Positions 1 through 64,000 of a stretch of 64,000 nucleotides of DNA are shown here, piece by piece. The notes beneath the pieces were generated by a model. That model worked only from the letters and a program-made list of their open reading frames with translations, was not told the DNA's origin and did no database searches. The stretch is from assembly GCA_964606165.1 (NCBI GenBank), contig CAZSFQ010000001.1, positions 6,905 to 70,904 on the forward strand, in the 5' to 3' direction. How positions within the stretch are numbered: the stretch's first letter is position 1; each line of letters opens with the position of its first letter. Origin of the DNA: an uncultured Mageeibacillus sp. GTDB taxonomy: Bacteria; Bacillota; Clostridia; Saccharofermentanales; DTU023. A program made the position numbers and the translations under genes.

Positions 1-17
1 CCTGCGCCGGCAAGGAA

Positions 18-503
18 GTGATTAAAGAAGAAGACATGCCGGGCGGCCTGAGGGACAGATCCTGGGACGCGCCCAAAACCATCCAATCAAAGGAGATCCT
101 GCGATTCGAGTGTGAATTCAGTTTCAGCCAGATACAGGAGGAAGGCTACACTTATGCTGTTTTTCAGGCGGAGCGCGAAAACGATTACGCCTCATTCCGG
201 ATGACCGGTTTCGGCAACGGTATAGAGCCCCTCAAGCTGTACGTGGAGGCACCTCTTACCACCCTCGATGACTTGCAGGCACTCGTTGACCAGCACGACC
301 TTCCCCGCTACAACGGAATAGATAAACAGGTCAATGGCCTGCCGGAACAATTGGGTTCCCTCCTGCGCATTAGCTACGCCTCAGGCGAACGCGTCTACGC
401 CTATGACAATTCCGGCGGTTTTATGGACTACAGGGCCGTGAATGCCATCCACGACTTCTTTCGTGAACTTGTCGGTCAGTCAGAAGACCCTGTCTCGCCC
501 TAG
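18..503 (+). CDS. hypothetical protein
   Basis: 161-aa ORF with no competing ORF. No motif recognised. The start near the window edge is uncertain. Confidence 0.35.
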   Translation: MIKEEDMPGGLRDRSWDAPKTIQSKEILRFECEFSFSQIQEEGYTYAVFQAERENDYASFRMTGFGNGIEPLKLYVEAPLTTLDDLQALVDQHDLPRYNGIDKQVNGLPEQLGSLLRISYASGERVYAYDNSGGFMDYRAVNAIHDFFRELVGQSEDPVSP

Positions 504-536
504 GGAAGCAGTCAGAGGCCGCTCTGAAAAGGCCTG

Positions 537-1811
537 TTACGCCAAGGTGTAATAACTTCCAGGTCCGCTTCCTTGTTTGCGAACAACTTCTTTTTCCAAC
601 AATCCATTGATGGTTCGAAGCGTCTTGCTTTTATTGAAGCCGGCTTTTTCATCGATTTCCAAACGGGTAAGTTCTCTGTTATCCCGAATCAAATCGTAGA
701 CCACAAGCTCATCCCCGGAAAGGTAGGGTAATGATTCTTGATAGAGCGGAAGAATCACTTTAATATTCCGGTCGCCAATCTTGAATTTGGGTTTTCGAAA
801 ACTATCCTGATACTCACCCATGATCCTGGCGACTCCGGTGCCGAACCTCTCAATAAGACCCAAACGGTTAAAGACACCGGCAATAATTGGATTCCTCAGA
901 ATGGAAACCTGTTCGTGCAAATAGTCTTCTTCATTCATACCAAAAGGCAATCCGCCCGGCGAATTGATTTCCACCCTGTCATGGTACATGGCAATCTGGA
1001 TATGGGCCTTCACATCCCATTCCCTGTGGACCAAGGCATTGGCAATGGCTTCTCTAAATGCTTCTTTGGGAATCAACTGTTTCTCTTGCCTTGTAAAGTC
1101 AACAATCTCCTCATATTGATAATATCTTTCAAATATCTCTACCGCGTAATCGAACTGGGACAGAATTGACATGCCTTCCGCGGTTCCCCTGAAAAGAAAT
1201 TTGTTAATGCTTTCACCAAATTTCACCATATCAATACCTGGAAGACCCAAATCATTTTTGTCGCTCAAGAGCAGGGCCGCAAGATTGTAGTATCCCTCTT
1301 TGCTAAAAAGTTCCAGCGTTTTCAGGATGTCCAGTGACAGACTTTCGATCCCAAGGACAGCTTTCATCTTCTTTTCCAGAACCTTGAATTCGAGATCCTG
1401 TTTATCTGATTTGGTCGCTTCATAATTCAGGTTCATACCGCTTAGAACCAGACGGTTCAATTCCTGCCTGTCCACAGGAACAGTAGCCGTATCCGATCTT
1501 TTATAAGCTTTGCCCTTATAGTAGTAGGGTGTGTCTTTCCCTCGCTGAACATCCAGGACGACTATCCGCTTCTTCCCCCTGGATTCAATACTGAGATTGT
1601 AGGCAGGTCTGGGATCGATTGAATCATTGATCTGGTTTTCGATTCTCAGCATCTCTTCCCTCACGGGCGATACACCGACCACGTCTCCACTATCCGTAAT
1701 ACCAAAGACAATTCTTCCATTATGGTAATTTGCGTAAGCGCAAACAGTTTTCAGGAATGTTTTGGTGACTGACTCTTTTAACTCGAGATTGTATTGTTCT
1801 TGTTGAAACAT
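537..1811 (-). CDS. AlbA_2 (Schlafen-like divergent AAA) DNA-binding protein with C-terminal winged-helix; putative transcriptional regulator
   Basis: The N-terminus ...LKESVTKTFLKTVCAYANYHNGRIVFGITDSGDVVGV is typical of the AlbA_2 domain. The C-terminal half has NSPGGLP and a wHTH-like tail. Confidence 0.65.
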   Translation of the reverse strand: MFQQEQYNLELKESVTKTFLKTVCAYANYHNGRIVFGITDSGDVVGVSPVREEMLRIENQINDSIDPRPAYNLSIESRGKKRIVVLDVQRGKDTPYYYKGKAYKRSDTATVPVDRQELNRLVLSGMNLNYEATKSDKQDLEFKVLEKKMKAVLGIESLSLDILKTLELFSKEGYYNLAALLLSDKNDLGLPGIDMVKFGESINKFLFRGTAEGMSILSQFDYAVEIFERYYQYEEIVDFTRQEKQLIPKEAFREAIANALVHREWDVKAHIQIAMYHDRVEINSPGGLPFGMNEEDYLHEQVSILRNPIIAGVFNRLGLIERFGTGVARIMGEYQDSFRKPKFKIGDRNIKVILPLYQESLPYLSGDELVVYDLIRDNRELTRLEIDEKAGFNKSKTLRTINGLLEKEVVRKQGSGPGSYYTLA

Positions 1812-2021
1812 GTGACCACCCCAATCGATGGTTCCAGCCTACCATCTTCAGGCGAAAAATGCAACGATACGCCTATCGCTCCATCTATCGTTTCACTTTT
1901 TGACTTTATTCGCGCATTCGCCGCAAATCGTATCGAATTGGGCTCCATGAGGTACAATTAGTGGCGATGGCGTTTTCGTAAGGAAAACTACATCTCCAGG
2001 GAAGGGAAGGAGGCGAAACCT

Positions 2022-2414
2022 GTGAAAGGCATGTCCTTTTTAATGGCATCATTCATCCCCACCATCATGCTGGCAATCGGCTTGATCTTCAGGAAATGGG
2101 CTCCCAAATCCATCAACTACCTGGTCGGTTACCGGACCCGGCGATCCACTATCAATGACGAAACCTGGACCTTTGCCAACCGGACCATGGGTGTAGTTTG
2201 GACACGCTGGGGGCTTCTTATGCTGATCCCCTCCCTCATTCTCATGCTCGTCTTCCTGAATCAACCAACCGAACTACTCAATCGGGTAAGCCTGATCCTG
2301 ACCGCCATCCAGCTTGTTCTCATGGTTCTCTCCATCATCCCGGTTGAAAGGGCTCTGAAGACCCGCTTTGATGAAAGGGGCAGGCGAGTGGAAGGAAGTG
2401 AGCATGTCTCTTAG
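2022..2414 (+). CDS. SdpI/YhfL-family small membrane protein
   Basis: Contains NYLVGYRTRRSTINDETWTFANR flanked by TM helices, the characteristic SdpI-family motif. Confidence 0.6.
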   Translation: MKGMSFLMASFIPTIMLAIGLIFRKWAPKSINYLVGYRTRRSTINDETWTFANRTMGVVWTRWGLLMLIPSLILMLVFLNQPTELLNRVSLILTAIQLVLMVLSIIPVERALKTRFDERGRRVEGSEHVS

Positions 2415-2874
2415 CCGGGTGAAGCAATTCTTCGAAGAGATCGGTCTCGGTGACCGGGTCAAGGATTTGGAACAGTCCAGCGCCACGGTGGAACTGGCCG
2501 CGCAGGCACTTGGTTGTGAAACCGGGCAAATCGCCAAAACCCTGACCTTCCTGGTCAATAAGCAGCCCCTCATGGTGGTCTGTGCCGGTAATGTGAAAGT
2601 TTCCAACCCCAAATTCAAGGCCCTCTTTCATCGGCGGCCTTCAATGATCCCCCCTGAAGAGGTGCACGGCTTAACAGGTCACCAAGTTGGCGGTGTCTGC
2701 CCCTTCGTGGTCAAGGAGGGTGTCGCTGTTTACCTGGATCAATCCTTGAAGGCGAACCGTATTGTCTATCCGGGTGCAGGCAGCTCCCACAGCCTGGTTG
2801 AGCTGACCCTTGAGGAGCTGGAGCGACTGGCCAGGCCCGTCGCCTGGATTGATGTCTGCCAGCCGGTTATTTGA
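2404..2874 (+). CDS. YbaK/EbsC-type aminoacyl-tRNA editing (deacylase) domain protein
   Basis: MSLSRVKQFFEEIGL...TVELAAQALGCETGQIAKTLTFL...GHQVGGVCPF matches the YbaK family pattern. The start was moved to the internal ATG at 2404. Confidence 0.75.
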   Translation: MSLSRVKQFFEEIGLGDRVKDLEQSSATVELAAQALGCETGQIAKTLTFLVNKQPLMVVCAGNVKVSNPKFKALFHRRPSMIPPEEVHGLTGHQVGGVCPFVVKEGVAVYLDQSLKANRIVYPGAGSSHSLVELTLEELERLARPVAWIDVCQPVI

Positions 2875-2914
2875 CTTCAGAACATGACCGAAAAAGGAAT
2901 GGGCGGAACCAGCA

Positions 2915-3103
2915 TCAACAAAAATCAATTATGAGTTTCTTTCCCAGTCCCTTTGCGACCTTTTGAAGTGTCCGGATACTGGGATTGGCTTTACCGGATT
3001 CAATCCGGCTCAGCACAGCCTGATCGATCTTGGAATTGGCGGATAATTCCTGCTGGGTCATGCCGGCATTGATGCGTGCTTGGACAAGAGCCTTCTCAAG
3101 CAT
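2915..3103 (-). CDS. XRE-family helix-turn-helix transcriptional regulator
   Basis: AGMTQQELSANSKIDQAVLSRIESGKANPSIRTLQKVAKGLGKKL is a classic Cro/C1 HTH. The start at the internal ATG overlaps the upstream MBL gene stop. Confidence 0.7.
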   Translation of the reverse strand: MLEKALVQARINAGMTQQELSANSKIDQAVLSRIESGKANPSIRTLQKVAKGLGKKLIIDFC

Positions 3104-3800
3104 CCCGCTTGATGACGAAGACCTGATTCCTCTTTTCGATCTCCATGACCCTGGTTCTTCCTTCTTTGACCCTTCCGGCAAATTGCCTGGTGATTTCATA
3201 GTTACCCCCAAAATGGCAGGGGAAAAAGTACTTTGGTCTCAGTTGGTCGATAAAATACAGGCCGCCACAATCATGTTGATCACCTAAGCGGGGATCGACG
3301 GGGAAAAAAGCCAGGTCGATCGGAACTTTGTCGATTTTTGAAATCTCCTCCTTAAAATCGTCTTCCGCTTTCAGTTGATCCTCCCTGCTGTCACAGGACC
3401 AGTGCCACCAGTTCAAATCGCCTGCGTGAAAGATGTATTTCCCTTCTGCCCGCACCAAAAAAGAGACACCCTCATCGGTGGAGCCGAAGCTTTTGATTTC
3501 AATCTCCCCGATGGTCATCTTTTGACAGGGCGCCATAAAGAATCTGTTCTCCTGCTTCTCAACTTCAATATCGTGGCCCAGGACGTAATGGATCTGAGGA
3601 TGATCCTTTTGCCAGTCGAAAATCTCGGGATTGAAATGATCCCCGTGATGATGGGAGGAAAAGACTATGGTCGGCTTCTCCTTGATAGTCAGGCCGCCCT
3701 TGAAATAATCAAAGATTAAAAAATAATGATCGGTCTCCACCGAAAAGCCGCTGTGATCGATGTACTCAACTTCCATAAGTTCCTTGCCCCTGTTTTCCAT
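3096..3800 (-). CDS. MBL-fold metallo-hydrolase
   Basis: HHHGDHF metal-binding motif with downstream His/Asp positions. Confidence 0.7.
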   Translation of the reverse strand: MENRGKELMEVEYIDHSGFSVETDHYFLIFDYFKGGLTIKEKPTIVFSSHHHGDHFNPEIFDWQKDHPQIHYVLGHDIEVEKQENRFFMAPCQKMTIGEIEIKSFGSTDEGVSFLVRAEGKYIFHAGDLNWWHWSCDSREDQLKAEDDFKEEISKIDKVPIDLAFFPVDPRLGDQHDCGGLYFIDQLRPKYFFPCHFGGNYEITRQFAGRVKEGRTRVMEIEKRNQVFVIKRDA

Positions 3801-3923
3801 CCTTATGAATCATACTATCAGGATCAAGGCAGCCTATGCTGATGATCCTGTTGCCAGACAGGGGTCACCTTCATTAAACTGGATGGGAGAGCGGCCGCAA
3901 GGCCGCAAGATCGGGGTAAGCTT

Positions 3924-4910
3924 ATGCCTTTCACTATTGTTGGCCAGGACATCACCAAACTTGAGGTTGACGCCATCGTCAACGCCGCCAATACCGAGCT
4001 TCAGATGGGCGGCGGGGTCTGCGGCGCCATCTTCAAGGCGGCGGGGCCGGACCCCCTCCAGGCGGCTTGTGACAAGCTGGCCCCCATCAGAACCGGAGAG
4101 GCCGTCATCACTCCGGGCTTCAATCTCCCTGCCAAATTCATCATCCACGCGGCCGGGCCGGTCTACCGGGAGGATGATCCGGAAGGAAGTGAGGCCTGCC
4201 TGCGGGCAGCCTACACCAATACACTGAAAAGAGCTGTCGAAAACAAATGCGAGAGCGTGGCCTTCCCCCTGATCTCAAGCGGTATCTACGGCTACCCTAA
4301 AGAGGAGGCTTTACGGATCGCGACCTCGGCCATCCGGGATTTTCTGGAGATTCACGATCTGCAAGTCATCCTGGCTGTCTTCGACAAGGCGGCCCTGTCG
4401 GTCAGCCGGGACTTGATGGGCCAGGTCGAAAACTATATTGATCATCATTACCTCGAGCGGACCGCGACAAGCCGGAAACTGCTCGAGGTTGAGCGTATGG
4501 CCCTGGGGGAGGCGAGAGTTCTCAGGGCACCCCTTCATGCCACTCCCCTGGATGAAGTCATCGGCGAGCTGGACCAGCCCTTCTCCCAGCTCCTGCTTGA
4601 CCTCATCGATGCCCGGGGCAAAACGGATGTGGAAGTTTACAAGGCGGCCAACCTGGATCGCAGGCACTTCTCCAAGATCAGGGGCAATCAGGACTACCGG
4701 CCGGGCAAGCGGACGGTCCTGGCCCTGGCCATTGCCCTGGAGCTGTCCCTGGAGGAGACCGGGGAGCTTCTGGCACGGGCAGGCTATGCCCTGTCCCCTG
4801 CCGTACTCTTTGATGTAATTGTGGAATATTTCATTGCCAACGACCGCACGGATATCTTTGAAATAAACCAAGTCCTTTTCGCTTACGACCAGCCCCTCCT
4901 GGGGGGCTAG
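3924..4910 (+). CDS. macro-domain protein (ADP-ribose / O-acetyl-ADP-ribose hydrolase type) with C-terminal helical extension
   Basis: DITKLEVDAIVNAANTELQMGGGVCGAIFKAAG ... IIHAAGPVY ... FPLISSGIYGYP are macro-domain signatures. Confidence 0.8.
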   Translation: MPFTIVGQDITKLEVDAIVNAANTELQMGGGVCGAIFKAAGPDPLQAACDKLAPIRTGEAVITPGFNLPAKFIIHAAGPVYREDDPEGSEACLRAAYTNTLKRAVENKCESVAFPLISSGIYGYPKEEALRIATSAIRDFLEIHDLQVILAVFDKAALSVSRDLMGQVENYIDHHYLERTATSRKLLEVERMALGEARVLRAPLHATPLDEVIGELDQPFSQLLLDLIDARGKTDVEVYKAANLDRRHFSKIRGNQDYRPGKRTVLALAIALELSLEETGELLARAGYALSPAVLFDVIVEYFIANDRTDIFEINQVLFAYDQPLLGG

Positions 4911-5005
4911 TCCCGCTCCACCCTTTATTTGTCGCCTGGCAGGCGACCTGTCCAGCTCATTTCTTCCCTATGGTGAAAACACCAAACAAGGGAGGAATGA
5001 TTACC

Positions 5006-5653
5006 ATGACAAAGAAAAGAACAGAACTCGTTTTCCTGCTGGACCAAAGCGGCTCCATGGCCGGCCTTGAGTCCGACACCATCGGCGGCTACAATGCCTT
5101 CCTGCAAAAGCAGGCAGCCATCGAAGAACCCTGCCTCATCACCACGGTCCTCTTCGACAACAGCTACCAGCTGCTCCACGACCGGATTGACATCCGGGCC
5201 GTCAGTCTCCTGACCGAAAAGGATTACCGGGCGGGTGGATCGACCGCCCTTCTGGACGCCATGGGCCGGACCATGAACAAGCTGATCGGGATACAAAAAC
5301 GAAGCAGCCCTGACTACCAGGCAGACCAGGTCATTTTTGTCGTCATCACCGACGGCTTGGAAAACAGCAGCCGGATCTACAGCCCGGCCGAGATCAAGGC
5401 CATGGTGGAAAAGCAGGAAGAATCTTATGGCTGGGAATTCATCTTCCTGGGAGCCAACATCGACGCCATCGTCACGGCCGGCTCCATGGGGATCAGGGCC
5501 GACCGGGCCCTGGACTATCTGGCAGATGGAAAAGGAACCGCCCTCAATTACAAGATCCTGTCCGAGACCATCGGGACCTTCAGGACGACGGGCCGCGTGG
5601 ACCAAGAGGGCCTGAACGAAATCCGCCGGGATGCCCGGGAAAGGGGCAATTAA
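5006..5653 (+). CDS. von Willebrand factor A (vWA) domain protein
   Basis: The MIDAS motif LLDQSGSM is followed by a second MIDAS element, ITDGLEN. The start was chosen at the ATG downstream of a GGGAGG RBS. Confidence 0.7.
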   Translation: MTKKRTELVFLLDQSGSMAGLESDTIGGYNAFLQKQAAIEEPCLITTVLFDNSYQLLHDRIDIRAVSLLTEKDYRAGGSTALLDAMGRTMNKLIGIQKRSSPDYQADQVIFVVITDGLENSSRIYSPAEIKAMVEKQEESYGWEFIFLGANIDAIVTAGSMGIRADRALDYLADGKGTALNYKILSETIGTFRTTGRVDQEGLNEIRRDARERGN

Positions 5654-5659
5654 ACTGTT

Positions 5660-7060
5660 TTAACGCATGAGCTTCCTCAGAAGCTTGAACCAGCGGTCCC
5701 GGTAAGGCCGGTAACGGATGGGCAGATCAATCCATTTACTTTGCCTGACCAGGCTCCTCATGTGGCTGAAGGCCTCAAAGCTCTTGTAGCCGTGGTAGGA
5801 ACCCATGCCCGACTCCCCCACCCCGCCAAAAGGCAGATAGGGGGAGGCCAGGTGCATGATGGTGTCATTGATGGCACCCCCTCCGAAGGAACAGCTGTCA
5901 AGAATCCGGCGCTCTCTCGCCTTGTCACTTGTAAAGAGGTAGAGGGCCAAGGGCTTGGGCCGTTCGCGGATGAAGCGGATGCACTGGTCCAGCTCTTCGA
6001 AAGTGATCAGGGGCAGGATGGGGCCGAAGATCTCCTCCTGCATGACAGGGGACCGGGGGTCAACCTGGTCCAGGAGGGTGGGTTCAAAGAGGCGGCTGGC
6101 CGGATCCCTGCCGCCACCCACCCGGATGGTCTGTCCTTCCAGGAGCGATTCCAAACGCTGAAAATGTCTGTCACTGACAATGCGGGGATAGTCTGTGTAA
6201 TCCCCGTTGGGGAAAAAATCAAGCAGGGCCTGCTTGAAATGTTCAATGAAGGTCTCTTTGACCCGCCCGTCGATGAGCAGGTAATCGGGTTCCACGCAGG
6301 TCTGCCCGGCGTTCAGCACCTTGCCGAAGGCAATGCGGCGGGCCGCCAGCTTGAGATCGGCGGTCTCATCCACGATGGCAGGACTCTTGCCGCCCAGCTC
6401 CAGGACCAAAGGAGTCAGGTGCCTGGCGGCCGCTTCCATGACCACCCGGCCGACCGCGGTGCTTCCGGTGAAAAAGATGAAGTCAAATTGTTCTTCCAGA
6501 AGAGCCCTGTTCTCCTCCCGGCCTCCTTCCACCACGGCCACGAATTCCGGCGGGAAGAGATCCCCCAAAAGACCGGCCAGCATACGGCTGGTCGCGGGGG
6601 CATAGGCGGAAGGCTTGACAATGCTGCAATTACCGGCCGCCATGGAGGCGACCAGGGGATTCAAGGTCAGTTGGACCGGATAATTCCAGGGTGACATGAT
6701 CAGCGCCACCCCGTATGGCTCGGGCACAATATAACTCCTGGCCGGCTTGAGCACCAGCGGCGTTTTGACCCTGCGCTCCCTGATCCATCGGGGGAGATGC
6801 TTGTTCAGGAAGCGCAATTCCGCCAGGACAATCCCCGTTTCCGTCATATAAGTCTCAAAAGGTGATTTATTCAGGTCTTCCTTGACTGCCTGGTTGATAT
6901 CATGCTCATGCTTGAGCAGACTGGCCTGCAACCTTTGAAGGCAATCCTGGCGGAAGGCCAGGGGGCGGGTTTGGCCGCTTTGAAAGAAGTCTCTTTGTCT
7001 TTGAACCAGCTCATGCGCTGAAGCTGTCTTTATTTTATCTTGCAAACTTGAATGATCCAT
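5660..7060 (-). CDS. aldehyde dehydrogenase family protein (ALDH3-like)
   Basis: Contains ELGGKSP, GQTCVEPDY (catalytic Cys) and EEIFGPILP motifs. Confidence 0.85.
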   Translation of the reverse strand: MDHSSLQDKIKTASAHELVQRQRDFFQSGQTRPLAFRQDCLQRLQASLLKHEHDINQAVKEDLNKSPFETYMTETGIVLAELRFLNKHLPRWIRERRVKTPLVLKPARSYIVPEPYGVALIMSPWNYPVQLTLNPLVASMAAGNCSIVKPSAYAPATSRMLAGLLGDLFPPEFVAVVEGGREENRALLEEQFDFIFFTGSTAVGRVVMEAAARHLTPLVLELGGKSPAIVDETADLKLAARRIAFGKVLNAGQTCVEPDYLLIDGRVKETFIEHFKQALLDFFPNGDYTDYPRIVSDRHFQRLESLLEGQTIRVGGGRDPASRLFEPTLLDQVDPRSPVMQEEIFGPILPLITFEELDQCIRFIRERPKPLALYLFTSDKARERRILDSCSFGGGAINDTIMHLASPYLPFGGVGESGMGSYHGYKSFEAFSHMRSLVRQSKWIDLPIRYRPYRDRWFKLLRKLMR

Positions 7061-7104
7061 CCTGTCACTTTAACTTAACTCGATGATTCTTCCCGGCAGA
7101 TGCC

Positions 7105-7911
7105 CTAACCAGTATGTTGTTTCAAAAACTTCAAGCTTGTCTGATTGAAACCTTCCACGTCCTCGTAAATCGGCGCATGGGCACATCCTTCAAAGACAAT
7201 CAGTTGAGAACCTTCGATGGCGTCCTGCATCTCTTTGGCGAAGCGGGTGGAGGTGATCAGGTCATGGCGGCCAAAGGTGATCTGGGTGGGCGCCTTGATC
7301 CGCTGCAGCTGTTCCTGGGCGTCATGGGTGATCACGGCATCGGACTGGCGGATGAAGGCATCCAGGGGTTGCGCCGGCCGGCCCCGGACGAAGTCAGAGA
7401 GCGCTTGAATATAGTCCGGTTTTTCGGCGTAAAGCTCAGGGGTGAAACACCAGGGAAAGATTCCTGCAATCACCATCTCTGTTACACTGCCCAGGCCTCT
7501 GGCCATAATCTGCCAGCCTTCGACCACTGTTTTGAGGAATGGATCGGTCTTGGGCCAGCCGCTGTGGAGTGAGAGTGACTTGACCCGGGATGGATATTTT
7601 GCCGCCAGCCACATGCCTGTGGCGGCTCCAAGCGACAGGCCGGACACGTGGGCCTGATCAATCCCCAGGACCTGCATGAAGGCGGCGATATCGTCCGCGA
7701 ACAGCTCCATGGAATAGCTCCCCTCCGGCTTGTCTGTCATGCCGGCACCCCGCGGGTCGACCGAGATGCAAGTGAATTCCTTGGCATAGTCGGCCACCTG
7801 AAAGGCGTAGCAGGCGTGGTCAGCCGCCAGGTAAGGGATGAGGATCAGCGGTTCGCCGCTCCCTTGTTGATCGTAATTCATGGTGATTCCGTTAACTTTG
7901 ACTTGAGGCAT
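7105..7911 (-). CDS. alpha/beta-fold hydrolase
   Basis: HVSGLSLGA nucleophile elbow (GxSxG) and a C-terminal GCAHAP catalytic His region. Confidence 0.8.
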   Translation of the reverse strand: MPQVKVNGITMNYDQQGSGEPLILIPYLAADHACYAFQVADYAKEFTCISVDPRGAGMTDKPEGSYSMELFADDIAAFMQVLGIDQAHVSGLSLGAATGMWLAAKYPSRVKSLSLHSGWPKTDPFLKTVVEGWQIMARGLGSVTEMVIAGIFPWCFTPELYAEKPDYIQALSDFVRGRPAQPLDAFIRQSDAVITHDAQEQLQRIKAPTQITFGRHDLITSTRFAKEMQDAIEGSQLIVFEGCAHAPIYEDVEGFNQTSLKFLKQHTG

Positions 7912-8010
7912 AGGTGTCTCCTTTCAGTCTGCGCGGGTATGCGCTGCCGATATGATCAGACGGCAAACCGGATGGCTTGTCATCGGATGACCTTGGAGAG
8001 AAAAATTGCG

Positions 8011-8049
8011 CAAAAGAAAGGCGGGCTCTCAAAAAAAGGCCAGCCCGCC
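8011..8049 (-). terminator. rho-independent terminator candidate downstream of the feo operon
   Basis: An 8-bp GC-rich stem, GGCGGGCT/AGCCCGCC (8020-8049), is followed on the minus strand by TTTCTTTTG. Confidence 0.5.
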
Positions 8050-8216
8050 AGTGATAAGCCGTTTCAATCATGGTCTCCTGCCCTTCCATGGCTGCTTATT
8101 CCGGGAGGAACTCGCAGGGCTTCGGCATCCGGAGCATCTCACAAGAACGACGTGTTCCCTCTTCTTCAATTCTACCGTCTTTTATTGATCGCGCAACTGC
8201 TGCTGCCAGCTGCCGT

Positions 8217-8489
8217 TCAGGCGGGATCTCTGTCAGCGAGAAGTTTTCGCCCCTTTTCCGTGATCCGGTAGGTAACCAGGATCTCCTTGCCGCAGGAGGC
8301 CGCCAAAGGGCAGGAACCGCAGGAGGCCGGACAGGGCGCCCCTCCCTGCTCCCGGATCAGGTATTCCATGCGGATTAATTGCCCGAGAGCCTGGTCGATC
8401 ACGGCTTCGGAGACATTGAACTCCGAGGCCAGTTTGCTTTTCGACAGAAGCTGATCCCTTTCGATGGCAGCCAGCAGTTCTCTCAGCAT
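8217..8489 (-). CDS. feoC: FeoC-like winged-helix protein with Cys-rich tail
   Basis: A small wHTH protein immediately downstream of feoB, with the C-terminal Cys cluster CPASCGSCPLAASC. Confidence 0.6.
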   Translation of the reverse strand: MLRELLAAIERDQLLSKSKLASEFNVSEAVIDQALGQLIRMEYLIREQGGAPCPASCGSCPLAASCGKEILVTYRITEKGRKLLADRDPA

Positions 8490-8503
8490 GTCCTTCTTCC
8501 TTC

Positions 8504-10525
8504 CTAGCGATAGCCCAGCAGGCTGCCGGCCTGGAAGATCAGGACGGCTGCCAGCCAGCCGATGGCAAAGGTATAAAGAGCCATAAAGAGCGGCCAGCGG
8601 ACCGATTTGGTCTCTTTGCCTACAATGCCCAGAGTGGCCGCGCAGGGCGTGTAAAGCAGGACCATGACCATGTAGGCCAGGGCGGTCAGGGGGGTGAAGT
8701 GCTGGCGGATGGCGTCCACCAGGATCTGGCCCTCTTCCATGTACTGGCCGGCATAGAGCATGCCCAGTGTGCCGACGACGGCCTCTTTGGCGGGGATGCC
8801 GGCAAAAAGGGCCACCGCCTCCTGCCAGGTTCCAAAACCGGCCAGGCTGAATAAGGGCACCAGGAAGCTGCCGATCCTGCCCAGAAAGCTGTTTTGACCG
8901 TATGCTTCAGCCGAGCCGGGGAGCACGGCCAGAACCCACATGAGGGTGACCACCAGGAAAATAACGGTTCCCGCCCTTTTGACAAAACCGGACAGATTAT
9001 TCCACATGTTGCGCAGGACATTGCGGAAGGCGGGCAGGCGGTAAGGCGGCAGTTCCATGATGAAGAAGGAGGCTTCCCCCTTGAAAAGGGTCATGTTGAA
9101 AATCTTGGCCAGAAGAAGGGCAACAATGATTCCCAGGCCATAAAGGCCAAAGAGGATCAGGCCGCCATGGCGGGGAAAGAAGGCGGCGATGAAGATGGAA
9201 TAGATAGGAAGCTTGGCCCCGCAGGACATGAAGGGGGTAATCAGCATGGTGATCATGCGGTCTTTTTTGCTGTCCAGGGTCCGGGCTGACATGATGCCGG
9301 GCACCGTGCAGCCAAAACCGATGATCATGGAGATGAAAGACTTGCCCTGAAGGCCGAACTTGCGCATCAGGTCGTCCCAGACATAGGCCGCCCTCGCCAT
9401 GTAGCCGCTGTCTTCCAGAAGGCCCAGAAGCAAATAAAGGACAGTGATCAGTGGGACAAATTCGATGACGGCGCCGACCCCGTTGATGACCCCGTCGATC
9501 ATGAAGGAGACCAGCCAGCCGGGTGAATGAAGGGAGACGAGCAAATTCTCAAGCAAGCCGCCCAGGCCCTCGACCAGGTCCGCCGCCAGCCCCCCCAGCC
9601 AGCCCTCGCCGACAACGAAGGTCAGTTGGAAGACGGCCAGCATGATGACCGCGAAGATGGGGATGCCCAGGTATTTATGGGTCACCAGACGGTCGATCTT
9701 ATCCGTCAGGGTCACCACTTCCTCTTCAGGCCGGATGACGGACTGGCCGGCCACCTGGTGGGCAAAGGAATAGCGGGAATCGATGATATCCAGTTCAAAG
9801 CTGTCACGGCTGTGGTATTGGAAGAACTCGTCAATTCCTTCCATCAGCGAATCCGGCAGGGACAGGGCTTGAAGTTTGTCCAGGACGTGGCTGTCCCCTT
9901 CCACCATCTTGATGGCCGTCCACCGGATTGGATAGGGCAAGGGCATGTCAGCCAGGAGTTCTTCCATGTGGTCGATGTGGTGGGCAACCGCAGGTTTATA
10001 GGGCAGGGAAGGGAAAAAAGGTTCCTGCTTCCCCATGGTGTCGATGGCGGCCCCCACCAGCTCCTCTACGCCCTCCCCGCGCAAGGCAACAGTCTTTACG
10101 ACAGGGGTGCCGGTTAATTCTGACAGCTTTTCTAGATCAAAGCGGATTTGCTTTTTGTCTGCCTCATCGGCCATGTTGAGAGCAATGACTACCTTCTTGC
10201 CCATCTCCAGAAGCTGGGTGGTCAGGTAAAGATTGCGCTCCAGGTTGCTGGCCTCGATTACATTGATGATGACATCCGCGTCATCCGACAGGATGTAGTC
10301 GCGCGCCACGATCTCATCTTCGGAAAAGGCGCCAAGGCTGTAGATGCCAGGCAGGTCGACCACCCGGCAAAGGATCCCTTCATGCTCAAGGGTGCCCTCT
10401 TTCTTTTCCACGGTCACGCCCGGCCAGTTGCCGACGTGCTGGGAAGCCCCCGTCAAACGGTTGAACAAGGTGGTCTTGCCGCTGTTGGGATTGCCAACCA
10501 GGGCGATGCATGGATCCGTTTTCAC
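8504..10525 (-). CDS. feoB: ferrous iron transport protein B
   Basis: N-terminal G-domain GNPNSGKTTLFN, DLPG and NMAD, followed by a polytopic membrane domain. Confidence 0.95.
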   Translation of the reverse strand: MKTDPCIALVGNPNSGKTTLFNRLTGASQHVGNWPGVTVEKKEGTLEHEGILCRVVDLPGIYSLGAFSEDEIVARDYILSDDADVIINVIEASNLERNLYLTTQLLEMGKKVVIALNMADEADKKQIRFDLEKLSELTGTPVVKTVALRGEGVEELVGAAIDTMGKQEPFFPSLPYKPAVAHHIDHMEELLADMPLPYPIRWTAIKMVEGDSHVLDKLQALSLPDSLMEGIDEFFQYHSRDSFELDIIDSRYSFAHQVAGQSVIRPEEEVVTLTDKIDRLVTHKYLGIPIFAVIMLAVFQLTFVVGEGWLGGLAADLVEGLGGLLENLLVSLHSPGWLVSFMIDGVINGVGAVIEFVPLITVLYLLLGLLEDSGYMARAAYVWDDLMRKFGLQGKSFISMIIGFGCTVPGIMSARTLDSKKDRMITMLITPFMSCGAKLPIYSIFIAAFFPRHGGLILFGLYGLGIIVALLLAKIFNMTLFKGEASFFIMELPPYRLPAFRNVLRNMWNNLSGFVKRAGTVIFLVVTLMWVLAVLPGSAEAYGQNSFLGRIGSFLVPLFSLAGFGTWQEAVALFAGIPAKEAVVGTLGMLYAGQYMEEGQILVDAIRQHFTPLTALAYMVMVLLYTPCAATLGIVGKETKSVRWPLFMALYTFAIGWLAAVLIFQAGSLLGYR

Positions 10526-10758
10526 GAATCTGACGGCCCCGCCGACAATTCAACTTTTGAGGCCAAACCACGGCCCAGTGCGATTTTATTGCCCTTGATA
10601 CTGACAATGACTGGCCCCGCATCGTTCTTGATGATCTTGACCAGGGCTCCCGTATTAAAACCCATCTCATAAAGCCTCTTGGTCGCCTGCCGGCCGGCCC
10701 GGATGGCCTTAACCCTGCCCTGGTCACCCGCAGCCAGCGCTGTCAACCTGTCATTCAT
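10522..10758 (-). CDS. feoA: FeoA family protein
   Basis: A 78-aa SH3-like protein (GDQGRVKAI...RLYEMGF..GALV) whose stop overlaps the feoB start by 4 nt. Confidence 0.85.
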   Translation of the reverse strand: MNDRLTALAAGDQGRVKAIRAGRQATKRLYEMGFNTGALVKIIKNDAGPVIVSIKGNKIALGRGLASKVELSAGPSDS

Positions 10759-10787
10759 TTTATTTTCCTCTATGTCTTTCAGATGAA

Positions 10788-10827
10788 GTGAGTTAGTATT
10801 GCCTAACTCACGATTAGTTTACACTAA
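10788..10827. promoter_or_regulatory. two adjacent palindromic operator candidates (GTTAG-N6-CTAAC type) upstream of feoA
   Basis: GTGAGTTAGtattgcCTAACTCAC is a perfect 9+9 inverted repeat at 10788-10811. ATTAGtttacaCTAAC lies at 10813-10828. Confidence 0.55.
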
Positions 10828-10901
10828 CTGTTCACTTTTGTCCGCTTGTTAAGATGACTATAAATTGATTTCATTTTTTCCCTCTGTTATGGTTAATATA
10901 G

Positions 10902-10915
10902 TTAGGCAAGTCTAA
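10902..10915. promoter_or_regulatory. third operator candidate, immediately upstream of the RBS of the DtxR-family gene
   Basis: GTTAGgcaagtCTAAC sits about 16 nt before the ATG at 10931. Confidence 0.5.
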
Positions 10916-10930
10916 CCAAGGAGTGCAAAG

Positions 10931-11314
10931 ATGTCAGTCGGCGAAACAATTGAAAATTATCTGGAGACCCTTCATATCCTCCTCCAGGACCAGAAGAAAG
11001 TCCGGTCCGTCGACCTTGCCAACGCCATGAATTTCTCCAAGCCCACCATCAGCGTCATGATGAAACAGTTAAGGGAGAAAAACCTGATCGCCATGGACCG
11101 CTCCGGCTACCTCTCCCTGACCCCGGAGGGCCTGGCCATCGCCGAACGCGTCTATGAGCGCCACGTCTATCTGACCGATCTTCTGATCCGCCTGGGAGTC
11201 AATGAGGAAACGGCAGCCGAAGATGCCTGCAAGATTGAGCATGTGATCAGCAGGGAGACTTTCGAGAAAATCCGGGACTTTTTCGATCAGGAAGAGGAGC
11301 CCGGCCCTTCATAA
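10931..11314 (+). CDS. DtxR/MntR-family metal-dependent transcriptional regulator (no SH3-like domain)
   Basis: IENYLETLHIL...VRSVDLANAMNFSKPTISVMMKQL...GLAIAERVYERHVYL matches the DtxR N-terminal HTH plus dimerisation pattern. It is divergent from feoABC. Confidence 0.85.
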   Translation: MSVGETIENYLETLHILLQDQKKVRSVDLANAMNFSKPTISVMMKQLREKNLIAMDRSGYLSLTPEGLAIAERVYERHVYLTDLLIRLGVNEETAAEDACKIEHVISRETFEKIRDFFDQEEEPGPS

Positions 11315-11506
11315 GGGGACTTGCTGCCGCTATCTTTTCGTCAGCCTTTTTTTGCCAAAATTGATCCGCGGCTTCTTATCCTGGAATTTAAAGGCAACCA
11401 TTGGCGCAACAAGTCAAAATCCATTTGATTTCCTCTTCCAGTTGAGGGAACTCTTCTTTGACAAAGAGAGGGTATTCCCTTAACAAAAGGGTGTTTCCTT
11501 AACAAA

Positions 11507-12103
11507 TCAGAAAGGATCGAGTGATTTTCCCCTGATCTTGTCTAATAGGGCATGGATCATGGCGATTGGCAGGTAGAGCAGGATCAGGAAGATAATTGAA
11601 AGCTCGTAGAGCAGGTTCGTCTTCCCGGATGGTTTTCCTCTGAAGCGATCACGGATTGCGCTGACGGCCATGCCATAAATGTTGCCCACCTGCATCATCC
11701 GTGTCATGGACAGGATGACCATGGCACGCTCCTGACCGTATTCACCAACCAGCCGTTGCCATGACTCTTTTGATGACTTTCCTTTTTGATCCGCGTAATG
11801 CTGGGCAAACAGAATGCCCACAAGTTCATCCTCAGGAATATTTTCCAGCTCTCCACCCAGGATGGCGCTGACTTCTTCCGGGCTCATCCCCTCCTCCAGG
11901 GCAAATTTGGTGTGCATATAGGAACAGGCTTCACAACCATTGACTTCAGTAACGGCCAGCATGATTCTTTCTTTGAATTGAGGGCTTACAAGTTTTTTCC
12001 TGCGATTGACCCTTATGTATTTAAGGCTTCTGAAAAGGAGCACAAGGGACTTGTAAAAGTCGCAATGACTGTATATTTTCCTGTAATACTTCTCTTCACC
12101 CAT
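11507..12103 (-). CDS. carboxymuconolactone decarboxylase (AhpD-like) family protein
   Basis: VTEVNGCEACSYMHTK is a CxxC..H motif typical of the CMD/AhpD fold. Confidence 0.55.
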   Translation of the reverse strand: MGEEKYYRKIYSHCDFYKSLVLLFRSLKYIRVNRRKKLVSPQFKERIMLAVTEVNGCEACSYMHTKFALEEGMSPEEVSAILGGELENIPEDELVGILFAQHYADQKGKSSKESWQRLVGEYGQERAMVILSMTRMMQVGNIYGMAVSAIRDRFRGKPSGKTNLLYELSIIFLILLYLPIAMIHALLDKIRGKSLDPF

Positions 12104-12114
12104 AAGGTCACTCT

Positions 12115-13146
12115 CTAGTAGCGGTTGTGGACATCCTCCGCGAAACAGAGCAAATCACGGATCTCCAGGACCCTGCCATCGTCCAGGACCGCCTGTCCCT
12201 CCATCCGCCCGAAGACCTGATGCTGTTCGGTTGCGATCACCAGGGCATTGGTGCGGGCGTAGCGGTCCATGATGGGCTGGAAGGCCATCTCAAAGCGGCC
12301 GTCACTTGAGCTGAAGCGCCAGGGTTCCATGTAATTGTCGGGATTGAAATGAAAGGTCACATCGTCCAGCTTGTGGCTTTTTCCCTCATAAAAGAGCATG
12401 TTCTCGGAAGCAGCCCGGGTGTCGCCAAAGCCATAACCGATGTTGAAGCCGAAAGCCTTGCCGTCGATCCGCTGATTGCCCGAACCCCAGAACCAGCGGT
12501 TGTTGTAAGTCCAGACCCCCCGCCCCCAATCGAGGGTGCCAAAGTCGGTTTTGGGATCAAAGTCGTAGTTTTGTCCGTCGAAGGTCATCCGGCCGCTGGC
12601 AGGCATGCAGTTGATCTTCTGATTGTAGTAGAAGGCCGTCTTCTTTTCTGCCCAGGGGGTGGCGATCACCATGCTGTCCATCTGCGGCTGGTCAAGTTCC
12701 AGCTCACAGGTAAAGTCCTTACCCTGGTAGAAACGCTTGAAGTGACAGGAAATCCGGCGCGTCCCCTCTTCCGCAACAAACTGCATCTTCAGTCTTTTAT
12801 CCTCATAGCGGATGACCCCTGGCGACGAATCGGAGGGGAAGTTCATGCTGCCGAAGGGAAAGGGGTGGATGATGGATTCCGTATGCTCCCAGCCCTCCTT
12901 GAAATTAAGCAGGGAGACAGACTGCAAGCCGATGTAGCCGATATCCGACAGGGTGAAGGCGCCGGCGAAGTCTTCATTGAGGATCAGGTAGTAGTCCCAC
13001 TCCTTGATCCGCCATTTTGACGCCTTGATCTTCTTGCGCTCATAGAGCTGAATCAGGTCGCTGGACCAGCCCGGCTCCCGCAAAGAGCCATCATCTTTCA
13101 GAAGCGGCAGACGGTCCCTGACTTCATGGTTGCGTTGACTGGCCAT
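12115..13146 (-). CDS. DUF2804-like protein
   Basis: The size (343 aa) and the WRIKEWDYYLILNEDF... pattern match my recollection of DUF2804. Function is unknown. Confidence 0.55.
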   Translation of the reverse strand: MASQRNHEVRDRLPLLKDDGSLREPGWSSDLIQLYERKKIKASKWRIKEWDYYLILNEDFAGAFTLSDIGYIGLQSVSLLNFKEGWEHTESIIHPFPFGSMNFPSDSSPGVIRYEDKRLKMQFVAEEGTRRISCHFKRFYQGKDFTCELELDQPQMDSMVIATPWAEKKTAFYYNQKINCMPASGRMTFDGQNYDFDPKTDFGTLDWGRGVWTYNNRWFWGSGNQRIDGKAFGFNIGYGFGDTRAASENMLFYEGKSHKLDDVTFHFNPDNYMEPWRFSSSDGRFEMAFQPIMDRYARTNALVIATEQHQVFGRMEGQAVLDDGRVLEIRDLLCFAEDVHNRY

Positions 13147-13544
13147 AAGCGGTTCCCCCTTTATTGGCTATGCTGACTACAGTGTAGCAAAGCGGCGGAC
13201 TGGGGCAACTTCCTTCACATCAATGATTTGCTTTGGATCAAATGTTGAGGAATCGAAGCCTCATAAGGCCGCTGCACACACAAGGGCCACATTGCAACCC
13301 GTATTCTTCAGTGAGGTCCGTTCCATTGATTGCATCCTCGTTTTGTGATAGGATAAATTAACCTCACAGGTTAATAATACTGAGGTGATTCATTGCTGAT
13401 CCAATACAAAAACCGGCAGATACAGCGCGTCTGTACCGTGGCCTCCGTGGCAGAGAGGAAGCATGGGAAAAGTTCAGATCGCCTGCATTTTAATGATCGA
13501 AGATTATCACTAGCAATTACCTGCGAATGAAGGGAGGAAAACAC

Positions 13545-14600
13545 ATGATCAGGAGCCGCAACATTGTCGCGACACCGCCTGGCGCCACAATCAAGGAGCA
13601 GCTCATTGGCAGAGACATGAGCCAGAAGGAGTTTGCTGCCCGAATGGATATGTCTGAAAAGCATATCAGCAGACTGATTAGGGGCCGAGTGCAGTTGACC
13701 CCTGAAGTGGCCTTGCGCCTGGAAATGGTTTTGGGGATTCCTGCCAATTTTTGGAACAGCTTGGAAGCCATCTACCGTGAAAAGCTTGTGAAAGTGAATG
13801 CGGAGAATTTAATGGATGCAGATATCCAACTGACCAGAAAGCTGCCTTACAACGAAATGGCCAAGAAAAATTGGGTGCCGGAAACGAGAAAGGCACAAGA
13901 AAGAGTCATAAACCTCCGGAAGTTTTTTGAAGTCGCGCATCTTGGCCTGCTTGGGCAGGAAACACTCATCCCCCATGTTGCCTGTAGACGGCTGATGTTG
14001 ACGGAAAGAAGCAGCTACATGCTGATTGCATGGATACAAAAGGCCAGGCTTGAAGCGAGAGAGAAGGAGACAAAGCCTCTTGATTTAAAGAGCTTGGAAG
14101 CAGCAATACCTGAAATCAGGGCAATGACCCGAATGCATCCGGAAGATTTTCAGCCCAGACTATCAAAACTGTTTGCCGACTGCGGCGTTGCGATTGTATT
14201 TCTGCCTCACTTTGACGGATCCTTCCTCCACGGAGCAAGCTTCACAGATGGAAAAAAAATCGTTGTCGGATTAACGGTCCGGGGCAAGGACGCCGACAAA
14301 TTCTGGTTCAGTCTCTTCCACGAGATCGCTCACATCCTGCATGGTGACATGAGCAAGGTGAACGGTACAGAAGACGATGATGAAAACAAGGCAGATGCTT
14401 TTGCCAGGCGTGTACTGATTCCTGATGAGCTGTTCAAGGACTTTGTCGACGAAAAGAACTTCGACCGGGAATCGATTATCTGGTTTGCTGAAAGACTGGG
14501 GATCGATGCGGGCATCGTCGTGGGCCGACTGCAAAAAGAAGGCTACCTTAAATACAGCCAGCATCACGACCTCAAGACCAGATATGCAATTCTGATATAG
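13545..14600 (+). CDS. fused XRE HTH / ImmA-IrrE family metallopeptidase
   Basis: The N-terminal HTH is GRDMSQKEFAARMDMSEKHISRLIRGR. The C-terminal HEIAHILHGD is an HExxH zinc motif of COG2856/ImmA type. The start is at the ATG after a GGGAGG RBS. Confidence 0.75.
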   Translation: MIRSRNIVATPPGATIKEQLIGRDMSQKEFAARMDMSEKHISRLIRGRVQLTPEVALRLEMVLGIPANFWNSLEAIYREKLVKVNAENLMDADIQLTRKLPYNEMAKKNWVPETRKAQERVINLRKFFEVAHLGLLGQETLIPHVACRRLMLTERSSYMLIAWIQKARLEAREKETKPLDLKSLEAAIPEIRAMTRMHPEDFQPRLSKLFADCGVAIVFLPHFDGSFLHGASFTDGKKIVVGLTVRGKDADKFWFSLFHEIAHILHGDMSKVNGTEDDDENKADAFARRVLIPDELFKDFVDEKNFDRESIIWFAERLGIDAGIVVGRLQKEGYLKYSQHHDLKTRYAILI

Positions 14601-14878
14601 GGAAAAGCTCAAGCAGGACGGTTACCCTGGGGTTTATGAGCTAGCGGCAAGCTGGCTGAGGGCGACGTATCCACAAGGGATCGCACTTCATCGCAATAGC
14701 TGTCCCATCTCTCCTTGAATACCTTTGGGCCAACGATGCTTGAACGGCGTCAAGCACAGGAGGAATCCCTTTCTTGCCGGAACCGGACAAAAGGTTACAA
14801 TAATAGGCGTGTACACATTGAAACTGAGCGAGAAGACTGGCGCTTTTTGCTCGTATTTGATACTGGCGGGAGATTGAA

Positions 14879-15892
14879 ATGACAGACACGGTAAAACATG
14901 GGCTGGCGCCCTGGTCGGAGGACGGAGGCATCCGGACGGTAGGAGTTCTTACCAGTGGTGGTGACGCCCCGGGCATGAACGCGGCCATTCGCGCCGTGGT
15001 GCGTGCGGGCTTGCACGAAGGCTACCGGATGCTGGGCTGCCGCCGCGGCTTTCATGGTCTGTGGCGCGGCGACATGGTCGAACTGGACGGCCGTTCCGTG
15101 TCAGGGCGATTGCAGCACGGGGGGACCTTTCTGATGACCGCGCGCAGCCAGTCCTTTAACACGCCCGAAGGGGTGGAAAAGGCCTTTGAAATGAGCAGGG
15201 TCTTCTGCATGGACGCCCTGGTCGTGATTGGTGGCGACGGTTCCCTTCGCGGAGCCCTGGATCTTTCGCGGATGGGTCTTCCTGTCATCGGTATACCGAG
15301 CACCATTGACAATGACGTCGGCTGTTCGGAGTACTCGATCGGCTATGACACCGCACTGAACACGGCCATGAGGGCCATTGACAAACTGCGCGATACGGCC
15401 ACATCGCATGAGCGCTGCAGCTGCATCGAGGTCATGGGCAGGCGCGCTGGTTATATCGCGCTGAATGTGGGCGTGTCCTGCGGGGCAGAAGTCATATTGA
15501 TTCCCGAAGTGGAGATGGATTTCGACAGAGATGTGGCGCGCCGTTTGCTGGAATGCCACAACAGCGGCAAGTCTCATTATATTGTGGTTGTCGCGGAAGG
15601 CGCCGGCGACACAGTCGAAATCAGTAACCGGATTGAGGCCCAGACCGGCATCGAATCCCGGGTAACCATCCTTGGCCACTTGCAGCGGGGAGGCAGCCCT
15701 TCTCCGCGCGACCGCATGATGGCAAGTCAGATGGGGACCCTGGCCATTAAGAGCCTTGTTTCCGGCGACTATGGACATGTGGTGTCCTATCGGCAGGGCC
15801 GGGTGATCACCATCGAGATCGAAGAAGCCTTGCGGATGACCAAAACCATCTCCCGGGAGGAAATAGATAACGCTTACCAGATTGCTATCTGA
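14879..15892 (+). CDS. pfkA: ATP-dependent 6-phosphofructokinase
   Basis: Canonical PfkA motifs: GVLTSGGDAPGMNAAIRAVV, IGGDGS, PSTIDND, MGR and GHLQRGG. Confidence 0.9.
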   Translation: MTDTVKHGLAPWSEDGGIRTVGVLTSGGDAPGMNAAIRAVVRAGLHEGYRMLGCRRGFHGLWRGDMVELDGRSVSGRLQHGGTFLMTARSQSFNTPEGVEKAFEMSRVFCMDALVVIGGDGSLRGALDLSRMGLPVIGIPSTIDNDVGCSEYSIGYDTALNTAMRAIDKLRDTATSHERCSCIEVMGRRAGYIALNVGVSCGAEVILIPEVEMDFDRDVARRLLECHNSGKSHYIVVVAEGAGDTVEISNRIEAQTGIESRVTILGHLQRGGSPSPRDRMMASQMGTLAIKSLVSGDYGHVVSYRQGRVITIEIEEALRMTKTISREEIDNAYQIAI

Positions 15893-15949
15893 TCCTGCGG
15901 TCTGTCAGAAAGATTTGACTTGTTCTGATCTTTCAGGCGCGGATGGCAT

Positions 15950-16456
15950 TCATCTTTCCAGAACCATTCGGAGTTCGGTGCCAAATGCCTTGGTTCTTTC
16001 CGTTTTGTCAAACTGGAAACCATAGCGGAGGTAAAAACGAATCGCCTTTTCATTCCCTTTGAGCACCCAAAGGATCACCTCTCGCTTGTCCGCAAGCAGT
16101 TCCATGGTGGCCTTCATAAGCTGGAGGCCAAGTCCCCGCCCCTGATACTTTTCAAGGACATAGATCGCGATGACTTCGCCGGTCTTGCCGGGACCGGAGC
16201 CATCGCTTTCACCAAAGCAGGAAAAGCCAATGACCTGGCCGCCTTCTTTCAGAACAAGGGTATTCTGCGGCCAGCTGTGGGCCCAGGATACGGTTTGCTC
16301 GAGCGTCAGCGTATCCACGTATTGCGGAGGCATTAAGCCTGAATAGGTTTCCTGCCAGGACTTCCAATGAACATAACCCTTGCCGTCCATTTCTTCATCT
16401 GTTTTCATGGGTACGATTTTAATGAGATCTGTCATGGCCTTATCCTGAAAATTCAA
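15950..16456 (-). CDS. GNAT family N-acetyltransferase
   Basis: YQGRGLGLQLM acetyl-CoA binding motif (Q/RxxGxG/A) and an A-I-RFY-GF tail. Confidence 0.8.
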   Translation of the reverse strand: MNFQDKAMTDLIKIVPMKTDEEMDGKGYVHWKSWQETYSGLMPPQYVDTLTLEQTVSWAHSWPQNTLVLKEGGQVIGFSCFGESDGSGPGKTGEVIAIYVLEKYQGRGLGLQLMKATMELLADKREVILWVLKGNEKAIRFYLRYGFQFDKTERTKAFGTELRMVLER

Positions 16457-16523
16457 CGTCCATGCGCTTCTATGGCAATATTACTTCAGAAATCGGGCGG
16501 AATCAAAAGATGCTTCTCTTAAA

Positions 16524-17252
16524 TCAAAAATTGAAACAGAAGGGATTTTCGATTTTGCTTTCAGGGAAAACTTGACTGGCGGACCTGTACATGGCCTTGG
16601 CGTGGATGGCATCATGCCAGATAAAACGTCTCAGCACTTTTCTCAAAGACCACAGTTCACCATCGCTGCCCTTGCAAACTGTGTTGAGCAAGTAACCGGC
16701 TCTGCTCTCAAGCTCAAGAAAACCTTCCTTCCGACCCAGGAAAATGTCTTCATTTTGGGGGAGGGGAATGCCAATTTCGCCAAAATAATAGTGATTAACG
16801 TTTTTTGTATGCCGGTACATGGCCGAAGCTGTCGCAGGAAGCTCCCCGTAGAAGGTCTTGCGCGATTCCTTGATCTGACGGTCCTTGTCGGGGACGGAGG
16901 AATAAAGCGACAAAATATCCTGCGCTGACTTCAGGACCAGGGCTTTCAATGCTCCATACTCCCTGGCTGACAAAGGTAATTTCTCTGAATCAAAGAGGAT
17001 GTCGCTGTCTGCGTCCTCTATGGCAAGCTCACTTTGTTTGCTCCGGGTGATTTTATAGTGAAAGACGGCATCGGGACGCAGGTCCTCCCCGCTCCACTGA
17101 AGGTAACGGGCATGCTCAGCGGGAATTTTGCCAAGGGCTTGATCCAGGCTTTCCCCCCGCGTAAAGGCGCCGGGGAAATCTTCAAGATGTAGGAGATGAC
17201 CCCTGCTGTTGTATTCATGCACAAGCCCAAGGACTGGATTCCTGTCATTCAT
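16524..17252 (-). CDS. hypothetical protein (possibly DinB-like helical bundle at the C-terminus)
   Basis: 242-aa ORF. The His-containing helices (YRHTKNVNHYY, WHDAIHAKAMY) are only suggestive. Confidence 0.4.
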   Translation of the reverse strand: MNDRNPVLGLVHEYNSRGHLLHLEDFPGAFTRGESLDQALGKIPAEHARYLQWSGEDLRPDAVFHYKITRSKQSELAIEDADSDILFDSEKLPLSAREYGALKALVLKSAQDILSLYSSVPDKDRQIKESRKTFYGELPATASAMYRHTKNVNHYYFGEIGIPLPQNEDIFLGRKEGFLELESRAGYLLNTVCKGSDGELWSLRKVLRRFIWHDAIHAKAMYRSASQVFPESKIENPFCFNF

Positions 17253-17318
17253 GCTTCACCCTCCTTTATCTTTCGTCGTTGACCAGGACCAGCCTGCCCT
17301 GATTGCTGCGCGGCAATT

Positions 17319-18596
17319 CTATGGTGGACCCAGTGACCAGTGATTCATATCCCGCAGTGGCTCTTCCATCATGCTTTCAAAGCAAGGGGTGAAAAATGCG
17401 TCAGGAAGCTTTTCCTGCCACAAACTAAGCCCCGGACCAAGATCTGTCAGGGTGCCGGAAAAATAACGGCGGTTAACGTCAACAGCGAAATCCTTCAACT
17501 CTTCCTTATCTTCCTGACTGATCTTGTAAGACTCCAGCACATCCAGTACCTGGGATTCTGTGGTTTGATCGAAAAAGTTCATGGCATAGTCCGAAAAACG
17601 GAGCAAATTTCCGTCTGTTATTCCCTTTTCGGCAGCCCATGCCGGCACATCAACCGGGATGGTTTGATAGGACATGGACCGGTCCGGGGCAATATCCAAA
17701 AGACCATATTGGTTGGGCGTGACCGCCAGGCATGAGGTGACAATATCGGTGATGCCGTCCAATTGCTTAATATGCTGCATATGCATGTGACCGCTGAAAT
17801 GCAGCTTGACCCCGTATTCCCTGTACAACTCAATAAGTTCTTCCGCGCCTATAATCTGATATCCGAACGGAAACCGCTTGTTGTGAAGAAGCAAATTCTG
17901 ATGGCTGACCCCGATGACAGTGGCTTTCGACTTCCTGGCCTTCCGAAGCTGGTCCTTAACCCATGAAAGAGTCTGTGCGGAGATGAAGCCCTTGGCTCCA
18001 TAACCGTTGACATCAATCATTAAAATCCAAAGATCCTCCGACAACTTGACGGCATAGCTAAGTGATGAATCATCCTTTGAAAACGCCTGCTGCCGCCCCA
18101 TACTCTGATAGATTTCAGCGAAGTCATCACTGGATATTCCGTCGATTGCCGTCACATCATCGTCTGAAAAACGGTAGGCGACACCATCCACATCATGATT
18201 CCCCGGCATTAGGAATAAGCCAATGCCGGCCTCCTCTATGGGCCGCAGGAGCTCCACAAGCTCCCTGTGACTTTCTTCGTCTCCATTCAGGGTCAGATCG
18301 CCGCTCAGGATGACGGCATCCGGCGGAGCTTTTAAAATCTGCGAAACAAAAGCCTGGACGATCTCCGGTGTATAGTGGGTGACCTTGCCATCCGACTGTT
18401 CGATGATGGCCATGAAGCGCTCTCCATAATCTGTCATTTCCGGTGAAAGATAGTGCAGATCGCTGGCAAACACAAGGGATAAGGCCTCGGACCGATTCTG
18501 GTCTGCCGCTTGAGAGTCCCTGATGCCGGCACAGCCGGACAGGAAGATCAGGACGGCTGTGACTGCCGCGACAAATGAAGCTTTTCGTCTGCTCAT
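17319..18596 (-). CDS. metallophosphoesterase lipoprotein
   Basis: Contains SDLHY, GDLTLNGD, PGNHD and GHMHMQH motifs. The start is placed at the internal ATG, which gives the lipoprotein signal MSRRKASFVAAVTAVLIFLSGC. Confidence 0.75.
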   Translation of the reverse strand: MSRRKASFVAAVTAVLIFLSGCAGIRDSQAADQNRSEALSLVFASDLHYLSPEMTDYGERFMAIIEQSDGKVTHYTPEIVQAFVSQILKAPPDAVILSGDLTLNGDEESHRELVELLRPIEEAGIGLFLMPGNHDVDGVAYRFSDDDVTAIDGISSDDFAEIYQSMGRQQAFSKDDSSLSYAVKLSEDLWILMIDVNGYGAKGFISAQTLSWVKDQLRKARKSKATVIGVSHQNLLLHNKRFPFGYQIIGAEELIELYREYGVKLHFSGHMHMQHIKQLDGITDIVTSCLAVTPNQYGLLDIAPDRSMSYQTIPVDVPAWAAEKGITDGNLLRFSDYAMNFFDQTTESQVLDVLESYKISQEDKEELKDFAVDVNRRYFSGTLTDLGPGLSLWQEKLPDAFFTPCFESMMEEPLRDMNHWSLGPP

Positions 18597-18624
18597 GATT
18601 CCTAATGCCCGGGCAAGTCTTTGC

Positions 18625-19059
18625 CTATAACTTCCACACGTCAATTCCTGCTTTTTCGTCAAAGACTCTGCCGATCTTTTCTTCCGCCGGCCTTATTACA
18701 ATTTCGCCGGTATAGCTGATCGCCGCCTTTTCCAAATGGCCTGCCACAAGAGCCATCTCCCCGCTGTCTTCCAGGTAGGAAAAAATGGCGTGACTGTGGG
18801 TAAAGGGCTCTCCCTTCCGGTCGGTGGACACATTTCCCATCAGGGAAACCATTTCCAACATGCCCGTCAGTGTATGGTGAATAAAATCCTCTTTCTCCGG
18901 AATCCAGGTAGATAAAATAACCTTGTCACAGGCGCCGATCCCGTGAAAATAACCGGCCCCCACCCCTTCTTTCTTGCAAACTGCTTCGATCGTCTCCAGG
19001 ACTTCCTCGCCCTTGTCAATCCGAAGGTAGATGGTATCCTTCTCTTTTCTGTAATCCAT
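18625..19059 (-). CDS. PPC (DUF296) domain DNA-binding protein
   Basis: The size and the ...GIGACDKVILS...LEMVSLMGNVS...HSHAIF... pattern match the PPC/DUF296 family. Confidence 0.65.
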   Translation of the reverse strand: MDYRKEKDTIYLRIDKGEEVLETIEAVCKKEGVGAGYFHGIGACDKVILSTWIPEKEDFIHHTLTGMLEMVSLMGNVSTDRKGEPFTHSHAIFSYLEDSGEMALVAGHLEKAAISYTGEIVIRPAEEKIGRVFDEKAGIDVWKL

Positions 19060-19086
19060 TTCCTACTCCCTTGCAGCTATGAAATC

Positions 19087-19740
19087 TTAAATCTCAACAA
19101 CAATCTTGCCGTCTGCCCTGCCTGTATCCAGCGCCATGCATGCCTTCCGGATGTCTGAAAAGGCGAAGGCGGCTCCCAAACGCGGTTCCAGCCAATGCTG
19201 TTTCAAAAAATTGAAAATGGCGTCCATTGCCTCCTGTGGGATAATTGCCGAAAAATCCCATCAGGCATACGCCATTTGGATCTCCTTGATGGGGTCAAAA
19301 CCGTCCAGAACACAGACACCTCCCAACACCCCCGTGTTGCAGACAATTGCTCCCGGCTCAACCGCTTTCAGGGTATCCCTCAGGGTTTTCGACCCCACCA
19401 GCTCTGGAGCCTTTGTCACACCTGTCAGTATACCGGTAAGATTTCCAGTGTCCAGGATTGCCTGATCGGCTTCCGCGATCGAGGGCAGTTCCGCTTCCCG
19501 ATGGGTGGCAGCCATGATTTTGCAACCCAGCGCCCTGGCCAGTTGGATGGCGGCATAACCCCATGCGCAGGATGCGCCCCGGACCAGGAGCGTATCCTCC
19601 GGGCCAAGCCGCAGGTTTTCAAACAAAGAAAGCAGGGTTGCCGAGTATGGAGGCCGATCATTAGCGCCATGGCAGAATGGGGAGACAACTACAAGGCGAG
19701 TTTTGAAACAGAGTAATTCATACTGAGGCTTTCCTTTCAA
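19087..19740 (-). pseudogene. decayed zinc-type/quinone oxidoreductase (MDR family): 5'-truncated and interrupted by an in-frame TGA
   Basis: The ORF carries the Rossmann part LLVRGASCAWGYAAIQLARALGCKI and stops at TGA (19261-19263). The same frame continues WDFSAIIPQEAMDAIFNFLKQHWLEPRLGAAFAFSDIRKACMALDTGRADGKIVVEI to a TAA at 19087. There is no GroES-like N-terminal domain upstream. Confidence 0.6.
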
Positions 19741-19932
19741 GGGTTTCTTCCGTTTCGATCATTACCGATGAAGGGAATACTTGACAAAAGCCCGTGCTTG
19801 CAGTCTACTTAGTGAGTATTCAATATAATTATTCTCTTTCCCACATTATGCGAATCGTCGAATGTCGGTAATTGGTTGAAAATTGTATGTTTTTATATTG
19901 GATACGCAATACTAATTGAAGGGGGCACCCAA

Positions 19933-20142
19933 ATGAATAGTGGGACAGTCAAGTGGTTCAACCATGAGAAAGGCTACGGATTCATCGCCAACGATGACGG
20001 CGGGGATGATCTGTTTGTACATTTTTCAGCGATCGAATCTGACGGTTACAAGACGCTTACCGAGGGACAGAAGGTCACTTTTGATACCGAAACAGATCCT
20101 AAGAACAATAAGCTGAGAGCAACTAATGTTCGTTTAGCGTAA
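19933..20142 (+). CDS. csp: cold-shock protein (CspA family)
   Basis: [18 protein letters not shown]...DLFVHFSAI carries the RNP1/RNP2 motifs. The start is the internal ATG after a GAAGGGGG RBS. Confidence 0.9.
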
Positions 20143-20204
20143 AGACGATTTTGGCATACCGCATAAGCGGTTCTTTGTTCGAAAACAGTTGATACCAAAC
20201 ATCG

Positions 20205-20251
20205 AAGAGGACTATGCCGTTCAGGAACGAACCGCAAAAGTCCTCTTTTTC
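20205..20251 (+). terminator. rho-independent terminator of csp
   Basis: A 9-bp stem AAGAGGACT/AGTCCTCTT followed by TTTTC. Confidence 0.55.
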
Positions 20252-20344
20252 TATTGCTGAAGAATTATCGATGGAGCTGTGACAGGCCTGTCACAGCTAT
20301 ACCCATTTCACAAATTCAAACGTCGATATGAAAGTTTGTTTTCT

Positions 20345-20695
20345 TCATTCGCCCACTAAATGCGAATTTTCATGTTGAGAATTGTTTTTTCTTGACATTT
20401 CCGTTTTGTGTCTGTGACGTAAGCACAGAACCGTGATAACAACAGCCGCCGTGAAGGAGAGTATCCCTACTAAGACGTAAGCGCCCGCATCCTCGAACAT
20501 CAGGCTTGCTCCCATCATTTCCTGAACGGAAGCTCCCCGCCGGCCCCTGGTCACCGAGGCAAATGTTTGAACCAGGGCTAGCGAAAGGATCAGGCAGAGA
20601 GCGAAGAGCGCTCCCAGAGATCTCCTTTCTCTCTTCTGGCGTAATTTCCCGGCCCGCTGCTTGACCAGCCGGATTCTTTCTGCCGTGTCGTACAT
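20345..20695 (-). CDS. small two-TM membrane protein, paralog of the putative anti-sigma factor at 22114-22464
   Basis: Same layout as 22114-22464: a basic N-terminal helix (AERIRLVKQRAGKLRQKRERRS versus EQRLAAVRKRAREIETKRSRRRS), then TM, loop and TM. Confidence 0.45.
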   Translation of the reverse strand: MYDTAERIRLVKQRAGKLRQKRERRSLGALFALCLILSLALVQTFASVTRGRRGASVQEMMGASLMFEDAGAYVLVGILSFTAAVVITVLCLRHRHKTEMSRKNNSQHENSHLVGE

Positions 20696-20826
20696 CGGCT
20701 GCCTCCGTTAACTGAATGCTTCTATCTGGAAGCCTTCTAAGAAAAGCCTTCTATTTATATAGGTACAAAAAAGGAGAAAACTACGCACACCAGATTTGAA
20801 GATTTCAAAAAAGAAAAAGGAAACTT

Positions 20827-21504
20827 TCAGCAGTTAAGATTATTCGCGCCGCCTTCATCTTCCGCCTCGGCGGGACGCGGCAGCAGTTGAGCCAGCTTCT
20901 TGATTGATCTGGCCAGGAGAAGACTGACCAGGGGCAGGGCATAGGCAATGTACTGAGTGACGCCGCCATGAGCGACCAGAAGATTGTAGGTCGCGTGGTA
21001 AGTAATGGCGGCACCCAACAAGCCGGCGGTGCCGGCGACCTTTAACCAATTTCTTTGCCAGACATAAACCAGCCCATAACAGATAATGGCGCCGCAGACT
21101 ATATGCATCGCTCCTGTACCGAAGCCCCGGATAAGCAAATAGGCGAGATTTCCAGCCCCGCTTTGCGTCAGGTAAACGATATTTTCAAAAGTGGCAAAAC
21201 TGACCGCGATCGTCAGCACTGAGCTTGAAATTTTCTCAGTTTCAGGATCAAAAATCAAAAGATAAAACAGAAGCGGCAGGAGTTTCATCATTTCCTCCAC
21301 CACCGGGGCGATCTGGGTTGAGGCATTCATTAAATCCGCCTGGTAGAGCTGGGCGAAGAAGGTATTGATATAGGCGGAAAAAAGGCAAGCGGCCATGCCG
21401 GCGAAGGCAGAGAGGAAGAAGCGGTAGCGTTTTTTCCCCATGAAAATCATGGCGATCAGGAGGGGAGCCGCGACGCAGACGAAGATGTTTTCAATATAAG
21501 TCAT
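20827..21504 (-). CDS. PrsW-family intramembrane protease
   Basis: Polytopic protein with VVEEMMK (EExxK), FATFENIVY, GAMHIVCG and YHATYNLL motifs, as in PrsW/CPBP-type proteases. Confidence 0.65.
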   Translation of the reverse strand: MTYIENIFVCVAAPLLIAMIFMGKKRYRFFLSAFAGMAACLFSAYINTFFAQLYQADLMNASTQIAPVVEEMMKLLPLLFYLLIFDPETEKISSSVLTIAVSFATFENIVYLTQSGAGNLAYLLIRGFGTGAMHIVCGAIICYGLVYVWQRNWLKVAGTAGLLGAAITYHATYNLLVAHGGVTQYIAYALPLVSLLLARSIKKLAQLLPRPAEAEDEGGANNLNC

Positions 21505-22148
21505 GCGGTCACCGCCTTTTTCATGGCCGGAACCAGGGCCAGCAGGGAAGCTGACAGCATGAAGTCAAACCAGAAGTAAGGGTTGGACATGGTATCGCTG
21601 ATCCAGAAACAGGAGGAGGTCCAAAGGCCGAATTCCAGGAATATAATTACGAGAACCGCGCCATGAAAATACTGCATATTCCGGGCCTGGCCGCTCTGTC
21701 TTCTTGCGAATAGGAAGCCACGCAGGGCAAAGAAGGCGACGACCATGGTGAGGCCGACCATCAGGAGATTGCCCAAAATCTCACCGCGGCTCAGGTAAAG
21801 GATCAGCTGCGGAATGCAAAAAAGGGGCACCAGGAGCATGGCCGGATGACGGAACCTCTTTTCCTTCTCTGTAGCCAGGACGTATTCGAGGGTCAGGAGA
21901 AATAAATAGCTGGCGATCCAGGCCAGTTCCGACACATAAAAAACCTGAGGCGAGCTGTCAAATAGGAGGATGTAAAGAGTCCAGTGAAAAGTACCGAGCA
22001 TAAAGCAGCCCAAAAAACAGGCAAGTAAGAAAAAGGTCTGCCGGCGCGTCCTGTAGTAGAGGACACCAGCGGCGATAAAAGCAGCCAGCGTGGCCGCGGA
22101 TTGCGTCAGATTGTCAATCAGCTCGACCATGATCGCCGCCCTGATCAT
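21501..22148 (-). CDS. polytopic membrane protein, unknown function
   Basis: 215-aa hydrophobic ORF, translationally coupled between the anti-sigma candidate and the PrsW-like gene. Confidence 0.5.
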   Translation of the reverse strand: MIRAAIMVELIDNLTQSAATLAAFIAAGVLYYRTRRQTFFLLACFLGCFMLGTFHWTLYILLFDSSPQVFYVSELAWIASYLFLLTLEYVLATEKEKRFRHPAMLLVPLFCIPQLILYLSRGEILGNLLMVGLTMVVAFFALRGFLFARRQSGQARNMQYFHGAVLVIIFLEFGLWTSSCFWISDTMSNPYFWFDFMLSASLLALVPAMKKAVTA

Positions 22149-22464
22149 TCTTATTCCTGGCCTGGATGCGGTAGAAAAGGATTGTCAGGGCAACCCCCAG
22201 TACGAAAGCTAAAACTCCGATCAGGATGTAACCCAGACTGCCGCTGACATCGAAGACGCTGGCAGTCACTCCCTCTTGAAAATATTCAGCAGTTGACGAA
22301 TTTGCTGTCACGGATGGAATGAAAAAGGACAAGCCCACGATGATCAGCAAAGCGGCAGCCATCGCTGAAATACAGATTGCACTACTTCGCCTTCTGCTTC
22401 TCTTCGTCTCGATTTCCCGGGCTCTCTTCCTGACCGCAGCCAGCCTTTGCTCAGTACTCCGCAT
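22114..22464 (-). CDS. putative anti-sigma factor (small two-TM protein)
   Basis: Its start at ATG 22464 follows a GGAGGAGGAAGG RBS and overlaps the sigma gene stop, the usual sigma/anti-sigma coupling. No zinc-finger motif was seen. Confidence 0.45.
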   Translation of the reverse strand: MRSTEQRLAAVRKRAREIETKRSRRRSSAICISAMAAALLIIVGLSFFIPSVTANSSTAEYFQEGVTASVFDVSGSLGYILIGVLAFVLGVALTILFYRIQARNKNDQGGDHGRAD

Positions 22465-23005
22465 TGACGGCACCTTCCTCCTCCAAACGTTTGCGCAGGG
22501 ATTTTTTTCCGCGGTAAACCAGATCCGCGATTTGTTTTTCACTTTTACCCATGACTTCAGCGGCTTCAGCGTGGCGCAATTGCTTAAAATATACCAGATA
22601 AAGAGCCTGACGATAGTCCGGGTTTAATCGCTCCATACAAAGGCTCAGCAGATCGTTGCGTTCGTTTGTCATGGCAAGATCGTCCGCCCTGGCCTCGCTT
22701 TTTGGCTCATACTCGATTTCGTCCAGACTCAGACAATGGCGCAGCTTATTCCTGGCCAGAAAACGCAAGGAAGCATGCCAGGCTGATTTATAAAGGTAGG
22801 CTTTGAAAGCGCCTTCGCGGATGCGGGGTTTTTTGACTGAAAGATATGCGAAAACGTCAATCATCAAGTCTTCAGCATCATGGATATCGTGAATATGGCG
22901 GTGAATATATAAAGTAAGGCGGGTGCCGTAACGTTCGATCAACTCACCCAGGCCTTCTTCATTGCCTTGCAGATATTCGCGGTAGAGGGTTTCATCGTCC
23001 TTCAC
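22451..23005 (-). CDS. RNA polymerase sigma-70 family, ECF-type sigma factor
   Basis: Region 2 (DAEDLMIDVFAYL) and region 4 (YRQALYLVYFKQLRHAEAAEVMGKSEKQIADLVYRGKKSL). The start is proposed at GTG 23005 after an AAGGGG RBS. Confidence 0.8.
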   Translation of the reverse strand: MKDDETLYREYLQGNEEGLGELIERYGTRLTLYIHRHIHDIHDAEDLMIDVFAYLSVKKPRIREGAFKAYLYKSAWHASLRFLARNKLRHCLSLDEIEYEPKSEARADDLAMTNERNDLLSLCMERLNPDYRQALYLVYFKQLRHAEAAEVMGKSEKQIADLVYRGKKSLRKRLEEEGAVNAEY

Positions 23006-23043
23006 TTTTATACCCCTTACCGGCCATATTAGCATTCACCGCA

Positions 23044-23072
23044 ATTTAAAACTATTGCCTTCTGTAATTCAA
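23044..23072 (-). promoter_or_regulatory. sigma-A-type promoter candidate for the ECF operon
   Basis: Minus-strand TTGAAT-N17-TTAAAT, about 35 nt upstream of the proposed GTG start. Confidence 0.35.
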
Positions 23073-23330
23073 ACAAAAGACTGAAGGCGGCGGTATCAGT
23101 GAAAAAGTATAATAATCGCTTCCGGCCATGTAGCTGGGTTTAACTTGTTAGTAAAGGCTGCTTAGAAGATGCCCGGTGTAACAGCTGATCCGTACTCATC
23201 TCCAATGAATATGCAATACAAAGGAAAGAAGAAAGGGTTTTGACGTTACCGATCCGGCAATTATCAGGTGTTTGCCGGGATCAATGGTCAAAAGCCTATT
23301 ATCCTGGCACTCCGACTTGGTCACAGACCG

Positions 23331-23370
23331 GATATTTAAAATAAGATCCGCCCCGTCTGGAGCGGATCTT
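23331..23370 (-). terminator. terminator-like hairpin downstream of the last prophage-side genes
   Basis: A 9-bp stem AAGATCCGC/GCGGATCTT is followed on the minus strand by ATTTTAAATAT. A second small hairpin, TTTGGC/GCCAAA, lies at 23374-23392. Confidence 0.4.
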
Positions 23371-23415
23371 CGCTTTGGCATCCTACGCCAAAACGAATAC
23401 AATCCACTCATGGCA

Positions 23416-23530
23416 GGTGCATGGGTGCAAGAGGGTGCAAAGTTAGAATTGCTGATTTTGTTTCGTGTGGTTAGTTTAGAGTTTCGTATCGCTTGTATGG
23501 CTTTCGTGGTGTTCGTTTTGGTTTCGCATC
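23416..23530. repeat. two families of short phased direct repeats at the prophage edge (3x GGTGCA; 5x TTTCG[T/C])
   Basis: GGTGCA occurs at 23416, 23424 and 23434. TTTCGT/TTCGT/TTTCGC occurs at 23461, 23482, 23502, 23512 and 23522, spaced about 10 or 20 bp apart. Confidence 0.6.
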
Positions 23531-23558
23531 TTTAACTATCATTCATCAATATCCAATT

Positions 23559-23765
23559 TTAATTTTGGAATTGTATTGGCTCGTAATCTACCAACCTGTT
23601 TTTTGGCCAATGGTTTGGCCTCAAGTACGGCAAGCTATCTGCTAACACTTCTAATACGAATTCTTCCATAGTCTGATCTGGATCAAGATCATTGCCAACC
23701 ATGTCCTCGAGATGAGCGTACTCATCATCTGTTACCCTGATTCTGATCGTTTTCATGAATTTCAC
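23559..23765 (-). CDS. small ribbon-helix-helix-like protein (moron gene 2)
   Basis: KTIRIRVTDDEYAHLEDMV resembles an RHH beta-strand plus helix. The gene is AT-rich. Confidence 0.4.
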   Translation of the reverse strand: MKFMKTIRIRVTDDEYAHLEDMVGNDLDPDQTMEEFVLEVLADSLPYLRPNHWPKNRLVDYEPIQFQN

Positions 23766-23796
23766 CTCAGCCCAACAAAATTTTCACTGTTTTATT

Positions 23797-24378
23797 TCAG
23801 TACTTTAAGGGAAATTTTTCCTTTCCCAACTGCCACAGATACCGATCTACATCTTTCAAGCTAAATTCATTCAATCCATAATAATCTCTGAAAGCGATAA
23901 CGATTGATTTGAACTTACCGTAATCTTTTAAGTCACTCTTAATGAATTTCGAAAAGTGATCTCTTTTTTTAAATTCCATCAGCACCTTATCAACATAACT
24001 GTCATAAATGGGATAGAGTAGTGGAAAATGATGACTGCAGTATTTTGTTGCGAATGAGTAAAAGTTGCGTTTTCCTCCGCCCATATCGACTAACGCTATG
24101 TCGTTTACTAAGCCCTCATCACCTGCTTGTAGCCTCTCATCTATATCAAGCTCAAGAATATGCTTTGCAACAGGGAAGATCGAGAATATATTCGTACTAT
24201 AGAAATCATTAAGTGTTGATGCCTTGACCAAGATATCGCTTATGTCAGTGTTGTGAGGATAGGTATCGAAGAATAATTTATCCAAACTCTTTTCCTGCAA
24301 AACGTAGTTTTCCAGTGAATCCCATCGATTAAGGTATTCTTTTACGGCATCAACGGTTGGGTGTAGTCCTTCTATCAT
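23797..24378 (-). CDS. hypothetical protein (moron gene 1), possibly of an OGG-fold-like family
   Basis: 193-aa AT-rich ORF with its own AGGAGG RBS. The motifs KASTLNDFYSTNIF and SFATKYCSHHFPLLYPIYDSYV remind me of an uncharacterised helical family. The assignment is tentative. Confidence 0.5.
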   Translation of the reverse strand: MIEGLHPTVDAVKEYLNRWDSLENYVLQEKSLDKLFFDTYPHNTDISDILVKASTLNDFYSTNIFSIFPVAKHILELDIDERLQAGDEGLVNDIALVDMGGGKRNFYSFATKYCSHHFPLLYPIYDSYVDKVLMEFKKRDHFSKFIKSDLKDYGKFKSIVIAFRDYYGLNEFSLKDVDRYLWQLGKEKFPLKY

Positions 24379-24459
24379 TAAGATATCCTCCTATTTTATA
24401 TAATGTCATATTTAGCATACATTGTATTGTTCGTTTAATGGACCGCTAACCTAATACCG

Positions 24460-24511
24460 AAAATAAAAAGCCCTGAAGTTCTTGTTCAAACAGAGCCTAA
24501 ACTGCAGGGCT
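24460..24511 (-). terminator. terminator after the endolysin gene
   Basis: The stem AGCCCTG/CAGGGCT (24469-24511), with inner AGTT/AACT pairing, is followed on the minus strand by TTTTATTTT. Confidence 0.5.
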
Positions 24512-24515
24512 GATT

Positions 24516-25667
24516 TCAATCATAAATTTTCTTTACGCCATCTAAAGGCAGCCATGAAGCAATACCGTCTGGCCAGCCGAGCAGGACTTTGTCCTTTTCA
24601 ATCTGTGAGACGGTGTGCGTTCGCTCTTTAACCCAGCCGGGAATTGTCTCTCCGGTTGCATAGCGTGAAGCCGTGATTTTTACTTTGTCACCAACCTTCA
24701 GATAAGCTGATATAGGAAGCTTCAACTTCTGTCCAGCATAGATGACATTCGAGGTCAGGCCATTTAAGAGCTTAATTTCCGGATAGCGGCTTCCGTCTCC
24801 AAGATAGGTTTTAGCAATCTTCCAGAGACTGTCACCGCTCTTGACGATATGGATCTGTCCGGTTTCGGAAGGTGGTACGGATTCATCTTTTGGATAAATC
24901 TTCGTGCCATTTTCGGCAAAAACGAAGTAGCCTTTGTTCTCGTCCGCTTTTTTCTTGGCATTGGCGAGCACTTTATACGCGCCAAGCTGACTTTTCTTAT
25001 CTGCCCAGGACTTTCGCACCCGGTAATAGCCTTCCGTGAGCTTTGCCGGATAGCTCTCGCTGGGAGCAGGCTTTTCCTCGCTTCCCGCTGTGCCCATCAA
25101 GGCTTTCACGTCACGCCGGAAATCGTCCATGCTCTTTCCAAAGCGTGAGAACCAGTGCCTCGGGTCGCCGTGATTGGAAGCAAGCCCGCGCTGATGTCCC
25201 TCATAGTGGCCGATGATCACGCCGTCCTTCATGGGATCGAGTTTGTACAGTTTACAGAGATAAGCGCAAAGCTCCGCCGCTTCTTTCCAGACCGCCTTCA
25301 GGTAGCTTTCGTCATTCAGACCATCCTCACAAATTTCAAAGCTGGTGTGGGTGTTGTTGGCCGCTCCCCCAGCATGCCAACCTCGATGATCCCAAGGAAG
25401 CGTCTGATAGGTGGCAATAGTTCCGTCCTCGAGCTTCCCGATGAACCCATGCACACAGACCTGCCTGTCCATCGGCTGATTCCAGTGGTTATTGTATTGA
25501 TTCTTTCCGAGCTTTCCGTCATCGGGGCCGACGTAGCGTTTCAGAAATGGGTTGTTTGCACCCGTCGAGTGCACCATGATGCCCTGCACTTTAATCTTTC
25601 GTCCCGCCTTGTAGCAGGCGTTTTCCGTGAAAATCAGTTTATTCAGATTCATCTTCGTCCTCCTCAT
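24516..25667 (-). CDS. endolysin: N-acetylmuramoyl-L-alanine amidase (amidase_2/PGRP type) with LysM and SH3-like wall-binding modules
   Basis: The N-terminus GIMVHSTGANNP...WHAGG is amidase_2-like. The LysM module is HIVKSGDSLWKIAKTYLGDGSRYPEIKLLNGLTSNVIYAGQKLKLP. The gene sits directly after the holin. Confidence 0.9.
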   Translation of the reverse strand: MRRTKMNLNKLIFTENACYKAGRKIKVQGIMVHSTGANNPFLKRYVGPDDGKLGKNQYNNHWNQPMDRQVCVHGFIGKLEDGTIATYQTLPWDHRGWHAGGAANNTHTSFEICEDGLNDESYLKAVWKEAAELCAYLCKLYKLDPMKDGVIIGHYEGHQRGLASNHGDPRHWFSRFGKSMDDFRRDVKALMGTAGSEEKPAPSESYPAKLTEGYYRVRKSWADKKSQLGAYKVLANAKKKADENKGYFVFAENGTKIYPKDESVPPSETGQIHIVKSGDSLWKIAKTYLGDGSRYPEIKLLNGLTSNVIYAGQKLKLPISAYLKVGDKVKITASRYATGETIPGWVKERTHTVSQIEKDKVLLGWPDGIASWLPLDGVKKIYD

Positions 25668-26052
25668 TAATTGCTTCCAGCATGTTTCTCAGAGCCTTCG
25701 GAATCGGCAGCCCCAAATGAGCTGCATTTTCCAGAATAGAAATGCCCTCGTTTGAGAGATAGAAAAAGATGACGGCGGTTCTAATGGCACTGCCATTCTT
25801 CAAGACAGCGGTATCAAGAATGTTTCCAATACCGACCAGTGTGAGGATCAAGACCTTTCTTGCGATTCCCTTAAAGCCGACTTTGCTTGAAAGTTGTTTG
25901 TCCTCGATGGCGCAAAGCACGCCTGTGATGTAGTCCGTTATGACAAAGGCAATCAGGGCAAAAAGAAAGCCGTCCAGCCCTCCGATAAACCAGCCGACAG
26001 CCCCGCCTACAGCAGCAAATGCTGCCTGAACGGTATTCCAGATGTGTTTCAT
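25639..26052 (-). CDS. phage holin (phi LC3 / holin_4_1 type)
   Basis: AFVITDYITGVLCAIEDKQLSSKVGFKGIARKV plus TM helices. The start is at the internal ATG 26052. Confidence 0.8.
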   Translation of the reverse strand: MKHIWNTVQAAFAAVGGAVGWFIGGLDGFLFALIAFVITDYITGVLCAIEDKQLSSKVGFKGIARKVLILTLVGIGNILDTAVLKNGSAIRTAVIFFYLSNEGISILENAAHLGLPIPKALRNMLEAINEEDEDESE

Positions 26053-26127
26053 GTTGAAGTCCTCCTTCCAAATAAAAAATGCCTGCACATGGGCAGACAC
26101 TTTTTTCCGTGATAAATATTTATATGT

Positions 26128-28590
26128 TTAGTTTTGCTTCGGCAGCCAATCCCAGAGCCTTAAATCTTCCTGGCCAAGCGACCACATACAGACTCCTCGA
26201 AGCTTCCATCGATAGGCTGCTTCGTTCATCCAATAGATGATGCTGTCCACATCCTGGTAGTAGAGGATGGAAAAACCATCCGAGTCGCCAAGGAACAGCC
26301 GTGATATCCAGACGTTGATATCTCTCGGGATAATCTTTACCGGATAGTCGTGTCCGCAGATGAGATTCAAAAGGCCGGAGTGAAAGAACTCATAATCCAG
26401 AGATATCTCCTCCGTCCTGGTCTCGTGCTCCTCAATGTCGGAATTGACTGTAAAGACCTGAAACTCCTCGTCCCAGGTGACACCCGTCCTATCGATGCGC
26501 CCAAAGCTCGCAACGCTTCCGTCCGGCATTGCCACGTCAAAGCGTTCATAGGGCTCGTAGGTGTAGGCATCACCGACCCGTAGAAGCTGGCAGTGGACGT
26601 AACTGTCCGAGCGGATTCCTGTAAAGCCGCCTGTGTCATTAACCGTTGCTGTAAAGCGAAGCGTTCTGGACGAACCGGAATAGACCCGGACCTTATTGCC
26701 ACGCTTGCGCAGCTCAATCGTGTAGACATAAGGAGAAGCCCTGATCTCACTTTCCGGTGTCTTTTCAAAAGAGGTCGCAAAGGAGCCTTTCAGGACAGAG
26801 CCTTCATAGAGTTCCACAGCCTGTGCTTCATAGTTAAAGCAGCAGAAGAGATTGCCAAGAAAGATGCCGGCCCTGCCTGTAAAGCCTTCAGGGAAAATCA
26901 TCTGCGCCCGAAGGTGAAGGTCGGTGAAAGACCCGTATTTCAAAGCAAGCCGTCCGTAGCCTTCCAGCTGCGAATAAGGCCGATAGTTTTCCTCTTCGTC
27001 CTGCCAGACAGACCACTCGCCATCAAGGGCTGTCCAGTAGGAATCAGGCAACGGCGGGTCATCTCTGAAATCCTCATACCAAATAAGAACCGAGTCAGCC
27101 TTTCGCCTGAGCATCTCGAAGGTCAACTTAAAGCCTTCTCTTGGACCTACCATCACACCGTTGATGTCTTTAAATTTCCTCGGTGAGAGCAGGTAGTCCG
27201 CTTCGCCGCAGACCGTACTTTCCGTAAAGCTGCGGCAGACCTTAAAGCCATAGACTTGAACGCCCGGTGCTGATACGGATACCGTCAAGGTGTGCGAGCC
27301 AGCCGCAAGCGATGCGCCGCTCCATGCCTTTTTCCAAAAGGTCGTCCGCCAATAAGGCCACCAGAGTCGTTTTTCCTCATAAAGCTTACTTGCGCCGTCG
27401 AGCGAAAGATAAAGACTATTTTTATTCCAAAATGGAAATCCGATATTCACAGCGATGTCATAGATGCCCGATTCTTCCACCGTAAAGTTATAAGCAGCGC
27501 TTCCGCCGTCACCCAGCGTCAACATTTTTTCAGAGACGGAAACCACGCCTGAATAGCTGTCCGGCATGGCATTTCGCTCCACGATGATGCCGTCAAATTC
27601 TTTCTTTTGTGTCTTACCGTAGGACGTAAGGTAGCGCCTTCTTTTGTAAACTTCGCTCATCAAAGGATAGGCATATCTTTCAGCATCTTGGCCTTCCATG
27701 TAGTCGTAGACATGCGGCAGTGCCCAGGGGACTTTGTTGTAGTCATCCCAGTAGGCAGCGATGGGGATCTGCGGTGATGGAGGGTCGGTATCCTTAAACT
27801 GATAAAAACCCGTCATCCAGTTTTTCGCGCCGTAGTAGGTATGGGAAACACCCCGATAGTAATCGCCTAAGTTTTCCGGCGTGTCATAAATCTGCCAGTT
27901 CCAGCCATAGGCGGGAATGCCAAGATAAATTTTACCGGACGGCATCACGGCGGAAGCGTACTCGTAGATGCCCTCCAGCCAGTCACGGGGAGACACGGGT
28001 CCCGGAGCAGAACCTGCCCAGGCCATGCCATAGCTCATGATGGATGCCGTATCGCAATAGAGAGCGAGATCAGCATAAACGCACCAGTTCTCGCCGCCGA
28101 CCGAGCCGTTCACCGAGGTCATGCCGGGAAGGCAAATATTGACCCGTTTGGCAGCATTGTAGCTTTTCACCGTCCGGTAGATGTTTTGAAACATGGCCGT
28201 TGACCTCTGCGCTGTGGAATAATCACCTCCGCCTTCGAGGTCAATATCCACACCGTCACACCAGGGATATTTATCCATGATGCGGATAAGCTCAGATAAA
28301 AACATATCCTGCGCACCGTTTGTGTTTTCACGGATGGCACGGAAGATAGAGTTATAACCATCGTTAGCAACGGTTAAAAGCCAGCGGATATGCGGCCATT
28401 TATTGACATAGGTCATCATGTCGGAGATGGCGACACCCGTCTCATAGATTTCGCCTGTGGCTCTGACCTTAAAAGAAAAAAGACCGATCTGACTGATGCG
28501 GTCTCCGTACTTTTGCAGGGCTTCCCACATGCGGGCATTGCCCATGAAGGTCCATACCATGACCTCACGGCCCTTTAAGATATCCATCAA
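26128..28590 (-). CDS. phage tail-distal protein with GH18-type glycoside hydrolase barrel interrupted by a large insertion
   Basis: CDGVDIDLE matches the GH18 catalytic motif DGxDxDxE. GIPAYGWNW and the extreme C-terminal GVCMWSLGQED match late GH18 barrel motifs. About 500 aa of beta-sandwich-like sequence lies between them. Confidence 0.6.
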   Translation of the reverse strand: MMDILKGREVMVWTFMGNARMWEALQKYGDRISQIGLFSFKVRATGEIYETGVAISDMMTYVNKWPHIRWLLTVANDGYNSIFRAIRENTNGAQDMFLSELIRIMDKYPWCDGVDIDLEGGGDYSTAQRSTAMFQNIYRTVKSYNAAKRVNICLPGMTSVNGSVGGENWCVYADLALYCDTASIMSYGMAWAGSAPGPVSPRDWLEGIYEYASAVMPSGKIYLGIPAYGWNWQIYDTPENLGDYYRGVSHTYYGAKNWMTGFYQFKDTDPPSPQIPIAAYWDDYNKVPWALPHVYDYMEGQDAERYAYPLMSEVYKRRRYLTSYGKTQKKEFDGIIVERNAMPDSYSGVVSVSEKMLTLGDGGSAAYNFTVEESGIYDIAVNIGFPFWNKNSLYLSLDGASKLYEEKRLWWPYWRTTFWKKAWSGASLAAGSHTLTVSVSAPGVQVYGFKVCRSFTESTVCGEADYLLSPRKFKDINGVMVGPREGFKLTFEMLRRKADSVLIWYEDFRDDPPLPDSYWTALDGEWSVWQDEEENYRPYSQLEGYGRLALKYGSFTDLHLRAQMIFPEGFTGRAGIFLGNLFCCFNYEAQAVELYEGSVLKGSFATSFEKTPESEIRASPYVYTIELRKRGNKVRVYSGSSRTLRFTATVNDTGGFTGIRSDSYVHCQLLRVGDAYTYEPYERFDVAMPDGSVASFGRIDRTGVTWDEEFQVFTVNSDIEEHETRTEEISLDYEFFHSGLLNLICGHDYPVKIIPRDINVWISRLFLGDSDGFSILYYQDVDSIIYWMNEAAYRWKLRGVCMWSLGQEDLRLWDWLPKQN

Positions 28591-29162
28591 AAATCACCTC
28601 CGTCCTCCATTTCCTGCAGAGTAAAAAGAAGTCTTGCCGACTTTTTCTCGCCCACGTCCACGATGTGCTTGGAATCCCAGACGGCGCTGTACGGATAAAA
28701 GCCTTCCTTCGTAAAGGGCTGACCGTTCTTTGTCGACGTCCGCTTCAAAGCATCCACTTCCAGCTCGTCTCCTGCCAAAAGTGCTCCTGGAAAATGTGCC
28801 CACTGTCCGCCCACGCCTTGAGCTAAAGTCACGCTTCCTTCTGCGAGGTCGGTCTTCGGATAGAGCTTGATATCAAGTCCCGCCGAGGTCTTGCCAAGGT
28901 TAAAAAGAATCAGCGTTTCTCTCCCTCGGACGATAGCGTTATACCAGACCGGCTCACGCACGGCACCGTCCACGCTGTGTTTTTTCAATAAAGTCTCCGT
29001 ATGTGGCAGAAAGCCTGTCAGTCGGTCGCCTTCCTGGAGCATCAAGTCCGTTAGCCAGACGATGCCTGACATATCTTTTAAGATCGGCTTTATCGTGACC
29101 GAAACCACTCGGGACTCGCTTTTTTTATTGACGGTTTCAGAAAGCCTGTAAAATTTCTGCAT
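28587..29162 (-). CDS. phage hypothetical protein (tail fibre-associated?)
   Basis: 191-aa ORF coupled to its neighbours. It shares an LTDLMLQEG..TG..PH.E motif with the upstream 65-aa ORF. Confidence 0.45.
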   Translation of the reverse strand: MQKFYRLSETVNKKSESRVVSVTIKPILKDMSGIVWLTDLMLQEGDRLTGFLPHTETLLKKHSVDGAVREPVWYNAIVRGRETLILFNLGKTSAGLDIKLYPKTDLAEGSVTLAQGVGGQWAHFPGALLAGDELEVDALKRTSTKNGQPFTKEGFYPYSAVWDSKHIVDVGEKKSARLLFTLQEMEDGGDF

Positions 29163-29170
29163 ACGATCAC

Positions 29171-29368
29171 CTAACCGTCAAGCGAAAAGCGGATCTCGGA
29201 CGGGTGCCCGACCCAGCCCGTAGCGACCGAGCCGCCCTGAAGCAGGAGGTCCGTCACGAGGATTTTCCCCGTGCAGTCAGAGATAAAGACCCGCACCGTG
29301 ATGGATTTTAGTTTTGAGCGGTAGCCCTTCGGCTGAATGGTATCTTTTGCCGTTCTGAAATAAGCCAT
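29171..29368 (-). CDS. phage hypothetical small protein
   Basis: 65-aa ORF with the motif ILVTDLLLQGGSVATGWVGHPSE, typical of beta-sandwich tips of phage fibre proteins. Confidence 0.35.
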   Translation of the reverse strand: MAYFRTAKDTIQPKGYRSKLKSITVRVFISDCTGKILVTDLLLQGGSVATGWVGHPSEIRFSLDG

Positions 29369-29379
29369 AAGCCGCCTCC

Positions 29380-31905
29380 TTAGTACAGGTCAATAAAGCG
29401 CGTTTCCGTGCTGCCATCCTCGTACTCGATGACCACCTCCACGCCGACCTGAGAAACATCTGATAGTTTTTCCAAATTTTCCGAAGCGATGGCAAGAGAG
29501 AGCGTGTAGCTCTTTCTGTTGGAAGGATAGACAGTCTGTGCCATCCACTTCGTAAGTCCCGGCGTGCCCTCCGCCTTAAAGGCCGCTGTGCCGGAACCGC
29601 CCGTTTCTGCGACCGCTTCAAAGCCGGAGTTCGTCCAGTTTGCCATGTCGTCGTCGGCGCGGGAGTTTTTCAGATGATTGAAGGGCACCATATCGGAGAT
29701 GTTGCCACCTGAGAAAGCACCTGCGCCCTGTAGCGAATCTGCCACGGTTTCAAGCCGGCTCACAGATGAACCGAGGTTCTTTAAGGTGGTGGATAATTCC
29801 AGCACCGTGTTCCAAGGCTCCTGCAAGTTGTACTCCCGACGGACTATCCTTGTTGTGACGCTGAGTCCCAGTTCCTTATCCTCCACCCGCACATAATCGC
29901 CAAGCGACCAGGCTTCGTGTTCAAAGCCTGTGAGGACGGATAAGTCCATCGCATTTAAGACATAGGAGACCTTCGGCTTGGCATACTGCGCCAGCCGCAT
30001 GGCGGTATACTCCTTCATCTGATAGGGGTTCGTAAAGGAGGACAGGTCGAGTGAAGAAATGCGGATGTCATTTGTAAAGGTGAAGTCTTCCAGATAGGGC
30101 TTGCCGCCGTTGATATCGGCAAAGGTCAGTCCGTCCTGCCCTGTGGCATAGAGCCTTGTCACCAGGCTTCTCGTATCGACGACCCGCTTGATGCTTTTCA
30201 TATTCTTCTTGTAGGCAAAAAGTGCTCCGGAGTCTTTGCCGCTCACCGTGAAGAGGTGCACCAGCCGATTCGGGCAGTCAAAGACAAGGTCTCCGCCGTG
30301 AAGATCTGCCACCGTCCTCAGCACCGAGAGCGCATTCTTTTCCGTAGAAATCCAGGTGCGTTTTGTCCTGACACCCACCGTGCCGACACTCCACTCCGTG
30401 CCTTCCAGGGCAAAAGCCATCGCCGCTTCCGGTGTCTCTGCGTCAAAGCTTTTCTCAGGCTTTCTGATGCTGACATTTAAGTCATAAAACTCGGCTTCCG
30501 CATAGACTTCCGTCACCGTGCCGCCCTGCATATCTTTAATGTCGCTCACCGTACGGATTTTATAGATATCATCCACGATCTGGATCTTCTTTTCATTCTC
30601 CAAAAAGCGGCGCTTGGCATCCCGGAATGGGAGCTTGAAAGAGAGCGTATCTTCGCCGTTGACCTCGCCTGTGACGATGATCTCGTAGGCATTTTCCAGC
30701 ACCGCTTCCCAGGCGCCGTCTCTGTCCAGGAGCACCGGCCTGGCATAGCCAATTCGCTCATAGGGGGCTTTCGGTATGTCATAGATGCGGATATCCACGA
30801 GCTTCGGTGTCTTTTTCGGATCACTGGTCGTAAGGGTCAGACGAAAGCGGATATAAGAGCTGCTTCCCATAGGAAGAGAGCCGTCTGGCGGGAGTGTTTC
30901 CCAAGCGCTCCAGCTAAGACGGTCTTCACTTGTTGCTATCTCTACCTTCGAAATATCAGTCACTCCCGCTTCGTATTCTTTCGTGATAGAAACTCTCCCA
31001 TTGCCAGAAAGGCTTAAGGGCAGGGCTCTTGTGATCAGCTCGCCGTTTGTAGGAAAATTCCCGTCGACTGCTCTTAGGATGACCTTGTCGGGTTCGGCCG
31101 TGGCATCGACCGTGGACGTGTGAATCCCGCCGTTTGCCGAGAGAGAAGAGAGAAAAAAGTCTTCGACATCCGCTATCGCAAGGCTTGAGTTGGTATCCAA
31201 AAACCAGTCATCAAAGCCGCCCGCATACCAGTAGCTTCCAGCGTGCATTCCCATAATGATATCCGCCACGGAGCTGCGGTTTAGCTCGTCTGTAAAAGAG
31301 TAGACGGGCGAGATCCAGTTTTTGCCATCTGAGCGGTCACCCAGAAAATACTGCGCTGTCTTGTCGTTTGCCCTAATCAGGCAGCAGATAAAGTAGGTGC
31401 CGCCGTTTTGCATGGCAAAGGACGGTGACGTTGTCCTGTCCAAAATGAGCGATCCCGCTTCGTTATAGAGCATGATGCGGGGACGTCCCTGGAAAAGCGA
31501 CAGATAGAAGATCGGCTGACCCGGACCGTACCGGGTATTAAAGAGCGGACAGTAGGTGTTGCCGACGGAGTAAATGGTCGGCATCATCCAGCCGCCGACA
31601 GCGATGGTATCGCCTAAGTCCCGAAAGAACGTGCCGTCATTGGCGGCTTTCAGGTAGGTTTTTTCATTAGCGGGATCGTTAAGGTTGATCTTAATTGAGC
31701 CACCAAGACCACCGGAAACAAGGCCTGCCGTCACGCCGGTGCGGTTTACAACTTCAAGCTTTCTGTTTTGTCCGGAGCTGTCCGTCAAAAGACCATTTTC
31801 ATCCCAGGCGTCATCGTTAAAACGCCAGAGCCCGGACATGGCATGCTCTTTCGGAAACTCACCAGTAAAGTCTTCCTGTCTGTTAAGGATTGTTTTAAGT
31901 GCCAT
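29380..31905 (-). CDS. tail-associated lysin/Tal-type protein (prophage tail endopeptidase / minor structural protein family) with long N-terminal extension
   Basis: The central segment YERIGYARPVLLDRDGAWEAVLENAYEIIVTGEVNGEDTLSFKLPF... resembles the N-terminus of siphovirus Tal proteins. The gene is positioned after Dit. Confidence 0.65.
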   Translation of the reverse strand: MALKTILNRQEDFTGEFPKEHAMSGLWRFNDDAWDENGLLTDSSGQNRKLEVVNRTGVTAGLVSGGLGGSIKINLNDPANEKTYLKAANDGTFFRDLGDTIAVGGWMMPTIYSVGNTYCPLFNTRYGPGQPIFYLSLFQGRPRIMLYNEAGSLILDRTTSPSFAMQNGGTYFICCLIRANDKTAQYFLGDRSDGKNWISPVYSFTDELNRSSVADIIMGMHAGSYWYAGGFDDWFLDTNSSLAIADVEDFFLSSLSANGGIHTSTVDATAEPDKVILRAVDGNFPTNGELITRALPLSLSGNGRVSITKEYEAGVTDISKVEIATSEDRLSWSAWETLPPDGSLPMGSSSYIRFRLTLTTSDPKKTPKLVDIRIYDIPKAPYERIGYARPVLLDRDGAWEAVLENAYEIIVTGEVNGEDTLSFKLPFRDAKRRFLENEKKIQIVDDIYKIRTVSDIKDMQGGTVTEVYAEAEFYDLNVSIRKPEKSFDAETPEAAMAFALEGTEWSVGTVGVRTKRTWISTEKNALSVLRTVADLHGGDLVFDCPNRLVHLFTVSGKDSGALFAYKKNMKSIKRVVDTRSLVTRLYATGQDGLTFADINGGKPYLEDFTFTNDIRISSLDLSSFTNPYQMKEYTAMRLAQYAKPKVSYVLNAMDLSVLTGFEHEAWSLGDYVRVEDKELGLSVTTRIVRREYNLQEPWNTVLELSTTLKNLGSSVSRLETVADSLQGAGAFSGGNISDMVPFNHLKNSRADDDMANWTNSGFEAVAETGGSGTAAFKAEGTPGLTKWMAQTVYPSNRKSYTLSLAIASENLEKLSDVSQVGVEVVIEYEDGSTETRFIDLY

Positions 31906-31907
31906 CT

Positions 31908-32684
31908 CTACCTCCAGCGACTTTTTGCCTGTATCTTGAGTTCGGTAAATACGGCGTTGCTCGCTTCAATCACGATCTCATTGCCACCGACTCGAAGCTC
32001 AGGAAAGTTCAGCTCCTGTAAGAGCGGCAGTCCGTTTCTAAGAATCGTGCCGTTTTGAGCTTTGACATAAGCCGTCATATTCTCTGTATCAATAAAAAGT
32101 GTCTCACCGGGTGAAAGACTGGCATTCACCAGCTTCATCTCTGCGCCACTCACAGAGACAGAGATGTAGTTGTTAGGTGTTTTTGTCAGTTCTCCCTGTA
32201 AGGCATAGACCGGAGCGGACTCGATATTGCCAAGTAATCTCGTCACGGTATGTGTTCCTGTCTCTGTCAAAACAAAATTCTCATCTTCCACGGCATAGGA
32301 AAAGGGATCGGGGCAAAAGAACTTCAGTTCAAAGCGTCCTGCTGCCCGGATGACCCGTTCGCAATCCACCTTGTCTTTCAGCCTTGCCATAAAATAGCGG
32401 TCGGGCACTTCGTCAAAGATGAGCTGCTTTAAGCCGTCCAAAGGCGAGAGCCAGAGGGCAATCTGATCGAGTTCAGCTACCAAATTTTCAAAACGAAGCT
32501 TCGGAAAGATGGAACAGGACACGCTGATTTCCCGGCTGTCGAGATCCGATCCGAAGTCCGCTGCTCCGTATTTTCCAGGAATGGATGTGCTGTAGTTTCG
32601 CAGTGCGCCCGATACCTGCCAGGAGAGAAGTCTCGCCTTGACGCCCATTTCCTGCGAGGATATGTCGTTATAGATAAATCCCAT
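31908..32684 (-). CDS. distal tail protein (Dit, phage tail family)
   Basis: MGFIYNDISSQEMGVKA... is the typical Sipho_tail start. The gene lies directly downstream of the tape measure gene. Confidence 0.7.
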   Translation of the reverse strand: MGFIYNDISSQEMGVKARLLSWQVSGALRNYSTSIPGKYGAADFGSDLDSREISVSCSIFPKLRFENLVAELDQIALWLSPLDGLKQLIFDEVPDRYFMARLKDKVDCERVIRAAGRFELKFFCPDPFSYAVEDENFVLTETGTHTVTRLLGNIESAPVYALQGELTKTPNNYISVSVSGAEMKLVNASLSPGETLFIDTENMTAYVKAQNGTILRNGLPLLQELNFPELRVGGNEIVIEASNAVFTELKIQAKSRWR

Positions 32685-32696
32685 CCGTCTCCTCCT

Positions 32697-35204
32697 TTAA
32701 GCCGGCACAAAGCGGCCCTGCGCTCTGGAACCTGCCTGCATGAGGTCATAAAGTTCCTGCGAGACCCGCCTGATATCATCGTCGCTTCGGACAAACATCT
32801 GCTCGATAGTAATTTGGAAAGTCCCTTCTCCGAGGGCAAAGCCTCCTGCCACACTGCTGACGGCCGTTTCGGCATTGACCTTAAAATCAGTAGGAAGGGC
32901 TACGCTCATGTCTTCTCCGAGCTGACCCATCACATCGTTGATATCTTTTGCTAAATCCACGCTGGCTTTGACAGCATCGTCGCCTGTATGTTCAATGGCA
33001 CCAGCCAGACCTTCCACCAGCATTTCGCCGATCCAGGCCATCTCCTTGGAGGGAGAGCTGATGCCAAAGAAGCTCTTGATCCCACCCCAGAGATCGGATG
33101 CCCAGCCGGACACCTTATCCCAGATCCAGCCGGCGAGTCCCTTGATACCTTCCCAGAGACCTTTCACGATATTGCCGCCGACTTCGACGATCTTGTACAT
33201 GAGCGAACCGAAAGCGCTGACAATGCCCGCAATAATCTCCGGCACCGCTTTGACAATCTCCACGATGATGGTCGGGAGGTTTTCAATGAGCGAAACAAAG
33301 AGTTCTACTCCAGCCAGAATGATCTTGTCGATGTTTCCGGCAAAGGCATTGACAATGGCAGCGATGATTTCAGGGATTGCTTTCACAATGGTTGTAATGA
33401 TCTGAGGCAGAGCCTGAATCAAAGCCACGAGCAGTTTTATTCCGGCATCAATCAACTGCGGGATCGAGTCCAGAATCGCCGTGACAATGGAGTCGATAAT
33501 CTCAGGGATGGCTGCTACAATCTGCGTGATGATCTCAGGGAGCGCTTCCACCAGCGCCGTTAGCAGTGCAATGCCTGTCTCAATTATCTGCGGGATGGCA
33601 TCCAGGATAAACGTGATAATGGACTCTATAATCTCTGGCAGGGCTTCTAAAAGCACCGGAATGGCGGCGATAAGGCCTTCCGCCAGCCCCATGATGAGCT
33701 GGAGCGCCGCATCCAAAAGAAGCGGCATATTGTCCAGAAGACCCTGAATAATCGTCATAATGGCCTGTACGGCGGCAGGGATTAGAGTCGGAAGCGCCAA
33801 GCCTATGCCTTCTACCAGAGCCGTTATAAGCTGCATGGCCGCTTCGATTAAAAGCGGCAGGTTTTCAATAAGGGCGGTCACAATCGTCATCAGTGCATCG
33901 ACCGCCACGGGGATCAGTTCCGGTAAAAGCTCAAGCAAAGTCTCCAGTACCTGCGTAAAGAGAGCGGTCACCGTATCAAGAAGTGTAGGCAAAAGCTCAC
34001 CGACGGCTTTTAGGATTCCGTCCACAGCCACAGGGAGCGCCTTAACCACATTTTCTAGAACGGGCACGATGTTTTTCACGACCGCACCGAAAGCGTCCAC
34101 CACATTGGCCGTGAGGTTTTCCATATCGGCATTGGCATTGCCAAGCCCGCCCACAAAGGAGCCGACCGAAGCTTCCAAAAGACCTAATGATCCGGTCACG
34201 GTCTCTGTCGCTTCACGGGCGAAGTTTCCCGCATATTGCTCGGTGTTCTCGAAGAACATCTGCATGGCAACTTCGGCCTTTTCTGCCTGTGTAGCGGTCG
34301 CCCAAGTAAAGTCCAATCCTTTGGCAAGAGCATAGGCTTCGATGTTCGTAGCGTTCATTGCAACACCAAGGTTATCCATCATCGTAAAGTTGCCCTTGGC
34401 CGCTCCTGCCACGGAGTCGAGGGCCATCTGCATATCGATGCCCATGACGGAAGCCATGTCCGCCGCTCTCTGCATGGCTTTTTCAGTCAGTTCCAGACTC
34501 TTTTGCTGCTCAATGCCGGAGCCTTGGAAAAGAGCGCCCATCTTGTTGGCCGTCGCTAGATACTGGCTCTGGGAAACGCCCATATTCTTGTAGGCTTCTT
34601 CGCCTGTCTTTTGAATGGAAGCGGCGTACTCGCCGAAGACAGCTTCTGAGCCGCCGAGGTTTTGTTCCAGTTCACCAAACTGCTTAACAACTTCTTTACC
34701 AAGTTTAATCGCTGCAGCACCTGCCGCCACAGCGACTGTGCCCATGGCGACACCGACACCCTTTAAGACGGAGCCGAGTTTTTTGAACTTGCCTTCCGAG
34801 CCTTCCGCAGCCTTACCTGATTCGTCGAGCTTGTCACCCAAGTCGTCCGCACTGTCGGCGGACTCGTCCAGCTCCCGCTCCATATCATTTAAGGCGGCTT
34901 CGGCTTCGTTGAGCTTGATGCGCCAGTTATCTGTCCTGCGGTCGTTTTCCCCGAAGGAGTCGGCCGCATTTTCCAGAGCTGCCTGAAGCGTCTTGATCTT
35001 GTCCTTTTGTGCGTCGATTTCTTTATTTAAGATTTTCTGTTTGGCGGCAGAGCTTTCCAGCGAGTTGTCGTTCTTGCCAAACTGCGACTCCACCAGCTTC
35101 ATCTCCGAGCCTAAGACCCGAAACGAGCGGTTGATTTCTGAGAGCGCCTTTTTGAACTCTCGTTCGCCTTCAAGACCAATCTTGAGACCGAAATTATCAG
35201 CCAT
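32697..35204 (-). CDS. tail tape measure protein
   Basis: 835 aa with an N-terminal coiled coil, a long Ala/Ile/Leu-rich repetitive helical core, and the expected position after the frameshifted chaperone. Confidence 0.9.
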   Translation of the reverse strand: MADNFGLKIGLEGEREFKKALSEINRSFRVLGSEMKLVESQFGKNDNSLESSAAKQKILNKEIDAQKDKIKTLQAALENAADSFGENDRRTDNWRIKLNEAEAALNDMERELDESADSADDLGDKLDESGKAAEGSEGKFKKLGSVLKGVGVAMGTVAVAAGAAAIKLGKEVVKQFGELEQNLGGSEAVFGEYAASIQKTGEEAYKNMGVSQSQYLATANKMGALFQGSGIEQQKSLELTEKAMQRAADMASVMGIDMQMALDSVAGAAKGNFTMMDNLGVAMNATNIEAYALAKGLDFTWATATQAEKAEVAMQMFFENTEQYAGNFAREATETVTGSLGLLEASVGSFVGGLGNANADMENLTANVVDAFGAVVKNIVPVLENVVKALPVAVDGILKAVGELLPTLLDTVTALFTQVLETLLELLPELIPVAVDALMTIVTALIENLPLLIEAAMQLITALVEGIGLALPTLIPAAVQAIMTIIQGLLDNMPLLLDAALQLIMGLAEGLIAAIPVLLEALPEIIESIITFILDAIPQIIETGIALLTALVEALPEIITQIVAAIPEIIDSIVTAILDSIPQLIDAGIKLLVALIQALPQIITTIVKAIPEIIAAIVNAFAGNIDKIILAGVELFVSLIENLPTIIVEIVKAVPEIIAGIVSAFGSLMYKIVEVGGNIVKGLWEGIKGLAGWIWDKVSGWASDLWGGIKSFFGISSPSKEMAWIGEMLVEGLAGAIEHTGDDAVKASVDLAKDINDVMGQLGEDMSVALPTDFKVNAETAVSSVAGGFALGEGTFQITIEQMFVRSDDDIRRVSQELYDLMQAGSRAQGRFVPA
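33225..34067 (-). repeat. in-frame tandem helical repeats inside the tape measure gene
   Basis: Reiterated units of the form ALPEII..IV.AIP.II..GI.LL.ALV. They generate several low-complexity shadow ORFs on the plus strand. Confidence 0.7.
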
Positions 35205-35222
35205 AAAGCCACCTCCTTCCTG

Positions 35223-35794
35223 TTAAATGTCAAAGGGAATTACCTCATCGATGGAAAGCTCCAGCTTCGGTTTGGCCATGCCTTCGTACTGCCTGTGGCA
35301 TTCGATGAGATCTAAAAGTAAAGAAAACGGCATGAGCCACACTTCATCCTGACTGAGGTGAAGGCGGCTCAGGCCGTAATATAAAAGGCGGGTAAATAAC
35401 GCCTGGTCACTTACCCGGCCGGCGCGTTTTTTGAGTCGGGCTCACTTTCCACGTTTCGCTTTGTGCCCTTGAACAGGGCATCGGTAATGGCATCTTTGTA
35501 GCCTGCAAGGTCAAGCGGAGAAGTCAACAGTTCCACTTCCTCCTCGGTTAAAAGATCTTTCGGTTCCTCTTTGTGTTTCAGGTTGTAGATCAGGATCGAC
35601 TGATTGGCCAGAAGCGTAATCAGCCAGACGATCTCACCTATGGCCATCTCAAAATTCTCCGTTTTCATGAGCTTCTCGCCGAGGTTTTCAAGGCCGCCGT
35701 AGCGTCCGGCAATTTCTTTGGTCGCACGGGTCGTGAGAAGAAGCTCATAGTCCTTATCGCCGACCTTAATGGTTGTCGTATACTCGTCGTACAT
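35223..35794 (-). CDS. tail assembly chaperone, long (-1 frameshift, G-T type) product
   Basis: The -1 frame is open from the slippery site to a TAA at 35223. It encodes KKRAGRVSDQALFTRLLYYGLSRLHLSQDEVWLMPFSLLLDLIECHRQYEGMAKPKLELSIDEVIPFDI. Confidence 0.65.
35411..35794 (-). CDS. tail assembly chaperone (short product)
   Basis: 127-aa ORF between the major tail protein and tape measure genes. Confidence 0.75.
   Translation of the reverse strand: MYDEYTTTIKVGDKDYELLLTTRATKEIAGRYGGLENLGEKLMKTENFEMAIGEIVWLITLLANQSILIYNLKHKEEPKDLLTEEEVELLTSPLDLAGYKDAITDALFKGTKRNVESEPDSKNAPAG
35426..35432 (-). promoter_or_regulatory. programmed -1 ribosomal frameshift slippery heptamer A AAA AAC
   Basis: The minus strand reads GAC TCA AAA AAC GCG in the zero frame, which is a canonical X XXY YYZ site. 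It lies 4 codons before the zero-frame stop. Confidence 0.65.
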
Positions 35795-35805
35795 AGCGCT
35801 CCTCC

Positions 35806-36399
35806 TTAAGGCACAACCGGTGTATAGTTCGGTTCATAGACCGCTTCATACCAGCCGCTGATAGTTTCCTGGGAGACTCCCTGTGCGCCTTCCGTGACCT
35901 CCGCTTTCCAGGGATGACGGCCTTCCGTATCCGCCTTGTTGCGTCTTAAAATCGTGCCCTCAATGGTCGGGGTGGAAAAGGTGATCGAGTCGCCCTTGGT
36001 CTCAAGGTTAGTCGCCGGAATACCGAACTTCACTCGGTAGAGCCAGAAGTAGCGGTACTTGCCGTTGGACTTCTTTGCCCGAAAGCCCACCGCCACCGGA
36101 TCACCACCGTCCTCTGATGAGGAGATCAGCACCTTGTTGGCATCAATCACCGCGCCTGTGAGTCCGGACGCCGTTTCCGCACCGATGTCATCTACACCGA
36201 GTGAGAGCGTGCCGGACTTAAATTCTTTTACAATCTCTGATGCACCGTCATCGGCATACAGGATCGCTTCAGCCAGTTCTACGGAAAGTTCCGCCGAGAT
36301 CGCCTTGGCGAGCTGTTTCGGTACATCGTAAGTTTCGTCACCGTTTTCTGCTTCGGTGATTTTTGCGTAGTAGAGTTTATCGAGGCCTATCGTAGCCAT
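35806..36399 (-). CDS. major tail protein (phi13-like family)
   Basis: MATIGLDKLYYAKITEAENGDETYDVP... is the typical N-terminus, and the synteny fits. Confidence 0.8.
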   Translation of the reverse strand: MATIGLDKLYYAKITEAENGDETYDVPKQLAKAISAELSVELAEAILYADDGASEIVKEFKSGTLSLGVDDIGAETASGLTGAVIDANKVLISSSEDGGDPVAVGFRAKKSNGKYRYFWLYRVKFGIPATNLETKGDSITFSTPTIEGTILRRNKADTEGRHPWKAEVTEGAQGVSQETISGWYEAVYEPNYTPVVP

Positions 36400-36402
36400 A
36401 AA

Positions 36403-36747
36403 TCATTCCTCCAATCGGACGTATTCTTTTGCCGCGTCCAGGCTGTAGTGGTAATAGCCCGTCTCATCGTCCACACCTAAAAAGCGGCGCTCCGTGATGA
36501 TGAAGTCCCGCTCCAAAAGTGCATCGGTGAGACGGCGTTTCCACGCTAAATAGTTATCCTTCGTAAAAAGCGAGAGACGGATTTCCTCTGTCTCCATCTG
36601 TGGTTTGTTGTCGGCAAAGAGCGTGAGGTCATCAAAGAGCGGCGTGAAGACAAGGTAGGTCGATGGCGCTTTGCCATGGAAGGAAATCGTGCCGGAAGGA
36701 AGCCCTAAAGAACCCGCCATCTCTTTTAATTCTGCAAGCGCTGTCAT
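36403..36747 (-). CDS. phage head-tail joining / tail terminator-like protein
   Basis: 114-aa ORF between the gp10-like gene and the major tail gene. Assigned by position only. Confidence 0.4.
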   Translation of the reverse strand: MTALAELKEMAGSLGLPSGTISFHGKAPSTYLVFTPLFDDLTLFADNKPQMETEEIRLSLFTKDNYLAWKRRLTDALLERDFIITERRFLGVDDETGYYHYSLDAAKEYVRLEE

Positions 36748-37175
36748 AGGTCAAGCTCCCGTTTCAGGACATCTTCCATGCGGGAGATCGCCTTTTTTCT
36801 GGCCTTCCGTCTGGCGGGCTTCATCCAGGGCTTGGCAGGCTGACCTGCTTTCCCGTATTCCAGCACCTGTGCCTTCAAGGCATCCGGTACGCCCTTCTTG
36901 TCCCTCGAATCTCCCACGCCGACCCTGATATTCCATTCGCCCTTCCGATCCTGCAGAGCAGGTGTGATGCCGAGACTTTTCTCCAAAGCCCCCGTCGAGC
37001 GGGATTTCACCTTCGTGTTTTTCCCGATGACATTTCTGAGATTGTCTTTCATCTGAGAGAGCACTACTTCGCCGCCAGCTTCTAGAACCTTGGGAGCTGC
37101 GCTGTCAAACTTATCGCCGAGCTTTGAGAGCTTATCCATAAACTCATCCGGCAGTTTCATTTCACACCGTGCCAT
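36744..37175 (-). CDS. HK97 gp10-family phage protein
   Basis: ...VLEAGGEVVLSQMKDNL...LKAQVLEYGKAGQPAKPWMKPA is the typical gp10-family end. The start is trimmed to ATG 37175. Confidence 0.7.
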   Translation of the reverse strand: MARCEMKLPDEFMDKLSKLGDKFDSAAPKVLEAGGEVVLSQMKDNLRNVIGKNTKVKSRSTGALEKSLGITPALQDRKGEWNIRVGVGDSRDKKGVPDALKAQVLEYGKAGQPAKPWMKPARRKARKKAISRMEDVLKRELDL

Positions 37176-37512
37176 CTTGAACAACCCCCTCCGTATCAAC
37201 CTTCTCTGCGAGGATTTCCCAATACAGTCCTTTATGCCGGATGTCCTCAACCGAGAGAATGTTGTACCTGCCGTCTTCTGTCACAACCACACAGCGGGTA
37301 TCGAGCTTGATGCCCGCTATCACCCGGATGCGAAAGAGCGTGGTCGCCTTAGAAAAAAGACTGCGGTTCTTCCACGCTTCACTCCCGTAGCGGTCTTCAC
37401 GGTAGGCTCTGACGCTTGCCAGAAGTTCGTCCCGTTCAGTGGGAAAACCCTCGCTGTCCGTCCCACTCTCCACCCGGAAAAGCTCAATAAAGTGCTGCAG
37501 TTTGATGCTCAT
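37162..37512 (-). CDS. phage head closure protein (head-tail adaptor)
   Basis: RVESGTDSEGFPTERDELLASVRAYREDRYGSEAW pattern, with fitting synteny. Confidence 0.7.
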   Translation of the reverse strand: MSIKLQHFIELFRVESGTDSEGFPTERDELLASVRAYREDRYGSEAWKNRSLFSKATTLFRIRVIAGIKLDTRCVVVTEDGRYNILSVEDIRHKGLYWEILAEKVDTEGVVQDGTV

Positions 37513-37826
37513 AAGATCACCTCCCGGTCGCCCTGGAGGAGAAGCTTCACCGTCTCCCAGACCTGCTTTGCAGCTTCCGGAGAATCGGCGAAAAAGCCGG
37601 CTGTCGATCCGTCCCTGCTCTCATAAAAGAAGGTCGCCAGAACGATGACAGCCTGTTTGGTACTGTCGGTCATTTCATTGGTTTGGTAGTAATCGGGTCC
37701 CTTTTTCTGATAGCCCTCCGCATAGGAAACGGCGGAGGACAGGCAGCGGAGCAGAAGGGCATCGTCCGCATCATGCTCCACTGCCAGATTCTCTTTTAAG
37801 GGAACCAGCAAATCCTCCGCCTTCAT
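37509..37826 (-). CDS. gp6-like head-tail connector protein
   Basis: A small helical protein directly after the capsid gene. The segment LKENLAVEHDADDALLLRCLSSAVSYAEGY is typical. Confidence 0.65.
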   Translation of the reverse strand: MKAEDLLVPLKENLAVEHDADDALLLRCLSSAVSYAEGYQKKGPDYYQTNEMTDSTKQAVIVLATFFYESRDGSTAGFFADSPEAAKQVWETVKLLLQGDREVIL

Positions 37827-37843
37827 CCCTCAAACCTCCTGTC

Positions 37844-39040
37844 TTAGGCTCCGGCTTTCATCTGCAAGAGCTTCACGGCTTCAGGCAAAATGAGCTTACC
37901 GTCCACACGCTGGGTCGCTCTGAAGCCGACCTGTCCGGTAGCGGCAAAGAGCTCATTTAAGCGCTGGAAAGACCTGCCCTGACGATCGGCAATCCAGTAA
38001 TAGGAAAAGTCACCGAAGGCAACGGTAAAAGCACCGGCCTCCGCCAGCGGCACAAAGCTTGACGTGTAGACCGGGCGGTTCAGGATGGTATCAGGCGTGC
38101 CTGCGGTTAAGGAAGGCTGCCAGAGATACTGACCCGTCTGATCCTTGAGTTTGCGGATAAGCTTCACGGTAGTATCGTTCATGATGAAGACGGCCTTCTT
38201 GCGGTAAGGCGCTCTCAGTGAATAGAAAAGGTCAATCAGTTCATCTGCTGTAAGCTCGGCCTCTGCTGCGGCTGTCACGCCCAATTCGCCGCCGCCCGTG
38301 GTATGGAAGACGCCCGTCGGCTTTCCGGTGCCGTCACCCACGAGGAAGGCTTCCTCCTCCTTGGAGCCCATCCTGCGTCCGAACTCTTTAGCAATATAGC
38401 TTTCGAGGTCAAAGACGGAGTCATTCAATAGCTCCTCCGAGACCTTGAGCATGGTGGCAAGCTTATAGGCTCCGATCGAAACCTGCCCGAAGGCGGGATC
38501 TGATTCTGGGATCGCCGCTTCTTCATCGACCCAGCTTGCCGTGCCCTTGGTCGCTACTACGGGGATCTTGCGGTCACCGGACGAGGTTTGAATGACGTGG
38601 GCAAGCTGCCTGAAGATATTTTCTTCTTCGAGGGCTTCCACCAGCGTCTGCTCGAACTCATCCGGGGCAAGGTAGCCGCCTTCGGAATCCGTACCGACCT
38701 GAAGGGCATTCGTGATGACAGCGTTCTTCTTTCGCATAACGTTCCAGAAATCACGGCTGTACTCTTTGCTGCCACGGCCGGTCTTGTCCTCCATATCCTT
38801 CATCGGGTCTGTGACCGTGGGACGACTGGTCGCCTGCGAGAGCTTCATATCCATATCCCGCTGACGCTCCAGACGGTCGATTTCTTTTCCGAGATCAACG
38901 ACTTCCTGTTCCATTTTTTCATAGGCGGCAGTGTCCTCAGCCGAAACTAGGCCGTCCTCTCTGCGCTTTTCTTCCAGATAGGTCTTAGCCTGGTTCCAGA
39001 CTTCATGGCGTTTGTTTCTCAGTTCCTGCAGTTTGTTCAT
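37844..39040 (-). CDS. major capsid protein, HK97 family
   Basis: An N-terminal coiled-coil delta domain is followed by ...GTDSEGGYLAPDEFE.... The gene follows the ClpP-type prohead protease gene. Confidence 0.9.
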   Translation of the reverse strand: MNKLQELRNKRHEVWNQAKTYLEEKRREDGLVSAEDTAAYEKMEQEVVDLGKEIDRLERQRDMDMKLSQATSRPTVTDPMKDMEDKTGRGSKEYSRDFWNVMRKKNAVITNALQVGTDSEGGYLAPDEFEQTLVEALEEENIFRQLAHVIQTSSGDRKIPVVATKGTASWVDEEAAIPESDPAFGQVSIGAYKLATMLKVSEELLNDSVFDLESYIAKEFGRRMGSKEEEAFLVGDGTGKPTGVFHTTGGGELGVTAAAEAELTADELIDLFYSLRAPYRKKAVFIMNDTTVKLIRKLKDQTGQYLWQPSLTAGTPDTILNRPVYTSSFVPLAEAGAFTVAFGDFSYYWIADRQGRSFQRLNELFAATGQVGFRATQRVDGKLILPEAVKLLQMKAGA

Positions 39041-39042
39041 CG

Positions 39043-39762
39043 TTAATAGCCTCCTTCATGGCCTAATAATTCGAGCCGTTTCTTAAGCTCGTAATAGGAT
39101 GTGCCCTGCTCCATCGGCATAGGCACCTTCGGATAAACCTTGTTTAAGACAGCGGTTGCCGTCCGTCTTGCGGCAAAGCCGACACTTGCTTCACCGAGGT
39201 CGGGATCATCCCATTCGGAAAAAAGCAGAGCGTCGCAAAAGCCGAGTTCTTTCGCTTTCCTGGCATTCATCCAGGTCTCGTCATCCATCAGTCTTGAGAT
39301 TTTGTTTCGGGATAGTCCAGTTTTTAATTCATAGGCGTTGATGATGGAAGCCTTGACCTCGTCAAGGACATCTAAGGCTTTTTCCATCTCGTCCTTCCAG
39401 CCGAAAGCGAGCGTCATGGGGTTATGGATCATCATCATGGACGAAGGGCTCATCAGAACTTCGCCTCCCGCCATTGCGATAACGGAAGCGGCGGAAGCCG
39501 CAAGCCCGTCTATCTTCACGGTGACTTTGCCCTTGTGATCCATCAGCATGGTGTAGATCTGGGATGCTGCAAAGACATCGCCGCCGGGACTGTTAATCCA
39601 GACAGTCAGGTCGCCCGGATGGCTGTTTAGTTCGCTAAGAAAAAGAGCCGGTGTGACTTCATCGCCAAACCAGCTCTCTTCTGCAATGGGACCGTCCAAT
39701 CTGAGGACGGTTTCTTCGTCCGGAAGATCGTTTAGAAACTTCCAGAATTTTTTATTCTTCAC
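39043..39762 (-). CDS. prohead (head maturation) protease, ClpP/S14 family
   Basis: INSPGGDVFAASQIY...GLAASAASVIAMAG..V.MSPSSMMMIHNP matches the ClpP-like catalytic pattern. Confidence 0.9.
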   Translation of the reverse strand: MKNKKFWKFLNDLPDEETVLRLDGPIAEESWFGDEVTPALFLSELNSHPGDLTVWINSPGGDVFAASQIYTMLMDHKGKVTVKIDGLAASAASVIAMAGGEVLMSPSSMMMIHNPMTLAFGWKDEMEKALDVLDEVKASIINAYELKTGLSRNKISRLMDDETWMNARKAKELGFCDALLFSEWDDPDLGEASVGFAARRTATAVLNKVYPKVPMPMEQGTSYYELKKRLELLGHEGGY

Positions 39763-40975
39763 TTTCTTTCACCCCCTGGCCGGCGAATAACCCGGCGTCT
39801 TTGAGTTTTGTCATGTTGCCGTTGATTAAGTACAAATTGCCTCCTTCCTCATCCGGGATGAGATTCATATTTTCCAAACGCCGGATATCGTTGGCGCTCA
39901 TCCAGCCGTTTTGCCTTGCCGTGGCATAGCCCTGCATCCTGCTCTCGTAGTCGCCCCTCAAAAGCCCGTCCACATTGAACTCCACAAAATACCGGGTCTG
40001 TTCTTCCGGATAGAGCAGAGCTTTGTCCATCGCCTGTTCCAGACGCACGAGCCAGGGCCTTATCGTATGAACGACAAAGCTGATGCTTTGATGTTCAATA
40101 TTGGAAAAGGTCGCCTTGTCGAGGTCTGCCACCAGATGGGGCGGTACACGGTAGATGCGGCAGATTTCTTCCGTCTGATACTTTCTCGTCTCCAAAAACT
40201 GGGCTTCATTCGGCGGGATGCCGATCTGCTTATAGGTCATGCCTTCTTCCAAAACAGCGACCCGGTTGGCATTGCCCGAACCTTTGAAAAGCTCCTCCCA
40301 GCTTTCTCTGACCTTGGACGGGTCTTTTAAGGTGCCGGGGTGTTCCAATATTCCGCCCGGTGCTGCACCGTTTGAAAAGAAGGACGAGCCAAATTCCTCG
40401 GTGGCCATGGCCATCCCGATGGCGTTTCTGGCCATCGCAATCGGTGAATAACCGACAAGGCCGTCAAAGCCAAGCCCAGGTATATGGAGAATCTCCTCCT
40501 GACGGAAAGCAATCTGCTTCATGCCGCTTTGATAAAGGTAGATGAGGTTTTTGTCCTCATCCCTTGCAACCTGCATCCTGTCCGGAAGAAGCGGATAAAT
40601 TCCTACGATCTCACCGTGACCGTTCCTTAAAATCTGAGCATAGGCGTTTCCCCATAAAAGAAGATGCGTCATAAGGGTTTCCCGAAAGATGAAGCTCGTC
40701 ATCTCGGGGTTCGGTGCATTATGGAGGAGCGTATAGAGAGGGTGACTAGGATCACGCTTCTTGCCCTCATCCACATAGCGGTAGAGGTGCAAAGGGAGAC
40801 TGGCAATCGTCTCGGCGATAACACGCACACAGGCATACACCGCTGCTGACTGCATGGCCGTCTTTTCCGTCACCTGCTTGCCACTTGATGTCGGGGCAAA
40901 GAAAAACCGAGGCGTGCTCGGTTTCGTAAGCTCCGGCTTGTCCCGGCTCCTGAATAGATTTTTAAAGATTCCCAG
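39752..40975 (-). CDS. portal protein, HK97 family (start probably CTG at 40975; ORF-track GTG at 40873 is internal)
   Basis: AVYACVRVIAETIASLPL and the rest are typical of portal proteins. The in-frame upstream stretch (L/M)GIFKNLFRSRDKPELTKPSTPRFFFAPTSSGKQVT looks like a genuine portal N-terminus and follows a GAGGTG RBS. Confidence 0.85.
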   Translation of the reverse strand: MGIFKNLFRSRDKPELTKPSTPRFFFAPTSSGKQVTEKTAMQSAAVYACVRVIAETIASLPLHLYRYVDEGKKRDPSHPLYTLLHNAPNPEMTSFIFRETLMTHLLLWGNAYAQILRNGHGEIVGIYPLLPDRMQVARDEDKNLIYLYQSGMKQIAFRQEEILHIPGLGFDGLVGYSPIAMARNAIGMAMATEEFGSSFFSNGAAPGGILEHPGTLKDPSKVRESWEELFKGSGNANRVAVLEEGMTYKQIGIPPNEAQFLETRKYQTEEICRIYRVPPHLVADLDKATFSNIEHQSISFVVHTIRPWLVRLEQAMDKALLYPEEQTRYFVEFNVDGLLRGDYESRMQGYATARQNGWMSANDIRRLENMNLIPDEEGGNLYLINGNMTKLKDAGLFAGQGVKESEE

Positions 40976-40994
40976 AAGGCATCACCTCAACTTT

Positions 40995-42599
40995 CTAAAA
41001 GAGTAAAAGTCCGCGCTCATCATAGACAGAGCTTTCCTTGTCACCAGCCTGACCCCGAATCGCCCGGTCAAGTGCCATGATGAGCGCCACTGCACCGTCG
41101 ATGCGTTCGGTCGATTTTTCCTTGTCAGGCTTGATGTTTCCGGCAGGATCGGTGCGGATAAAGATATTGTCGGCGCACCAGCGCAATACCGGATGTCCGC
41201 CGTGGCGGAGTTTTCCTTCCAGCACCAGCTTCATCAGTTCCTTGGAAGGCGGACTCATATCCTTGTAGCCTTGACCGAAAGGAACGACCGTGAAGCCGAG
41301 GTCATCTAAGTTCTGACTCATCTGCACAGCACCCCAGCGGTCAAAGGCGATTTCCTTGATGTTATATCTTTCGCCCAGCTCCTCAATAAAGCTTTCGATA
41401 AAGCCGTAGTGGACGACATTTCCCTCCGTTGTGAGGATTTGTCCTTCCTTCGCCCAGAGGTCATAAGGCACATGGTCTCGGTTTACCCGCAGTGGGATAT
41501 TGTCCTCCGGCATCCAGAAAAAGGGCAGCACATCGAACGAGCCATCCTCGGTATCAGGCGGAAAGACCAGCACAAAAGCTGTAAGGTCGGTGGTGCTGGA
41601 AAGATCTAGCCCGCCGTAGCAGATACGCCCTTCCAGGGCTTCCAGGTCAACAGCAAGGGAGCATTTATCCCAGGCTTCCATTGGCATCCAGCGCACCGAC
41701 TGTTTGACCCACTGATTGAGTCTGAGTTGTCTGAAGGTGTTTTCTTCAGCAGGGTTCTGCTTGGCTGATTCACAGGCAATGTGTAGTTTTTCAATATCGA
41801 CCGTGACGCCAAGCGAAGGGTTTGCTTTCTTCCAGACATCGGGATCTGTCCAGTCCTCATCGTCTTCTGCGCCGTAGATCACCGGGTAAAAACTCGGGTC
41901 ACGTTTTCTGCCGTGCAGGATGTCATCCGCTTTTTGATGGACCTCCCAGCAGATGGAGTGCCGATCGGTTCCGGCGGTCGTGATAAGAAAGAACAAAGGC
42001 TGTTTTCTCGCATCACCTGAACCCTTGGTCATCACATCGTAGAGTTTGCGGTTCGGCTGAGCGTGAAGCTCATCGAAGACCACGCCGTGAACATTCAGGC
42101 CATGTTTTGAGTACGCTTCCGAGGACAAGACCTGATAGAAACTGTGAAGTGGTTTATAGATAAGTCTTTTCTGAGAAAGCCGAGGTTTAATCCTGGCCTT
42201 TAATGCTGGGTTTTGCTCCACCATATGGACAGCCACATCAAAGACGATGGAAGCCTGCTGGCGGTCAGCGGCACAGCCATAGATCTCGCCGCCTTTTTCA
42301 AAGTCACCGCAGGTGAGGTAGAGAGCAATCGCCGCGGCCAGTTCGGACTTGCCCTGCTTCTTCGGAATCTCGATATAGGCGGTGTTGAACTGGCGGTAGC
42401 CGTTCGGTTTTAGGATGCCGAAGAGGTCACGCACAATCTGCTCCTGCCAGTCGATCAGGTGAAAGGATTTGCCCGCCCATTCACCCTTGGTATGTTTCAG
42501 CAAGCTGATAAAAGCAACCGCCCTATCTGCCGAAGCTTTGTCATAGCGGGAAGTCGGCAGCATGAAGCGAGTCGGTTTATAAATTTCCAGTTGTCTCAC
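40995..42599 (-). CDS. terL: terminase large subunit
   Basis: The P-loop-like segment EIPKKQGKSELAAAIAL, the Walker B VFDELH and a C-terminal nuclease-type region. The start is GTG after a GGAAGGAGGAAG RBS. Confidence 0.95.
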   Translation of the reverse strand: MRQLEIYKPTRFMLPTSRYDKASADRAVAFISLLKHTKGEWAGKSFHLIDWQEQIVRDLFGILKPNGYRQFNTAYIEIPKKQGKSELAAAIALYLTCGDFEKGGEIYGCAADRQQASIVFDVAVHMVEQNPALKARIKPRLSQKRLIYKPLHSFYQVLSSEAYSKHGLNVHGVVFDELHAQPNRKLYDVMTKGSGDARKQPLFFLITTAGTDRHSICWEVHQKADDILHGRKRDPSFYPVIYGAEDDEDWTDPDVWKKANPSLGVTVDIEKLHIACESAKQNPAEENTFRQLRLNQWVKQSVRWMPMEAWDKCSLAVDLEALEGRICYGGLDLSSTTDLTAFVLVFPPDTEDGSFDVLPFFWMPEDNIPLRVNRDHVPYDLWAKEGQILTTEGNVVHYGFIESFIEELGERYNIKEIAFDRWGAVQMSQNLDDLGFTVVPFGQGYKDMSPPSKELMKLVLEGKLRHGGHPVLRWCADNIFIRTDPAGNIKPDKEKSTERIDGAVALIMALDRAIRGQAGDKESSVYDERGLLLF

Positions 42600-42615
42600 A
42601 CTTCCTCCTTCCCAT

Positions 42616-42665
42616 AAAAAAACGACCCCCTAAGGCCGCACTACGAGCAAAAGCCCCTAAGGGCT
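42616..42665 (-). terminator. two small terminator-like hairpins just upstream of terL
   Basis: On the minus strand, GCCCuuagGGGC is followed by UUUUG, and a 5-bp stem (CGGCC...GGUCG) is followed by a U7 run. Both contain the 9-mer CCCCTAAGG on the plus strand. Confidence 0.3.
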
Positions 42666-42688
42666 GATGCTTCTAATTGATCATAGGT

Positions 42689-42928
42689 TTAGTTGTATTC
42701 GTGAAGCAGGATCGCAAGTGCCTTTTCTGCATCCTCTGAGCTTGGTCTGATATCCCAGCCCCGGTCAAAATTGCAGACGACCTCGCCGTCAATTTTAAGC
42801 ATGAGTTTGGAAATCCTGCCCTTATCAATCCCGTACACGCTGGGCTTATCAAAATGCTTGAGCCAATATTTGCAGGCGGTGTAGCCGCCGTCTTCTTTCG
42901 GTATGCCGATAGTTCCTTTTTTCCACAT
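42689..42928 (-). CDS. phage hypothetical protein
   Basis: 79-aa ORF, part of the accessory block between TerS and TerL. Confidence 0.45.
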   Translation of the reverse strand: MWKKGTIGIPKEDGGYTACKYWLKHFDKPSVYGIDKGRISKLMLKIDGEVVCNFDRGWDIRPSSEDAEKALAILLHEYN

Positions 42929-42931
42929 GGC

Positions 42932-43114
42932 CTAATCCTCCGTCTTTCCCGTCAAAATGAAGCGGACATAGGCTTTGGGATCGTCCTCCAGAAAGCAGAC
43001 CAGTTCAAAGTAGTCCCGCTCAAAGGCCAGCCGCTGAACAGTATTGATATCAAACATATTTGTCAGGCCCGTATCCCGGATAGCGAGGATTTGCTCTCTG
43101 ATGGTCTCATTCAT
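42932..43114 (-). CDS. DUF5049-like small protein
   Basis: MNETIREQILAIRDTGLTNMFDINTVQRLA...FILTG matches my recollection of DUF5049. The start is at the ATG after a GGAGGA RBS. Confidence 0.5.
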   Translation of the reverse strand: MNETIREQILAIRDTGLTNMFDINTVQRLAFERDYFELVCFLEDDPKAYVRFILTGKTED

Positions 43115-43337
43115 GGCTGATCCTCCGTACCTGGTCTTCACCATAGGCAACGTTCAGGCTTGACCCATCATCCCAGCGGACCATGATCGAACCGATGTCA
43201 TCAATACCGATCACCGTGCCTTTTGTGCCGATGGGTGGAGCGAAGGGGTCATCCATTTTCAAAAGTTCAATGCGGCATCCTGCAGAATATTCTTTTCTTA
43301 AGGCTTCAAGCCTTGCTTGGCTAATTTCTCTCATCAC
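43107..43337 (-). CDS. DUF4314-like small protein
   Basis: GCRIELLKMDDPFAPPIGTKGTVIGIDDIGSIMVRWDDGSSLNV is typical of the DUF4314 pattern. Confidence 0.55.
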   Translation of the reverse strand: MMREISQARLEALRKEYSAGCRIELLKMDDPFAPPIGTKGTVIGIDDIGSIMVRWDDGSSLNVAYGEDQVRRISHE

Positions 43338-43966
43338 TTTGCCTCCTTCGGGTTTCGGAAAGCAGAGGAACCTTCGAGGTTTTTCAGGAGCAGCTTTCTT
43401 GCTTCCTTGAACTCGTCGCCAATGTAGCCAAGGCGCAGGAGAAAACAGCGGAAGGTATACTTCTCATTGTCCGTTTTGGTTTCTTTCTCAAGAACTCTGG
43501 TCTGCGCTCCGGCGCTGGCAACGAGCAGGCTGATGAACTCGGTGTAGATTCTCGCTTCATCGGCTGTGAGGAGCCTGTCAAACCAGGGAAAGTTGACTAC
43601 CCCGATGTCATGCTCCACGAGGATGCGGTCTGCGCCCAGCGCCTTTTTGATGAGGCTGCCCTTGGAGCGAAGGATCAGGTCCAGCTTTTCAAGCGTCTCG
43701 GTGGAAATCTTGTCATCCGGAAAGCTGATGGTAAAGCTGTCGGTCAAGGGAAAACCCACCGCTTCCAGCTTTGCGGTCAGCTCATGGATTTGGCTTTCGC
43801 TGAGTGCTTTATCCCAGAAGACCGTGCCGTCACGCTCTACCGTTGTCTCGCCGATTTGGTAGGCGCAGGTCGGAACGCCCTGGTATTTCGCTTTTGTTTC
43901 GAGAAGGTCAGCCAGAGTCTCGGCCAGTTCTTTTCGTGATCTCTCTTTGATCGAAAACTTGGTCAT
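43334..43966 (-). CDS. phage hypothetical protein (210 aa)
   Basis: A coupled ORF. Its C-terminal FRCFLLRLGYIGDEFKEARKLLLKNLEGSSAFR motif recurs in Firmicutes mobile elements as far as I recall. Function is unknown. Confidence 0.45.
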   Translation of the reverse strand: MTKFSIKERSRKELAETLADLLETKAKYQGVPTCAYQIGETTVERDGTVFWDKALSESQIHELTAKLEAVGFPLTDSFTISFPDDKISTETLEKLDLILRSKGSLIKKALGADRILVEHDIGVVNFPWFDRLLTADEARIYTEFISLLVASAGAQTRVLEKETKTDNEKYTFRCFLLRLGYIGDEFKEARKLLLKNLEGSSAFRNPKEAK

Positions 43967-43971
43967 CTCGT

Positions 43972-44232
43972 TTACCTCCCTCTTTCCAAGTCTTGGAACT
44001 CGTCCCAGGTAATCAGGCCGTCATCGTAGAGGTCGTAGTTGGCGTTTCCCCGGTAGTGTGCCCGCTCTTTTTCCTTGGTCTCTTTGGCGAGCTTCCGGTA
44101 CTCGTTCCAGCCGATTTTACCTTCGTCGTAGAGCTTTCTTTCAGGAAATCTCCGGTAAAAGGCATCTTGTTTTACCCGGCGGTTCTTTGTTACTTCAAGG
44201 AAACTTTGTCGTTTTAGTTCTTTGTTTGTCAT
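43972..44232 (-). CDS. phage hypothetical protein
   Basis: 86-aa charged ORF with an internal repeat (YDEGKIGWNEY / YDDGLITWDEF). Confidence 0.4.
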   Translation of the reverse strand: MTNKELKRQSFLEVTKNRRVKQDAFYRRFPERKLYDEGKIGWNEYRKLAKETKEKERAHYRGNANYDLYDDGLITWDEFQDLERGR

Positions 44233-44360
44233 GGTCTTTTCCTCCTTGTTCTTGTACGTACATGTTCGCTCTAAAAGGAAGGAAAGCCAAGTCCTAAAAG
44301 CCTTTATTATCAGGCATTTCAGCTTATTTACCCGACAAATTTACAGCTCAAAATTGGTTA

Positions 44361-45602
44361 TCATTCAACAGTTTTGACAAGCTTTTCGTAGGCGGTTTTT
44401 TTACCGTCACGCAGGACAAAAACGTCATTGGAAACACCGTTTTTGTATTTCACATAGCGCCGGAGAATGACGGATGCATACTTGTCATCAAGCTCCGCCA
44501 TATAGCAGATACGGTCAGTTTGCTCACAGGCGATGAGAGTAGAGCCGCTCCCGCCGAATAAATCCAGCACGATGGCGTTTGCCTGACTCGAATTTTGAAT
44601 CGGGTAAGACAAGAGGTCAATCGGCTTGGAGGTCGGATGGTTCTCATTTCGCTTTGGCTTGTCAAAATGCCAGACCGTGGTTTCCGCCCGCCCTGAATAC
44701 CAGCGGTGCTTACCTTTTTTCGTCCAGCCAAACAGGATCGGCTCATGTGACCACTGATAGGGCGACCTGCCCAGAACAAGTGAGTCCTTCGCCCAGATGC
44801 AAACACCCGACAAATGAAAGCCCGCTTCTTCAAAAGCTTTTCTAAAAACAAGCCCCTCCGTATCCGCATGAAAGACATAGGCCGATGCACCGGGTTCACA
44901 GGCAGTGATCATATTCTTGAATGATGAGAGCAGGAACTTGAAAAATTCCTCGGGTTTTAAATTATCGTTTTGAATGGAAAGTCCTGATGAACTCTTGTAA
45001 CTCACAGCATAAGGCGGATCGGTCAGAATGAGATTGGCCTTTTTGCCGTCCATCAGCTTTTCCACGTCTTCCTTTTTTGTCGCATCACCGCAGATCAGAC
45101 GGTGACGGCCAAGAGTCCAGAGGTCGCCCGGTTTCACAAAACTTGCTGCTTCAAGAGCGGCGGTGAGATCAAAATCATCCTCCTCAGTTTCCAGACTACC
45201 TAAGAGTTTTTTTAGTTCGCTGTCGGTAAATCCCAGAAGATCAAGGTTAAAGTCAACCCCTTCCAAATCGGAAAGTTCAACGGAGAGCATTTCTTCATCC
45301 CAGCCAGCATTCATGGCAAGCCGGTTATCGGCGATGATGTACGCACGCTTTTGTGCCTCGGTCAGATGCTCCACGAAAACACAAGGCAGCTCAGTCAATC
45401 CTTCTTCTTTGGCAGCAAGGATTCTGCCGTGACCTGCAATGACGTTATAGTCCCTGTCAATCAAGCAGGGATTCAGGAAGCCAAACTCTCGGATGGAAGA
45501 CCTTAGCTGCAGGATCTGTTCTTTGGAGTGAGTTCTAGCGTTTCTCGCATATGGTACGAGCTTATCAATGGGGACTTTCTCAAATTTATTCGTCATCTGC
45601 AT
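44361..45602 (-). CDS. ParB-like nuclease domain fused to a beta-class N6A/N4C DNA methyltransferase
   Basis: The N-terminus PYARNARTHSKEQILQLRSSIREFGFLNP is ParB/Sulfiredoxin type. Next come LTDPPYAV (motif IV) and then DLFGGSGST (motif I). Confidence 0.85.
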   Translation of the reverse strand: MQMTNKFEKVPIDKLVPYARNARTHSKEQILQLRSSIREFGFLNPCLIDRDYNVIAGHGRILAAKEEGLTELPCVFVEHLTEAQKRAYIIADNRLAMNAGWDEEMLSVELSDLEGVDFNLDLLGFTDSELKKLLGSLETEEDDFDLTAALEAASFVKPGDLWTLGRHRLICGDATKKEDVEKLMDGKKANLILTDPPYAVSYKSSSGLSIQNDNLKPEEFFKFLLSSFKNMITACEPGASAYVFHADTEGLVFRKAFEEAGFHLSGVCIWAKDSLVLGRSPYQWSHEPILFGWTKKGKHRWYSGRAETTVWHFDKPKRNENHPTSKPIDLLSYPIQNSSQANAIVLDLFGGSGSTLIACEQTDRICYMAELDDKYASVILRRYVKYKNGVSNDVFVLRDGKKTAYEKLVKTVE

Positions 45603-46722
45603 GAAGCCCGCCCCCTTTACTTAAAAGCATCCCTGCGAGACTGTTCTCCCAGGGTTCAAGGAGATTACCAAAATGCCCTTTGATGGCAAGTTCCGCATAG
45701 CCACCCCGGCGAAGCTGCAGATACTGAATCATGGGCAGAACTGATAATGGGAAAAGCGTCTCACAGCGCTCCTTGATTTCCTCAAGGTCACGGGTTTCTG
45801 TTCCAAAGCAGTCAATATCCCAAAACAGAGGATCGGGTTTTCCAATAGCATAGGCGATAGAGACTTCGCATTTTTTGGCAAAACCAGCAGAGACAATACT
45901 TCTAGCGATGAGCCTTGCCATATAGGCCGCCGAGCGATCAACCTTGGTCGGGTCTTTGCCCGAAAAGGCTCCACCGCCGTGGCGGGAAAGTCCAGCATAG
46001 GTATCGACAGCCAGTTTTCTGCCTGTAAGCCCTGTATCCGCTTCCGGTCCTCCAAGAACAAACCGTCCGGTCGGATTGATGTAGATATCTTCTTCCGAAT
46101 AGGGCAGCCTTCTGTCAAGCACGGGGCGGATCACCTCCGCCAAAATAGCCTGTCTGAGTTCAGTTACATCAAGCTTTTCATTATGCTGGGTGGAGAGCAC
46201 CACCGACTGGACACGACTGGCCCCGCCGTCTTCATATTCCAGAACAACCAGGCACTTACCGTCGGGCTTAAGACCTTTGACAATGCCTTCTTCTCGGACT
46301 TCCTCAAGCTTTCGAGTGAGCTTTCGTGCCAGCACTTGAGCGAGCGGCAGATACTCCAGTGTTTCATCCGTCGCATAGCCGTAAACGATGCCCTGATCGC
46401 CCGCACCGATGAGGCCTCCTTGGTTGACGCCTTGCGCAATGTCAGGGCTTTGCTTATGAATTTTTGTCTTAACCCGAAAACGAAAAGGAGGATAGCCGAC
46501 ATCCGACAGAGCACTCCTTGCAATCTGTTTCACATTCACCTTGGCGGTGCTTGTCACTTCGCCTGCAATCAGAATGAGACCTTTGGTCGCCATGACTTCC
46601 ACGGCAACACGGGCATTCTTATCGTCTCTCAGGTATCTATCCAATATTCGGTCGGCGATATAATCGCAGAGTTTGTCCGGATGCCCCTTGGTCACGGATT
46701 CGGCGGCTTTATAGTATTTCAT
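45586..46722 (-). CDS. metK: S-adenosylmethionine synthetase (methionine adenosyltransferase), phage-encoded
   Basis: ESVTKGHPDKLCDYIAD, GAGDQGIVYGYA, DTYAG..RHGGGAFSGKDPTKVDRSAAYMAR: all the core MetK motifs I can recall are intact. Confidence 0.9.
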   Translation of the reverse strand: MKYYKAAESVTKGHPDKLCDYIADRILDRYLRDDKNARVAVEVMATKGLILIAGEVTSTAKVNVKQIARSALSDVGYPPFRFRVKTKIHKQSPDIAQGVNQGGLIGAGDQGIVYGYATDETLEYLPLAQVLARKLTRKLEEVREEGIVKGLKPDGKCLVVLEYEDGGASRVQSVVLSTQHNEKLDVTELRQAILAEVIRPVLDRRLPYSEEDIYINPTGRFVLGGPEADTGLTGRKLAVDTYAGLSRHGGGAFSGKDPTKVDRSAAYMARLIARSIVSAGFAKKCEVSIAYAIGKPDPLFWDIDCFGTETRDLEEIKERCETLFPLSVLPMIQYLQLRRGGYAELAIKGHFGNLLEPWENSLAGMLLSKGGGLHADDE

Positions 46723-46749
46723 GCATTCCTCCTTACAAAAATGTTTGTG

Positions 46750-47331
46750 TCATAGCTCGCCCTCCTCTGTCCGAAGAAGGCGCTCCATCATTTCGTCCTG
46801 TGGACTGCCAATAAAAGCTGTCGTCGTGTTTTGCTTCACGATGTCAAAAATTTCATACCAGATGAGGTTGGCCTGTTTTTGAAATGATTGGCTCATGGAT
46901 ACAAAAGGACTGGCAATCGCACCACCCGTAGTTGGGTGTTTACCTAAAAGCCCGTAGGTACTGATCGCCTGTTCACACTGGATATAGCGAGCAAAAGCCT
47001 GCGAGTAGGATTCCAGAAGTCTCGGGTTCACGAGCTTTTCACAGCGTCGGTCTTTCAGCCATTTCCATGTCTCGGCATAGATTTCATCAGCACCGAGCGG
47101 TTTGCCATCCTTTTGTCTTGCAGAAAGGTAATCCGAAGGACTCGGCATTTCTTCGCCGAAAAGGTCGGACACATCTTCCGGTTCATCCGGAGCAAAGAGT
47201 GCTTCCGGATCAAAATCGTAAGTTTCGAGTATTTTTGCTTCTTTTCCTGCGGCGATTTTATCGGCGAGGGCATCCGGCTTGCTGCCAGCTTTGACTCGTC
47301 TGCCGCCACGGTAAGTTCCGTCTTTTGCCAC
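46750..47331 (-). CDS. terS: terminase small subunit (P27 family)
   Basis: ...WKWLKDRRCEKLVNPRLLESYSQAFARYIQCEQAISTYGLL...SPFVSMSQSFQKQ is typical of the P27 family. The start is GTG 47331 after an AAGGAGGTG RBS. Confidence 0.8.
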   Translation of the reverse strand: MAKDGTYRGGRRVKAGSKPDALADKIAAGKEAKILETYDFDPEALFAPDEPEDVSDLFGEEMPSPSDYLSARQKDGKPLGADEIYAETWKWLKDRRCEKLVNPRLLESYSQAFARYIQCEQAISTYGLLGKHPTTGGAIASPFVSMSQSFQKQANLIWYEIFDIVKQNTTTAFIGSPQDEMMERLLRTEEGEL

Positions 47332-47500
47332 GAAAGCACCTCCTTTCCGGCTTTCTGGGGTTAATCCCCTGTTTGAATTGAAGTTTTTTCGCGCGTGGCC
47401 CACCGCCCGTTGATCGCTTAAGGCGCTCCGGAGATTCACACCCCCCCTGGAGAGGTGCGAAAACTCCAAAGCAAATGAAAACAACTATGAATACACAAGT
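47332..47500. other. candidate cos/packaging-recognition region
   Basis: A 169-nt non-coding, locally GC-rich gap between the HNH and terS genes. It contains a C7/G7 run, the palindrome CTCCGGAG and an imperfect inverted repeat CTCCGGAG...CTGGAG. Confidence 0.35.
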
Positions 47501-47854
47501 TCAGCCCCAGCGTCCGCCTTCTTTGGCGGTAATCCGGGAGTGACAGGACTTGCAGAGCGCCATCAGGTTCTCGTAGTCATGCGTTCCGCCTTCAGACAGC
47601 GGCGTGATGTGGTGGACTTCCTCGGCAGGCGTGTACCTTCCTTGCTTTCTGCACTCCTCGCAGAGCGGGTGCGCAATAAGAAAAGCCTTTCTGATCTTTC
47701 GCCAGCGTCTGCCATAACGTTTCGCCGTCTTGGGGTCACGCTGATGGCGGTTGTAGTGGCGGTCAACTTCACTTTTGTGTTTTTCGCAGTACCTGCCCTC
47801 CACCAGCTCGGGACAGCCGGGGAAGGAACAAGGCCGCTTGGGTTTTCTGGGCAT
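47501..47854 (-). CDS. HNH endonuclease (packaging-associated)
   Basis: CEECRKQGRYTPAEEVHHITPLSEGGTHDYENLMALCKSCHSR is a canonical HNH motif. The gene is adjacent to the terminase genes. Confidence 0.85.
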   Translation of the reverse strand: MPRKPKRPCSFPGCPELVEGRYCEKHKSEVDRHYNRHQRDPKTAKRYGRRWRKIRKAFLIAHPLCEECRKQGRYTPAEEVHHITPLSEGGTHDYENLMALCKSCHSRITAKEGGRWG

Positions 47855-47958
47855 CGTCCACCTCCGGGCATAAAAAAAGACCCGGAGCACAGATGCCGCA
47901 GGTCTCTATAGTTTTTCGTCAGTATAAGAATAACAGGCTCTTAACTTGCATCTCAATA

Positions 47959-48414
47959 TCAGGTCGTTCCACTTTCTTTCACATCGTTCCAAAGTTCCTG
48001 AACGTCCTTGCTTGACCGCATAACGGTCTCCAAAGAAGACAAGACCTCCTGCTTCCTTCGGAACATGGATGTCTTGCTGATATAAAAACGCTCCGCAGCT
48101 TCAGACAAGGAAAGCCTGTCAATCCAAAGCGCCTGAATAATCTGCTGATCGTCCTGCGAACAGGATCGAATCAGCCAGTCCAAAACAGATAGCTGTTTGA
48201 AGCGAAGCTCCGCATGGGCAAGCCGCCTGTCAACGGCTTCATTGTTGACAAAGTCTGCACAGCCTTTAAAGAACTTCAGGATCTGGCCCAGCTCTGCCGT
48301 GCTTCCTTCCACTTCTTTCAGATCCACCTCAAGCATAAGATGTAGAAAATAAAGATCAGCTTCCAGCTCGTTGTGATAGCGTTCGTAGTTATCTAATATC
48401 TGTTCGATGGTCAT
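47959..48414 (-). CDS. phage sigma-70 region-4-like / ArpU-RinA-like late transcriptional regulator (second copy)
   Basis: The C-terminal HTH is DRLSLSEAAERFYISKTSMFRRKQEVL. The start is at ATG 48414 after a GAGGAGG RBS. Confidence 0.5.
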   Translation of the reverse strand: MTIEQILDNYERYHNELEADLYFLHLMLEVDLKEVEGSTAELGQILKFFKGCADFVNNEAVDRRLAHAELRFKQLSVLDWLIRSCSQDDQQIIQALWIDRLSLSEAAERFYISKTSMFRRKQEVLSSLETVMRSSKDVQELWNDVKESGTT

Positions 48415-48922
48415 CGGCAAATTCCTCCTCATAAAATCCGAAGTATTGATGCTGGTCGGCAAAGGTCTCCGCCATGAGTTCAACCGCTTTTGCTTTCTTT
48501 CGGTTAAGCTCCGACCCGCTGATATTAAATTTTTGACAGACCTCACCCCAGCGATGGTCTTCCAAAATTTCAAAGGTCAAAAGGTTTCGGTAGTATCTCG
48601 GCAAAGCCCGGATGCCGTATTTCACAAAATCCACTTCTCGGGCGACCTTGGCGTAGTCCTTTGCCATTTCCTTTTCCGATGCATGATTGATCAGCCAGGT
48701 GAGTCGCTTATAGGATGTGGCAATATAAAAGAGTCGATTCAAAGACCGCTGCTTTTTGATCCTGACATGATCATCGCTCTTGCCGGGAAAGTTCAACATC
48801 TCCAAAACTTCATCAGAGGTGATGGGGACAAAGTCCGTCATTTCCTGCTCCAAGCGTTTCATCTCGGACAGGTTCTCGGGGTAGTCTTTCAGCATCTGCC
48901 GAATGCGTTCAACATGTGCCAT
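48389..48922 (-). CDS. phage sigma-70 region-4-like / ArpU-RinA-like late transcriptional regulator (first copy)
   Basis: The C-terminal HTH is HRWGEVCQKFNISGSELNRKKAKAVELM. The gene lies upstream of the packaging genes. Confidence 0.5.
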   Translation of the reverse strand: MAHVERIRQMLKDYPENLSEMKRLEQEMTDFVPITSDEVLEMLNFPGKSDDHVRIKKQRSLNRLFYIATSYKRLTWLINHASEKEMAKDYAKVAREVDFVKYGIRALPRYYRNLLTFEILEDHRWGEVCQKFNISGSELNRKKAKAVELMAETFADQHQYFGFYEEEFADDHRTDIR

Positions 48923-50261
48923 CGCCGACCCTCGCTTTCACAGCCTGCATCAGGTTTTCCTGGGTCAGGTCTTTTTTCGCCAAAGCCCGGACGACATCCC
49001 GGTCAATCGTGCCCTCGGCGATCAGACGGAAGATGACCACCGTGTCCTTTTGTCCCTGCCGCCAGAGTCTGGCATTCGCCTGTTGGTAAAGCTCTAAAGA
49101 CCAGGGTAGAGAAAACCAGATCACGGTCGAGCCGCCGTGCTGGAGGTTTAAGCCATGCCCCATTGAAGCGGGATGGGCTATCGCCACCGGAATTTCGCCT
49201 CGGTTCCAGGCCTGAAAGTCCTCCGGTGTTTTGATTTCCTGAGTCTCTTTGAAACGCTTTTGAATCCGCTCTTTGTCGTGACGATAGTTGTAGTAAATGA
49301 GGACAGGCTTGCCGTTTGCCGCTTCAATCAGATCCTCCAAGGCATCAAGCTTGGCGGCATGAAGCTCTGCTACCGCCTTGTTCTCGTCATAGACGGCGCC
49401 CGATGCCATCTGCAGGAGCTTGTTGGTCAGCACGGCCGCATTGACCGCATCCACAGTTTTGCCTTCCAGTTTCGCCACCATCTCCCACTCAAGCTCTTTG
49501 TATTTTTCTTTGGCGACAGGAGGGAGCTTGACTGTGACATCCCGCTCCAAGCGTTCAGGCATTTGGAGAAAATCCTGACTTTTCATGGAGACGCAGAGAT
49601 CTGATAAGCGGCTGAAGATCCATTCCTCCGCATGAGGTCTTGGCCGATAGGAATACACGATCCAGCCATTCATGCGGTCGGGCACAAAGAAATCTGCCCG
49701 ATAGGTGCTGAGTGTCTTGCCCAGCCGCTTGCCCTGATCCAAAAGATAAATCTCCGACCAGAGATCCATCAACCCGTTCGTGGACGGTGTGCCTGTCAGT
49801 CCCACCACCCGGTCAATGCCGGGACGCTTTCTGCGAAGCGCCTTGAAACGTTTGCTTGAGGCATTCTTAAAGCTCGAAAGCTCATCGATGACCAGCATGT
49901 TAAAATCCCACTCGCCAAGTTCAGCAAGCCAGGCAACATTCTCCCGGTTAATGACATAGATATCGGCAGGTGTGTTGAGGGCTTCAAGCCGCTGGGCTTC
50001 CGTGCCGAGAACTTTGGAGATTCTGAGATACGTCAGGTGATCCCATTTTTCCAGTTCCTCCGTCCAGGTGTTTTCAGCGACTCGAAGCGGTGCAATCACC
50101 AGCACCTTGCTGATGTCAAAGTAGTCAAACATCAAGTCCCAGATGGCGGAGAGGGTAATCACGGTCTTGCCAAGGCCCGGCTCTAAGAAGAGACCGCAGG
50201 CCTTTTGCTCGATAATTTTCTGCTTGGCATACTTCTGATAATCATGTGCCTTGTATTGCAT
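48909..50261 (-). CDS. SNF2-family DEAD/DEAH-box helicase
   Basis: LEPGLGKT (motif I), VIDELSSFKN (motif II) and the C-terminal helicase motifs QANARLWRQGQ. Confidence 0.9.
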   Translation of the reverse strand: MQYKAHDYQKYAKQKIIEQKACGLFLEPGLGKTVITLSAIWDLMFDYFDISKVLVIAPLRVAENTWTEELEKWDHLTYLRISKVLGTEAQRLEALNTPADIYVINRENVAWLAELGEWDFNMLVIDELSSFKNASSKRFKALRRKRPGIDRVVGLTGTPSTNGLMDLWSEIYLLDQGKRLGKTLSTYRADFFVPDRMNGWIVYSYRPRPHAEEWIFSRLSDLCVSMKSQDFLQMPERLERDVTVKLPPVAKEKYKELEWEMVAKLEGKTVDAVNAAVLTNKLLQMASGAVYDENKAVAELHAAKLDALEDLIEAANGKPVLIYYNYRHDKERIQKRFKETQEIKTPEDFQAWNRGEIPVAIAHPASMGHGLNLQHGGSTVIWFSLPWSLELYQQANARLWRQGQKDTVVIFRLIAEGTIDRDVVRALAKKDLTQENLMQAVKARVGDGTC

Positions 50262-50523
50262 CTAATATCCCTCCAATCGCATCCGGGTCATCCAGGACAA
50301 AGACCTGAAAGCCTAAGTCCCTTAATTGTTCATGTCGATAAAGTTGCTGTGCCGTCGGCTCTTTGCCGGGGGCTTTGACTTCGATGAAGCCCGCCTTGCC
50401 GCCAGGCAGAAGCAGCAGTCTGTCCGGCACTCCCGCCGTTCCGGGAGATATGAACTTCCAGCAAAGCCCGTCCCGATTCGAGACTTCCCGCACTAATTTC
50501 TGTTCAATGATTTTTTCTCTCAT
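50242..50523 (-). CDS. VRR-NUC domain nuclease
   Basis: GTAGVPDRLLLLPGGKAGFIEVKAPG is the PD-(D/E)XK core of the VRR-NUC family. Confidence 0.85.
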   Translation of the reverse strand: MREKIIEQKLVREVSNRDGLCWKFISPGTAGVPDRLLLLPGGKAGFIEVKAPGKEPTAQQLYRHEQLRDLGFQVFVLDDPDAIGGILDAIQGT

Positions 50524-50540
50524 ATTTTTCTCCCTTCAGA

Positions 50541-50673
50541 TGAACAGGCGTACAAGCTGAACAGGAATTTCCTATATTTACTACGCGCGTGTACGTCTGT
50601 GCCATTTACTCTTTCTCTAGTGTTTTCTCTCAAATAATTAACTAGAGAAGTTGTTCAGCTTGTGACTTGTTCA
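50541..50673. repeat. long-range inverted repeat with nested hairpin between the VapE and VRR-NUC genes
   Basis: TGAACAGGCGTACAAGCTGAACA (50541-50563) pairs with TGTTCAGCTTGTGACTTGTTCA (50652-50673). The cores ACAAGCTGAACA and TGAACA are perfect. An inner 7-bp hairpin CTCTAGT/ACTAGAG lies at 50615-50647, and the palindrome ACGCGCGT starts at 50583. Confidence 0.6.
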
Positions 50674-53000
50674 GTTCTGACGTAGACCCGCTGGCGCCCG
50701 TATATGGGAAGTGTCCTGAGTTTTCCGGTGCGCTCCCAGCCATCGACTTGGACCATCAGGGCGGCGATGGCATAGGAATCAACCGGCTTTAAGTCGGCAA
50801 GATTTCTGCCAAAGCACTCACACCAGATCTCGGCATTGCTGACCTCGGTGCGCCTAATTGAACCTTTGCAAGATGTGATATCGCCTTCGAGATAGTTGCG
50901 TCTGTCGTAGACATCCATATCCGCCCAGTTGTCCGGCAAGAGCCGGGAAAGATACTCCTCAACCAGCCCTTGGCGCTCGTCCGCTTCCATCGCACTCTTC
51001 TGGGCATCTTCCGCCTCCCGCAGGAGGTCGCCTTCCAGATAGAGTTTCTCTCCTTGTTCGTAGTAGTACTTGGCCTCCGCCCAGATCTGGTCCCGCTCCT
51101 CGGGTGTAATCGTCCAGTCCACACGCTGTTCCGTCTGATGGCACTTAATAATCCAAAATCGACGGTTGCCTGTGATGTCACGCAAATAGCCCCGCTCGCC
51201 GTTGACCGTAGCAACGATGATGCACTGCCTGGGATGGCTTTCCACGACCTTGCCATAGCTGGGGCGGTACTTGTCGTCCGCTGTGGATAGAAAGGATTTG
51301 ACCTTTTCGATGTCCGCCTTTTTCATTCCGGCAAGTTCGCTGATCTCGATAATCCAAAAGCCCTGCAGTTTCTCTGCGGCGGATTTATCGCTCATGTCGG
51401 TAAGCGAAAGGGAATCCGAGAAATAATCGTCTCCTGCAAGCGAGCGCCACATGGTGCCCTTGCCGATACCCTGTGCACCGTCGATGACCGTCATGCTGTC
51501 AAACTTCGTGCCCGGCTCATAGATGCGGGCAACCGCCGCAGCTAAGGTCTTCCTCGATACCGTACGGACATACTTCGTGTCGTCCGCCTTCAGGTATTTA
51601 ATAAAGAGCGTTTCCGCCCGTACCTTTTTATCCCAGAGAGGAAGGGAATCCAGATAGTCTCTGACAGGATGAAAGCGCCTGTCATCGGCCACCTTGGTAA
51701 AACTGACGTTATGATTGCGGTCGGAAAAAGGGACATAGCGAACGTCCAGCAGGGCTTTGAGCTGGGCTGTGTCGGCATCCCGCCAGAACTTGTTATCCAG
51801 CGGCCGATCCCAGGGAATCTCACCTGTGACCTGAACCCGATGCGCCATCTCGTTGTAGGCAAAACCGGCAAAGTCGGGGTCATTGTTTAAGATCAGCATT
51901 TCGTTCCAGACGCTGTTTTGCAGGACTGTGCTTCTGGACATGTACTGGAGATCTTTTTGCCAGTCTGCATTCTCTCTGCCAAAATCCTCTCCGGCCTGCT
52001 TTCGCTTTTCTTCCATGCCACGGAGCTTCACCTTGTCGAGCGACATGGCAAATTCGCACATCTGATTGAAGCTTTTCTTGTCGTCACCGAACTTATGCAG
52101 GCGTACCAAATCAAAAGCATTGCAGAGTTTCAGATAGGCGATATCTTTTGCGTGATGGCTGTAGACAAACTTGCCGTCCTCTTTGATCTCGACACCGGGC
52201 AGGCTGTCCGAGCCAATCAGGTGGTAGCGGTTGGGATTGTCCGTTGCTTCATAGATCTCCGGCAGCAGCTCCTCCATTGCCGCGCTGATGGGAAAATAGG
52301 TGCGGTTGAAAAGACCGACCACACCTGTTTTTGTGAGCGGGTCCTGTACCTTTTTTACTTCCGTTGAATTGGCCCTGCTCTCCCTTGAGGAAGTAGGCAG
52401 CTGTGCAGGATCTTTCCAGCCCGGGTGTTTTGCAAGGATATTGTCAGGATCAAGCCAGTCTTTATCGGCTTCTTTGAAAACATACTCACCGTTGGAAGGC
52501 GTGCTTGGCCAGTACATGAGCTGGTTGGAAAGATAGGAGCAGGAATCAAAATAATCGATGCCAAGCATGTCCGCAAGAAAGCGTGCCACAGCGACAAATT
52601 CTTCCGCCGTCACATCCCTTGTAAGCGGGAAGATAATCCTGATTCTCGGGGCTTCCGGCGTATGGCTGTGAGTCGTATAAAAGCAGGACGCATAAGGTGT
52701 TAGCGACTCAAAGTTCTCAAGAAACTCCGGCTCAATATAATCACCGTCAAGCGCAATCATGGAGCGGGAAGCCACAGTATTGGAGAGCCTTCGTCCTCCG
52801 ACCAGAACCCCGGCAACAAAACCGCCGTGATTTTTGGCCGTCTGCCGCTCAGCTTTCGTCATGCGTTTGTATTCTTCAGCGGACTCAGGTGTACGGATGG
52901 TGACCTTGAGCCGCTCCTTTAATTCATCAAAGGTGATGGTCTTATTGGACCATTTCTTGGCGTAGCAGCTGCTGCCATAGGCAATTGGCAAATCTCTCAT
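50655..53000 (-). CDS. VapE-family (virulence-associated protein E) primase-helicase-like replication protein
   Basis: Walker A VIDGAQGIGKGT, and a Walker B-like segment in FWIIEISELAGM. The size and N-terminal region are typical of phage VapE proteins. The start is ATG 53000 after a GGAGGAGG RBS. Confidence 0.85.
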   Translation of the reverse strand: MRDLPIAYGSSCYAKKWSNKTITFDELKERLKVTIRTPESAEEYKRMTKAERQTAKNHGGFVAGVLVGGRRLSNTVASRSMIALDGDYIEPEFLENFESLTPYASCFYTTHSHTPEAPRIRIIFPLTRDVTAEEFVAVARFLADMLGIDYFDSCSYLSNQLMYWPSTPSNGEYVFKEADKDWLDPDNILAKHPGWKDPAQLPTSSRESRANSTEVKKVQDPLTKTGVVGLFNRTYFPISAAMEELLPEIYEATDNPNRYHLIGSDSLPGVEIKEDGKFVYSHHAKDIAYLKLCNAFDLVRLHKFGDDKKSFNQMCEFAMSLDKVKLRGMEEKRKQAGEDFGRENADWQKDLQYMSRSTVLQNSVWNEMLILNNDPDFAGFAYNEMAHRVQVTGEIPWDRPLDNKFWRDADTAQLKALLDVRYVPFSDRNHNVSFTKVADDRRFHPVRDYLDSLPLWDKKVRAETLFIKYLKADDTKYVRTVSRKTLAAAVARIYEPGTKFDSMTVIDGAQGIGKGTMWRSLAGDDYFSDSLSLTDMSDKSAAEKLQGFWIIEISELAGMKKADIEKVKSFLSTADDKYRPSYGKVVESHPRQCIIVATVNGERGYLRDITGNRRFWIIKCHQTEQRVDWTITPEERDQIWAEAKYYYEQGEKLYLEGDLLREAEDAQKSAMEADERQGLVEEYLSRLLPDNWADMDVYDRRNYLEGDITSCKGSIRRTEVSNAEIWCECFGRNLADLKPVDSYAIAALMVQVDGWERTGKLRTLPIYGRQRVYVRTEQVTS

Positions 53001-53002
53001 AC

Positions 53003-53320
53003 TCAAACCTCCTCCGTGCCGATGTAGCGAACAGGAATGTCGAGCTCCTGCGCCTTCTTGATTTCCTGCCACATGCCGATGGTGATTTCCCGTCCGAAGA
53101 CCCAGAGTTCACTGCACCTCTGTAAGATTCCAAAGTTCATCTCAAGAGCCTGCTTCCGCTCCTCCGACTCGTTGTCATCCAGGAACTGAGGGAATAGAAG
53201 ATGCGGTGCGATGGGGATGAATCCCTTGTCCACGACGTGGCGGCAATACCGTCTCGCCCGTTCTGTGTTTGTCTCGATCTCGCCCCGGTAAGGCGAGCAG
53301 ACAAAAATCATCTGTTTCAT
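53003..53320 (-). CDS. DUF4406/DUF1937-like protein (nucleoside 2-deoxyribosyltransferase-like fold)
   Basis: IFVCSPYRG...IAPHLLFPQF...CSELWVFG pattern. Confidence 0.45.
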   Translation of the reverse strand: MKQMIFVCSPYRGEIETNTERARRYCRHVVDKGFIPIAPHLLFPQFLDDNESEERKQALEMNFGILQRCSELWVFGREITIGMWQEIKKAQELDIPVRYIGTEEV

Positions 53321-53322
53321 GT

Positions 53323-53354
53323 AAAAAAGCTCCTTTCGGATTATTTAGAGGAGC
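53323..53354 (-). promoter_or_regulatory. hairpin whose 3' arm is the Shine-Dalgarno of the DUF4406-like gene, followed by a T6 run
   Basis: On the minus strand, GCTCCT (53354-53349) pairs with AGGAGC (53334-53329). This is followed by TTTTTT, then AC, then the ATG. Confidence 0.45.
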
Positions 53355-53358
53355 CATC

Positions 53359-53392
53359 AAAAAAGGATATTGAAAGTTTCCTCTCAATATCC
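53359..53392 (-). terminator. strong rho-independent terminator closing the R-M / ABC-3C block
   Basis: On the minus strand, the stem GGATATTGA/TCAATATCC with a 10-nt loop is followed by TTTTTT. Confidence 0.7.
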
Positions 53393-53440
53393 CCTTGGAC
53401 AAGTCATTCAGTTTTGGGCAAACTTTTTTAGATAGTGTTT

Positions 53441-54319
53441 TTACTCGGTGGCTTCAATATCTTTTAGGGTTTTCCCGGATTCATCTTTCCACATGACGTT
53501 TCCGCTTAAAGATGACCCACCAACGAAACCCGCGGCAGCAGAAGGGCTGGTAAACAGCAAATCAGCCATTAAAAATCCTTGATCATCAATTTTCCCTGCA
53601 TATTTCTCACGATAGTTGATGACATTGTCAGGACAGCTTTTCGTCATAGAAAGAGAAATCTTGCTTCCGGCTAAAACGACAAATCCCTCCGGTGTTCGTT
53701 TCCCTGTGGCTTCGGCCTTCGTGGTCTTGAAATACAAGTTAGGTTCATCGTCAATGGGACTAATCTCAATCACTGTAGGCTTGCTGGCCACTATGGGCTC
53801 AAAAACCTTGTAGCCTAGGGCTCCCATGACTAGTTTTGCGTAGGAGATAAACTCCTCCAGCTCACTCTCTTTTTCTTCAGTGGTGTTGCCGGGGCTTGGG
53901 TCATTGCCATTTTTGACTGAATAGCGTTTCGCATCAATCGCCATGTTACAAAAACGATTTTCTAAATAACTGATTTCCGTTGGGCCGAATGAATTATTTG
54001 AAGTGGTGAAGGCAACGGCCTCCGTCCAATAATCCATCTTGCTGTCACGGCGATGCTCATCCAGACGACAGAGGATGCCCCGCCCGTTCTTGCGAATACC
54101 TGCCTGGCCGATATAGACAACAGGGTCTCCGCTATCATCGGAAGTGCCGAAAAGAAAGTAGACACCTGTCTGGTCAAGATAAGTGATCTCCCGTGCCTTA
54201 TCCAGCATGGTGCGTGGAATTTTATAGGCGATACCGGTCCAGTTGGCCAACGTGCATTTGATGCGACCGGAAGCGTCTCCGTCCATCAGGAATAAATTGA
54301 TGTTTTTACCTCTTTTCAT
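53441..54319 (-). CDS. GIY-YIG nuclease-like domain protein with DUF4357-like C-terminal domain
   Basis: GVYFLFG...VVYIGQAG...R..EH...KMDYWTEA is a GIY-YIG-like core. The C-terminal GFVVLAGSKIS...SPSAAAGFVGGSSLSGNVMWK is typical of DUF4357. The start is ATG 54319 after a GGAGGTG RBS. Confidence 0.7.
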   Translation of the reverse strand: MKRGKNINLFLMDGDASGRIKCTLANWTGIAYKIPRTMLDKAREITYLDQTGVYFLFGTSDDSGDPVVYIGQAGIRKNGRGILCRLDEHRRDSKMDYWTEAVAFTTSNNSFGPTEISYLENRFCNMAIDAKRYSVKNGNDPSPGNTTEEKESELEEFISYAKLVMGALGYKVFEPIVASKPTVIEISPIDDEPNLYFKTTKAEATGKRTPEGFVVLAGSKISLSMTKSCPDNVINYREKYAGKIDDQGFLMADLLFTSPSAAAGFVGGSSLSGNVMWKDESGKTLKDIEATE

Positions 54320-54346
54320 GCTTAGAGCCACCTCCAAAATCACATG

Positions 54347-57300
54347 TTAGGTTTCATCTGTAAATGGTGCCTTACCTTCAGCAACCGAAAGATATTTCAA
54401 ATCTTCCGATTTAATTTTCGGATATTCACGATTTAAGCTCTGGTCACTACTCGACAAATCATCTTGATTGACGTATGGCTTCCCCTCCGTGTTATAGGTC
54501 AAATTGAAAACCAAATCAGAGAGCCATTTTTTGAAGGAAGGATTATCCTGAAATTGCTTAAACAGCTCCATATTGTCGGACATGATGGAAAAAATTACCT
54601 GCTGCAGGGCGCGTTCACTTTCAGTACGTGCCTCCTGCTCGTCGGAATTTTTCATAGCGTTCTGATATTGCTTGTTCTTAGATACCATGGCAGGAATTTC
54701 AAGAATTTGACGCTGTACATTATCCGCATCTTTCCAGTTGATGTTCCCAAACATATCATTAAAATCCAGGATGATCTTAGAAAGTAGATCCATTTCAGGC
54801 TCAACAATGAAGCCTACTTTGCCTGCGGGAACGGGTGGTATTTCGGCGTCCTCATCTTCAAGCTTTATGGAAATTGCTTCTCTTGCTTCGTTTCGATAGC
54901 TGCCCAGATCAACCGTAGAAAGGATACCTTCAGATAGATCATCTGTGCCTGGAGATGGCAGCTTGGGAATGAGTAAATTTAGAAAGATGGAGAGCCTCTC
55001 CCAGTCGATATTTCCGTAGGGCAAAATCGAACCCAGAAAACCATACGTGCGAACGAAAGACTTGGCCGCACTTTTGAACTTGATTTGATCATCTACTTCC
55101 AGCTGCTTATAGACAGCCGTACAGGCATCGAGAATGGGATCAAGCCTGTCGCGCTCTGCCCCGTTCAGAAACAGCTCAACCAGTGTTTCAACATGATCGT
55201 TGTCATAAACCTGATAACTTTCCATCAAGGAAATAAGGTCATATAGCTTGTTTGGGTCAGTTTCTCCGGACAAAATGGTTGTCCTGTAAAATTTGGAAAA
55301 TGCAGCCTCAATGACAGAAGTTTTATTAGCAAAATCAAGAACATAAACATCATGTTTGCCAGGATAAGATCTGTTGAGCCGCGAGAGTGTCTGAACCGCT
55401 GCGATGTCATAAAGGGGTTTATCCACATACATCGTCTGCAGCAGGGGTTCGTCAAATCCGGTTTGAAACATGTCAGCTACAATAAGTATGCGAAAGGGGT
55501 CTTTTTTGAATTCCTTAGGTATTTTTGCATCCGGAAAGCCATTGAGCGCCGCAGATGCAAGGGCAGGTTCCAGCCCCTTGTACTTGTGTTCACCGGAAAA
55601 GGCAATAATGGTTTTATAAGGGCTGCGTCGTTCTGCGAGACATTTGTTGATGGCATAGTAATACTCAACACAGCGCCCTATACCTGCCGTTACCACCATC
55701 GCTCTTGCCTGACCGTTTATTTTCCTCTTGGCTATAATCTGTTCATGAAAGTGCTCGACTATCATAGCCGCTTTTTTGGCAATGACATCTGAGTTACCCT
55801 CGACAAAGCTACGTAGTTTCTTTTGTGCCCGCTTCTTGTCAAACATGGGATCATCTTCAACCGTTTTCATGATTTTGTACCAGGAATCTATGGTTGTGTA
55901 ATTCTTTAACACATCGAGAATGAAACCCTCCTGGATAGCCTGCTTCATCGTGTAAACGTGGAAAGGACGGTGTTTTATTTCCCCGTCGACCTCATACATG
56001 GTGCCAAACATTTCCTCAGTCTTATTTTTAGGCGTTGCCGTGAAAGCAAAATAGCTGGCCTTGGGTACGAGTTTGCGCCCTTCCATCATGGCATTGATTT
56101 TGTCTTCATTGTCCAGCTCATCCATTGCAGCCTGACCAGAAAGTGCCAGGTTCATCTGGGCGGAATTTCGGCCACTTTGACCTGAATGTGCTTCGTCAAT
56201 GATGATGGCAAATTGATTGTCTTTGTGCGCCTGACCCAGCTCAGAAATAATATAGGGAAATTTTTCGATCGTGGTCACGATGATTCGTTTGCCATCTTGA
56301 ATGGCCTGGCGCAAATCACGAGAATACTCTGCCCACGCAACAGTATTCTTGACCTGCATAAATTGTTTGATTGTATCTCTGATTTGCTTATCCAAAATCC
56401 GCCTGTCAGTCACAACCAGCACAGAATCAATCATAGGACGACCACCCTCTTCCAGTCCTATGAGCTGGTGAGCCAGCCAGGCGATAGAATTGGATTTCCC
56501 ACTGCCGGCGCTGTGTTGGATGAGATATCGTTTCCCGACGCCACTTAGTTTGACATCCGCTAAAAGCTTTTCTACGCAATCTAACTGATGGTAACGCGGC
56601 CAGATTTGTTTGATGGTCTTCTTCTTGGTATCAGGATCCACTTCTTCAGTGACCTGGGCATAATTCTCAATAATGCGGGATAGCTTCCTTTTGGTCAGAA
56701 TATTCTTCCACAGATAGTCCGTCATCAAACCATCCGGATTGGGCGGGTTTCCTGCACCATCGTTATAACCTTTATTGAAGGGTAAAAACCAGCTGTCTTT
56801 TCCTGCGAGTTTTGTGCAAAACTGAATCGTGGCATCATCCACAGCAAAGTGGACGATACAGCGTTTAAAATGAAAGATTAGATCACGCGGATCTCGATCT
56901 TCTTTATACTGGCGCACAGCATCTTCCGTTTTTTGCTTGGTCAGTTGATTTTTTAGCTCCATGGTGATGACCGGAAGACCATTGATGAACAAACAAAGGT
57001 CAAGAGCGAGCTTTGTCGCATCCTGCGAATAACGAAGCTGCCGTGTCACGCTGAAGATATTTTTCTCCCACATGAGCTTTGCTTGCCGATTGTTTTCAGT
57101 TGGCGTCAGATAAAACATGATTAGGTCAGCAGGATAAACCTTGACGCCCTTGCGTAGCACATCAATAATGCCACGCTTGGCAATCTCTCCGGACAGGCGA
57201 TTAAGAAATTGTCGCTTCTTTGTATCCGATTTGAAGACACCTAGTTTTTCCATCTCTTCCGGCTGAGTGTCTTCGAGGAAGCGAAATAAGCGAGTCTCAT

Positions 57301-57424
57301 CAACTGCATATGCTTTATTGTAGTCTGCGTTTATCCCCTCCTCGTAATCATTGGATTCAACCAGATATTTTACGATTAAGGATTCAAGACCACTTTCTTT
57401 GGTGTTGGAAAAAGCCATACTCAA
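54347..57424 (-). CDS. hsdR: type I restriction enzyme R subunit
   Basis: An N-terminal nuclease region, then QHSAGSGKSNSIAWLA (motif I), IIIDEAHSGQ (DEAH), and a helicase C-terminal half. Confidence 0.95.
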   Translation of the reverse strand: MSMAFSNTKESGLESLIVKYLVESNDYEEGINADYNKAYAVDETRLFRFLEDTQPEEMEKLGVFKSDTKKRQFLNRLSGEIAKRGIIDVLRKGVKVYPADLIMFYLTPTENNRQAKLMWEKNIFSVTRQLRYSQDATKLALDLCLFINGLPVITMELKNQLTKQKTEDAVRQYKEDRDPRDLIFHFKRCIVHFAVDDATIQFCTKLAGKDSWFLPFNKGYNDGAGNPPNPDGLMTDYLWKNILTKRKLSRIIENYAQVTEEVDPDTKKKTIKQIWPRYHQLDCVEKLLADVKLSGVGKRYLIQHSAGSGKSNSIAWLAHQLIGLEEGGRPMIDSVLVVTDRRILDKQIRDTIKQFMQVKNTVAWAEYSRDLRQAIQDGKRIIVTTIEKFPYIISELGQAHKDNQFAIIIDEAHSGQSGRNSAQMNLALSGQAAMDELDNEDKINAMMEGRKLVPKASYFAFTATPKNKTEEMFGTMYEVDGEIKHRPFHVYTMKQAIQEGFILDVLKNYTTIDSWYKIMKTVEDDPMFDKKRAQKKLRSFVEGNSDVIAKKAAMIVEHFHEQIIAKRKINGQARAMVVTAGIGRCVEYYYAINKCLAERRSPYKTIIAFSGEHKYKGLEPALASAALNGFPDAKIPKEFKKDPFRILIVADMFQTGFDEPLLQTMYVDKPLYDIAAVQTLSRLNRSYPGKHDVYVLDFANKTSVIEAAFSKFYRTTILSGETDPNKLYDLISLMESYQVYDNDHVETLVELFLNGAERDRLDPILDACTAVYKQLEVDDQIKFKSAAKSFVRTYGFLGSILPYGNIDWERLSIFLNLLIPKLPSPGTDDLSEGILSTVDLGSYRNEAREAISIKLEDEDAEIPPVPAGKVGFIVEPEMDLLSKIILDFNDMFGNINWKDADNVQRQILEIPAMVSKNKQYQNAMKNSDEQEARTESERALQQVIFSIMSDNMELFKQFQDNPSFKKWLSDLVFNLTYNTEGKPYVNQDDLSSSDQSLNREYPKIKSEDLKYLSVAEGKAPFTDET

Positions 57425-58773
57425 TCCTCCTCATTTTCAAAATCTGAGTCAGCCGGATCTTCATCAAGATCTTCGTCAAACTCTTCTTCGATATATTCAA
57501 AATCAGGAACCTTTACATCTCGTACGTCAATCTGACCGGTGACAACATCGGAGATGAGACGGGATTTGAGTTCGTGCAGAAGATCTACTTTTTCATGTTT
57601 TTTATCAGTAAGTTCATCAATCTTCTTCAGTTGATTATCTATTTGGGACAATATTTTCTTTTGATTATTTAAATTTGGAACATCTAGTTTGATTGACAAT
57701 AGTGCATTCATGTCTAAATTTTGAATACCAGTAGTCTGCTTTATTATCCTTCTAATGTCGCCTGTAAAGTGCAACAAATGAAGATTTAATAACGCATACT
57801 TCGGGCCTATTACTCTTTCATCTATCCTTAAACACTGTAAAAAGTTCGCAAACAAAGCCTTATATGGCTTATCAAAAATTACCGTCCGTCCAACAGGGGT
57901 TTTATCTCCGCCGCCAGACTTTTCAACCAAGATATCCCCTTTTTGTAATGTCAACTCGTCAATTTCTTTTTGAGTATAGTATCGATGTGTAAGTTGTTCC
58001 GGCTTGGTATTTACAAATTGTCCAGACATGAAATCCATATCAGCAACACGCAGGCAGATACACTGTTTTTTATCCTCAGCGTTGTCAGAACCCCACGATC
58101 CTGTCAGATTTTTCATTAACAGCCGTTTCAAGGGTATTTGACGGGTATCGTTAGCTGATTTTAAGGTATCAGCAATTACCTTTTTTCTTGCTTCTTGTAA
58201 AAGTGCAAGCTGTTCTGAACATATTCTTATCAGCCGATTGATCTCCGACACTTTCCAGTCCAGATAACGTACAATTTGATCCTGTTCTTCTCGAGGAGGA
58301 ACGGGAAGCTTAGTGGACATAAACGATTCAATTTTTATTGTTTTTCTTAAGCCAGTATAAAGTGGCTTGAGCCCCTTCACTTTATCTATCGATAAATAGA
58401 AGTAATAAACGAAACGAGAATTTATATTATGCACGTGCATAATATTATAAGCACCTGTCAGCATTCCATCAAATGCTGACAATCCAACTGTTCTAGGCGT
58501 TTCATCGATATCAAAAAGACAAAACGCCATATCACCTTTTTTTACAATTTTATATTTATCAAAAGATGCAGGGAATTTTCCCTTAGGATTATCTATATCT
58601 CTCGGAACTATCCCATTCAGTGTCAATGACAGAAGAGTGTAACTGCTGTGATCATTTCCAACTTCATCCTTTGATTCTATAAAAACATTTTTGTTACGCC
58701 ACAATTCCCAATGGGACGGAACAATTCTTACCCACTGAATATCAGTATTCTTATAATCCTCATACCTCCTCAT
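57421..58773 (-). CDS. hsdS: type I restriction enzyme S (specificity) subunit
   Basis: Two target-recognition-domain halves separated by conserved coiled-coil spacers (REEQDQIVRYLD... / ...LNNQKKILSQIDNQLKKIDEL). It has 4-nt overlaps with both hsdM and hsdR. Confidence 0.9.
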   Translation of the reverse strand: MRRYEDYKNTDIQWVRIVPSHWELWRNKNVFIESKDEVGNDHSSYTLLSLTLNGIVPRDIDNPKGKFPASFDKYKIVKKGDMAFCLFDIDETPRTVGLSAFDGMLTGAYNIMHVHNINSRFVYYFYLSIDKVKGLKPLYTGLRKTIKIESFMSTKLPVPPREEQDQIVRYLDWKVSEINRLIRICSEQLALLQEARKKVIADTLKSANDTRQIPLKRLLMKNLTGSWGSDNAEDKKQCICLRVADMDFMSGQFVNTKPEQLTHRYYTQKEIDELTLQKGDILVEKSGGGDKTPVGRTVIFDKPYKALFANFLQCLRIDERVIGPKYALLNLHLLHFTGDIRRIIKQTTGIQNLDMNALLSIKLDVPNLNNQKKILSQIDNQLKKIDELTDKKHEKVDLLHELKSRLISDVVTGQIDVRDVKVPDFEYIEEEFDEDLDEDPADSDFENEED

Positions 58774-60776
58774 GCCAGATCCTCCAGTAAGCCTTCCAAC
58801 AGCCCGTCTGACTCGTTTTCTATCTGTTTCAGCTCTTTAATGATTTCTGCCATTGGTCTAAGTTCGATGGGTTTATAGAAGTACTTGGTAAAGCTGACTT
58901 CATAGCCGATTTGGGTTTTCTTTTCGTCTATATATGCGTCTGGTGCATAAGGGTACACTTCCTTTTCCATGAAGGCGTTGATGCCACCATCATAGGTGAA
59001 AGGGATCAGCTCGGTATCCCTAAGATCCGTATCGGCTTCACCGTCTACTGCCTTTGCCGATGCGTCTTTTTCTGTGATGAAGGGTTGAATTCTCTTCAGC
59101 ATGGCGGCTTTAAGCCCCGTAGCTTTAGCAAAGGCGGTCCAGTCATCCAAAGAGCCAACAGTTGCTGCTTTCTTTACGGCTTGCCGTACTTCTTCCGGTT
59201 TATCATTCTTTCTAAAAGCACTGTCCGGGACTTCATTTTCTGGATGGACACGCAGCCTAAGTGGTCGATCCACGATAACCGACCAATAAGCAAAATCCTT
59301 GTTTAAGAAAACCTTACTGACTTCACTCTCTTCCATATCACAGAAGATGCGGACGATTTCTTTGCGAATTTCCGGTGTGAATTTGCAATTCTTTTTCCCC
59401 ATGTTCTTTTTTAGCGGCGATTTCATAGCCGTCGCATCAATCAGCTGAACTTTGCCTTTGCGCCGCTCTTCTTTTTTATTGGACAGAATCCAGATATAGG
59501 TGGCAATCCCCGTGTTATAAAACATGTTCTCCGGTACGGCGACAATGGCTTCTACGAGGTCGTTCTCAAACATGTAGCGTCGGGCATTGCTCTCACCGCT
59601 GCCGGCATCTCCCGTGAATAAAGACGACCCGTTATGGACCTCGGCAATCCTGCTGCCGATTTCCGTATCTTGCTTCATTTTGGAGATATTGTTTAGTAAA
59701 AAGAGTAGCTGTCCGTCGCTCACACGCGGCAGCATCTGCATCGCCTCTCCACCCTCCAAATAGGCATTGAAGCGGGTGTCCAGAATATTTTTCTTGCCTC
59801 CCATTTTTTCAGCGTCCGTTTTCCAACTTTTGCCGTAGGGCGGATTAGAGAGCATGAAGTCAAAAGACCGTGCAGCATGCTGGTCATCGGAAAGTGTAGA
59901 CCCATACATGATATGCTGGGCTTCTTCTCCATCCCCTTTGAGGAGTAAATCAGCCGTGCAGATGGCGTAGGTTTCAGGATTTATTTCCTGGCCAAAAAGG
60001 TGGATGGATACGTCTTTGCCACGCCTTTGGGCAAGAGTTTGCAGCCTGTCCTGGGCAACAGTCAGCATTCCGCCTGTGCCGCAGGCTCCGTCATAGCAGG
60101 AATAAGAAGCGTCCATTATTTTGTCGGCAATCGGCACAAAGATGATATCCGCCATGAGCTCTACGACATCACGTGGAGTCCAATGTTCTCCGGCTTCTTC
60201 ATTATTTTCTTCATTGAACTTGCGAATCAATTCTTCGAAAATCGTACCCATACTATGATTGTCCAGCCCCGGATGTTTGAGTATCGTTTTTTCTTCGTCC
60301 AGGTATACCGGTTTGGGGCTTAAATTGATTTCGGAGGAGGTAAATTTCTCAATAACGGAACCCAAGATATCTGCATCGATCATGGTGTCAATCTGGTTTC
60401 GGAATTTAAACTTGTCAAGAATAAGTTGGACGTTGGGAGAAAAGCCATCTAAATAGGCAATAAAGTCAGCTTTTAAGGTTTGAGCCTTTGCACGGCTGGT
60501 AAGGTCTTTCAGAAGGAATGGTGATGCATTACAGAAGGCTTCCCCAGCGGCATTGCAAAGTGCAGGCCACTGGTTATCAATCTTGGCAGCATCAAGTTGT
60601 TTTTTCATTTTAAGAACGTCATCTTTTGTGTCTTCCAGTACGGCATCTAAACGCCTAATAACCGTCATTGGGAGAATCACGTCGCGATACTTTCCGCGTA
60701 CATAAACATCGCGCAAACAGTCATCGGCAATACCCCATATAAAACTGACAATTTTATTGTAAGTCTGATTATTCAT
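58770..60776 (-). CDS. hsdM: type I restriction-modification system M subunit (N6-adenine methyltransferase)
   Basis: The HsdM N-terminal domain is IVSFIWGIADDCLRDVY..GKYRDVILPMTVIRRLD. DGACGTGGML is motif I and NPPYG is motif IV. Confidence 0.95.
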   Translation of the reverse strand: MNNQTYNKIVSFIWGIADDCLRDVYVRGKYRDVILPMTVIRRLDAVLEDTKDDVLKMKKQLDAAKIDNQWPALCNAAGEAFCNASPFLLKDLTSRAKAQTLKADFIAYLDGFSPNVQLILDKFKFRNQIDTMIDADILGSVIEKFTSSEINLSPKPVYLDEEKTILKHPGLDNHSMGTIFEELIRKFNEENNEEAGEHWTPRDVVELMADIIFVPIADKIMDASYSCYDGACGTGGMLTVAQDRLQTLAQRRGKDVSIHLFGQEINPETYAICTADLLLKGDGEEAQHIMYGSTLSDDQHAARSFDFMLSNPPYGKSWKTDAEKMGGKKNILDTRFNAYLEGGEAMQMLPRVSDGQLLFLLNNISKMKQDTEIGSRIAEVHNGSSLFTGDAGSGESNARRYMFENDLVEAIVAVPENMFYNTGIATYIWILSNKKEERRKGKVQLIDATAMKSPLKKNMGKKNCKFTPEIRKEIVRIFCDMEESEVSKVFLNKDFAYWSVIVDRPLRLRVHPENEVPDSAFRKNDKPEEVRQAVKKAATVGSLDDWTAFAKATGLKAAMLKRIQPFITEKDASAKAVDGEADTDLRDTELIPFTYDGGINAFMEKEVYPYAPDAYIDEKKTQIGYEVSFTKYFYKPIELRPMAEIIKELKQIENESDGLLEGLLEDLA

Positions 60777-60990
60777 CTGCCTCTCCCTCTCTTATAGTTT
60801 CAACGATATCGTTAAGTTCAACATCTAAAGCACTGCAAATCCTCATCAGGACATCGGTTGTCACGTTTTCATCTTTGCCAAGCTTGGCAAGAGAAGATGA
60901 GCTTATACCTGCGGCTTTTCTGAGATCGGTCTTGGTCATATCTTTGTCAATTAGCAATTTCCAAAGCTTCTTATAGCTTGTCTTCATCAT
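60769..60990 (-). CDS. small XRE/Cro-type HTH protein linking the ABC-3C cassette to hsdM
   Basis: The HTH is MTKTDLRKAAGISSSSLAKLGKDENVTTDVLMRICSALDVELNDIV. Its stop overlaps the hsdM start by 8 nt, and its start is 7 nt after the ATPase stop. Confidence 0.75.
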   Translation of the reverse strand: MMKTSYKKLWKLLIDKDMTKTDLRKAAGISSSSLAKLGKDENVTTDVLMRICSALDVELNDIVETIREGEADE

Positions 60991-60997
60991 ATTGTGA

Positions 60998-62632
60998 TTA
61001 CCCCTTGTTCCATGAGGTTCCATATAACTCACCTCCATTATCTGAAAGCTCCAGAGCTGTATTTGCTTCAACGATTCTTGCAGTGTCCTCCGTATAGGAA
61101 AGATGCTTATCAAAAGCTATAAAAATCTGTTTTTCACTGCGGTCATAGATTTTCATGATGCCGTCGACGGAGCTGTCGCCCACGTTTTTCAAAAGCAGTG
61201 AGTCGTGTGCAATGGCTGGAAGGTCGGTAAGCTCAAGCACCGCCAGATCATATAGAAGCAGACCTTTATAATTCGTTCCGGTGCCTGTGTCATGTGGCGT
61301 CTGAAAACGATAGCTGTTGTATTCATTAAATTTCAGAGTAGGAGCCCTTCGCCTATCTTCAAAGAGCGAATCATTATATTCTTTCATCTTGCCATTTAAG
61401 GCATCCTCTATTTCAGCAAGAATAACTGTCGTTGCCTGCTTTAATAAATCGTTAGCCTTTTTCTGTGCAGCTTGCAGTTCTGTCAATTTCAGGTACGCAT
61501 CATTCTGTCGCTGAAGCGCATCGATCCTGCCCTTTAAATCTGAATAACTGTCGAGAAATTCTTGAGAAAGGTCGCCGAAAAAGCCAAGCTCTAAAATCTG
61601 ATCCTTAATCTGTTTTATTTGCTCACGCAGAAACTCTATATGATGGCTAACCTCTAGTCTTTCTTCTTCGAACTGATTGTCCAGAATCCTCGCCAATTTG
61701 CGATGGTAGCCTTCCACCTCGTAAATTTTTCTGACATCAGCCTTCGGAAAAAACTCTTGTAATGCATTAAGATCAGCTTCAGTCGGATAGAGACCGTACT
61801 CAAGACTCATATCCAAAAGTTTCATTTTTCGTTCAAATGCGGAGAGCTGATTTTCCAGCTCCATCTGTTCTCGCTTCAGTTGGCGCTTGGCCTGACTTTT
61901 TTCAATATCATCACGAGAATTTGTCTCTACCTGATCGTTCTCCAGGTTCTCCAATTGAATTCGGAGCTCATTTATTTGAGACAGGTTGTTTTCAAATTGC
62001 TCTTTTCCGCCAACCAGAGCCGGTACAAATTGATAATTTCGAGCTTTTCTAAATACAGATAGTTGCTCCCTTTGCTCATCCTTCCTGGTATTCAGCACCT
62101 CAATTTGTTGGTAACGATCAAAAAGGCAAATAACCCGTTTAATTGATCTTTCCATGGTGTCGCCCTGTATTCCGTATAGTGGTTTTTTCTCATCCAGATT
62201 GTCTTTACCATAGATTCGAAAAAAGCCACTGATCGCTTCACGGAATGAGATGCCATGAAAATCAGCTTGATAATTTTCCTGAAGCCACATTAAAAACTCG
62301 GCCTTTTCCCAGGTTTCTTCTGTCAGGTTATTTTTGTCATCACATAGGTGTATTAGATCCGGTGTTTTGGTCGAACGGGCAAATCTCTGCTTTTTACCAT
62401 TGAATTCAAAAGCAAAGAATATAGTATGGTCTCCCAGATGCTTAACACCATCACTTGTGAGATAGCTTGAGCCACCGAAGACAAAATCAATGGCAAGCAG
62501 TGCAGAGGATTTTCCAATGGAGTTTGTTCCGTCCGCTTTTCCCAATATGACGTTTAAGCCTTTATGGAATTTTATGGGTTTGCGTACCTGATCTCCTATT
62601 TTAAATGCCGGAGAACTCATCTCTATAAGCAC
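60998..62632 (-). CDS. SMC/Rad50-like ABC ATPase with long coiled-coil insert (DUF2326-type; ABC-3C ATPase component)
   Basis: The N-terminus GLNVILGKADGTNSIGKSSALLAIDF is a Walker A. About 300 aa of heptad-rich helix follows. The C-terminal GLLLYDLAVLEL...IAHDS is a Walker B/D-loop-like region. Confidence 0.65.
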   Translation of the reverse strand: MLIEMSSPAFKIGDQVRKPIKFHKGLNVILGKADGTNSIGKSSALLAIDFVFGGSSYLTSDGVKHLGDHTIFFAFEFNGKKQRFARSTKTPDLIHLCDDKNNLTEETWEKAEFLMWLQENYQADFHGISFREAISGFFRIYGKDNLDEKKPLYGIQGDTMERSIKRVICLFDRYQQIEVLNTRKDEQREQLSVFRKARNYQFVPALVGGKEQFENNLSQINELRIQLENLENDQVETNSRDDIEKSQAKRQLKREQMELENQLSAFERKMKLLDMSLEYGLYPTEADLNALQEFFPKADVRKIYEVEGYHRKLARILDNQFEEERLEVSHHIEFLREQIKQIKDQILELGFFGDLSQEFLDSYSDLKGRIDALQRQNDAYLKLTELQAAQKKANDLLKQATTVILAEIEDALNGKMKEYNDSLFEDRRRAPTLKFNEYNSYRFQTPHDTGTGTNYKGLLLYDLAVLELTDLPAIAHDSLLLKNVGDSSVDGIMKIYDRSEKQIFIAFDKHLSYTEDTARIVEANTALELSDNGGELYGTSWNKG

Positions 62633-62847
62633 AAAAACACCTCGCCTTCATCTGACATATCAATTGCTCTGAGAGCATACAGACAATCCATTACTGCTAG
62701 AAAATCTGTCGCTTCACTCAGTCTTGGTCTTGTCATAATATATAATTCACGAACGGATTTGGATCCGTCCTTCAACTCATTCAGCACCTCCGGTATCAAA
62801 GCCAAGGTGCTGTTTTTATATGAGTACAATTTATTCGGTAATTGCAT
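62623..62847 (-). CDS. small (74-aa) middle-component-like protein of the ABC-3C cassette
   Basis: The internal ATG 62847 gives MQLPNKLYSYKNSTLALIPEVLNELKDGSKSVRELY..., which is winged-helix-like. The gene overlaps both neighbours (17 and 10 nt). Confidence 0.45.
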   Translation of the reverse strand: MQLPNKLYSYKNSTLALIPEVLNELKDGSKSVRELYIMTRPRLSEATDFLAVMDCLYALRAIDMSDEGEVFLCL

Positions 62848-63979
62848 CAAACACCTCACAGCTCTGGATGAAATAGGAGACGACAACCTGGCAGTAAATA
62901 ATTTCTTGAAGCGTCTGTCTGTGGATCTTTTCAGCGATCTCAGCAAAGATCTCCATTTGATTTTTATTCTTTTTGGAGAGGCCCCTATATATAGCATGTA
63001 TCTGGTTTTGCAAGCTCTCGTAGTCAATTTCTCCTCGTTTATCGAGGTTCATCATAATTTCACGAACAGTTACGAAGTAGCTGAGCACAAAATTTTTTAC
63101 CGTCAAATATAAGAGATGCTCATGAGAAGAATCGATCTTCTTAGTCAGTTCCTTGGGATCAAATGACACTTCCTCAAAATCCTGCATTTGGAGCTTTTTT
63201 ATTCTCGTAACTACACCGACAATGCCTCGTTCTAGTGGCAACTCGTCAAGCATTTGAATAATCTGTCGTCTTGCTAAAAGTGTTTTCTTCACTGCTTTCA
63301 GTTCTTTGCATTTTTTCTTGTTGTCGTCCAGTGAGTACGTTGCGTAGCAGCAAGGACACATCGCAAGCAAGTTTTCTGGGCTGGCTTTCACGTTTTTGTC
63401 GATTAAGCCTACCTCGAAGAAAGATGCAGCTTTATGGTTTGCTGTGACTACGAGCGATCGACCGCAACCTGGAAAAGGACAAGTGTTTTCAGCCTCAGCA
63501 AGAAGATAATTGCCGTATTGATTTTTCAAATCCAAGGCCAGCTGAGCTTGTTGCTGTGCTTCTAATTTGCTTTGAGATACCAAGCCGGCCGATTGTTGAA
63601 TAACACTGACCATCAATTCAGAAACTTTTTCTCCAACATTTTCGGCATTAATAGTTGAGTCGTAACTTTGCAAATCCTCGGCTAACAATTTACGTTGAGT
63701 TTCATTTCGCTCATTAATTCTCTCTGTCAAAAATTCCGGTGTCAGCCGATACACGATATTTTTTGCCAGTGTCTTTGACAAACCCCTCTTTGAGTAGTTT
63801 CGAAGCGTTTCATCTTTCATCTTTTTAGAAGGATCTTTCGACGTGCCCCACTCTTCCTCAGCAACAGTCGTAATCATGGCCATCAGTTCACGGAAAAAAT
63901 AGGGAACAGCATCTCCATCCGCCATATGCTTTTTTAGAATTTTAAATAGCATTTGAAAATTCAAGGCCATTGTCTCCAT
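62831..63979 (-). CDS. ABC-3C effector-like protein: helical N-terminus, CxxxxC...CxxC zinc knuckle with degenerate HNH-like spacing, conserved helical C-terminal domain
   Basis: Contains CPFPGCGRSLVVTANHKAASFFEVGLIDKNVKASPENLLAMCPCCYATY. The C-terminal tail is ...IIYCQVVVSYFIQSCEVFD. It is the first gene of the coupled block. Confidence 0.5.
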   Translation of the reverse strand: METMALNFQMLFKILKKHMADGDAVPYFFRELMAMITTVAEEEWGTSKDPSKKMKDETLRNYSKRGLSKTLAKNIVYRLTPEFLTERINERNETQRKLLAEDLQSYDSTINAENVGEKVSELMVSVIQQSAGLVSQSKLEAQQQAQLALDLKNQYGNYLLAEAENTCPFPGCGRSLVVTANHKAASFFEVGLIDKNVKASPENLLAMCPCCYATYSLDDNKKKCKELKAVKKTLLARRQIIQMLDELPLERGIVGVVTRIKKLQMQDFEEVSFDPKELTKKIDSSHEHLLYLTVKNFVLSYFVTVREIMMNLDKRGEIDYESLQNQIHAIYRGLSKKNKNQMEIFAEIAEKIHRQTLQEIIYCQVVVSYFIQSCEVFDAITE

Positions 63980-64000
63980 CCTTTAGATTTTGAACCACGC

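What the first reader, a model, noticed from the sequence alone, without database searches (positions are those of the whole stretch)
53323..64000. The defence island appears to be cargo inside the prophage, between replication genes
The phage genes run co-directionally up to the DUF4406-like gene (53003-53320). The lysis cassette and the prophage edge lie at the low-coordinate end. No integrase, repressor or DNA polymerase is seen in the window. In phages with the VapE / VRR-NUC / SNF2 / HNH / P27-TerS layout, as I recall them, a DNA polymerase, DUF2815/DUF2800-type genes and the lysogeny module lie further upstream. If so, the 10.5-kb AT-rich island sits inside the prophage. It is insulated from the phage genes by a terminator (53359-53392) plus a second hairpin that sequesters the SD of the next phage gene (53329-53354).
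Basis: inference. Interest (0 to 1): 0.55.

Follow-up and report, generated by a model that had tools for sequence, protein, structure and literature searches.

The report
Defence-gene slot inside a prophage
The 10.6-kb AT-rich block at the end of the window is anti-phage defence cargo carried inside a roughly 50-kb integrated phage, at a fixed slot where related phages carry other defence genes; this kind of feature is known, but not for this phage group.

Summary
The finding holds. Window 53441-63979 is eight tightly packed minus-strand genes. They encode an ABC-3C system, an HTH protein, a complete Type I restriction-modification system and the candidate defence gene PDC-S14. GC is 42.8%, against 51.1% for the phage backbone.

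Contigs 99.98-100% identical to the window run past base 64000. They show a sigma-like regulator, DUF2800, DUF2815, DNA polymerase A and a large serine recombinase. These genes lie on the opposite strand, diverging from the island.

The prophage's left edge is at window 23375. In close relatives the right edge abuts a tRNA gene just after a second recombinase. The island therefore sits about 30 kb and 9 kb from the two ends.

Backbone homology to relatives always stops at window 53404-53422. Beyond that point relatives carry other cargo: Type III R-M plus Hachiman, PDC-S06 plus methylases, other Type I R-M, or a PglX-like methylase. One relative has an almost identical island in a backbone that is 8-16% diverged in nucleotide sequence, which indicates horizontal exchange.

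The terminator is convincing and conserved, but it belongs to the backbone, not the island.

Verdict: a new member of a known kind, a prophage-encoded defence hotspot. An unplanned lead is a 32-bp motif heading three backbone operons that tracks the allele of the sigma-like gene.

The parts
23336..23375 (.). Left prophage/host junction (att-like). Phage sequence ends ...TTGGCATCC (plus strand) and is followed on the host side by a terminator-like hairpin.
   Evidence: Homology to nine contigs with different flanks stops at 23375/23374, and at 23336 in L155/L159. Junction sequences were read. Genes to the left are cellular-type.
24516..26100 (-). Lysis cassette: holin 25639-26100 and amidase_2/LysM endolysin 24516-25667.
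   Evidence: Pfam Phage_holin_4_1 E 9e-42; Amidase_2 plus LysM.
50655..53000 (-). VapE-like primase/helicase gene (backbone).
   Evidence: Pfam VapE-like_dom E 5e-77. Gene callers give 781 aa on the identical contig L003.
53003..53320 (-). DUF7768 gene, the first gene of the rightward backbone operon.
   Evidence: Pfam PF24963 E 2e-42. The same protein is found behind two different cargos.
53329..53354 (-). Weak hairpin that pairs with the Shine-Dalgarno sequence of DUF7768 (backbone).
   Evidence: dG -8.7 kcal/mol, z -2.1. Conserved in 7 relatives, with 3 more pairs in most of them.
53359..53392 (-). Intrinsic terminator (backbone): 16-bp stem plus U6. It ends transcription coming out of the cargo slot.
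   Evidence: dG -20.6 kcal/mol, z -4.9. Conserved in relatives that carry five different cargos.
53391..53422 (-). Copy 1 of the bipartite motif TTTGCCCAAAA-N10-TGTCCAAGGGG. It marks the last conserved backbone bases, and its 3' end overlaps the 5' arm of the terminator.
   Evidence: One match in the window, 0 expected by chance. Two more copies lie beyond the window at ext 64942-64973 and 69301-69332. Homology breakpoints fall at 53404-53422.
53423..64000 (-). Defence cargo island. It continues to about ext 64375, roughly 375 bp past the window. It is eight overlapping or abutting genes, apparently one transcription unit.
   Evidence: GC 0.428 against 0.511. Gene content. The slot is variable in relatives.
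53441..54319 (-). PDC-S14 candidate defence gene (DUF4357 C-terminal domain), 292 aa as called.
   Evidence: PADLOC PDC-S14 E 2e-109; Pfam DUF4357 E 1e-11.
54347..57418 (-). Type I restriction subunit HsdR.
   Evidence: Pfam HSDR_N, SWI2_SNF2, ResIII and T1R_D3-like; PADLOC REase_I.
57421..58773 (-). Type I specificity subunit HsdS, with two target-recognition domains. It is the most AT-rich gene (GC 0.367) and is replaced in the relatives L072/L163 and L185.
   Evidence: PADLOC Specificity_I E 2e-112. Replacement seen.
58770..60776 (-). Type I methyltransferase HsdM.
   Evidence: Pfam N6_Mtase E 9e-54 and HsdM_N; PADLOC MTase_I E 3e-245.
60769..61023 (-). Small HTH_26 (Cro/C1-type) protein, 84 aa, possibly a controller of the R-M genes.
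   Evidence: Pfam HTH_26 E 1e-18. Gene call. The controller role is an inference.
60998..62632 (-). ABC-3C ATPase (DUF2326 / AAA_23).
   Evidence: Pfam DUF2326 E 2e-16. Weak PADLOC matches to LmuB and PDC-M68B.
62623..62847 (-). ABC-3C middle component MC7, 74 aa.
   Evidence: Pfam MC7 E 3e-23. Gene call.
62831..63979 (-). ABC-3C effector-type protein with CTD11. Its N-terminus resembles LmuA/HamA N-terminal domains.
   Evidence: Pfam CTD11 E 2e-37. PADLOC LmuA E 1e-11 and HamA E 4e-5 over the N-terminal 140 residues.

Best explanation
The island is accessory defence cargo in a dedicated variable slot inside an integrated temperate siphovirus of about 50 kb. The phage carries all nine marker genes used to define Ca. 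Heliusvirales.

Prophage extent. It runs from window 23375 (lysis end) to about 9.5 kb beyond the window. There it ends with two large serine recombinase genes next to a tRNA gene.

Position of the slot. The backbone has two operons that diverge from each other. One runs DUF7768-VapE-VRR-NUC-SNF2 and on into the packaging, structural and lysis genes. The other runs p107-DUF2800-DUF2815-PolA, and the recombinases follow it. Between them lie a sigma-like regulator gene and the cargo.

Expression (inferred). The eight cargo genes overlap or abut. They are probably transcribed as one unit from a sigma70-type promoter just outside the window. Transcription would then stop at a strong terminator that belongs to the phage backbone. 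The lysogen could therefore express the cargo without reading into the lytic genes.

Function (inferred). The expressed cargo protects the lysogen, and so the prophage, against other phages and foreign DNA. It would do this by restriction (Type I R-M) and by abortive or nuclease-type systems (ABC-3C, PDC-S14).

Turnover (shown by comparison). Cargo is swapped between related phages by recombination in the conserved flanks. The specificity subunit of the R-M system is swapped separately.
For: Shown.
- Phage replication genes and a serine recombinase lie beyond the island on contigs 99.45-100% identical to the window.
- In the 710-kb contig, the distance from the lysis-end junction to the recombinase equals that in window plus extension, 46.9 kb. 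The prophage is therefore contiguous.
- Relatives with 88% nt identity over the replication module end LSR1-LSR2, then about 370 bp, then a tRNA, then host genes.
- L175 overlaps the extension by 181 bp at 100% identity.
- The record PV036460.1, labelled a complete genome, has the same layout, with Type III R-M plus Hachiman in the slot.
- Breakpoints are the same in five relatives, at 53404-53422.
- At least six cargo variants exist, nearly all of them defence or methylase genes.
- In L185 the island is 99-100% nt identical while the adjoining backbone is 84-92%.
- Island GC is 0.428 against 0.511-0.514 on both sides.
- The terminator is strong and conserved.

Inferred.
- The promoter, from one consensus match, TTTACA-18-TGnTAAAAT, about 125 nt upstream of the first cargo gene.
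- Expression in the lysogen.
- Protective function.
Against: - The right end of the prophage was not seen in the window's own strain. It rests on relatives and on a 181-bp identical overlap.
- No excised or circular attP junction was found in IMG/VR, so activity of this prophage and packaging of the island are unproven.
- No empty attB site was recovered.
- The promoter call is a single consensus match, no more than chance gives in that stretch.
- PDC-S14 and ABC-3C are candidate or poorly characterised systems, and no function was tested.
- PADLOC's Lamassu models match the ABC-3C genes only weakly.
Confidence: 0.85

Rival explanations
1. The island is a chromosomal defence island lying between two separate elements: a prophage ending at about 53.4 kb and another integrated element carrying the polymerase and recombinases.
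For: The polymerase module is on the opposite strand from the rest of the phage. The island's GC differs from both sides. The island starts at a sharp homology breakpoint.
Against: - DUF2800, DUF2815 and PolA are core markers of this phage order, and in about 60 relatives they sit directly upstream of DUF7768 (PMC11283538).
- There is no other polymerase or integrase among the window ORFs scanned.
- A record labelled a complete phage genome has the same layout.
- The same 32-bp motif heads operons on both sides of the island.
- Host junctions were found only at 23375 and next to the tRNA.
Confidence: 0.03
2. The island is an autonomous mobile element, such as a transposon or small integrative element, that inserted itself into the prophage.
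For: Its GC is foreign to the phage. It is nearly identical in a diverged backbone. A roughly 60-bp imperfect inverted repeat brackets the sigma gene plus island.
Against: - None of the eight genes encodes a transposase, integrase or recombinase.
- There are no target-site duplications or terminal repeats other than the bracketing motif. That motif is a backbone element also present a third time, and in relatives with other cargo.
- Unrelated cargos occupy exactly the same junction. This fits replacement by flanking homology better than independent insertions.
Confidence: 0.05
3. The cargo mainly serves the phage during lytic growth, for example by methylating progeny DNA or degrading host or competitor DNA, rather than protecting the lysogen.
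For: The cargo is co-directional with the long lytic operon and sits immediately upstream of it. The backbone also carries a SAM synthetase and a ParB-methylase, which are typical counter-restriction genes.
Against: A strong conserved terminator separates the cargo from the lytic operon. The cargo has its own candidate promoter. A complete R-M with a restriction subunit, ABC-3C and PDC-S14 are defence-type systems. Cargo in relatives is Hachiman, PDC-S06 and similar.
Confidence: 0.07

Closest known systems
Defence hotspots of P2-like prophages and P4-like satellites (Rousset et al. 2022, PMC9122126)
   Same: A fixed locus is flanked by conserved phage genes. Its content differs between related prophages and is dominated by anti-phage systems. 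It lies inside the mobile element, not beside it.
   Different: The virus and host differ: a siphovirus with Heliusvirales markers in uncultured Bacillota, against P2 myoviruses and P4 satellites of enterobacteria. The slot lies between two divergent early operons next to a sigma-like regulator gene. It is closed by a conserved backbone terminator. The island here stacks three or four systems in one 10.5-kb overlapping gene array.
Morons of lambdoid phages (Hendrix/Juhala concept; from my own knowledge)
   Same: Extra genes with deviant GC lie between backbone genes, with a promoter in front and a terminator behind. They are thought to be expressed from the repressed prophage.
   Different: The terminator here is part of the backbone and is shared by all cargos. 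The unit is an eight-gene island rather than one or two genes. The promoter is only predicted.
Canonical Ca. Heliusvirales genome layout (de Jonge et al. 2024, PMC11283538)
   Same: All nine marker genes are present. The closest database phages are labelled Heliusvirales.
   Different: In about 60 relatives the order is sigma, p107, DUF2800, DUF2815, PolA, then about 170 bp, then DUF7768, all on one strand and with no island. Here the sigma-to-PolA module has the opposite orientation, and 7-11 kb of cargo sits at the new junction. That paper does not describe a defence hotspot. A 2026 preprint notes only that defence systems occur in this clade.
Prophage-mediated defence loci of mycobacteriophages, near the centre of the genome beside the immunity/integration cassette (Dedrick et al. 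2017; from my own knowledge)
   Same: Variable defence genes are expressed from the prophage. They lie in the early/regulatory region rather than at the att end.
   Different: The phages, systems and regulatory context are unrelated.

Membership tests
Prophage-encoded defence hotspot (sensu PMC9122126) | Fixed position bounded by conserved phage genes | tested here: met
   Homology breakpoints fall at window 53404-53422 in L071, L073, L074, L075 and L001. On the other side they fall at ext 64962 or 64387. The 105 nt upstream of DUF7768 are conserved.
Prophage-encoded defence hotspot (sensu PMC9122126) | Different gene content at that position among related phages | tested here: met
   At least six variants were seen:
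- the window type;
- L071/L162 (PDC-S06 plus two methylases);
- L073 (the same with a C5 methylase);
- L001 (Type III R-M plus Hachiman);
- L074 (Type I HsdR and others);
- L075 (PglX-like).
Prophage-encoded defence hotspot (sensu PMC9122126) | Content enriched in known or candidate defence systems | tested here: met
   Pfam and PADLOC matches. A few cargo genes (309, 204 and 333 aa) have no match.
Prophage-encoded defence hotspot (sensu PMC9122126) | Cargo shown to protect against phages | not testable with these tools
   This needs deletion or transfer of the island followed by phage challenge.
Ca. Heliusvirales | Nine marker genes: TerL, portal, major capsid, protease, exonuclease (DUF2800), ssDNA-binding protein (DUF2815), DNA polymerase, endonuclease (VRR-NUC), helicase (SNF2) | tested here: met
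   Six are in the window (VRR-NUC only weakly, E 8e-4). Three are on the 99.98%-identical extension L004. The marker list comes from PMC11283538.
Ca. Heliusvirales | Placement inside the order in a TerL phylogeny | not tested
   The evidence is indirect only: the best DNA matches among deposited phages are records labelled Heliusvirales, at 65-75% identity.
Type I restriction-modification system | HsdR, HsdM and HsdS genes together | tested here: met
   All three are adjacent with overlapping stops and starts.
ABC-3C (ABC three-component) conflict system | ABC ATPase, small middle component, and effector-type protein with a family CTD | tested here: met
   Pfam DUF2326/AAA_23, MC7 and CTD11, in adjacent overlapping genes.
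Lamassu | LmuA effector and LmuB SMC-like ATPase recognised by family models | tested here: inconclusive
   The PADLOC matches are weak or partial: LmuB E 5e-9, and LmuA E 1e-11 over the N-terminal 140 aa only.
PDC-S14 (PADLOC candidate system) | Full-length match to the family model | tested here: met
   E 2e-109 over residues 6-297. The family itself is only a candidate defence system.
Moron | Own promoter and own terminator, expressed in the lysogen | tested here: inconclusive
   There is one consensus promoter match. The terminator is real but belongs to the backbone. Expression cannot be tested here.
Serine-recombinase prophage integrated at a tRNA gene | Recombinase genes at one end, abutting a tRNA 3' end; host DNA on both sides | tested here: inconclusive
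   LSR1 is seen on L002/L004. LSR2, the tRNA-Thr or tRNA-Cys junction and the host genes are seen only in relatives, linked to the window by a 181-bp identical overlap. The left junction is seen in the window itself.

The most novel reading that the evidence does not exclude
The variable segment may be more than passive cargo. It may be a cassette made of a phage sigma-like regulator gene plus defence genes, bracketed by two inverted copies of a 32-bp regulatory motif, TTT(G/A)C(C/T)CAAAA-N10-TGTCCAAGGGG.

The same motif heads three backbone operons: DUF7768 through the late genes, p107 through PolA, and the small genes through the recombinases.

The motif's first half-site tracks the allele of the sigma-like gene, against the backbone phylogeny. 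This suggests the encoded protein reads the motif.

The motif copies coincide with the two homology breakpoints. They also coincide with the ends of the module whose orientation distinguishes this lineage from canonical relatives. They could therefore be both the regulatory switch and the recombination anchors that created the slot and keep refilling it.

The terminator's 5' arm overlaps copy 1. It could therefore act as a one-way insulator. It would stop read-through from the cargo. Transcripts that start at the motif, or are antiterminated there, would pass it.
Probability: 0.25. Interest if true: 0.6.

Novelty: new member of a known kind. Interest (0 to 1): 0.4.

Why it matters
Heliusvirales-type phages are reported as the most prevalent family-level phage cluster in one human gut cohort. 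They also occur in other metagenomes.

A fixed, exchangeable defence slot inside such phages would make them vehicles that move whole defence islands between Bacillota hosts. One 11-kb stretch of this phage's tail and lysis end is 100% identical in a genome whose flanking host genes are only 75-80% identical.

The slot is also a practical place to look for new defence genes. Several cargo genes (309, 204, 333 and 542 aa) match nothing in Pfam, and PADLOC gives at most one weak match (the 542-aa gene, capP E 2e-6).

The conserved motif and terminator offer a defined, testable model of how a temperate phage expresses cargo while keeping its lytic genes silent.

Tried and rejected
- Exact-protein look-ups of the CTD11 protein and the endolysin found nothing on record, probably because start codons were called differently.
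- The single genome-contig scan, with the recombinase N-terminus, found only relatives of 61% identity or less. The source organism was not identified.
- The metagenome scan did not return the two near-identical contigs themselves, only relatives with 94-97% recombinase identity.
- Looking up the host ECF sigma factor to find an empty attB returned one 1.4-kb contig that does not reach the junction.
- Two searches of IMG/VR for the predicted attP junction gave no match...GGAGTCCTTTTA|TGGCATCC..., exact and with a variable core. A search with the lysis-end arm found only one more integrated copy.
- Rfam found no known RNA family in 52000-64000.
- I asked whether contig L153 shows the excised form. 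It joins the lysis end through Fic/Phd, GmrSD and DUF5063 to a recombinase pair. I rejected it as evidence because its recombinases and early genes are of the PV036460 type, not the window type. The contig is also 69 kb, longer than one genome, so it could be a mosaic phage or adjacent prophages.
- I considered a simple flip of the sigma-plus-cargo segment to explain L074, where a sigma-like gene sits directly upstream of DUF7768 on the same strand. I rejected this because its other cargo genes are also on that strand.
- A sigma70-type promoter between the terminator and the DUF7768 start is ruled out by space: only 38 nt, and these are occupied by the SD hairpin.

Full report
**Layout of the window.** Bases 1-23374 carry ordinary cellular genes: FeoB, aldehyde dehydrogenase, phosphofructokinase, a cold-shock protein, and an ECF sigma factor with a PrsW protease.

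From 23375 to 53422 every substantial gene is on the minus strand and is phage-like. The genes are:
- a 193-aa AT-rich gene, then endolysin and holin;
- tail genes, HK97-type capsid, ClpP protease, portal and TerL;
- small genes, a ParB-methylase and a SAM synthetase;
- TerS (Terminase_4), HNH, SNF2 helicase, VRR-NUC (weak match), VapE and DUF7768.

From 53441 to 63979 there are eight more minus-strand genes with overlapping or abutting ends (gene calls):
- PDC-S14/DUF4357;
- HsdR, HsdS and HsdM;
- an 84-aa HTH_26 protein;
- a DUF2326 ABC ATPase, MC7 and a CTD11 protein. The last three form an ABC-3C system.

GC is 0.428 in this block. It is 0.511 in the phage backbone and 0.524 in the host part.

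**What lies beyond base 64000.** The exact HsdM protein occurs on six public contigs. L003 is 100% identical to window 49731-64000 and extends 1.1 kb further. L004 is 99.98% identical and extends 6.8 kb. L002 is part of a 710-kb contig, is 99.45% identical and extends equally far.

Beyond the island, on the opposite strand, these contigs carry:
- a 179-aa protein with a sigma-70 region-4/GerE-type HTH;
- a 107-aa protein;
- DUF2800 (exonuclease), DUF2815 (ssDNA-binding protein) and DNA polymerase A;
- three small genes;
- a 430-aa large serine recombinase.

In the same 710-kb contig the lysis-end junction and the start of the recombinase gene are 46.9 kb apart. That equals the distance in window plus extension, so the element is one contiguous block inside a chromosome.

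**Ends of the prophage.** I looked up the exact 193-aa protein next to the endolysin. It lies on many contigs whose similarity to the window stops abruptly at 23375/23374, and at 23336 in the strain of L002/L004. After that point the flanks differ. In each case the flank begins with a different terminator-like hairpin.

For the other end I used relatives. Their replication module is 88% nt identical to the extension, and one of them (L023) has a first recombinase 97% identical in its N-terminal 183 residues. In these a second recombinase (532 aa) follows the first. About 370 bp later comes the 3' end of a tRNA gene: tRNA-Thr in L170-L179, tRNA-Cys in L023. Then come host genes, including an ABC transporter with a GntR regulator, glmM and cdaA.

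Contig L175 carries this end, and its first 181 bp are 100% identical to the end of the extension. The other relatives are about 88% identical there. L175 is therefore probably the right flank of the window-type phage.

On this evidence the prophage is about 50 kb. The island lies about 30 kb from one end and about 9 kb from the other. The right end in the window's own strain is inferred, not seen.

**A fixed slot with changing cargo.** I compared close relatives with the window. Backbone similarity on the DUF7768 side ends at:
- window 53416 in L071;
- 53404 in L073;
- 53416 in L074;
- 53422 in L075;
- 53422 in L001, which is PV036460.1, a Heliusvirales record labelled a complete genome.

On the other side it ends at ext 64962, just past the sigma-like gene, or at 64387 in L001.

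Between these points the relatives carry:
- Type III Res and Mod plus Hachiman HamA/HamB in L001;
- two unknown genes, HTH_17, PDC-S06 (AAA_13), an unknown 333-aa gene and two Type II methylases in L071/L162;
- the same set with a C5 methylase in L073;
- the end of a Type I HsdR, a 542-aa gene and another sigma-like gene in L074;
- a PglX-like methylase in L075.

The identical 105-aa DUF7768 protein sits behind two different cargos.

Within the window type, L072/L163 have a different HsdS (257 aa) and a different HsdM C-terminus. In L185, HsdS is only 71% identical.

L185 is also 99-100% nt identical to the window across 56700-53700 but only 84-92% identical in the adjoining backbone. The change occurs near 53700-53400. 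This is the footprint of recent transfer of the island between diverged phages.

No cargo gene in the window encodes a recombinase or transposase. The only bracketing repeat is the backbone motif described below. Replacement by recombination in the conserved flanks is therefore the most economical mechanism. This is an inference.

**How this lineage differs from its relatives.** In those, sigma-like gene, p107, DUF2800, DUF2815 and PolA are followed after about 170 bp by DUF7768, all on one strand and with no island.

Only the close relatives of the window phage have the sigma-to-PolA module on the other strand, with 7-11 kb of cargo at the new junction.

One inversion would give exactly the observed order. 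It would lie between a motif copy upstream of DUF7768 and an inverted copy at the head of the recombinase operon. L115 shows a canonical relative with the recombinase on the opposite strand upstream of the sigma-like gene. This is an evolutionary inference.

**The two hairpins.** The terminator at 53359-53392 is convincing: a 16-bp stem, -20.6 kcal/mol, z = -4.9, followed by U6.

It and the 105 nt upstream of the DUF7768 start codon are conserved in seven relatives that carry five different cargos. One base pair changes on both sides and stays paired. The terminator is therefore a feature of the slot, not of this island.

The second hairpin pairs with the Shine-Dalgarno sequence. It is weak in the window (-8.7 kcal/mol, z = -2.1). 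It is conserved, and in most relatives it is three pairs longer.

Only 38 nt separate the terminator from the start codon. That leaves no room for a standard promoter. RNA polymerase must therefore either start within the motif/terminator region or be antiterminated. Which of the two applies is open.

**A motif found in passing.** The last conserved backbone bases, 53422-53391, read TTTGCCCAAAA-N10-TGTCCAAGGGG. There is one match in the window and none expected by chance.

Two more copies lie in the extension, each pointing into an operon. One lies between the sigma-like gene and p107. The other lies directly after PolA, before the small genes and the recombinases. The first two copies form an inverted repeat around the sigma-like gene plus cargo.

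Relatives have the motif at the same three places. L071, L073, L023 and L170 read TTTACTCAAA in all copies. The window and L001 read TTTGCCCAAAA.

Every backbone protein is much closer between the window and the ACT-type phages (85-100%) than between the window and L001 (27-84%). The sigma-like protein is the exception: 56% against the ACT-type and 79% against L001. The regulator allele thus tracks the motif type against the backbone phylogeny. This suggests that the protein recognises the motif.

The sample amounts to two allele groups, and L074 does not fit neatly. I therefore treat this as a lead.

Canonical relatives also have a repeated bipartite motif before p107 and before DUF7768, but no U-tract terminator there.

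**Expression of the island.** The 396-bp region between the first cargo gene and the sigma-like gene lies just outside the window. It holds one good sigma-70-type match, TTTACA-18-TGnTAAAAT, about 125 nt upstream of the CTD11 start and pointing into the island. That single match is no more than chance gives. The promoter, and expression in the lysogen, are inferences.

**Comparison with what is known.** Hotspots of defence genes inside prophages are established for P2-like phages and P4-like satellites (PMC9122126).

The paper that defined Ca. Heliusvirales lists the nine markers but no such hotspot (PMC11283538). A 2026 preprint notes only that defence systems occur in this clade.

This is therefore a new member of a known kind. 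Its particulars are the position between divergent early operons, a backbone terminator that closes the slot, and a sigma-like gene inside the variable segment.

**Limits.**
- The right end is not seen in the window's own strain.
- No attP or empty attB was found.
- Phage activity, packaging of the island and all functions are untested.

Noticed in passing
window 53391-53422 (-); beyond the window at ext 64942-64973 and 69301-69332 (L004 5804-5835 and 1445-1476, minus strand): A 32-bp bipartite motif, TTT(G/A)C(C/T)CAAAA-N10-TGTCCAAGGGG, heads three backbone operons. Its first half-site (GCC or ACT) tracks the allele of the 179-aa sigma-like protein, against the backbone phylogeny. Canonical relatives have an analogous repeated motif.
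   Followed up: partly
L002/L004 1-6400 compared with L076-L150: The sigma-p107-DUF2800-DUF2815-PolA module has the opposite orientation in this lineage compared with about 60 canonical relatives, where PolA sits about 170 bp upstream of DUF7768. The ends of the module coincide with motif copies.
   Followed up: partly
window 23380-23445; L175 2560-2650: Short TGCACCC repeats cluster on both prophage arms. There are three copies next to the lysis-end junction and four after the second recombinase gene. They may be arm-type or accessory-factor sites around attP.
   Followed up: no
L175 2866/2867, L170 11953/11954, L023 about 13235: The same phage end abuts the 3' end of tRNA-Thr(TGT) in one host and tRNA-Cys(GCA) in another. 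The phage carries its own terminator-like hairpin just before the junction. In L154 the host-side hairpin is homologous to that phage copy.
   Followed up: partly
L153, L156, L157, L158 from position about 11004 (equivalent to window 23375): There is a second variable region at the lysis end in phages with 97-98% identical tail and lysis genes. It starts with Fic/Phd and HTH_26. After that, L153 has GmrSD plus DUF5063, and L156 and L157 have Type III R-M, followed in L157 by a TIR-SEFIR protein (L158 ends before this part). In L153 this region runs straight into a different recombinase pair and PolA.
   Followed up: partly
window 23374-34378 compared with L154 (GCA_050950805.1, 2.36-Mb contig): Eleven kb of the phage tail and lysis end are 100% identical in another genome. 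The adjoining host genes there (ECF sigma factor, PrsW) are only 75-80% identical. This suggests recent spread of the phage between different hosts.
   Followed up: no
window 57431-59316: HsdS and the C-terminal part of HsdM are replaced in otherwise 94-98% identical islands. L163/L164 have HsdM of 607 aa and a half-size HsdS of 257 aa. In L185, HsdS is 71% identical. HsdS is the most AT-rich gene, at GC 0.367.
   Followed up: partly
window 23797-24378 (-): A 193-aa AT-rich gene (GC 0.369; precomputed Pfam HI_0787_N) lies between the endolysin and the prophage end. The identical protein is indexed in 175 blocks of the public collection.
   Followed up: no
window 44361-46722 (-): The phage backbone encodes a SAM synthetase and a ParB-N6/N4 methyltransferase fusion next to the small terminase gene. 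These are typical counter-restriction or auxiliary genes.
   Followed up: no
L071 1255-2785 and 5334-6335; L074 1419-3047: Cargo genes of 309, 204 and 333 aa accompany PDC-S06 in the slot, and a 542-aa gene lies in the L074 slot. None has a Pfam match. PADLOC matches only the 542-aa gene, weakly (capP, E 2e-6). They are candidates for undescribed defence components.
   Followed up: no
window 537-1811 (-) and 13527-14600 (+): The host part contains a Schlafen/AlbA_2-HATPase_c_4 protein and an HTH_3-Peptidase_M78 (IrrE-like) protein. Both types are often linked to defence or mobile elements. Both lie outside the prophage.
   Followed up: no

What the first reader, a model, noticed from the sequence alone, without database searches (positions are those of the whole stretch)
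53441..63979. ABC-3C cassette, HTH, type I R-M and GIY-YIG/DUF4357 fused into one translationally coupled eight-gene block
From 63979 down to 53441 every junction is an overlap (17, 10, 8, 4 and 4 nt) or a very short gap (7 and 27 nt). I see no internal terminator, and a single strong terminator closes the block at 53359-53392. The whole block is visibly AT-richer than the flanking phage genes, which suggests acquisition as one unit. An ABC-3C module operonically upstream of hsdMSR suggests functional coupling rather than mere island co-location. For example, the SMC-like ATPase could sense DNA ends or stalled translocating HsdR, or it could act as a second line when restriction is evaded. I do not know of a described composite of this type.
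Basis: inference. Interest (0 to 1): 0.75.

Follow-up and report, generated by a model that had tools for sequence, protein, structure and literature searches.

The report
Modular prophage defence locus, not fusion
A tightly packed eight-gene operon in a gut-Firmicute prophage strings together a Lamassu-type abortive-infection system, a small regulator, a type I restriction system and a lone nuclease, but about 300 related loci show these are separately swappable modules in a phage defence hotspot, not one fused machine.

Summary
Window 53441-63979 (minus strand) carries eight intact, overlapping or nearly abutting genes: an ABC-3C/Lamassu cassette (CTD11 effector, MC7, DUF2326 ATPase), an XRE HTH, hsdM/S/R, and a GIY-YIG/DUF4357 gene. 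The block is AT-richer than its flanks and closes with a strong terminator.

The interpretation, a specific functional ABC-3C/type I R-M composite acquired as one unit, is not supported.

- The cassette plus HTH recurs at one fixed site of a Bacillota prophage family. In 72 non-redundant loci, the gene after the HTH is type I R-M in only 15. Elsewhere it is type II, III or IIG R-M, or DISARM/Hma-, Druantia- or BREX-like genes.
- The same HTH also follows other Abi-type modules: a second ABC-3C type, an AAA_13 cassette, NACHT, an SF1 helicase, or nothing.
- Twenty phage contigs with the same backbone and the same R-M subfamily lack both the cassette and this HTH.
- Near-identical phages have swapped hsdM/hsdS.

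Best reading: this is a two-slot prophage defence hotspot around a conserved small HTH that sits in the classical C-protein position. The modules are independent but co-transcribed.

Worth noting: the Abi-type slot / HTH / R-M-type slot pairing is regular, and a conserved triple 10-nt-period repeat heads the locus.

The parts
63991..64000 (-). Last copy (GGTTCA, 63996-63991) and preceding spacer of a triple direct repeat with 10-nt period that heads the locus. The other two copies and the promoter lie beyond the window end.
   Evidence: One search gives the window sequence. One search shows the full element in L001/L090 and in 53 related loci. Searches find it in 82 non-redundant loci of all slot-1 types.
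62831..63970 (-). ABC-3C/Lamassu effector (LmuA-like, 379 aa): N-terminal helical domain, HNH-like zinc beta-beta-alpha domain, C-terminal CTD11.
   Evidence: Pfam CTD11 1.5e-37. PADLOC LmuA N-terminal match 1.4e-11. AlphaFold model pLDDT 76. Foldseek local matches to Cap5 and McrA HNH domains.
62623..62847 (-). ABC-3C middle component MC7 (LmuC-like, 74 aa). Overlaps the effector by 17 nt.
   Evidence: Pfam MC7 5.5e-24.
60998..62632 (-). SMC-like ABC ATPase (LmuB-like, DUF2326, 544 aa). Overlaps MC7 by 10 nt.
   Evidence: Pfam DUF2326 1.6e-16 and AAA_23. PADLOC LmuB and PDC-M68B. 882 homologues.
60769..60990 (-). Small XRE-family HTH (HTH_26, YozG/VanU-like, 73 aa). It is the conserved anchor gene between the two variable slots. 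Its RBS (AAGGGG) lies inside the ATPase 3' end.
   Evidence: Pfam HTH_26 4e-19. Present after the ATPase in 54 of 57 genome loci. At least 455 relatives in viral contigs.
58770..60776 (-). Type I R-M methyltransferase HsdM (668 aa). Its start overlaps the HTH stop by 8 nt.
   Evidence: Pfam HsdM_N plus N6_Mtase. PADLOC MTase_I 3e-245.
57421..58773 (-). Type I specificity subunit HsdS (450 aa, two target-recognition domains).
   Evidence: Pfam Methylase_S, two stretches. PADLOC Specificity_I 1.7e-112. Swapped in L090/L091.
54347..57418 (-). Type I restriction subunit HsdR (1023 aa). The nuclease motif D...ELK and DEAH box are intact.
   Evidence: Pfam HSDR_N, SWI2_SNF2, ResIII, T1R_D3. TIGR00348 2.6e-66. 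Motifs read in the translation.
53441..54319 (-). GIY-YIG nuclease with C-terminal DUF4357 (292 aa). This is PADLOC candidate PDC-S14 and probably a stand-alone, type IV-like nuclease.
   Evidence: PADLOC PDC-S14 2.4e-109. Pfam DUF4357. GIY...YIG...R...E...N motifs read in the translation. Contexts.
53354..53395 (-). Intrinsic terminator closing the block (16-bp stem plus U-run).
   Evidence: -33.7 kcal/mol, z -3.9.

Best explanation
The block is the filled state of a two-slot defence hotspot that sits at a fixed position in a family of temperate Bacillota phages. That position is next to the sigma-70-region-4-like gene heading the DUF2800 / Enc34-type SSB / PolA / DUF7768 / VapE / SNF2 replication module.

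- Slot 1 holds an abortive-infection-type NTPase sensor system. Here it is an ABC-3C (type II Lamassu-family) cassette: CTD11 effector, MC7 and DUF2326 ATPase.
- A small conserved XRE HTH follows.
- Slot 2 starts a few to a few tens of bases after the HTH stop and holds a restriction-type system. Here it is a complete type I R-M.
- In this lineage slot 2 is followed by a GIY-YIG/DUF4357 nuclease (PDC-S14).

The eight genes are probably transcribed together from a promoter just beyond the window end, through a leader carrying three 10-nt-spaced direct repeats, down to the terminator at about 53354-53395.

The modules work independently and in layers. This part is inferred from the families, not shown here.
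- HsdMSR methylates self DNA and cuts unmethylated incoming DNA.
- The GIY-YIG/DUF4357 protein probably cuts modified DNA.
- The Lamassu-type complex holds its effector inactive until the SMC-like ATPase senses aberrant DNA (ends or replication intermediates), then releases it to stop the infected cell.
- The HTH, which sits in the classical C-protein position, most likely regulates the operon, including the restriction genes.

What the comparison shows directly is modular exchange of each part. Co-transcription, the regulatory role of the HTH and the activities of the proteins are inferred.
For: 1. Cassette plus HTH is a conserved unit with variable cargo. In 57 genome loci with ATPase identity of at least 45%, 54 have the HTH directly after the ATPase. 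Among 72 non-redundant window-type loci with downstream sequence, slot 2 breaks down as follows:
- type I R-M: 15
- C5-MTase-led type II or DISARM-like: 14
- type II: 4
- DruA-like: 3
- MORC plus Z1: 3
- DrmD/Hma: 2
- HKD-SNF2 plus DUF4391: 2
- AAA_21 plus DUF4276: 2
- type III, DUF6079 and Mrr-helicase: 1 each
- unassigned: 24. These include host genes and decayed hsdM or type III Mod remnants.

2. The HTH is the anchor, not the cassette. There are at least 455 HTH relatives in viral contigs against 25 loci for the ATPase. Upstream of the HTH are found:
- ABC-3C CTD6/MC2/AAA_23
- a 360-aa LmuA-N-like protein plus a 215-aa protein plus AAA_13 (PDC-S06)
- NACHT-SNaCT14
- an SF1 helicase pair
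- nothing on that strand
The gene after the HTH is still a type II or IIG restriction enzyme in these loci.

3. HTH identity tracks ATPase identity (Spearman 0.66). At matched ATPase divergence it is not higher for loci sharing cargo: 66.5 vs 70.7% and 70.6 vs 71.2%.

4. Reverse test. Twenty viral contigs have the same backbone and the same R-M subfamily (HsdM 65-81%, HsdR 75-88%) but no ABC-3C and no XRE HTH. L277 has an HTH_17 protein before hsdM instead. L276 has a CTD6-type ABC-3C with the same R-M and GIY gene.

5. Mosaicism. The window and L090/L091 are 93-99% identical except over 59316-57431 (hsdM 3' end plus hsdS) and 58745-58301 (TRD1).

6. The GIY-YIG/DUF4357 gene follows many kinds of R-M-like clusters. 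Only 4 of 64 informative loci have it directly after an HsdR homologue detected with the window's protein.

7. Tight packing is general. 97 of 118 HTH loci have a co-directional ORF of at least 150 aa within 400 nt, with a median gap of 30 nt.

8. Lamassu mechanism from the literature: effector sequestration, DNA-end sensing, and release followed by oligomerisation (bioRxiv 10.1101/2025.03.14.643221; 10.1101/2025.06.23.660979).
Against: - Slot 2 is dominated by DNA-modification-based systems, and slot 1 by Abi-type NTPase sensors. This regular pairing could reflect function rather than hotspot history alone. However, R-M systems are the commonest defence systems in these hosts, and I had no matched background to test enrichment.
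- Type I R-M is somewhat more frequent behind the window-type cassette (15 of 72 loci) than behind other slot-1 types (1 of about 40). The two samples were seeded differently and are phylogenetically non-independent.
- No transcript data exist, so one operon is an inference.
- The effector's HNH-like domain lacks the canonical general-base histidine. The killing activity assumed for a Lamassu-type system is therefore not evident.
- Loci came from homology searches capped at 80 hits, and many are MAG or viral-contig fragments.
Confidence: 0.65

Rival explanations
1. Generic two-layer immune operon. The conserved HTH and leader form a chassis that deliberately couples any Abi-type sensor (slot 1) to any restriction-type system (slot 2). 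There are two possible forms. The HTH could act as a C-protein-like timer that delays restriction when the prophage enters a new host. Alternatively, the slot-1 sensor could fire on the products or the failure of restriction, for example DNA ends for Lamassu.
For: - Slot 1 holds Abi-type NTPases and slot 2 holds restriction-type systems across 132 loci.
- The slot-2 gene starts a median 30 nt after the HTH stop.
- The HTH sits exactly where C proteins sit, directly before REase genes in L123, L128, L134 and L145.
- A different small HTH (HTH_17) precedes hsdM where the XRE is absent.
- Lamassu is activated by DNA ends (10.1101/2025.06.23.660979).
Against: - Slot 1 can be empty while HTH plus R-M persists (L133-L137, L188-L191).
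- Slot 2 can be host genes, IS elements or virulence cargo (L014/L049, L031, phiStag1).
- Slot-1 sensors are mechanistically unrelated (SMC-like, NACHT, SF1 helicase), so a common physical link to restriction is unlikely.
- No C-box-like operator was identified.
- The HTH is HTH_26, not the usual C-protein family.
Confidence: 0.2
2. One reading: a dedicated ABC-3C / type I R-M composite in which the SMC-like ATPase senses stalled HsdR or restriction products, acquired and selected as one eight-gene unit.
For: - Overlapping junctions run through the whole block, including the HTH/hsdM 8-nt overlap.
- There is one closing terminator.
- Type I R-M is the single most frequent identified partner of this cassette type, at 15 of 72 loci.
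- The arrangement recurs in L017, L028, L063, L108 and others.
Against: - 57 of 72 cassette loci have another partner or none.
- 20 phage contigs carry the same R-M subfamily at the same site without the cassette.
- L276 pairs the same R-M with a different ABC-3C type.
- hsdM/hsdS are exchanged between 94-99% identical phages.
- GC content is heterogeneous within the block.
Confidence: 0.05
3. The block serves the phage's own cycle rather than host defence. The HTH would be a phage switch or early regulator. The operon, which lies between the divergent sigma-like gene and the replication genes, would be expressed early in lytic growth to degrade host or competitor DNA or to protect phage DNA by methylation.
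For: - In the window lineage the block lies inside the phage, directly upstream of DUF7768-VapE-SNF2 and divergent from sigma / DUF2800 / SSB / PolA.
- A conserved repeat element whose sequence varies between phages, like an immunity operator, sits in the leader.
- A DUF2800 RNA motif occupies the same intergenic region on the other strand.
Against: - In most relatives the locus is at the prophage edge and is followed by host genes (L014, L049, L031). That is the usual position of lysogen-expressed morons.
- A strong terminator separates the block from the replication genes.
- All the families present are defence families.
Confidence: 0.1

Closest known systems
Type II Lamassu / ABC-3C systems (for example Vibrio cholerae DdmABC, Salmonella LmuACB)
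   Same: Three-gene order: effector with a family-specific C-terminal domain, a small middle component, and an SMC/Rad50-like ABC ATPase, with overlapping ORFs. The Pfam ABC-3C families CTD11 and MC7 are matched above threshold. PADLOC LmuA and LmuB models are matched weakly.
   Different: - The ATPase is short (544 aa, DUF2326 type).
- The effector carries an HNH-like zinc domain without the canonical catalytic histidine, instead of a Cap4, Mrr or PD-(D/E)xK nuclease.
- The cassette is followed by a translationally close XRE HTH gene that is not part of described Lamassu systems.
- No member of this CTD11/MC7 subtype has been tested, as far as I could find.
Prophage and satellite defence hotspots (P2/P4 hotspots of E. 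coli; defence morons of temperate phages)
   Same: Conserved phage flanks and a fixed site. Highly variable defence cargo is exchanged between otherwise similar phages. The locus is often at the prophage edge.
   Different: - The phage family is different (Bacillota siphophages with a DUF2800 / Enc34-SSB / PolA module).
- There are two adjacent slots with different content classes, separated by a conserved small HTH gene.
- A conserved triple-repeat leader heads the locus.
Controller (C) protein-regulated R-M systems (C.PvuII, C.AhdI, C.Esp1396I)
   Same: A roughly 70-80 aa XRE-superfamily HTH is encoded immediately upstream of, and sometimes overlapping, the restriction or R-M genes on a mobile element.
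   Different: - The HTH family is different (HTH_26, YozG/VanU-like).
- The protein is 55-85% identical across R-M systems of unrelated types, so it travels with the phage, not with the R-M.
- It usually precedes the methyltransferase too.
- No C-box was found.
Abi genes linked to type I R-M loci (PrrC with EcoprrI; RloC; genes embedded in hsd operons)
   Same: An abortive-infection NTPase system lies adjacent to hsd genes in one transcription direction. This gives a precedent for a second line when restriction is blocked.
   Different: PrrC is embedded between hsd genes, binds the R-M complex and is almost exclusive to type I R-M. Here the cassette lies upstream of a conserved HTH, and its partner changes freely.
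WYL/BrxR-type regulators heading diverse defence islands
   Same: One conserved small DNA-binding protein is found next to many unrelated defence systems.
   Different: - The fold is different (XRE HTH, no WYL ligand domain).
- The gene lies between two systems rather than at the head.
- Its regulatory role is untested.
PADLOC candidate PDC-S14 (GIY-YIG plus DUF4357 single-gene candidate)
   Same: Full-length match, E 2.4e-109. GIY-YIG motifs are intact.
   Different: PDC-S14 is only a candidate with no tested function. DUF4357 is otherwise found fused to McrB and GmrSD type IV enzymes (PMC11090510, PMC4619093). That suggests, but does not show, recognition of modified DNA.

Membership tests
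ABC-3C / type II Lamassu | SMC/Rad50-like ABC ATPase with a Walker A motif and a central coiled coil | tested here: met
   - Pfam AAA_23 (1.2e-6) and DUF2326 (1.6e-16).
- PADLOC LmuB 5e-9 and PDC-M68B 8e-11.
- Walker A GKADGTNSIGKSS is invariant in 20 homologues.
- The Walker B aspartate is followed by Ser (AHDS), not Glu, so hydrolysis may be slow.
ABC-3C / type II Lamassu | Small middle component encoded between effector and ATPase | tested here: met
   Pfam MC7 5.5e-24 against a cut-off of 27 bits. It overlaps both neighbours.
ABC-3C / type II Lamassu | Effector protein with an ABC-3C C-terminal docking domain | tested here: met
   Pfam CTD11 1.5e-37 covering residues 242-377.
ABC-3C / type II Lamassu | Effector N-terminal enzymatic (toxic) domain | tested here: inconclusive
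   - An HNH-like fold spans about residues 160-215. Foldseek local matches to Cap5 and McrA have probability 1.0 but E 0.1-0.4.
- A profile search against McrA gives E 0.43.
- Four Cys, D191 and N200 are conserved.
- The position of the general-base His is G/S-L in all 34 aligned sequences.
ABC-3C / type II Lamassu | Protection against phage or plasmids by abortive infection | not testable with these tools
   Needs experiments.
Type I restriction-modification system | HsdM N6-adenine methyltransferase | tested here: met
   Pfam HsdM_N plus N6_Mtase. PADLOC MTase_I 3e-245, full length. The NPPY motif is present in the translation.
Type I restriction-modification system | HsdS with two target-recognition domains | tested here: met
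   Methylase_S, two stretches. Specificity_I 1.7e-112 over residues 3-437.
Type I restriction-modification system | HsdR with an N-terminal PD-(D/E)xK nuclease and an SF2 translocase | tested here: met
   HSDR_N, SWI2_SNF2, ResIII and T1R_D3. TIGR00348 2.6e-66. D...ELK and DEAH motifs were read in the translation.
C-protein-controlled R-M | Small HTH gene immediately upstream of the restriction genes | tested here: met
   The HTH stop overlaps the hsdM start by 8 nt. Elsewhere the HTH directly precedes REase genes, with a median gap of 30 nt.
C-protein-controlled R-M | C protein co-inherited with its cognate R-M, with C-box operators upstream of the C gene | tested here: not met
   HTH identity follows the cassette or phage lineage, not the cargo. 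The same HTH precedes type I, II, IIG and III systems. No shared operator was seen upstream of the HTH.
   15 of 72 loci. 20 contigs have the R-M at the same phage site without the cassette.
Prophage defence hotspot | Conserved flanking phage genes with variable defence cargo at a fixed site | tested here: met
   The sigma-like / DUF2800 / SSB / PolA / DUF7768 / VapE flank is conserved. Cargo is variable.
PADLOC PDC-S14 | Single protein with a GIY-YIG nuclease domain and C-terminal DUF4357 | tested here: met
   PDC-S14 2.4e-109 over residues 6-297. DUF4357 9.8e-12.

The most novel reading that the evidence does not exclude
The conserved XRE HTH and the triple-repeat leader form a dedicated regulatory chassis in a widespread family of gut and Firmicute temperate phages. 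This chassis co-expresses one abortive-infection sensor (slot 1) and one restriction-type system (slot 2) as a programmed two-layer immune operon. The HTH acts as a universal, cargo-independent controller. For example, it could delay restriction on entry into a new host, or derepress the Abi layer when restriction is overwhelmed. The cargo can then be swapped without rewiring the regulation.
Probability: 0.2. Interest if true: 0.7.

Novelty: new member of a known kind. Interest (0 to 1): 0.4.

Why it matters
If the block were a true fusion of Lamassu and type I restriction, it would be a new kind of composite immune system. The evidence says it is not. It is another case of defence systems stacked in a phage hotspot.

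Three things are still useful.
- It defines a well-delimited, highly variable two-slot locus in temperate phages of gut Clostridia, streptococci, Gardnerella and relatives. This locus can be mined for new defence genes. The unassigned cargo in 24 of 72 loci, and slot-1 variants such as the AAA_13 three-gene cassette, are ready candidates.
- It gives a natural experiment for defence-system synergy, because the same R-M occurs with different Abi partners or none.
- It points to an untested small regulator and a repeat element that may control the expression of toxic defence cargo on mobile elements.

Tried and rejected
- Near-identity search of the block against GenBank phages found no match. 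Only the structural region has 72-77% relatives.
- The Aravind-lab ABC-3C paper (NAR 2020) could not be read. What I say about CTD/MC nomenclature comes from Pfam descriptions and citing papers.
- Is the HTH an R-M-borne C protein? Rejected. It co-varies with the ATPase, not the cargo, and it precedes unrelated R-M types.
- Is the HTH a fourth, dedicated ABC-3C component? Rejected. The same HTH follows NACHT, AAA_13, SF1-helicase and CTD6-type modules, or no module.
- Which protein binds the triple repeat? I compared repeat sequence with the sigma-like protein's C-terminal HTH and with the XRE recognition helix. Neither shows consistent covariation. For example, SSASIAKL-type HTHs pair with GGTAGG, GGATAT and TCGGAA repeats, and L050 and L054 share the repeat but not the sigma-like sequence.
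- RNA structure in the leader: RNAalifold found no consensus pairs in 20 sequences. Rfam has no match on that strand.
- A PDB sequence search with the effector profile gave nothing significant. The Foldseek hits are local only.
- The script stopped at fragment L317. The rows up to L316 were used.
- Literature searches for DUF2326, DUF4357, PDC-S14, and prophage hotspots with Lamassu found no description of this locus.


Full report
**1. Observation.**

On the minus strand from 63979 to 53441 there are eight intact ORFs with overlapping or nearly abutting ends. Profile searches confirm every assignment.

| Gene | Coordinates | Evidence |
|---|---|---|
| ABC-3C effector | 62831-63970 | CTD11, E 1.5e-37 |
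| Middle component MC7 | 62623-62847 | E 5.5e-24 |
| DUF2326/AAA_23 ABC ATPase | 60998-62632 | Pfam |
| HTH_26 protein | 60769-60990 | Pfam |
| HsdM | 58770-60776 | Pfam, PADLOC |
| HsdS, two recognition domains | 57421-58773 | Pfam, PADLOC |
| HsdR | 54347-57418 | Pfam, TIGRFAM |
| GIY-YIG/DUF4357 protein | 53441-54319 | PADLOC candidate PDC-S14, E 2.4e-109 |

The block ends with a 16-bp-stem intrinsic terminator. Weak internal terminator- and promoter-like matches occur at the rate expected by chance. GC content is 0.39-0.48 in the block against about 0.51 in the neighbouring phage genes.

Identical copies occur in nine public contigs. These show what lies beyond the window end:
- a roughly 400-nt intergenic region with a good extended -10 promoter candidate;
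- a divergent sigma-70-region-4-like gene.

**2. What surrounds it.**

The window is a prophage of a Clostridia-type host. The genes below the terminator are DUF7768, a VapE-type primase/helicase and an SNF2 helicase. Packaging, tail and lysis genes follow on the same strand.

**3.

I aligned 20 homologues of the ATPase and fetched 80 loci from species-representative genomes and 25 from viral contigs. tblastn with the window's eight proteins gave three results.

(a) Effector, MC7 and ATPase are always together. In 54 of 57 loci with at least 45% ATPase identity, the same small HTH follows directly. It is more conserved than the ATPase (mean pairwise identity 68% against 57%).

(b) What follows the HTH is variable. 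Pfam and PADLOC scans of representatives identify:
- type I R-M;
- C5-methyltransferase plus Eco29kI-type REase;
- C5-methyltransferase plus DrmD-type SNF2;
- Hma;
- NgoBV-type and other type II REases;
- type III R-M;
- DruA-like proteins;
- HKD-SNF2 plus DUF4391;
- AAA_21 plus DUF4276 with a PAPS-reductase protein;
- MORC-ATPase plus Z1;
- an Mrr-helicase;
- DUF6079;
- decayed hsdM and type III Mod fragments;
- host genes in some loci, and IS66 plus a surface protein in Streptococcus phage phiStag1.

(c) In a non-redundant table of 132 loci, type I R-M follows the window-type cassette in 15 of 72 informative cases.

**4. The HTH, not the cassette, is the fixed point.**

A search of viral contigs with an HTH alignment found at least 455 relatives. 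In the best 80, the phage backbone is the same (sigma-like gene, DUF2800, Enc34-type SSB, PolA, DUF7768, VapE). The genes between the sigma-like gene and the HTH fall into several classes:
- the window-type ABC-3C;
- a second ABC-3C type (CTD6/MC2/AAA_23);
- a three-gene set with an AAA_13 ATPase (PDC-S06), whose first protein shares the LmuA-like N-terminal domain with the window's effector;
- a NACHT-SNaCT14 STAND protein;
- an SF1-helicase pair;
- nothing on that strand.

Whatever precedes the HTH, the gene that follows it is again a restriction enzyme in the loci tested: type II or IIG. A co-directional ORF starts a median 30 nt after the HTH stop. At matched ATPase divergence, loci with the same cargo do not have more similar HTHs. 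The HTH therefore belongs to the phage lineage, not to the R-M.

**5. Reverse test and mosaicism.**

I searched viral contigs with HsdM. Twenty contigs have the same backbone and the same R-M subfamily (HsdM 65-81%, HsdR 75-88% identity) but neither an ABC-3C cassette nor the XRE HTH. In L277, a 284-aa protein and an HTH_17 protein precede hsdM instead. L276 combines a CTD6-type ABC-3C with the HTH, the same R-M and the same GIY-YIG gene.

Two phages with 93-99% DNA identity to the window differ exactly over the hsdM 3' end plus hsdS (59316-57431), or over the first recognition domain of hsdS (58745-58301). The block is therefore a mosaic, not a unit.

The GIY-YIG/DUF4357 gene follows many kinds of R-M-like clusters in 80 metagenomic loci. 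In L196 and L276 it stays next to DUF7768 while the upstream cargo differs. It may therefore mark the distal edge of slot 2 in this lineage.

DUF4357 is otherwise fused to McrB and GmrSD type IV enzymes (PMC11090510, PMC4619093). I infer a modification-dependent nuclease. This is not tested.

**6. Mechanism.**

Shown here: modular architecture, intact catalytic motifs in HsdM, HsdR and the GIY-YIG domain, and membership of the first three genes in ABC-3C families.

Inferred from published Lamassu work (10.1101/2025.03.14.643221; 10.1101/2025.06.23.660979; PMC10586767): the ATPase/MC7 complex sequesters the effector until foreign DNA ends or structures are sensed.

The effector model (pLDDT 76) has three parts: an N-terminal helical domain, an HNH-like zinc domain with local matches to the Cap5 and McrA HNH domains, and the helical CTD11. 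The four cysteines, D191 and N200 are invariant or nearly so. The canonical general-base histidine is replaced by Gly/Ser-Leu. By motif alignment from my own knowledge of the Cas9 HNH DVDHIVP motif, the His position is Leu. The effector's activity is therefore uncertain.

The HTH sits where controller proteins of R-M systems sit, but it fails the co-inheritance and C-box criteria. A regulatory role is the most likely one, but it is inference.

**7. Comparison with the known, and verdict.**

The cassette is a member of the ABC-3C/Lamassu family, of an uncharacterised CTD11/MC7/DUF2326 subtype. The hsd genes are an ordinary complete type I system. The last gene is PADLOC candidate PDC-S14. The ensemble is a new example of a prophage defence hotspot.

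What remains of interest:
- the regular slot structure (Abi-type sensor, conserved HTH, restriction-type system);
- the tight spacing;
- a conserved leader element.

No paper in the searchable library describes this locus.

**8. Side observation.**

Directly upstream of the first slot-1 gene, in 82 non-redundant loci of all slot-1 types, there are three direct repeats with a 10-nt period. The window lineage has GGTTCA-N4-GGTTCA-N4-GGTTCA. Other lineages have GGTGCA, GGTACA, GGTAGG, GGATAT, TCGGAA, GAGATGCA or TTCCTCAA. A conserved ATTATAnAAAAT lies about 45-50 nt further upstream.

The three copies within a locus agree while loci differ, as expected for a protein-binding site whose specificity co-evolves with its binder. 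I found no covariation with the sigma-like protein or the XRE HTH, and no conserved RNA structure. Only the last copy lies inside the window (63996-63991).

On the opposite strand of the same intergenic region, outside the window, Rfam finds the DUF2800 RNA motif (RF02960, 97 bits).

**Caveats.**
- Many are fragments of MAGs or viral contigs.
- Cargo classes were assigned by tblastn to annotated representatives, leaving 24 of 72 unassigned.
- No phylogeny-corrected enrichment test was possible with these tools.

Noticed in passing
window 63991-64000 (partial); full element at L001 about 1100-1130 and L090 about 6160-6190; 82 related loci: A triple direct repeat with a 10-nt period (GGTTCA x3 here) lies just upstream of the RBS of the first slot-1 gene, with a conserved ATTATAnAAAAT about 45-50 nt further upstream. 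The repeat sequence differs between phages, but the three copies within a locus agree. It is present whatever system fills slot 1. The binder is unknown.
   Followed up: partly
L001 781-942, minus strand (about 180-340 nt beyond the window end at 64000): The Rfam DUF2800 RNA motif (RF02960, 97.1 bits, E 6.5e-18) lies in the leader of the divergent sigma-like / DUF2800 / SSB / PolA operon. It shares the intergenic region with the defence-operon promoter.
   Followed up: no
window 57431-59316 and 58301-58745, compared with L090 and L091: Phages 93-99% identical to the window have replaced the hsdM 3' end plus hsdS, or only the first target-recognition domain of hsdS. This is recent specificity switching by recombination inside an otherwise fixed block.
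   Followed up: yes
window 48909-53320 compared with L011, L043, L051 and others: In most relatives DUF7768-VapE-p93-SNF2 lie on the far side of PolA and are transcribed away from the defence locus. In the window lineage (also L090 and L091) they lie co-directionally downstream of it. This is consistent with an inversion of the PolA...cargo segment that moved the defence locus from the prophage edge to its interior.
   Followed up: partly
window 63340-63480 (effector residues about 160-215): The effector's HNH-like zinc domain keeps four Cys, D191 and N200 but lacks the canonical general-base His in all 34 aligned homologues. The conserved N-terminal roughly 130 residues (invariant T34, V36, E38, W41, D46, R57, Y59, R62) match the N-terminus of a PADLOC LmuA model. 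They also match the first protein of the AAA_13 cassette (L160). The function of this domain is unknown.
   Followed up: partly
L029 11882-12547; L013 11885-12943: Truncated hsdM (the first third, same subfamily) and a truncated type III Mod lie directly after the HTH. These are decayed R-M cargo left in slot 2.
   Followed up: no
L277 4820-5915 (and about 19 similar viral contigs): Here the same type I R-M sits at the same phage site without the ABC-3C or the XRE HTH. It is preceded by a 284-aa protein without a significant Pfam match and a 90-aa HTH_17 (excisionase/MerR-like) protein. So a different small DNA-binding protein occupies the pre-hsdM position.
   Followed up: partly
L275 (Streptococcus phage phiStag1, PP091924.1) 7662-16148: A cultured-host prophage of S. 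agalactiae carries the CTD11/MC7/DUF2326 cassette plus a yozG-like HTH. The MC7 gene is annotated as a MafI family immunity protein. The cassette is followed by IS66 genes and an LPXTG surface protein instead of an R-M.
   Followed up: no
L196 7001-8285; L276 12327-13610; window 53003-54319: The GIY-YIG/DUF4357 gene stays adjacent to DUF7768 (57-61% identity) while the upstream R-M or slot-1 content differs. It may be the conserved distal flank of slot 2 in this lineage.
   Followed up: partly
L160 1946-5996; L130, L141, L171, L184: A three-gene cassette (a 360-aa LmuA-N-like protein, a 215-aa protein without a Pfam match, and a 766-aa AAA_13 ATPase = PADLOC PDC-S06) occupies slot 1 in several phages. 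PDC-S06 is listed as a single-gene candidate, but here it looks like the ATPase of a Lamassu-like three-component system.
   Followed up: no

Follow-up and report, generated by a model that had tools for sequence, protein, structure and literature searches.

Gene content and organisation of the cassette

The window, that is the whole 64,000-nt stretch of DNA analysed here, carries four closely spaced genes that resemble a Lamassu defence system:

62831..63979, minus strand: lmuA-like effector gene (382 aa; assigned from the ORF list, Pfam, PADLOC, PHROG and homologues)
62623..62847, minus strand: lmuC-like middle component of the MC7 family (74 aa; Pfam PF20292, phrog_6259 and position)
60998..62632, minus strand: lmuB-like Rad50/SMC-like ABC ATPase (544 aa, GTG start; Pfam, PADLOC and phrog_5467)
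60769..60990, minus strand: HTH_26 (XRE) gene of the Cro/C1 type, fourth of the cassette (72-73 aa; Pfam, NCBIfam, junctions and conservation)

The ORF list and the junction sequences bear out the three overlapping minus-strand genes of the preliminary description: lmuA and lmuC share 17 nt (TAA at 62831-33, ATG at 62847, with GAGGTG 5' of the ATG), lmuC and lmuB share 10 nt (TAG at 62623-25, GTG at 62632, with GGCGAGG 5' of the GTG), and ribosome-binding sites are present at both internal junctions. This arrangement couples the three genes in translation. The middle ORF extends over 62623-63027, and the ATG at 62847 opens its 74-aa product. The 382-aa ORF given for the first gene is present, but its exact start is ambiguous (ATG 63979, ATG 63970 or TTG 63964); homologues favour the later two, as does the 98% identical protein P0001. 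All of the strings quoted in the preliminary description were found: CPFPGC, ENLLAMCPCC, TANHK, VVSYFIQSCEVFD, and GLNVILG followed by G35TNSIGKS42. Since each of the three core ORFs has strong Pfam, PHROG and homologue support, they are real genes rather than chance reading frames. In PADLOC the window proteins reach modest E-values, and none of the three core proteins matched an NCBIfam model at E<=0.1. An exact-sequence look-up of the window LmuA found no record, and P0001 stood in for it.

The cassette had been described as a three-gene unit with its limit at 60998. The three core genes stand, but a fourth conserved gene follows directly: the HTH gene (Pfam HTH_26 3.9e-19, with a VanU-like NCBIfam match) begins 7 nt past the end of lmuB, and at its stop it shares 8 nt with the start of hsdM. 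LmuB is followed by the HTH gene in 71 of 74 related loci, while the remaining three lack it and keep LmuA, LmuC and LmuB. The HTH protein is the best conserved of the four components (median identity 64%) and co-diverges with the other three (Spearman 0.70-0.75; all four components co-diverge across 64 loci). Toxic defence operons are often autoregulated by a small XRE gene, and purely by inference the HTH protein most likely autoregulates the cassette operon together with read-through cargo. As a separate candidate role, a C protein of the downstream restriction-modification (RM) genes was rejected: the HTH gene stays with LmuB in front of BREX, Druantia or an IS66 element too.

Relatives drawn from at least 549 matched stretches of species genomes carry the four-gene cassette intact. 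This, together with the co-divergence of the components, indicates that the cassette is under purifying selection. The subtype is often found in Bacillota and Actinomycetota of gut or host-associated origin and in the prophages of these, and near-identical copies (98-99%) are present in other samples.

Prophage setting

The window is a prophage, and the cassette lies beside its replication module. On the other side, the HTH gene runs into a type I RM operon:

54347..60776, minus strand: type I RM operon, variable cargo with 4-nt overlaps between its ORFs; not part of the Lamassu unit
58770-60776, minus strand: hsdM (ORF list)
57421-58773, minus strand: hsdS (ORF list)
54347-57424, minus strand: hsdR (ORF list)

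In other loci, counterparts of hsdM, hsdS and hsdR come immediately behind the HTH gene, and elsewhere the same slot holds BREX, Druantia, type II/III RM, Mza or HEC-01. The defence cargo of this slot varies, and the cassette at its edge is constant. In the window, the cassette is translationally coupled to the RM operon. Genes for DUF2800 (Cas4-like), Enc34 ssDNA-binding protein, PolA or VapE directly adjoin the cassette in 48 of the 61 loci with at least 5 kb upstream. The cassette is transcribed divergently or separately from these replication genes and co-directionally with the RM, BREX or Druantia cargo. Among phage records the cassette was found in 4 and the neighbouring DUF2800 replication gene in 1671, and the cassette is absent from close relatives such as Javan618. 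A core function in phage replication was rejected, the distribution of the cassette being accessory.

The middle component and the ATPase

The 74-aa protein matches MC7 (PF20292) at 5.5e-24 (84 bits; cut-off 27) and phrog_6259 at 2e-31, and the MC7 gene is placed between lmuA and lmuB in all related loci. The 544-aa protein had been proposed to be an SMC/Rad50-like ATPase of the DUF2326 type, and HMM searches agree: DUF2326 was matched at 1.6e-16 (60.7 bits), AAA_23 at 1.2e-6 (29.7 bits, cut-off 27), the PADLOC LmuB models at 5e-9 and 7.5e-9, PDC-M68B at 8e-11 and phrog_5467 at 7e-165. Two of its nucleotide-binding motifs lie at the following positions:

62507-62530, minus strand: Walker A of LmuB, G35TNSIGKS42 (residues G35-S42)
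61199-61216, minus strand: deviant Walker B of LmuB, AIAHD477-S478

These motifs, among others, are invariant in 21 homologues, and a signature-like motif reads D448TGTG. The Walker B of the window LmuB fits hhhhD[QSTE], the form described for short Lamassu (Haudiquet et al., PNAS 2025). Between the ATPase halves lies an insert that reads as helical; its length is about 250 aa rather than about 300. At about aa 276-312 the insert has an apex that is conserved and not helical, and neither the sequence nor the invariant columns contain a CxxC zinc hook. When LmuB was compared with PDB sequences by HMMER, as a single sequence and as a 21-sequence profile, no similarity to solved LmuB chains was detected.

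The effector has an HNH fold that lacks the catalytic histidines

LmuA, for which more than 470 homologue clusters were found, consists of three modules:

63545..63979, minus strand: N-terminal helical domain (aa ~1-145)
63305..63532, minus strand: HNH-derived Cys4 zinc module (aa ~150-225; C167, C172, C208, C211)
62849..63256, minus strand: CTD11, C-terminal domain of ABC-3C/Lamassu effectors (aa 242-377; PF20277 1.5e-37)

As a whole it matches the PADLOC LmuA model PDLC03857 (1.4e-11; 61 of 71 relatives match this model) and phrog_6948 (6.8e-135). An AF2 model built from 71 diverse sequences reached a pLDDT of 90.4; it replaced an earlier model from 37 close homologues, in which the C-terminal domain was poor (pLDDT 69.7).

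The N-terminal domain is a separable module: a second LmuA family of PADLOC and a long variant of HamA1 have it too (matches at aa 6-144 for LmuA and aa 7-134 for HamA1), and in P0147 and P0131 it is joined to other C-termini. Fusions of it to NRPS, HsdS or LmuB fragments (P0138, P0157, P0181) were set aside, as they look like assembly or frameshift chimeras. Foldseek found no PDB fold match for this domain, and across 71 relatives it has no invariant polar residue and no conserved polar set of a catalytic kind. CTD11 is matched by all 71 relatives, and a conserved motif, C363...YF.Q372.C374EVF, lies at the C-terminus of LmuA. By analogy, CTD11 would be a docking and oligomerisation domain. 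Foldseek gave no confident structural match between it and solved LmuA C-terminal domains with either AF2 model: 9hqx_A appeared at a probability of 0.10 with the first, low-confidence model only and was not among the matches of the second.

The suggestion that the four-Cys module is HNH-like was confirmed. A profile of the zinc module matched the HNH domain of EcoKMcrA at 7.2e-7 and ScoMcrA at 1.6e-3 among PDB sequences; with the full-length LmuA profile the McrA matches were non-significant and became significant on cropping to the module. Its top Foldseek matches were the Cap5 HNH and EcoKMcrA (probability 0.97-1.0), and Cas9-HNH and PacI were matched as well. On the strength of the profile match and Foldseek, the module is homologous to the HNH fold. 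In the model a beta-beta-alpha fold is seen, in which strands span 177-207 and a helix comes next at 209-216, and C167, C172, C208 and C211 are invariant in 71 sequences. Phage HNH proteins were matched in BFVD, and 15 of the 71 relatives match a PADLOC type IV REase model.

The absence of the canonical His residues, already suspected for the window, holds family-wide: no conserved catalytic His was present in any alignment tried (71 relatives, down to 21% identity). In the ungapped HMMER alignment McrA H228/H229 correspond to Y188/E189, and just 62% of relatives have Glu at position 189; shifting the alignment moves H229 onto position 192, which is variable (L/I/V/T/K/R/Q and others) and is His in one of 61 module-bearing relatives (P0176). 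McrA H252 corresponds to position 212, a Tyr in the window and variable among relatives (Y/H/F/A/S/C/Q/W and others), and the relatives show no conserved equivalent of the metal-binding His/Asn after the second CxxC. The structural Asn of the H-N-H is retained: N203, aligned to the DN motif of McrA, is present in 90% of the 71 sequences. An active HNH nuclease was rejected, as its catalytic residues were not found, and with no other conserved catalytic constellation in the effector a killing step is unsupported.

Relation to known Lamassu systems and nucleases

The assignment to ABC-3C was right for all three core proteins (Pfam CTD11, MC7, DUF2326 plus AAA_23). ABC-3C, CTD11 and MC7 were reportedly defined by Krishnan et al. 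in 2020. The accompanying statement that no such system had been characterised is outdated: the literature equates ABC-3C with type II Lamassu (LmuA/LmuC/LmuB, DdmABC), phage and plasmid phenotypes are documented for Lamassu/DdmABC, and cryo-EM structures have established an activation mechanism by release and tetramerisation of LmuA. Lamassu is present in roughly a tenth of prokaryotic genomes. To our knowledge, every subtype whose mechanism has been resolved has an active Cap4 nuclease, and our literature search found no published test of a CTD11/MC7/DUF2326 or HNH-type Lamassu.

V. cholerae DdmABC/LmuACB and S. enterica LmuACB (9hqx) have the same order of effector, small middle component and SMC/Rad50-like ATPase, and likewise combine an ABC-3C-class effector C-terminal domain with an ABC-3C MC-family middle component. 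In VcLmuB, as in the window LmuB, the Walker A is canonical, the Walker B deviates (S/Q/T/E comes after the D) and a zinc hook is lacking. The differences are as clear: V. cholerae pairs CTD7 with MC3 whereas the window pairs CTD11 with MC7; the window LmuC is only 74 aa long, and its LmuB 544 aa against a short-LmuB average of about 600; the solved systems have an active Cap4 nuclease, the window an HNH-derived module without catalytic His behind a helical domain; and the conserved fourth HTH_26 gene sets the window cassette apart from both. HMMER found no similarity to the solved chains.

In structure, the zinc module with its flanking helices came closest to CBASS Cap5 (8fmh, 9dif; probability 1.0, about 112 columns, rmsd about 3.4 A), at an identity of only about 17% and with weak Foldseek E-values (0.17-0.7). 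Cap5 is itself a defence effector, and the matched entries are described as activated tetramers, a parallel to LmuA tetramerisation. Cap5 is an active HNH nuclease under the control of a SAVED domain and a cyclic nucleotide, whereas the window LmuA has neither SAVED domain nor catalytic His and would be controlled by LmuB/LmuC. With the HNH of EcoKMcrA and ScoMcrA it has in common the Cys4 zinc site and the structural Asn, but the H228/H229 and H252 positions are not conserved in its family.

HNH is listed among the effectors specific to short Lamassu in a survey whose main text is silent on loss of catalytic residues and on a fourth HTH gene (Haudiquet et al., PNAS 2025). The window family could be this HNH subtype. 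The same source describes a clade O that has kept LmuB and LmuC, lost the effector domain and is still filed as Lamassu; the window family is functionally close to it. In PADLOC, the candidate system PDC-M68 (Payne et al. 2024) also covers parts of the cassette: PDC-M68A matches aa 154-378 of LmuA, that is the zinc module and the C-terminal domain, and PDC-M68B matches LmuB. At 253 aa, the PDC-M68A model has no counterpart of the N-terminal helical domain, and both matches are weak (8e-5 and 8e-11).

Proposed function and alternatives

We consider it likely that in this cassette the prophage encodes a defence system of the short, type II Lamassu (ABC-3C) kind, with a conserved XRE/HTH_26 gene. 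By analogy with the solved systems it would most likely be an abortive or interference system that works by release and oligomerisation. A LmuB dimer with LmuC would keep one LmuA monomer inactive, its C-terminal domain sequestered; when a phage or plasmid invades, the complex would, under ATP control, bind its DNA ends or replication intermediates; LmuA would then be freed and oligomerise via CTD11, bringing its N-terminal modules together. Given the lack of a confident structural match for CTD11, this transfer of mechanism is one of family-level homology only. The oligomer would most likely still act on DNA, because a DNA-nuclease fold keeps its zinc site, N203, D194 and K231, though not the catalytic His. 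Its output may be that of a non-canonical nuclease or nickase, or of a protein that binds DNA without cutting it and blocks replication or packaging. With either, the superinfecting element would be halted, and the cell would probably pay a price.

The family and the general mechanism are already known; new here are the HNH ancestry with loss of the His residues, the conserved HTH gene and the position at the edge of a prophage cargo slot. A weapon domain with a nuclease fold but without catalytic residues, accompanied by a regulator-like fourth gene, is not known to have been studied before. Such an effector offers a natural test of Lamassu outputs other than a conventional enzyme and is relevant to how the clade reported to lack an effector may function. 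A constant unit of four genes beside a slot in which RM, BREX, Druantia and other systems are swapped provides a practical anchor for mining prophage defence hotspots, and raises the question of whether the XRE protein controls both the Lamassu genes and the cargo.

It is rather improbable, in our estimate, that the family is a widespread subtype with no enzymatic effector at all, in which oligomerised LmuA binds DNA or forms a transcriptional switch with the XRE protein; if true, an SMC-like DNA-end sensor would have been rewired from a cell-death trigger to signalling or blocking. We hold it to be unlikely that the Lamassu sensor has been repurposed specifically as a switch and not a killer, with LmuA as a non-enzymatic output protein. 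Freed on sensing of DNA ends, LmuA would, with or against the HTH_26 protein, change transcription of the downstream defence cargo or of divergent prophage sigma-factor or replication genes, and the response would be regulatory (induction, cargo derepression, immunity) rather than abortive. The family-wide loss of the HNH residues with retention of zinc site and fold is consistent with this, as are the N-terminal domain devoid of a polar catalytic set, the high conservation, co-divergence and near-constant presence of the HTH gene, the divergent sigma-70 and replication genes that the cassette always faces, the coupling of cargo behind the HTH gene, and the report of a Lamassu clade devoid of any effector domain. 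Against it, a small XRE gene is what an autoregulated toxic defence operon would commonly carry, the three loci without the HTH gene keep the core genes, and a search for a conserved operator found none: in four loci, the inverted repeats that precede lmuA have nothing in common. We also know of no precedent for a regulatory Lamassu.

Far less plausible is a module of phage DNA metabolism, performing SbcCD/Rad50-like end-processing or recombination for the prophage's own replication rather than defence. All three core proteins fall into PHROG families, the replication genes adjoin the cassette in most loci, and SbcCD has been proposed as the origin of Lamassu (Haudiquet et al., PNAS 2025). Nevertheless, the proteins match families specific to Lamassu/ABC-3C and not SbcC or SbcD, the cassette is accessory by its phage counts and its absence from Javan618, and it is transcribed with the defence cargo and apart from the replication genes. 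Finally, a decaying or inactive remnant that has lost its effector active site and does nothing would explain the missing HNH residues but is scarcely credible, as that loss is an ancient, family-wide one and not a recent lesion, no reading frame is disrupted, none of the four Cys varies, many positions stay conserved down to 21% identity, the four genes co-diverge, and near-identical copies recur in other samples.

The core cassette belongs to a known Lamassu subtype

The three minus-strand genes that the preliminary description had proposed as an ABC-3C cassette are present in the window, with both of their junctions and every peptide string quoted from them:

62831-63979, minus strand: gene 1 (lmuA, effector), ORF of 382 aa
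62623-63027, minus strand: ORF of gene 2 (lmuC, middle component), product of 74 aa from the ATG at 62847
60998-62632, minus strand: gene 3 (lmuB, ATPase), 544 aa, GTG start

The gene 2 ATG, with the ribosome-binding site GAGGTG, lies 17 nt ahead of the gene 1 stop, and the gene 3 GTG, preceded by GGCGAGG, lies 10 nt ahead of the gene 2 stop. The gene 1 ORF does open at 63979, but homologues start at positions equivalent to residue 4 or 6, so that its start may instead be 63970 or 63964. Upstream of lmuA the window ends after 21-36 nt (63964-64000), and the cassette's promoter region falls beyond this end.

The ABC-3C assignment is borne out by Pfam, which places all three proteins in ABC-3C families: gene 1 carries CTD11 (aa 242-377, 1.5e-37), gene 2 MC7 (5.5e-24), and gene 3 DUF2326 (1.6e-16) together with a Rad50/SbcC-type AAA_23 N-terminal ATPase domain (1.2e-6). 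In PADLOC the matches, to LmuA, LmuB and the candidate PDC-M68, were weaker, and a search of NCBIfam with the core proteins returned nothing. Full-length PHROG families of unassigned function exist for all three. In LmuB the Walker A motif (N37-S43 within G35TNSIGKS42), a signature-like DTGTG and the Walker B motif (AIAHD followed by Ser) are invariant in 21 homologues; the last of these has the form hhhhD[Q/S/T/E], reported as the pattern of short Lamassu. The coiled coil first put at roughly 300 aa is indeed a helical insert, but it spans about 250 residues; its apex is conserved and non-helical, and a CxxC zinc hook is absent.

According to several papers ABC-3C and type II Lamassu are one and the same; DdmABC proteins contain the ABC-3C domains CTD7 and MC3. 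The earlier view that ABC-3C systems lack experimental characterisation therefore does not hold, as type II Lamassu has both phage phenotypes and structures. Phage protection by members of the family requires the ATPase, the effector and LmuC. In three structural studies one LmuA is held by an LmuB dimer with LmuC, which sequester its oligomerisation domain; DNA ends bind, and LmuA, once released, assembles into an active tetramer. A 2025 survey includes HNH among short Lamassu effectors. Our literature search found no paper in which an HNH-type Lamassu, or a system with CTD11, MC7 and DUF2326, is tested. The kind of system is thus already known, as is the existence of the subtype, since Pfam CTD11, MC7 and the PHROG families cover the cassette; the locus in the window is a new member of it.

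LmuA has an HNH-like module with an apparently lost active site

LmuA consists of three separable modules:

aa 1-145 (window 63545-63979, minus strand): N-terminal helical domain, from PADLOC matches
aa 150-225: four-Cys module
aa 242-377: CTD11, from Pfam

We aligned LmuA with 71 relatives reaching down to 21% identity. Only L159 and the four Cys are invariant; N203, I193, A206 and K231 are conserved in at least 90% of the sequences, and D194 and E162 in 82%. A profile of the Cys module matched the HNH domains of EcoKMcrA (7.2e-7) and ScoMcrA (1.6e-3). An AlphaFold2 model built from the 71 sequences (pLDDT 90.4, pTM 0.78) found its best PDB matches in the HNH domains of CBASS Cap5 and EcoKMcrA (Foldseek probability 0.97-1.0, with weak E-values of 0.17-0.7), and in BFVD there are matches to phage HNH proteins. 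Together, the profile and model matches indicate that the Cys module descends from an HNH nuclease. In the ungapped HMMER alignment the His-His pair of McrA falls on Y188-E189, the latter being Glu in only 62% of relatives; a shifted alignment puts the catalytic base at position 192, where residues vary freely, and the metal-binding His after the second CxxC of McrA aligns to position 212, which varies too. Judged by these alignments, the HNH catalytic machinery appears to be gone family-wide. The preliminary description was thus right in failing to find an H-N-H triad in gene 1, and the same holds throughout the family.

The N-terminal domain matches the first 142 positions of a different PADLOC LmuA model (PDLC03857, 327 positions) in 61 of the 71 relatives and the N-terminus of the PADLOC long Hachiman HamA1 model in 11, and is paired with other C-termini in two proteins (P0147 and P0131). 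Common to that LmuA model and to long HamA1, it seems to be a mobile defence-effector domain. Three metagenomic proteins (P0138, P0157 and P0181) appear to fuse it to an NRPS fragment, an HsdS C-terminus and the C-terminal half of LmuB; the HsdS C-terminus closely resembles the HsdS tail in the window, and the fusions are probably assembly chimeras or deletions joining cassette genes to their neighbours. A Foldseek search with the LmuA model gave no match for this domain and none for CTD11.

A fourth gene links the cassette to a variable cargo slot

Behind lmuB follow four further genes, the last three forming a type I RM operon (54347-60776):

60990 to 60769, minus strand: HTH_26 protein (Pfam), Cro/C1-type, 72-73 aa
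58770-60776, minus strand: hsdM
57421-58773, minus strand: hsdS
54347-57424, minus strand: hsdR

The HTH_26 gene begins 7 nt past the lmuB stop and occupies the same place in 71 of the 74 related loci whose sequence extends far enough beyond lmuB, even where LmuA identity is only 26-33%. Its product is the best conserved of the four (median identity 64%, versus 42% for LmuA, 53% for LmuC and 46% for LmuB), and its divergence tracks theirs (Spearman 0.70-0.75, 64 loci). The conserved unit therefore has four genes. At one locus, L085 (Streptococcus phage phiStag1, 10125-10349), GenBank labels the LmuC/MC7 homologue a 'MafI family immunity protein'; as NCBIfam gives no such match for LmuC of the window, the label is probably a mis-annotation.

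At its stop the HTH gene overlaps the hsdM ATG by 8 nt; the overlaps within the RM operon, between hsdM and hsdS and between hsdS and hsdR, are of 4 nt. The operon is complete and, from these overlaps, translationally coupled to the HTH gene, so that seven defence-related genes form one tight co-directional array. What directly follows the HTH gene varies among related loci (L002, L008, L015, L021, L025, L028, L041, L048, L081 and L085): a Dcm-type methylase with an Eco29kI nuclease, Druantia DruA, BREX BrxC (twice), type III methylases (twice), a type II methylase, MzaB, the OLD-like ATPase HEC-01A or an IS66 insertion. The cassette itself forms the fixed edge of this prophage slot for defence cargo.

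Proposed working

We read the locus, with good confidence, as a prophage-borne Lamassu defence system; for any particular output chemistry our confidence is much lower. By homology with the solved systems, LmuB2-LmuC would keep one LmuA inactive through CTD11 and would recognise DNA ends or replication intermediates under the control of ATP, whereupon LmuA would be released and oligomerise. Action on DNA is our best guess for the output because the module keeps a DNA-nuclease fold, the zinc site, D194, N203, K231 and E162: LmuA might act as a non-canonical nuclease or nickase, or it might bind DNA without cutting and block replication or packaging. The simplest role for the HTH protein would be autoregulation of a possibly toxic operon, extending to the cargo transcribed downstream. 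Alternatively, LmuA and the HTH (XRE) protein might together make up a switch, the Lamassu being regulatory and non-enzymatic. This would account for the seemingly dead active site and for how tightly the HTH gene is conserved, and the 2025 survey does report a clade that has lost its effector domain entirely; but such a switch is without precedent and no shared operator was seen upstream of lmuA in four loci, and we consider it unlikely.

Three points are undescribed in the literature found: the apparent family-wide loss of HNH catalysis, the conserved fourth HTH gene and the fixed-edge role at the cargo slot. The first two may already stand in Krishnan et al. 2020 or in the supplement of the 2025 survey. 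All three are worthwhile but unsurprising to pursue.

Prophage setting

The window is mostly prophage (about 24500-64000), and host genes such as feoB appear below about 19 kb. Behind hsdR the prophage encodes:

53441-54343: DUF4357 protein, phrog_12629
50655-53072: VapE primase-helicase
48909-50261: SNF2 helicase
46750-47484: small terminase
45586-46722, minus strand: SAM synthetase
44361-45602, minus strand: ParB-N-terminal/N6-N4 DNA methylase fusion
40995-42599: large terminase
39752-40873: portal
37844-39040: capsid
29380-31905: tail endopeptidase-like protein
26128-28590: GH18-domain protein
24516-25667: amidase-LysM endolysin

Of the 61 loci where 5 kb or more is available upstream of the cassette, 48 have there, usually divergent from it, a sigma-70-like gene together with a module for phage replication (DUF2800, Enc34 ssDNA-binding protein, PolA, VapE). 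In a 98%-identical locus (L001, 6169-7113) the upstream neighbour is a divergent Sigma70_r4/GerE-like gene, and DUF2800, Enc34 and PolA come after it. In close relatives such as Javan618, which lack the cassette, the PolA and VapE arms diverge; the cassette and RM operon of the window therefore appear to sit between the two replication arms. The four-gene set occurs in three Streptococcus phages and one Ruminococcus phage, and whereas 1671 phage records have the DUF2800 gene, only 4 have an LmuA relative. From these counts and the cassette-less close relatives, the cassette is accessory cargo and not a core phage function. Relatives turned up at no fewer than 549 confirmed matches in species-representative genomes; those listed are mostly from Bacillota, alongside Actinomycetota, Gardnerella and Corynebacterium among them.

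A role in phage recombination or replication would suit both the replication-gene neighbourhood and an SbcCD ancestry, but the accessory distribution and co-transcription with defence cargo make it very improbable. That the cassette is a decayed remnant is the least credible reading of all, given family-wide conservation and the co-divergence of its genes.

A related phage record is placed in Ca. Heliusvirales. The SAM synthetase and ParB-methylase genes lie as a pair between the small and large terminase genes, and may serve self-protection or anti-restriction. Finally, the window encodes two proteins outside the prophage, one with Schlafen AlbA_2 and HATPase_c_4 domains (537-1811, minus strand) and one with HTH_3 and Peptidase_M78 (ImmA/IrrE-like; 13527-14600, plus strand); Schlafen AlbA_2 and ImmA/IrrE-like proteins are types frequently associated with mobile elements or with the regulation of defence.
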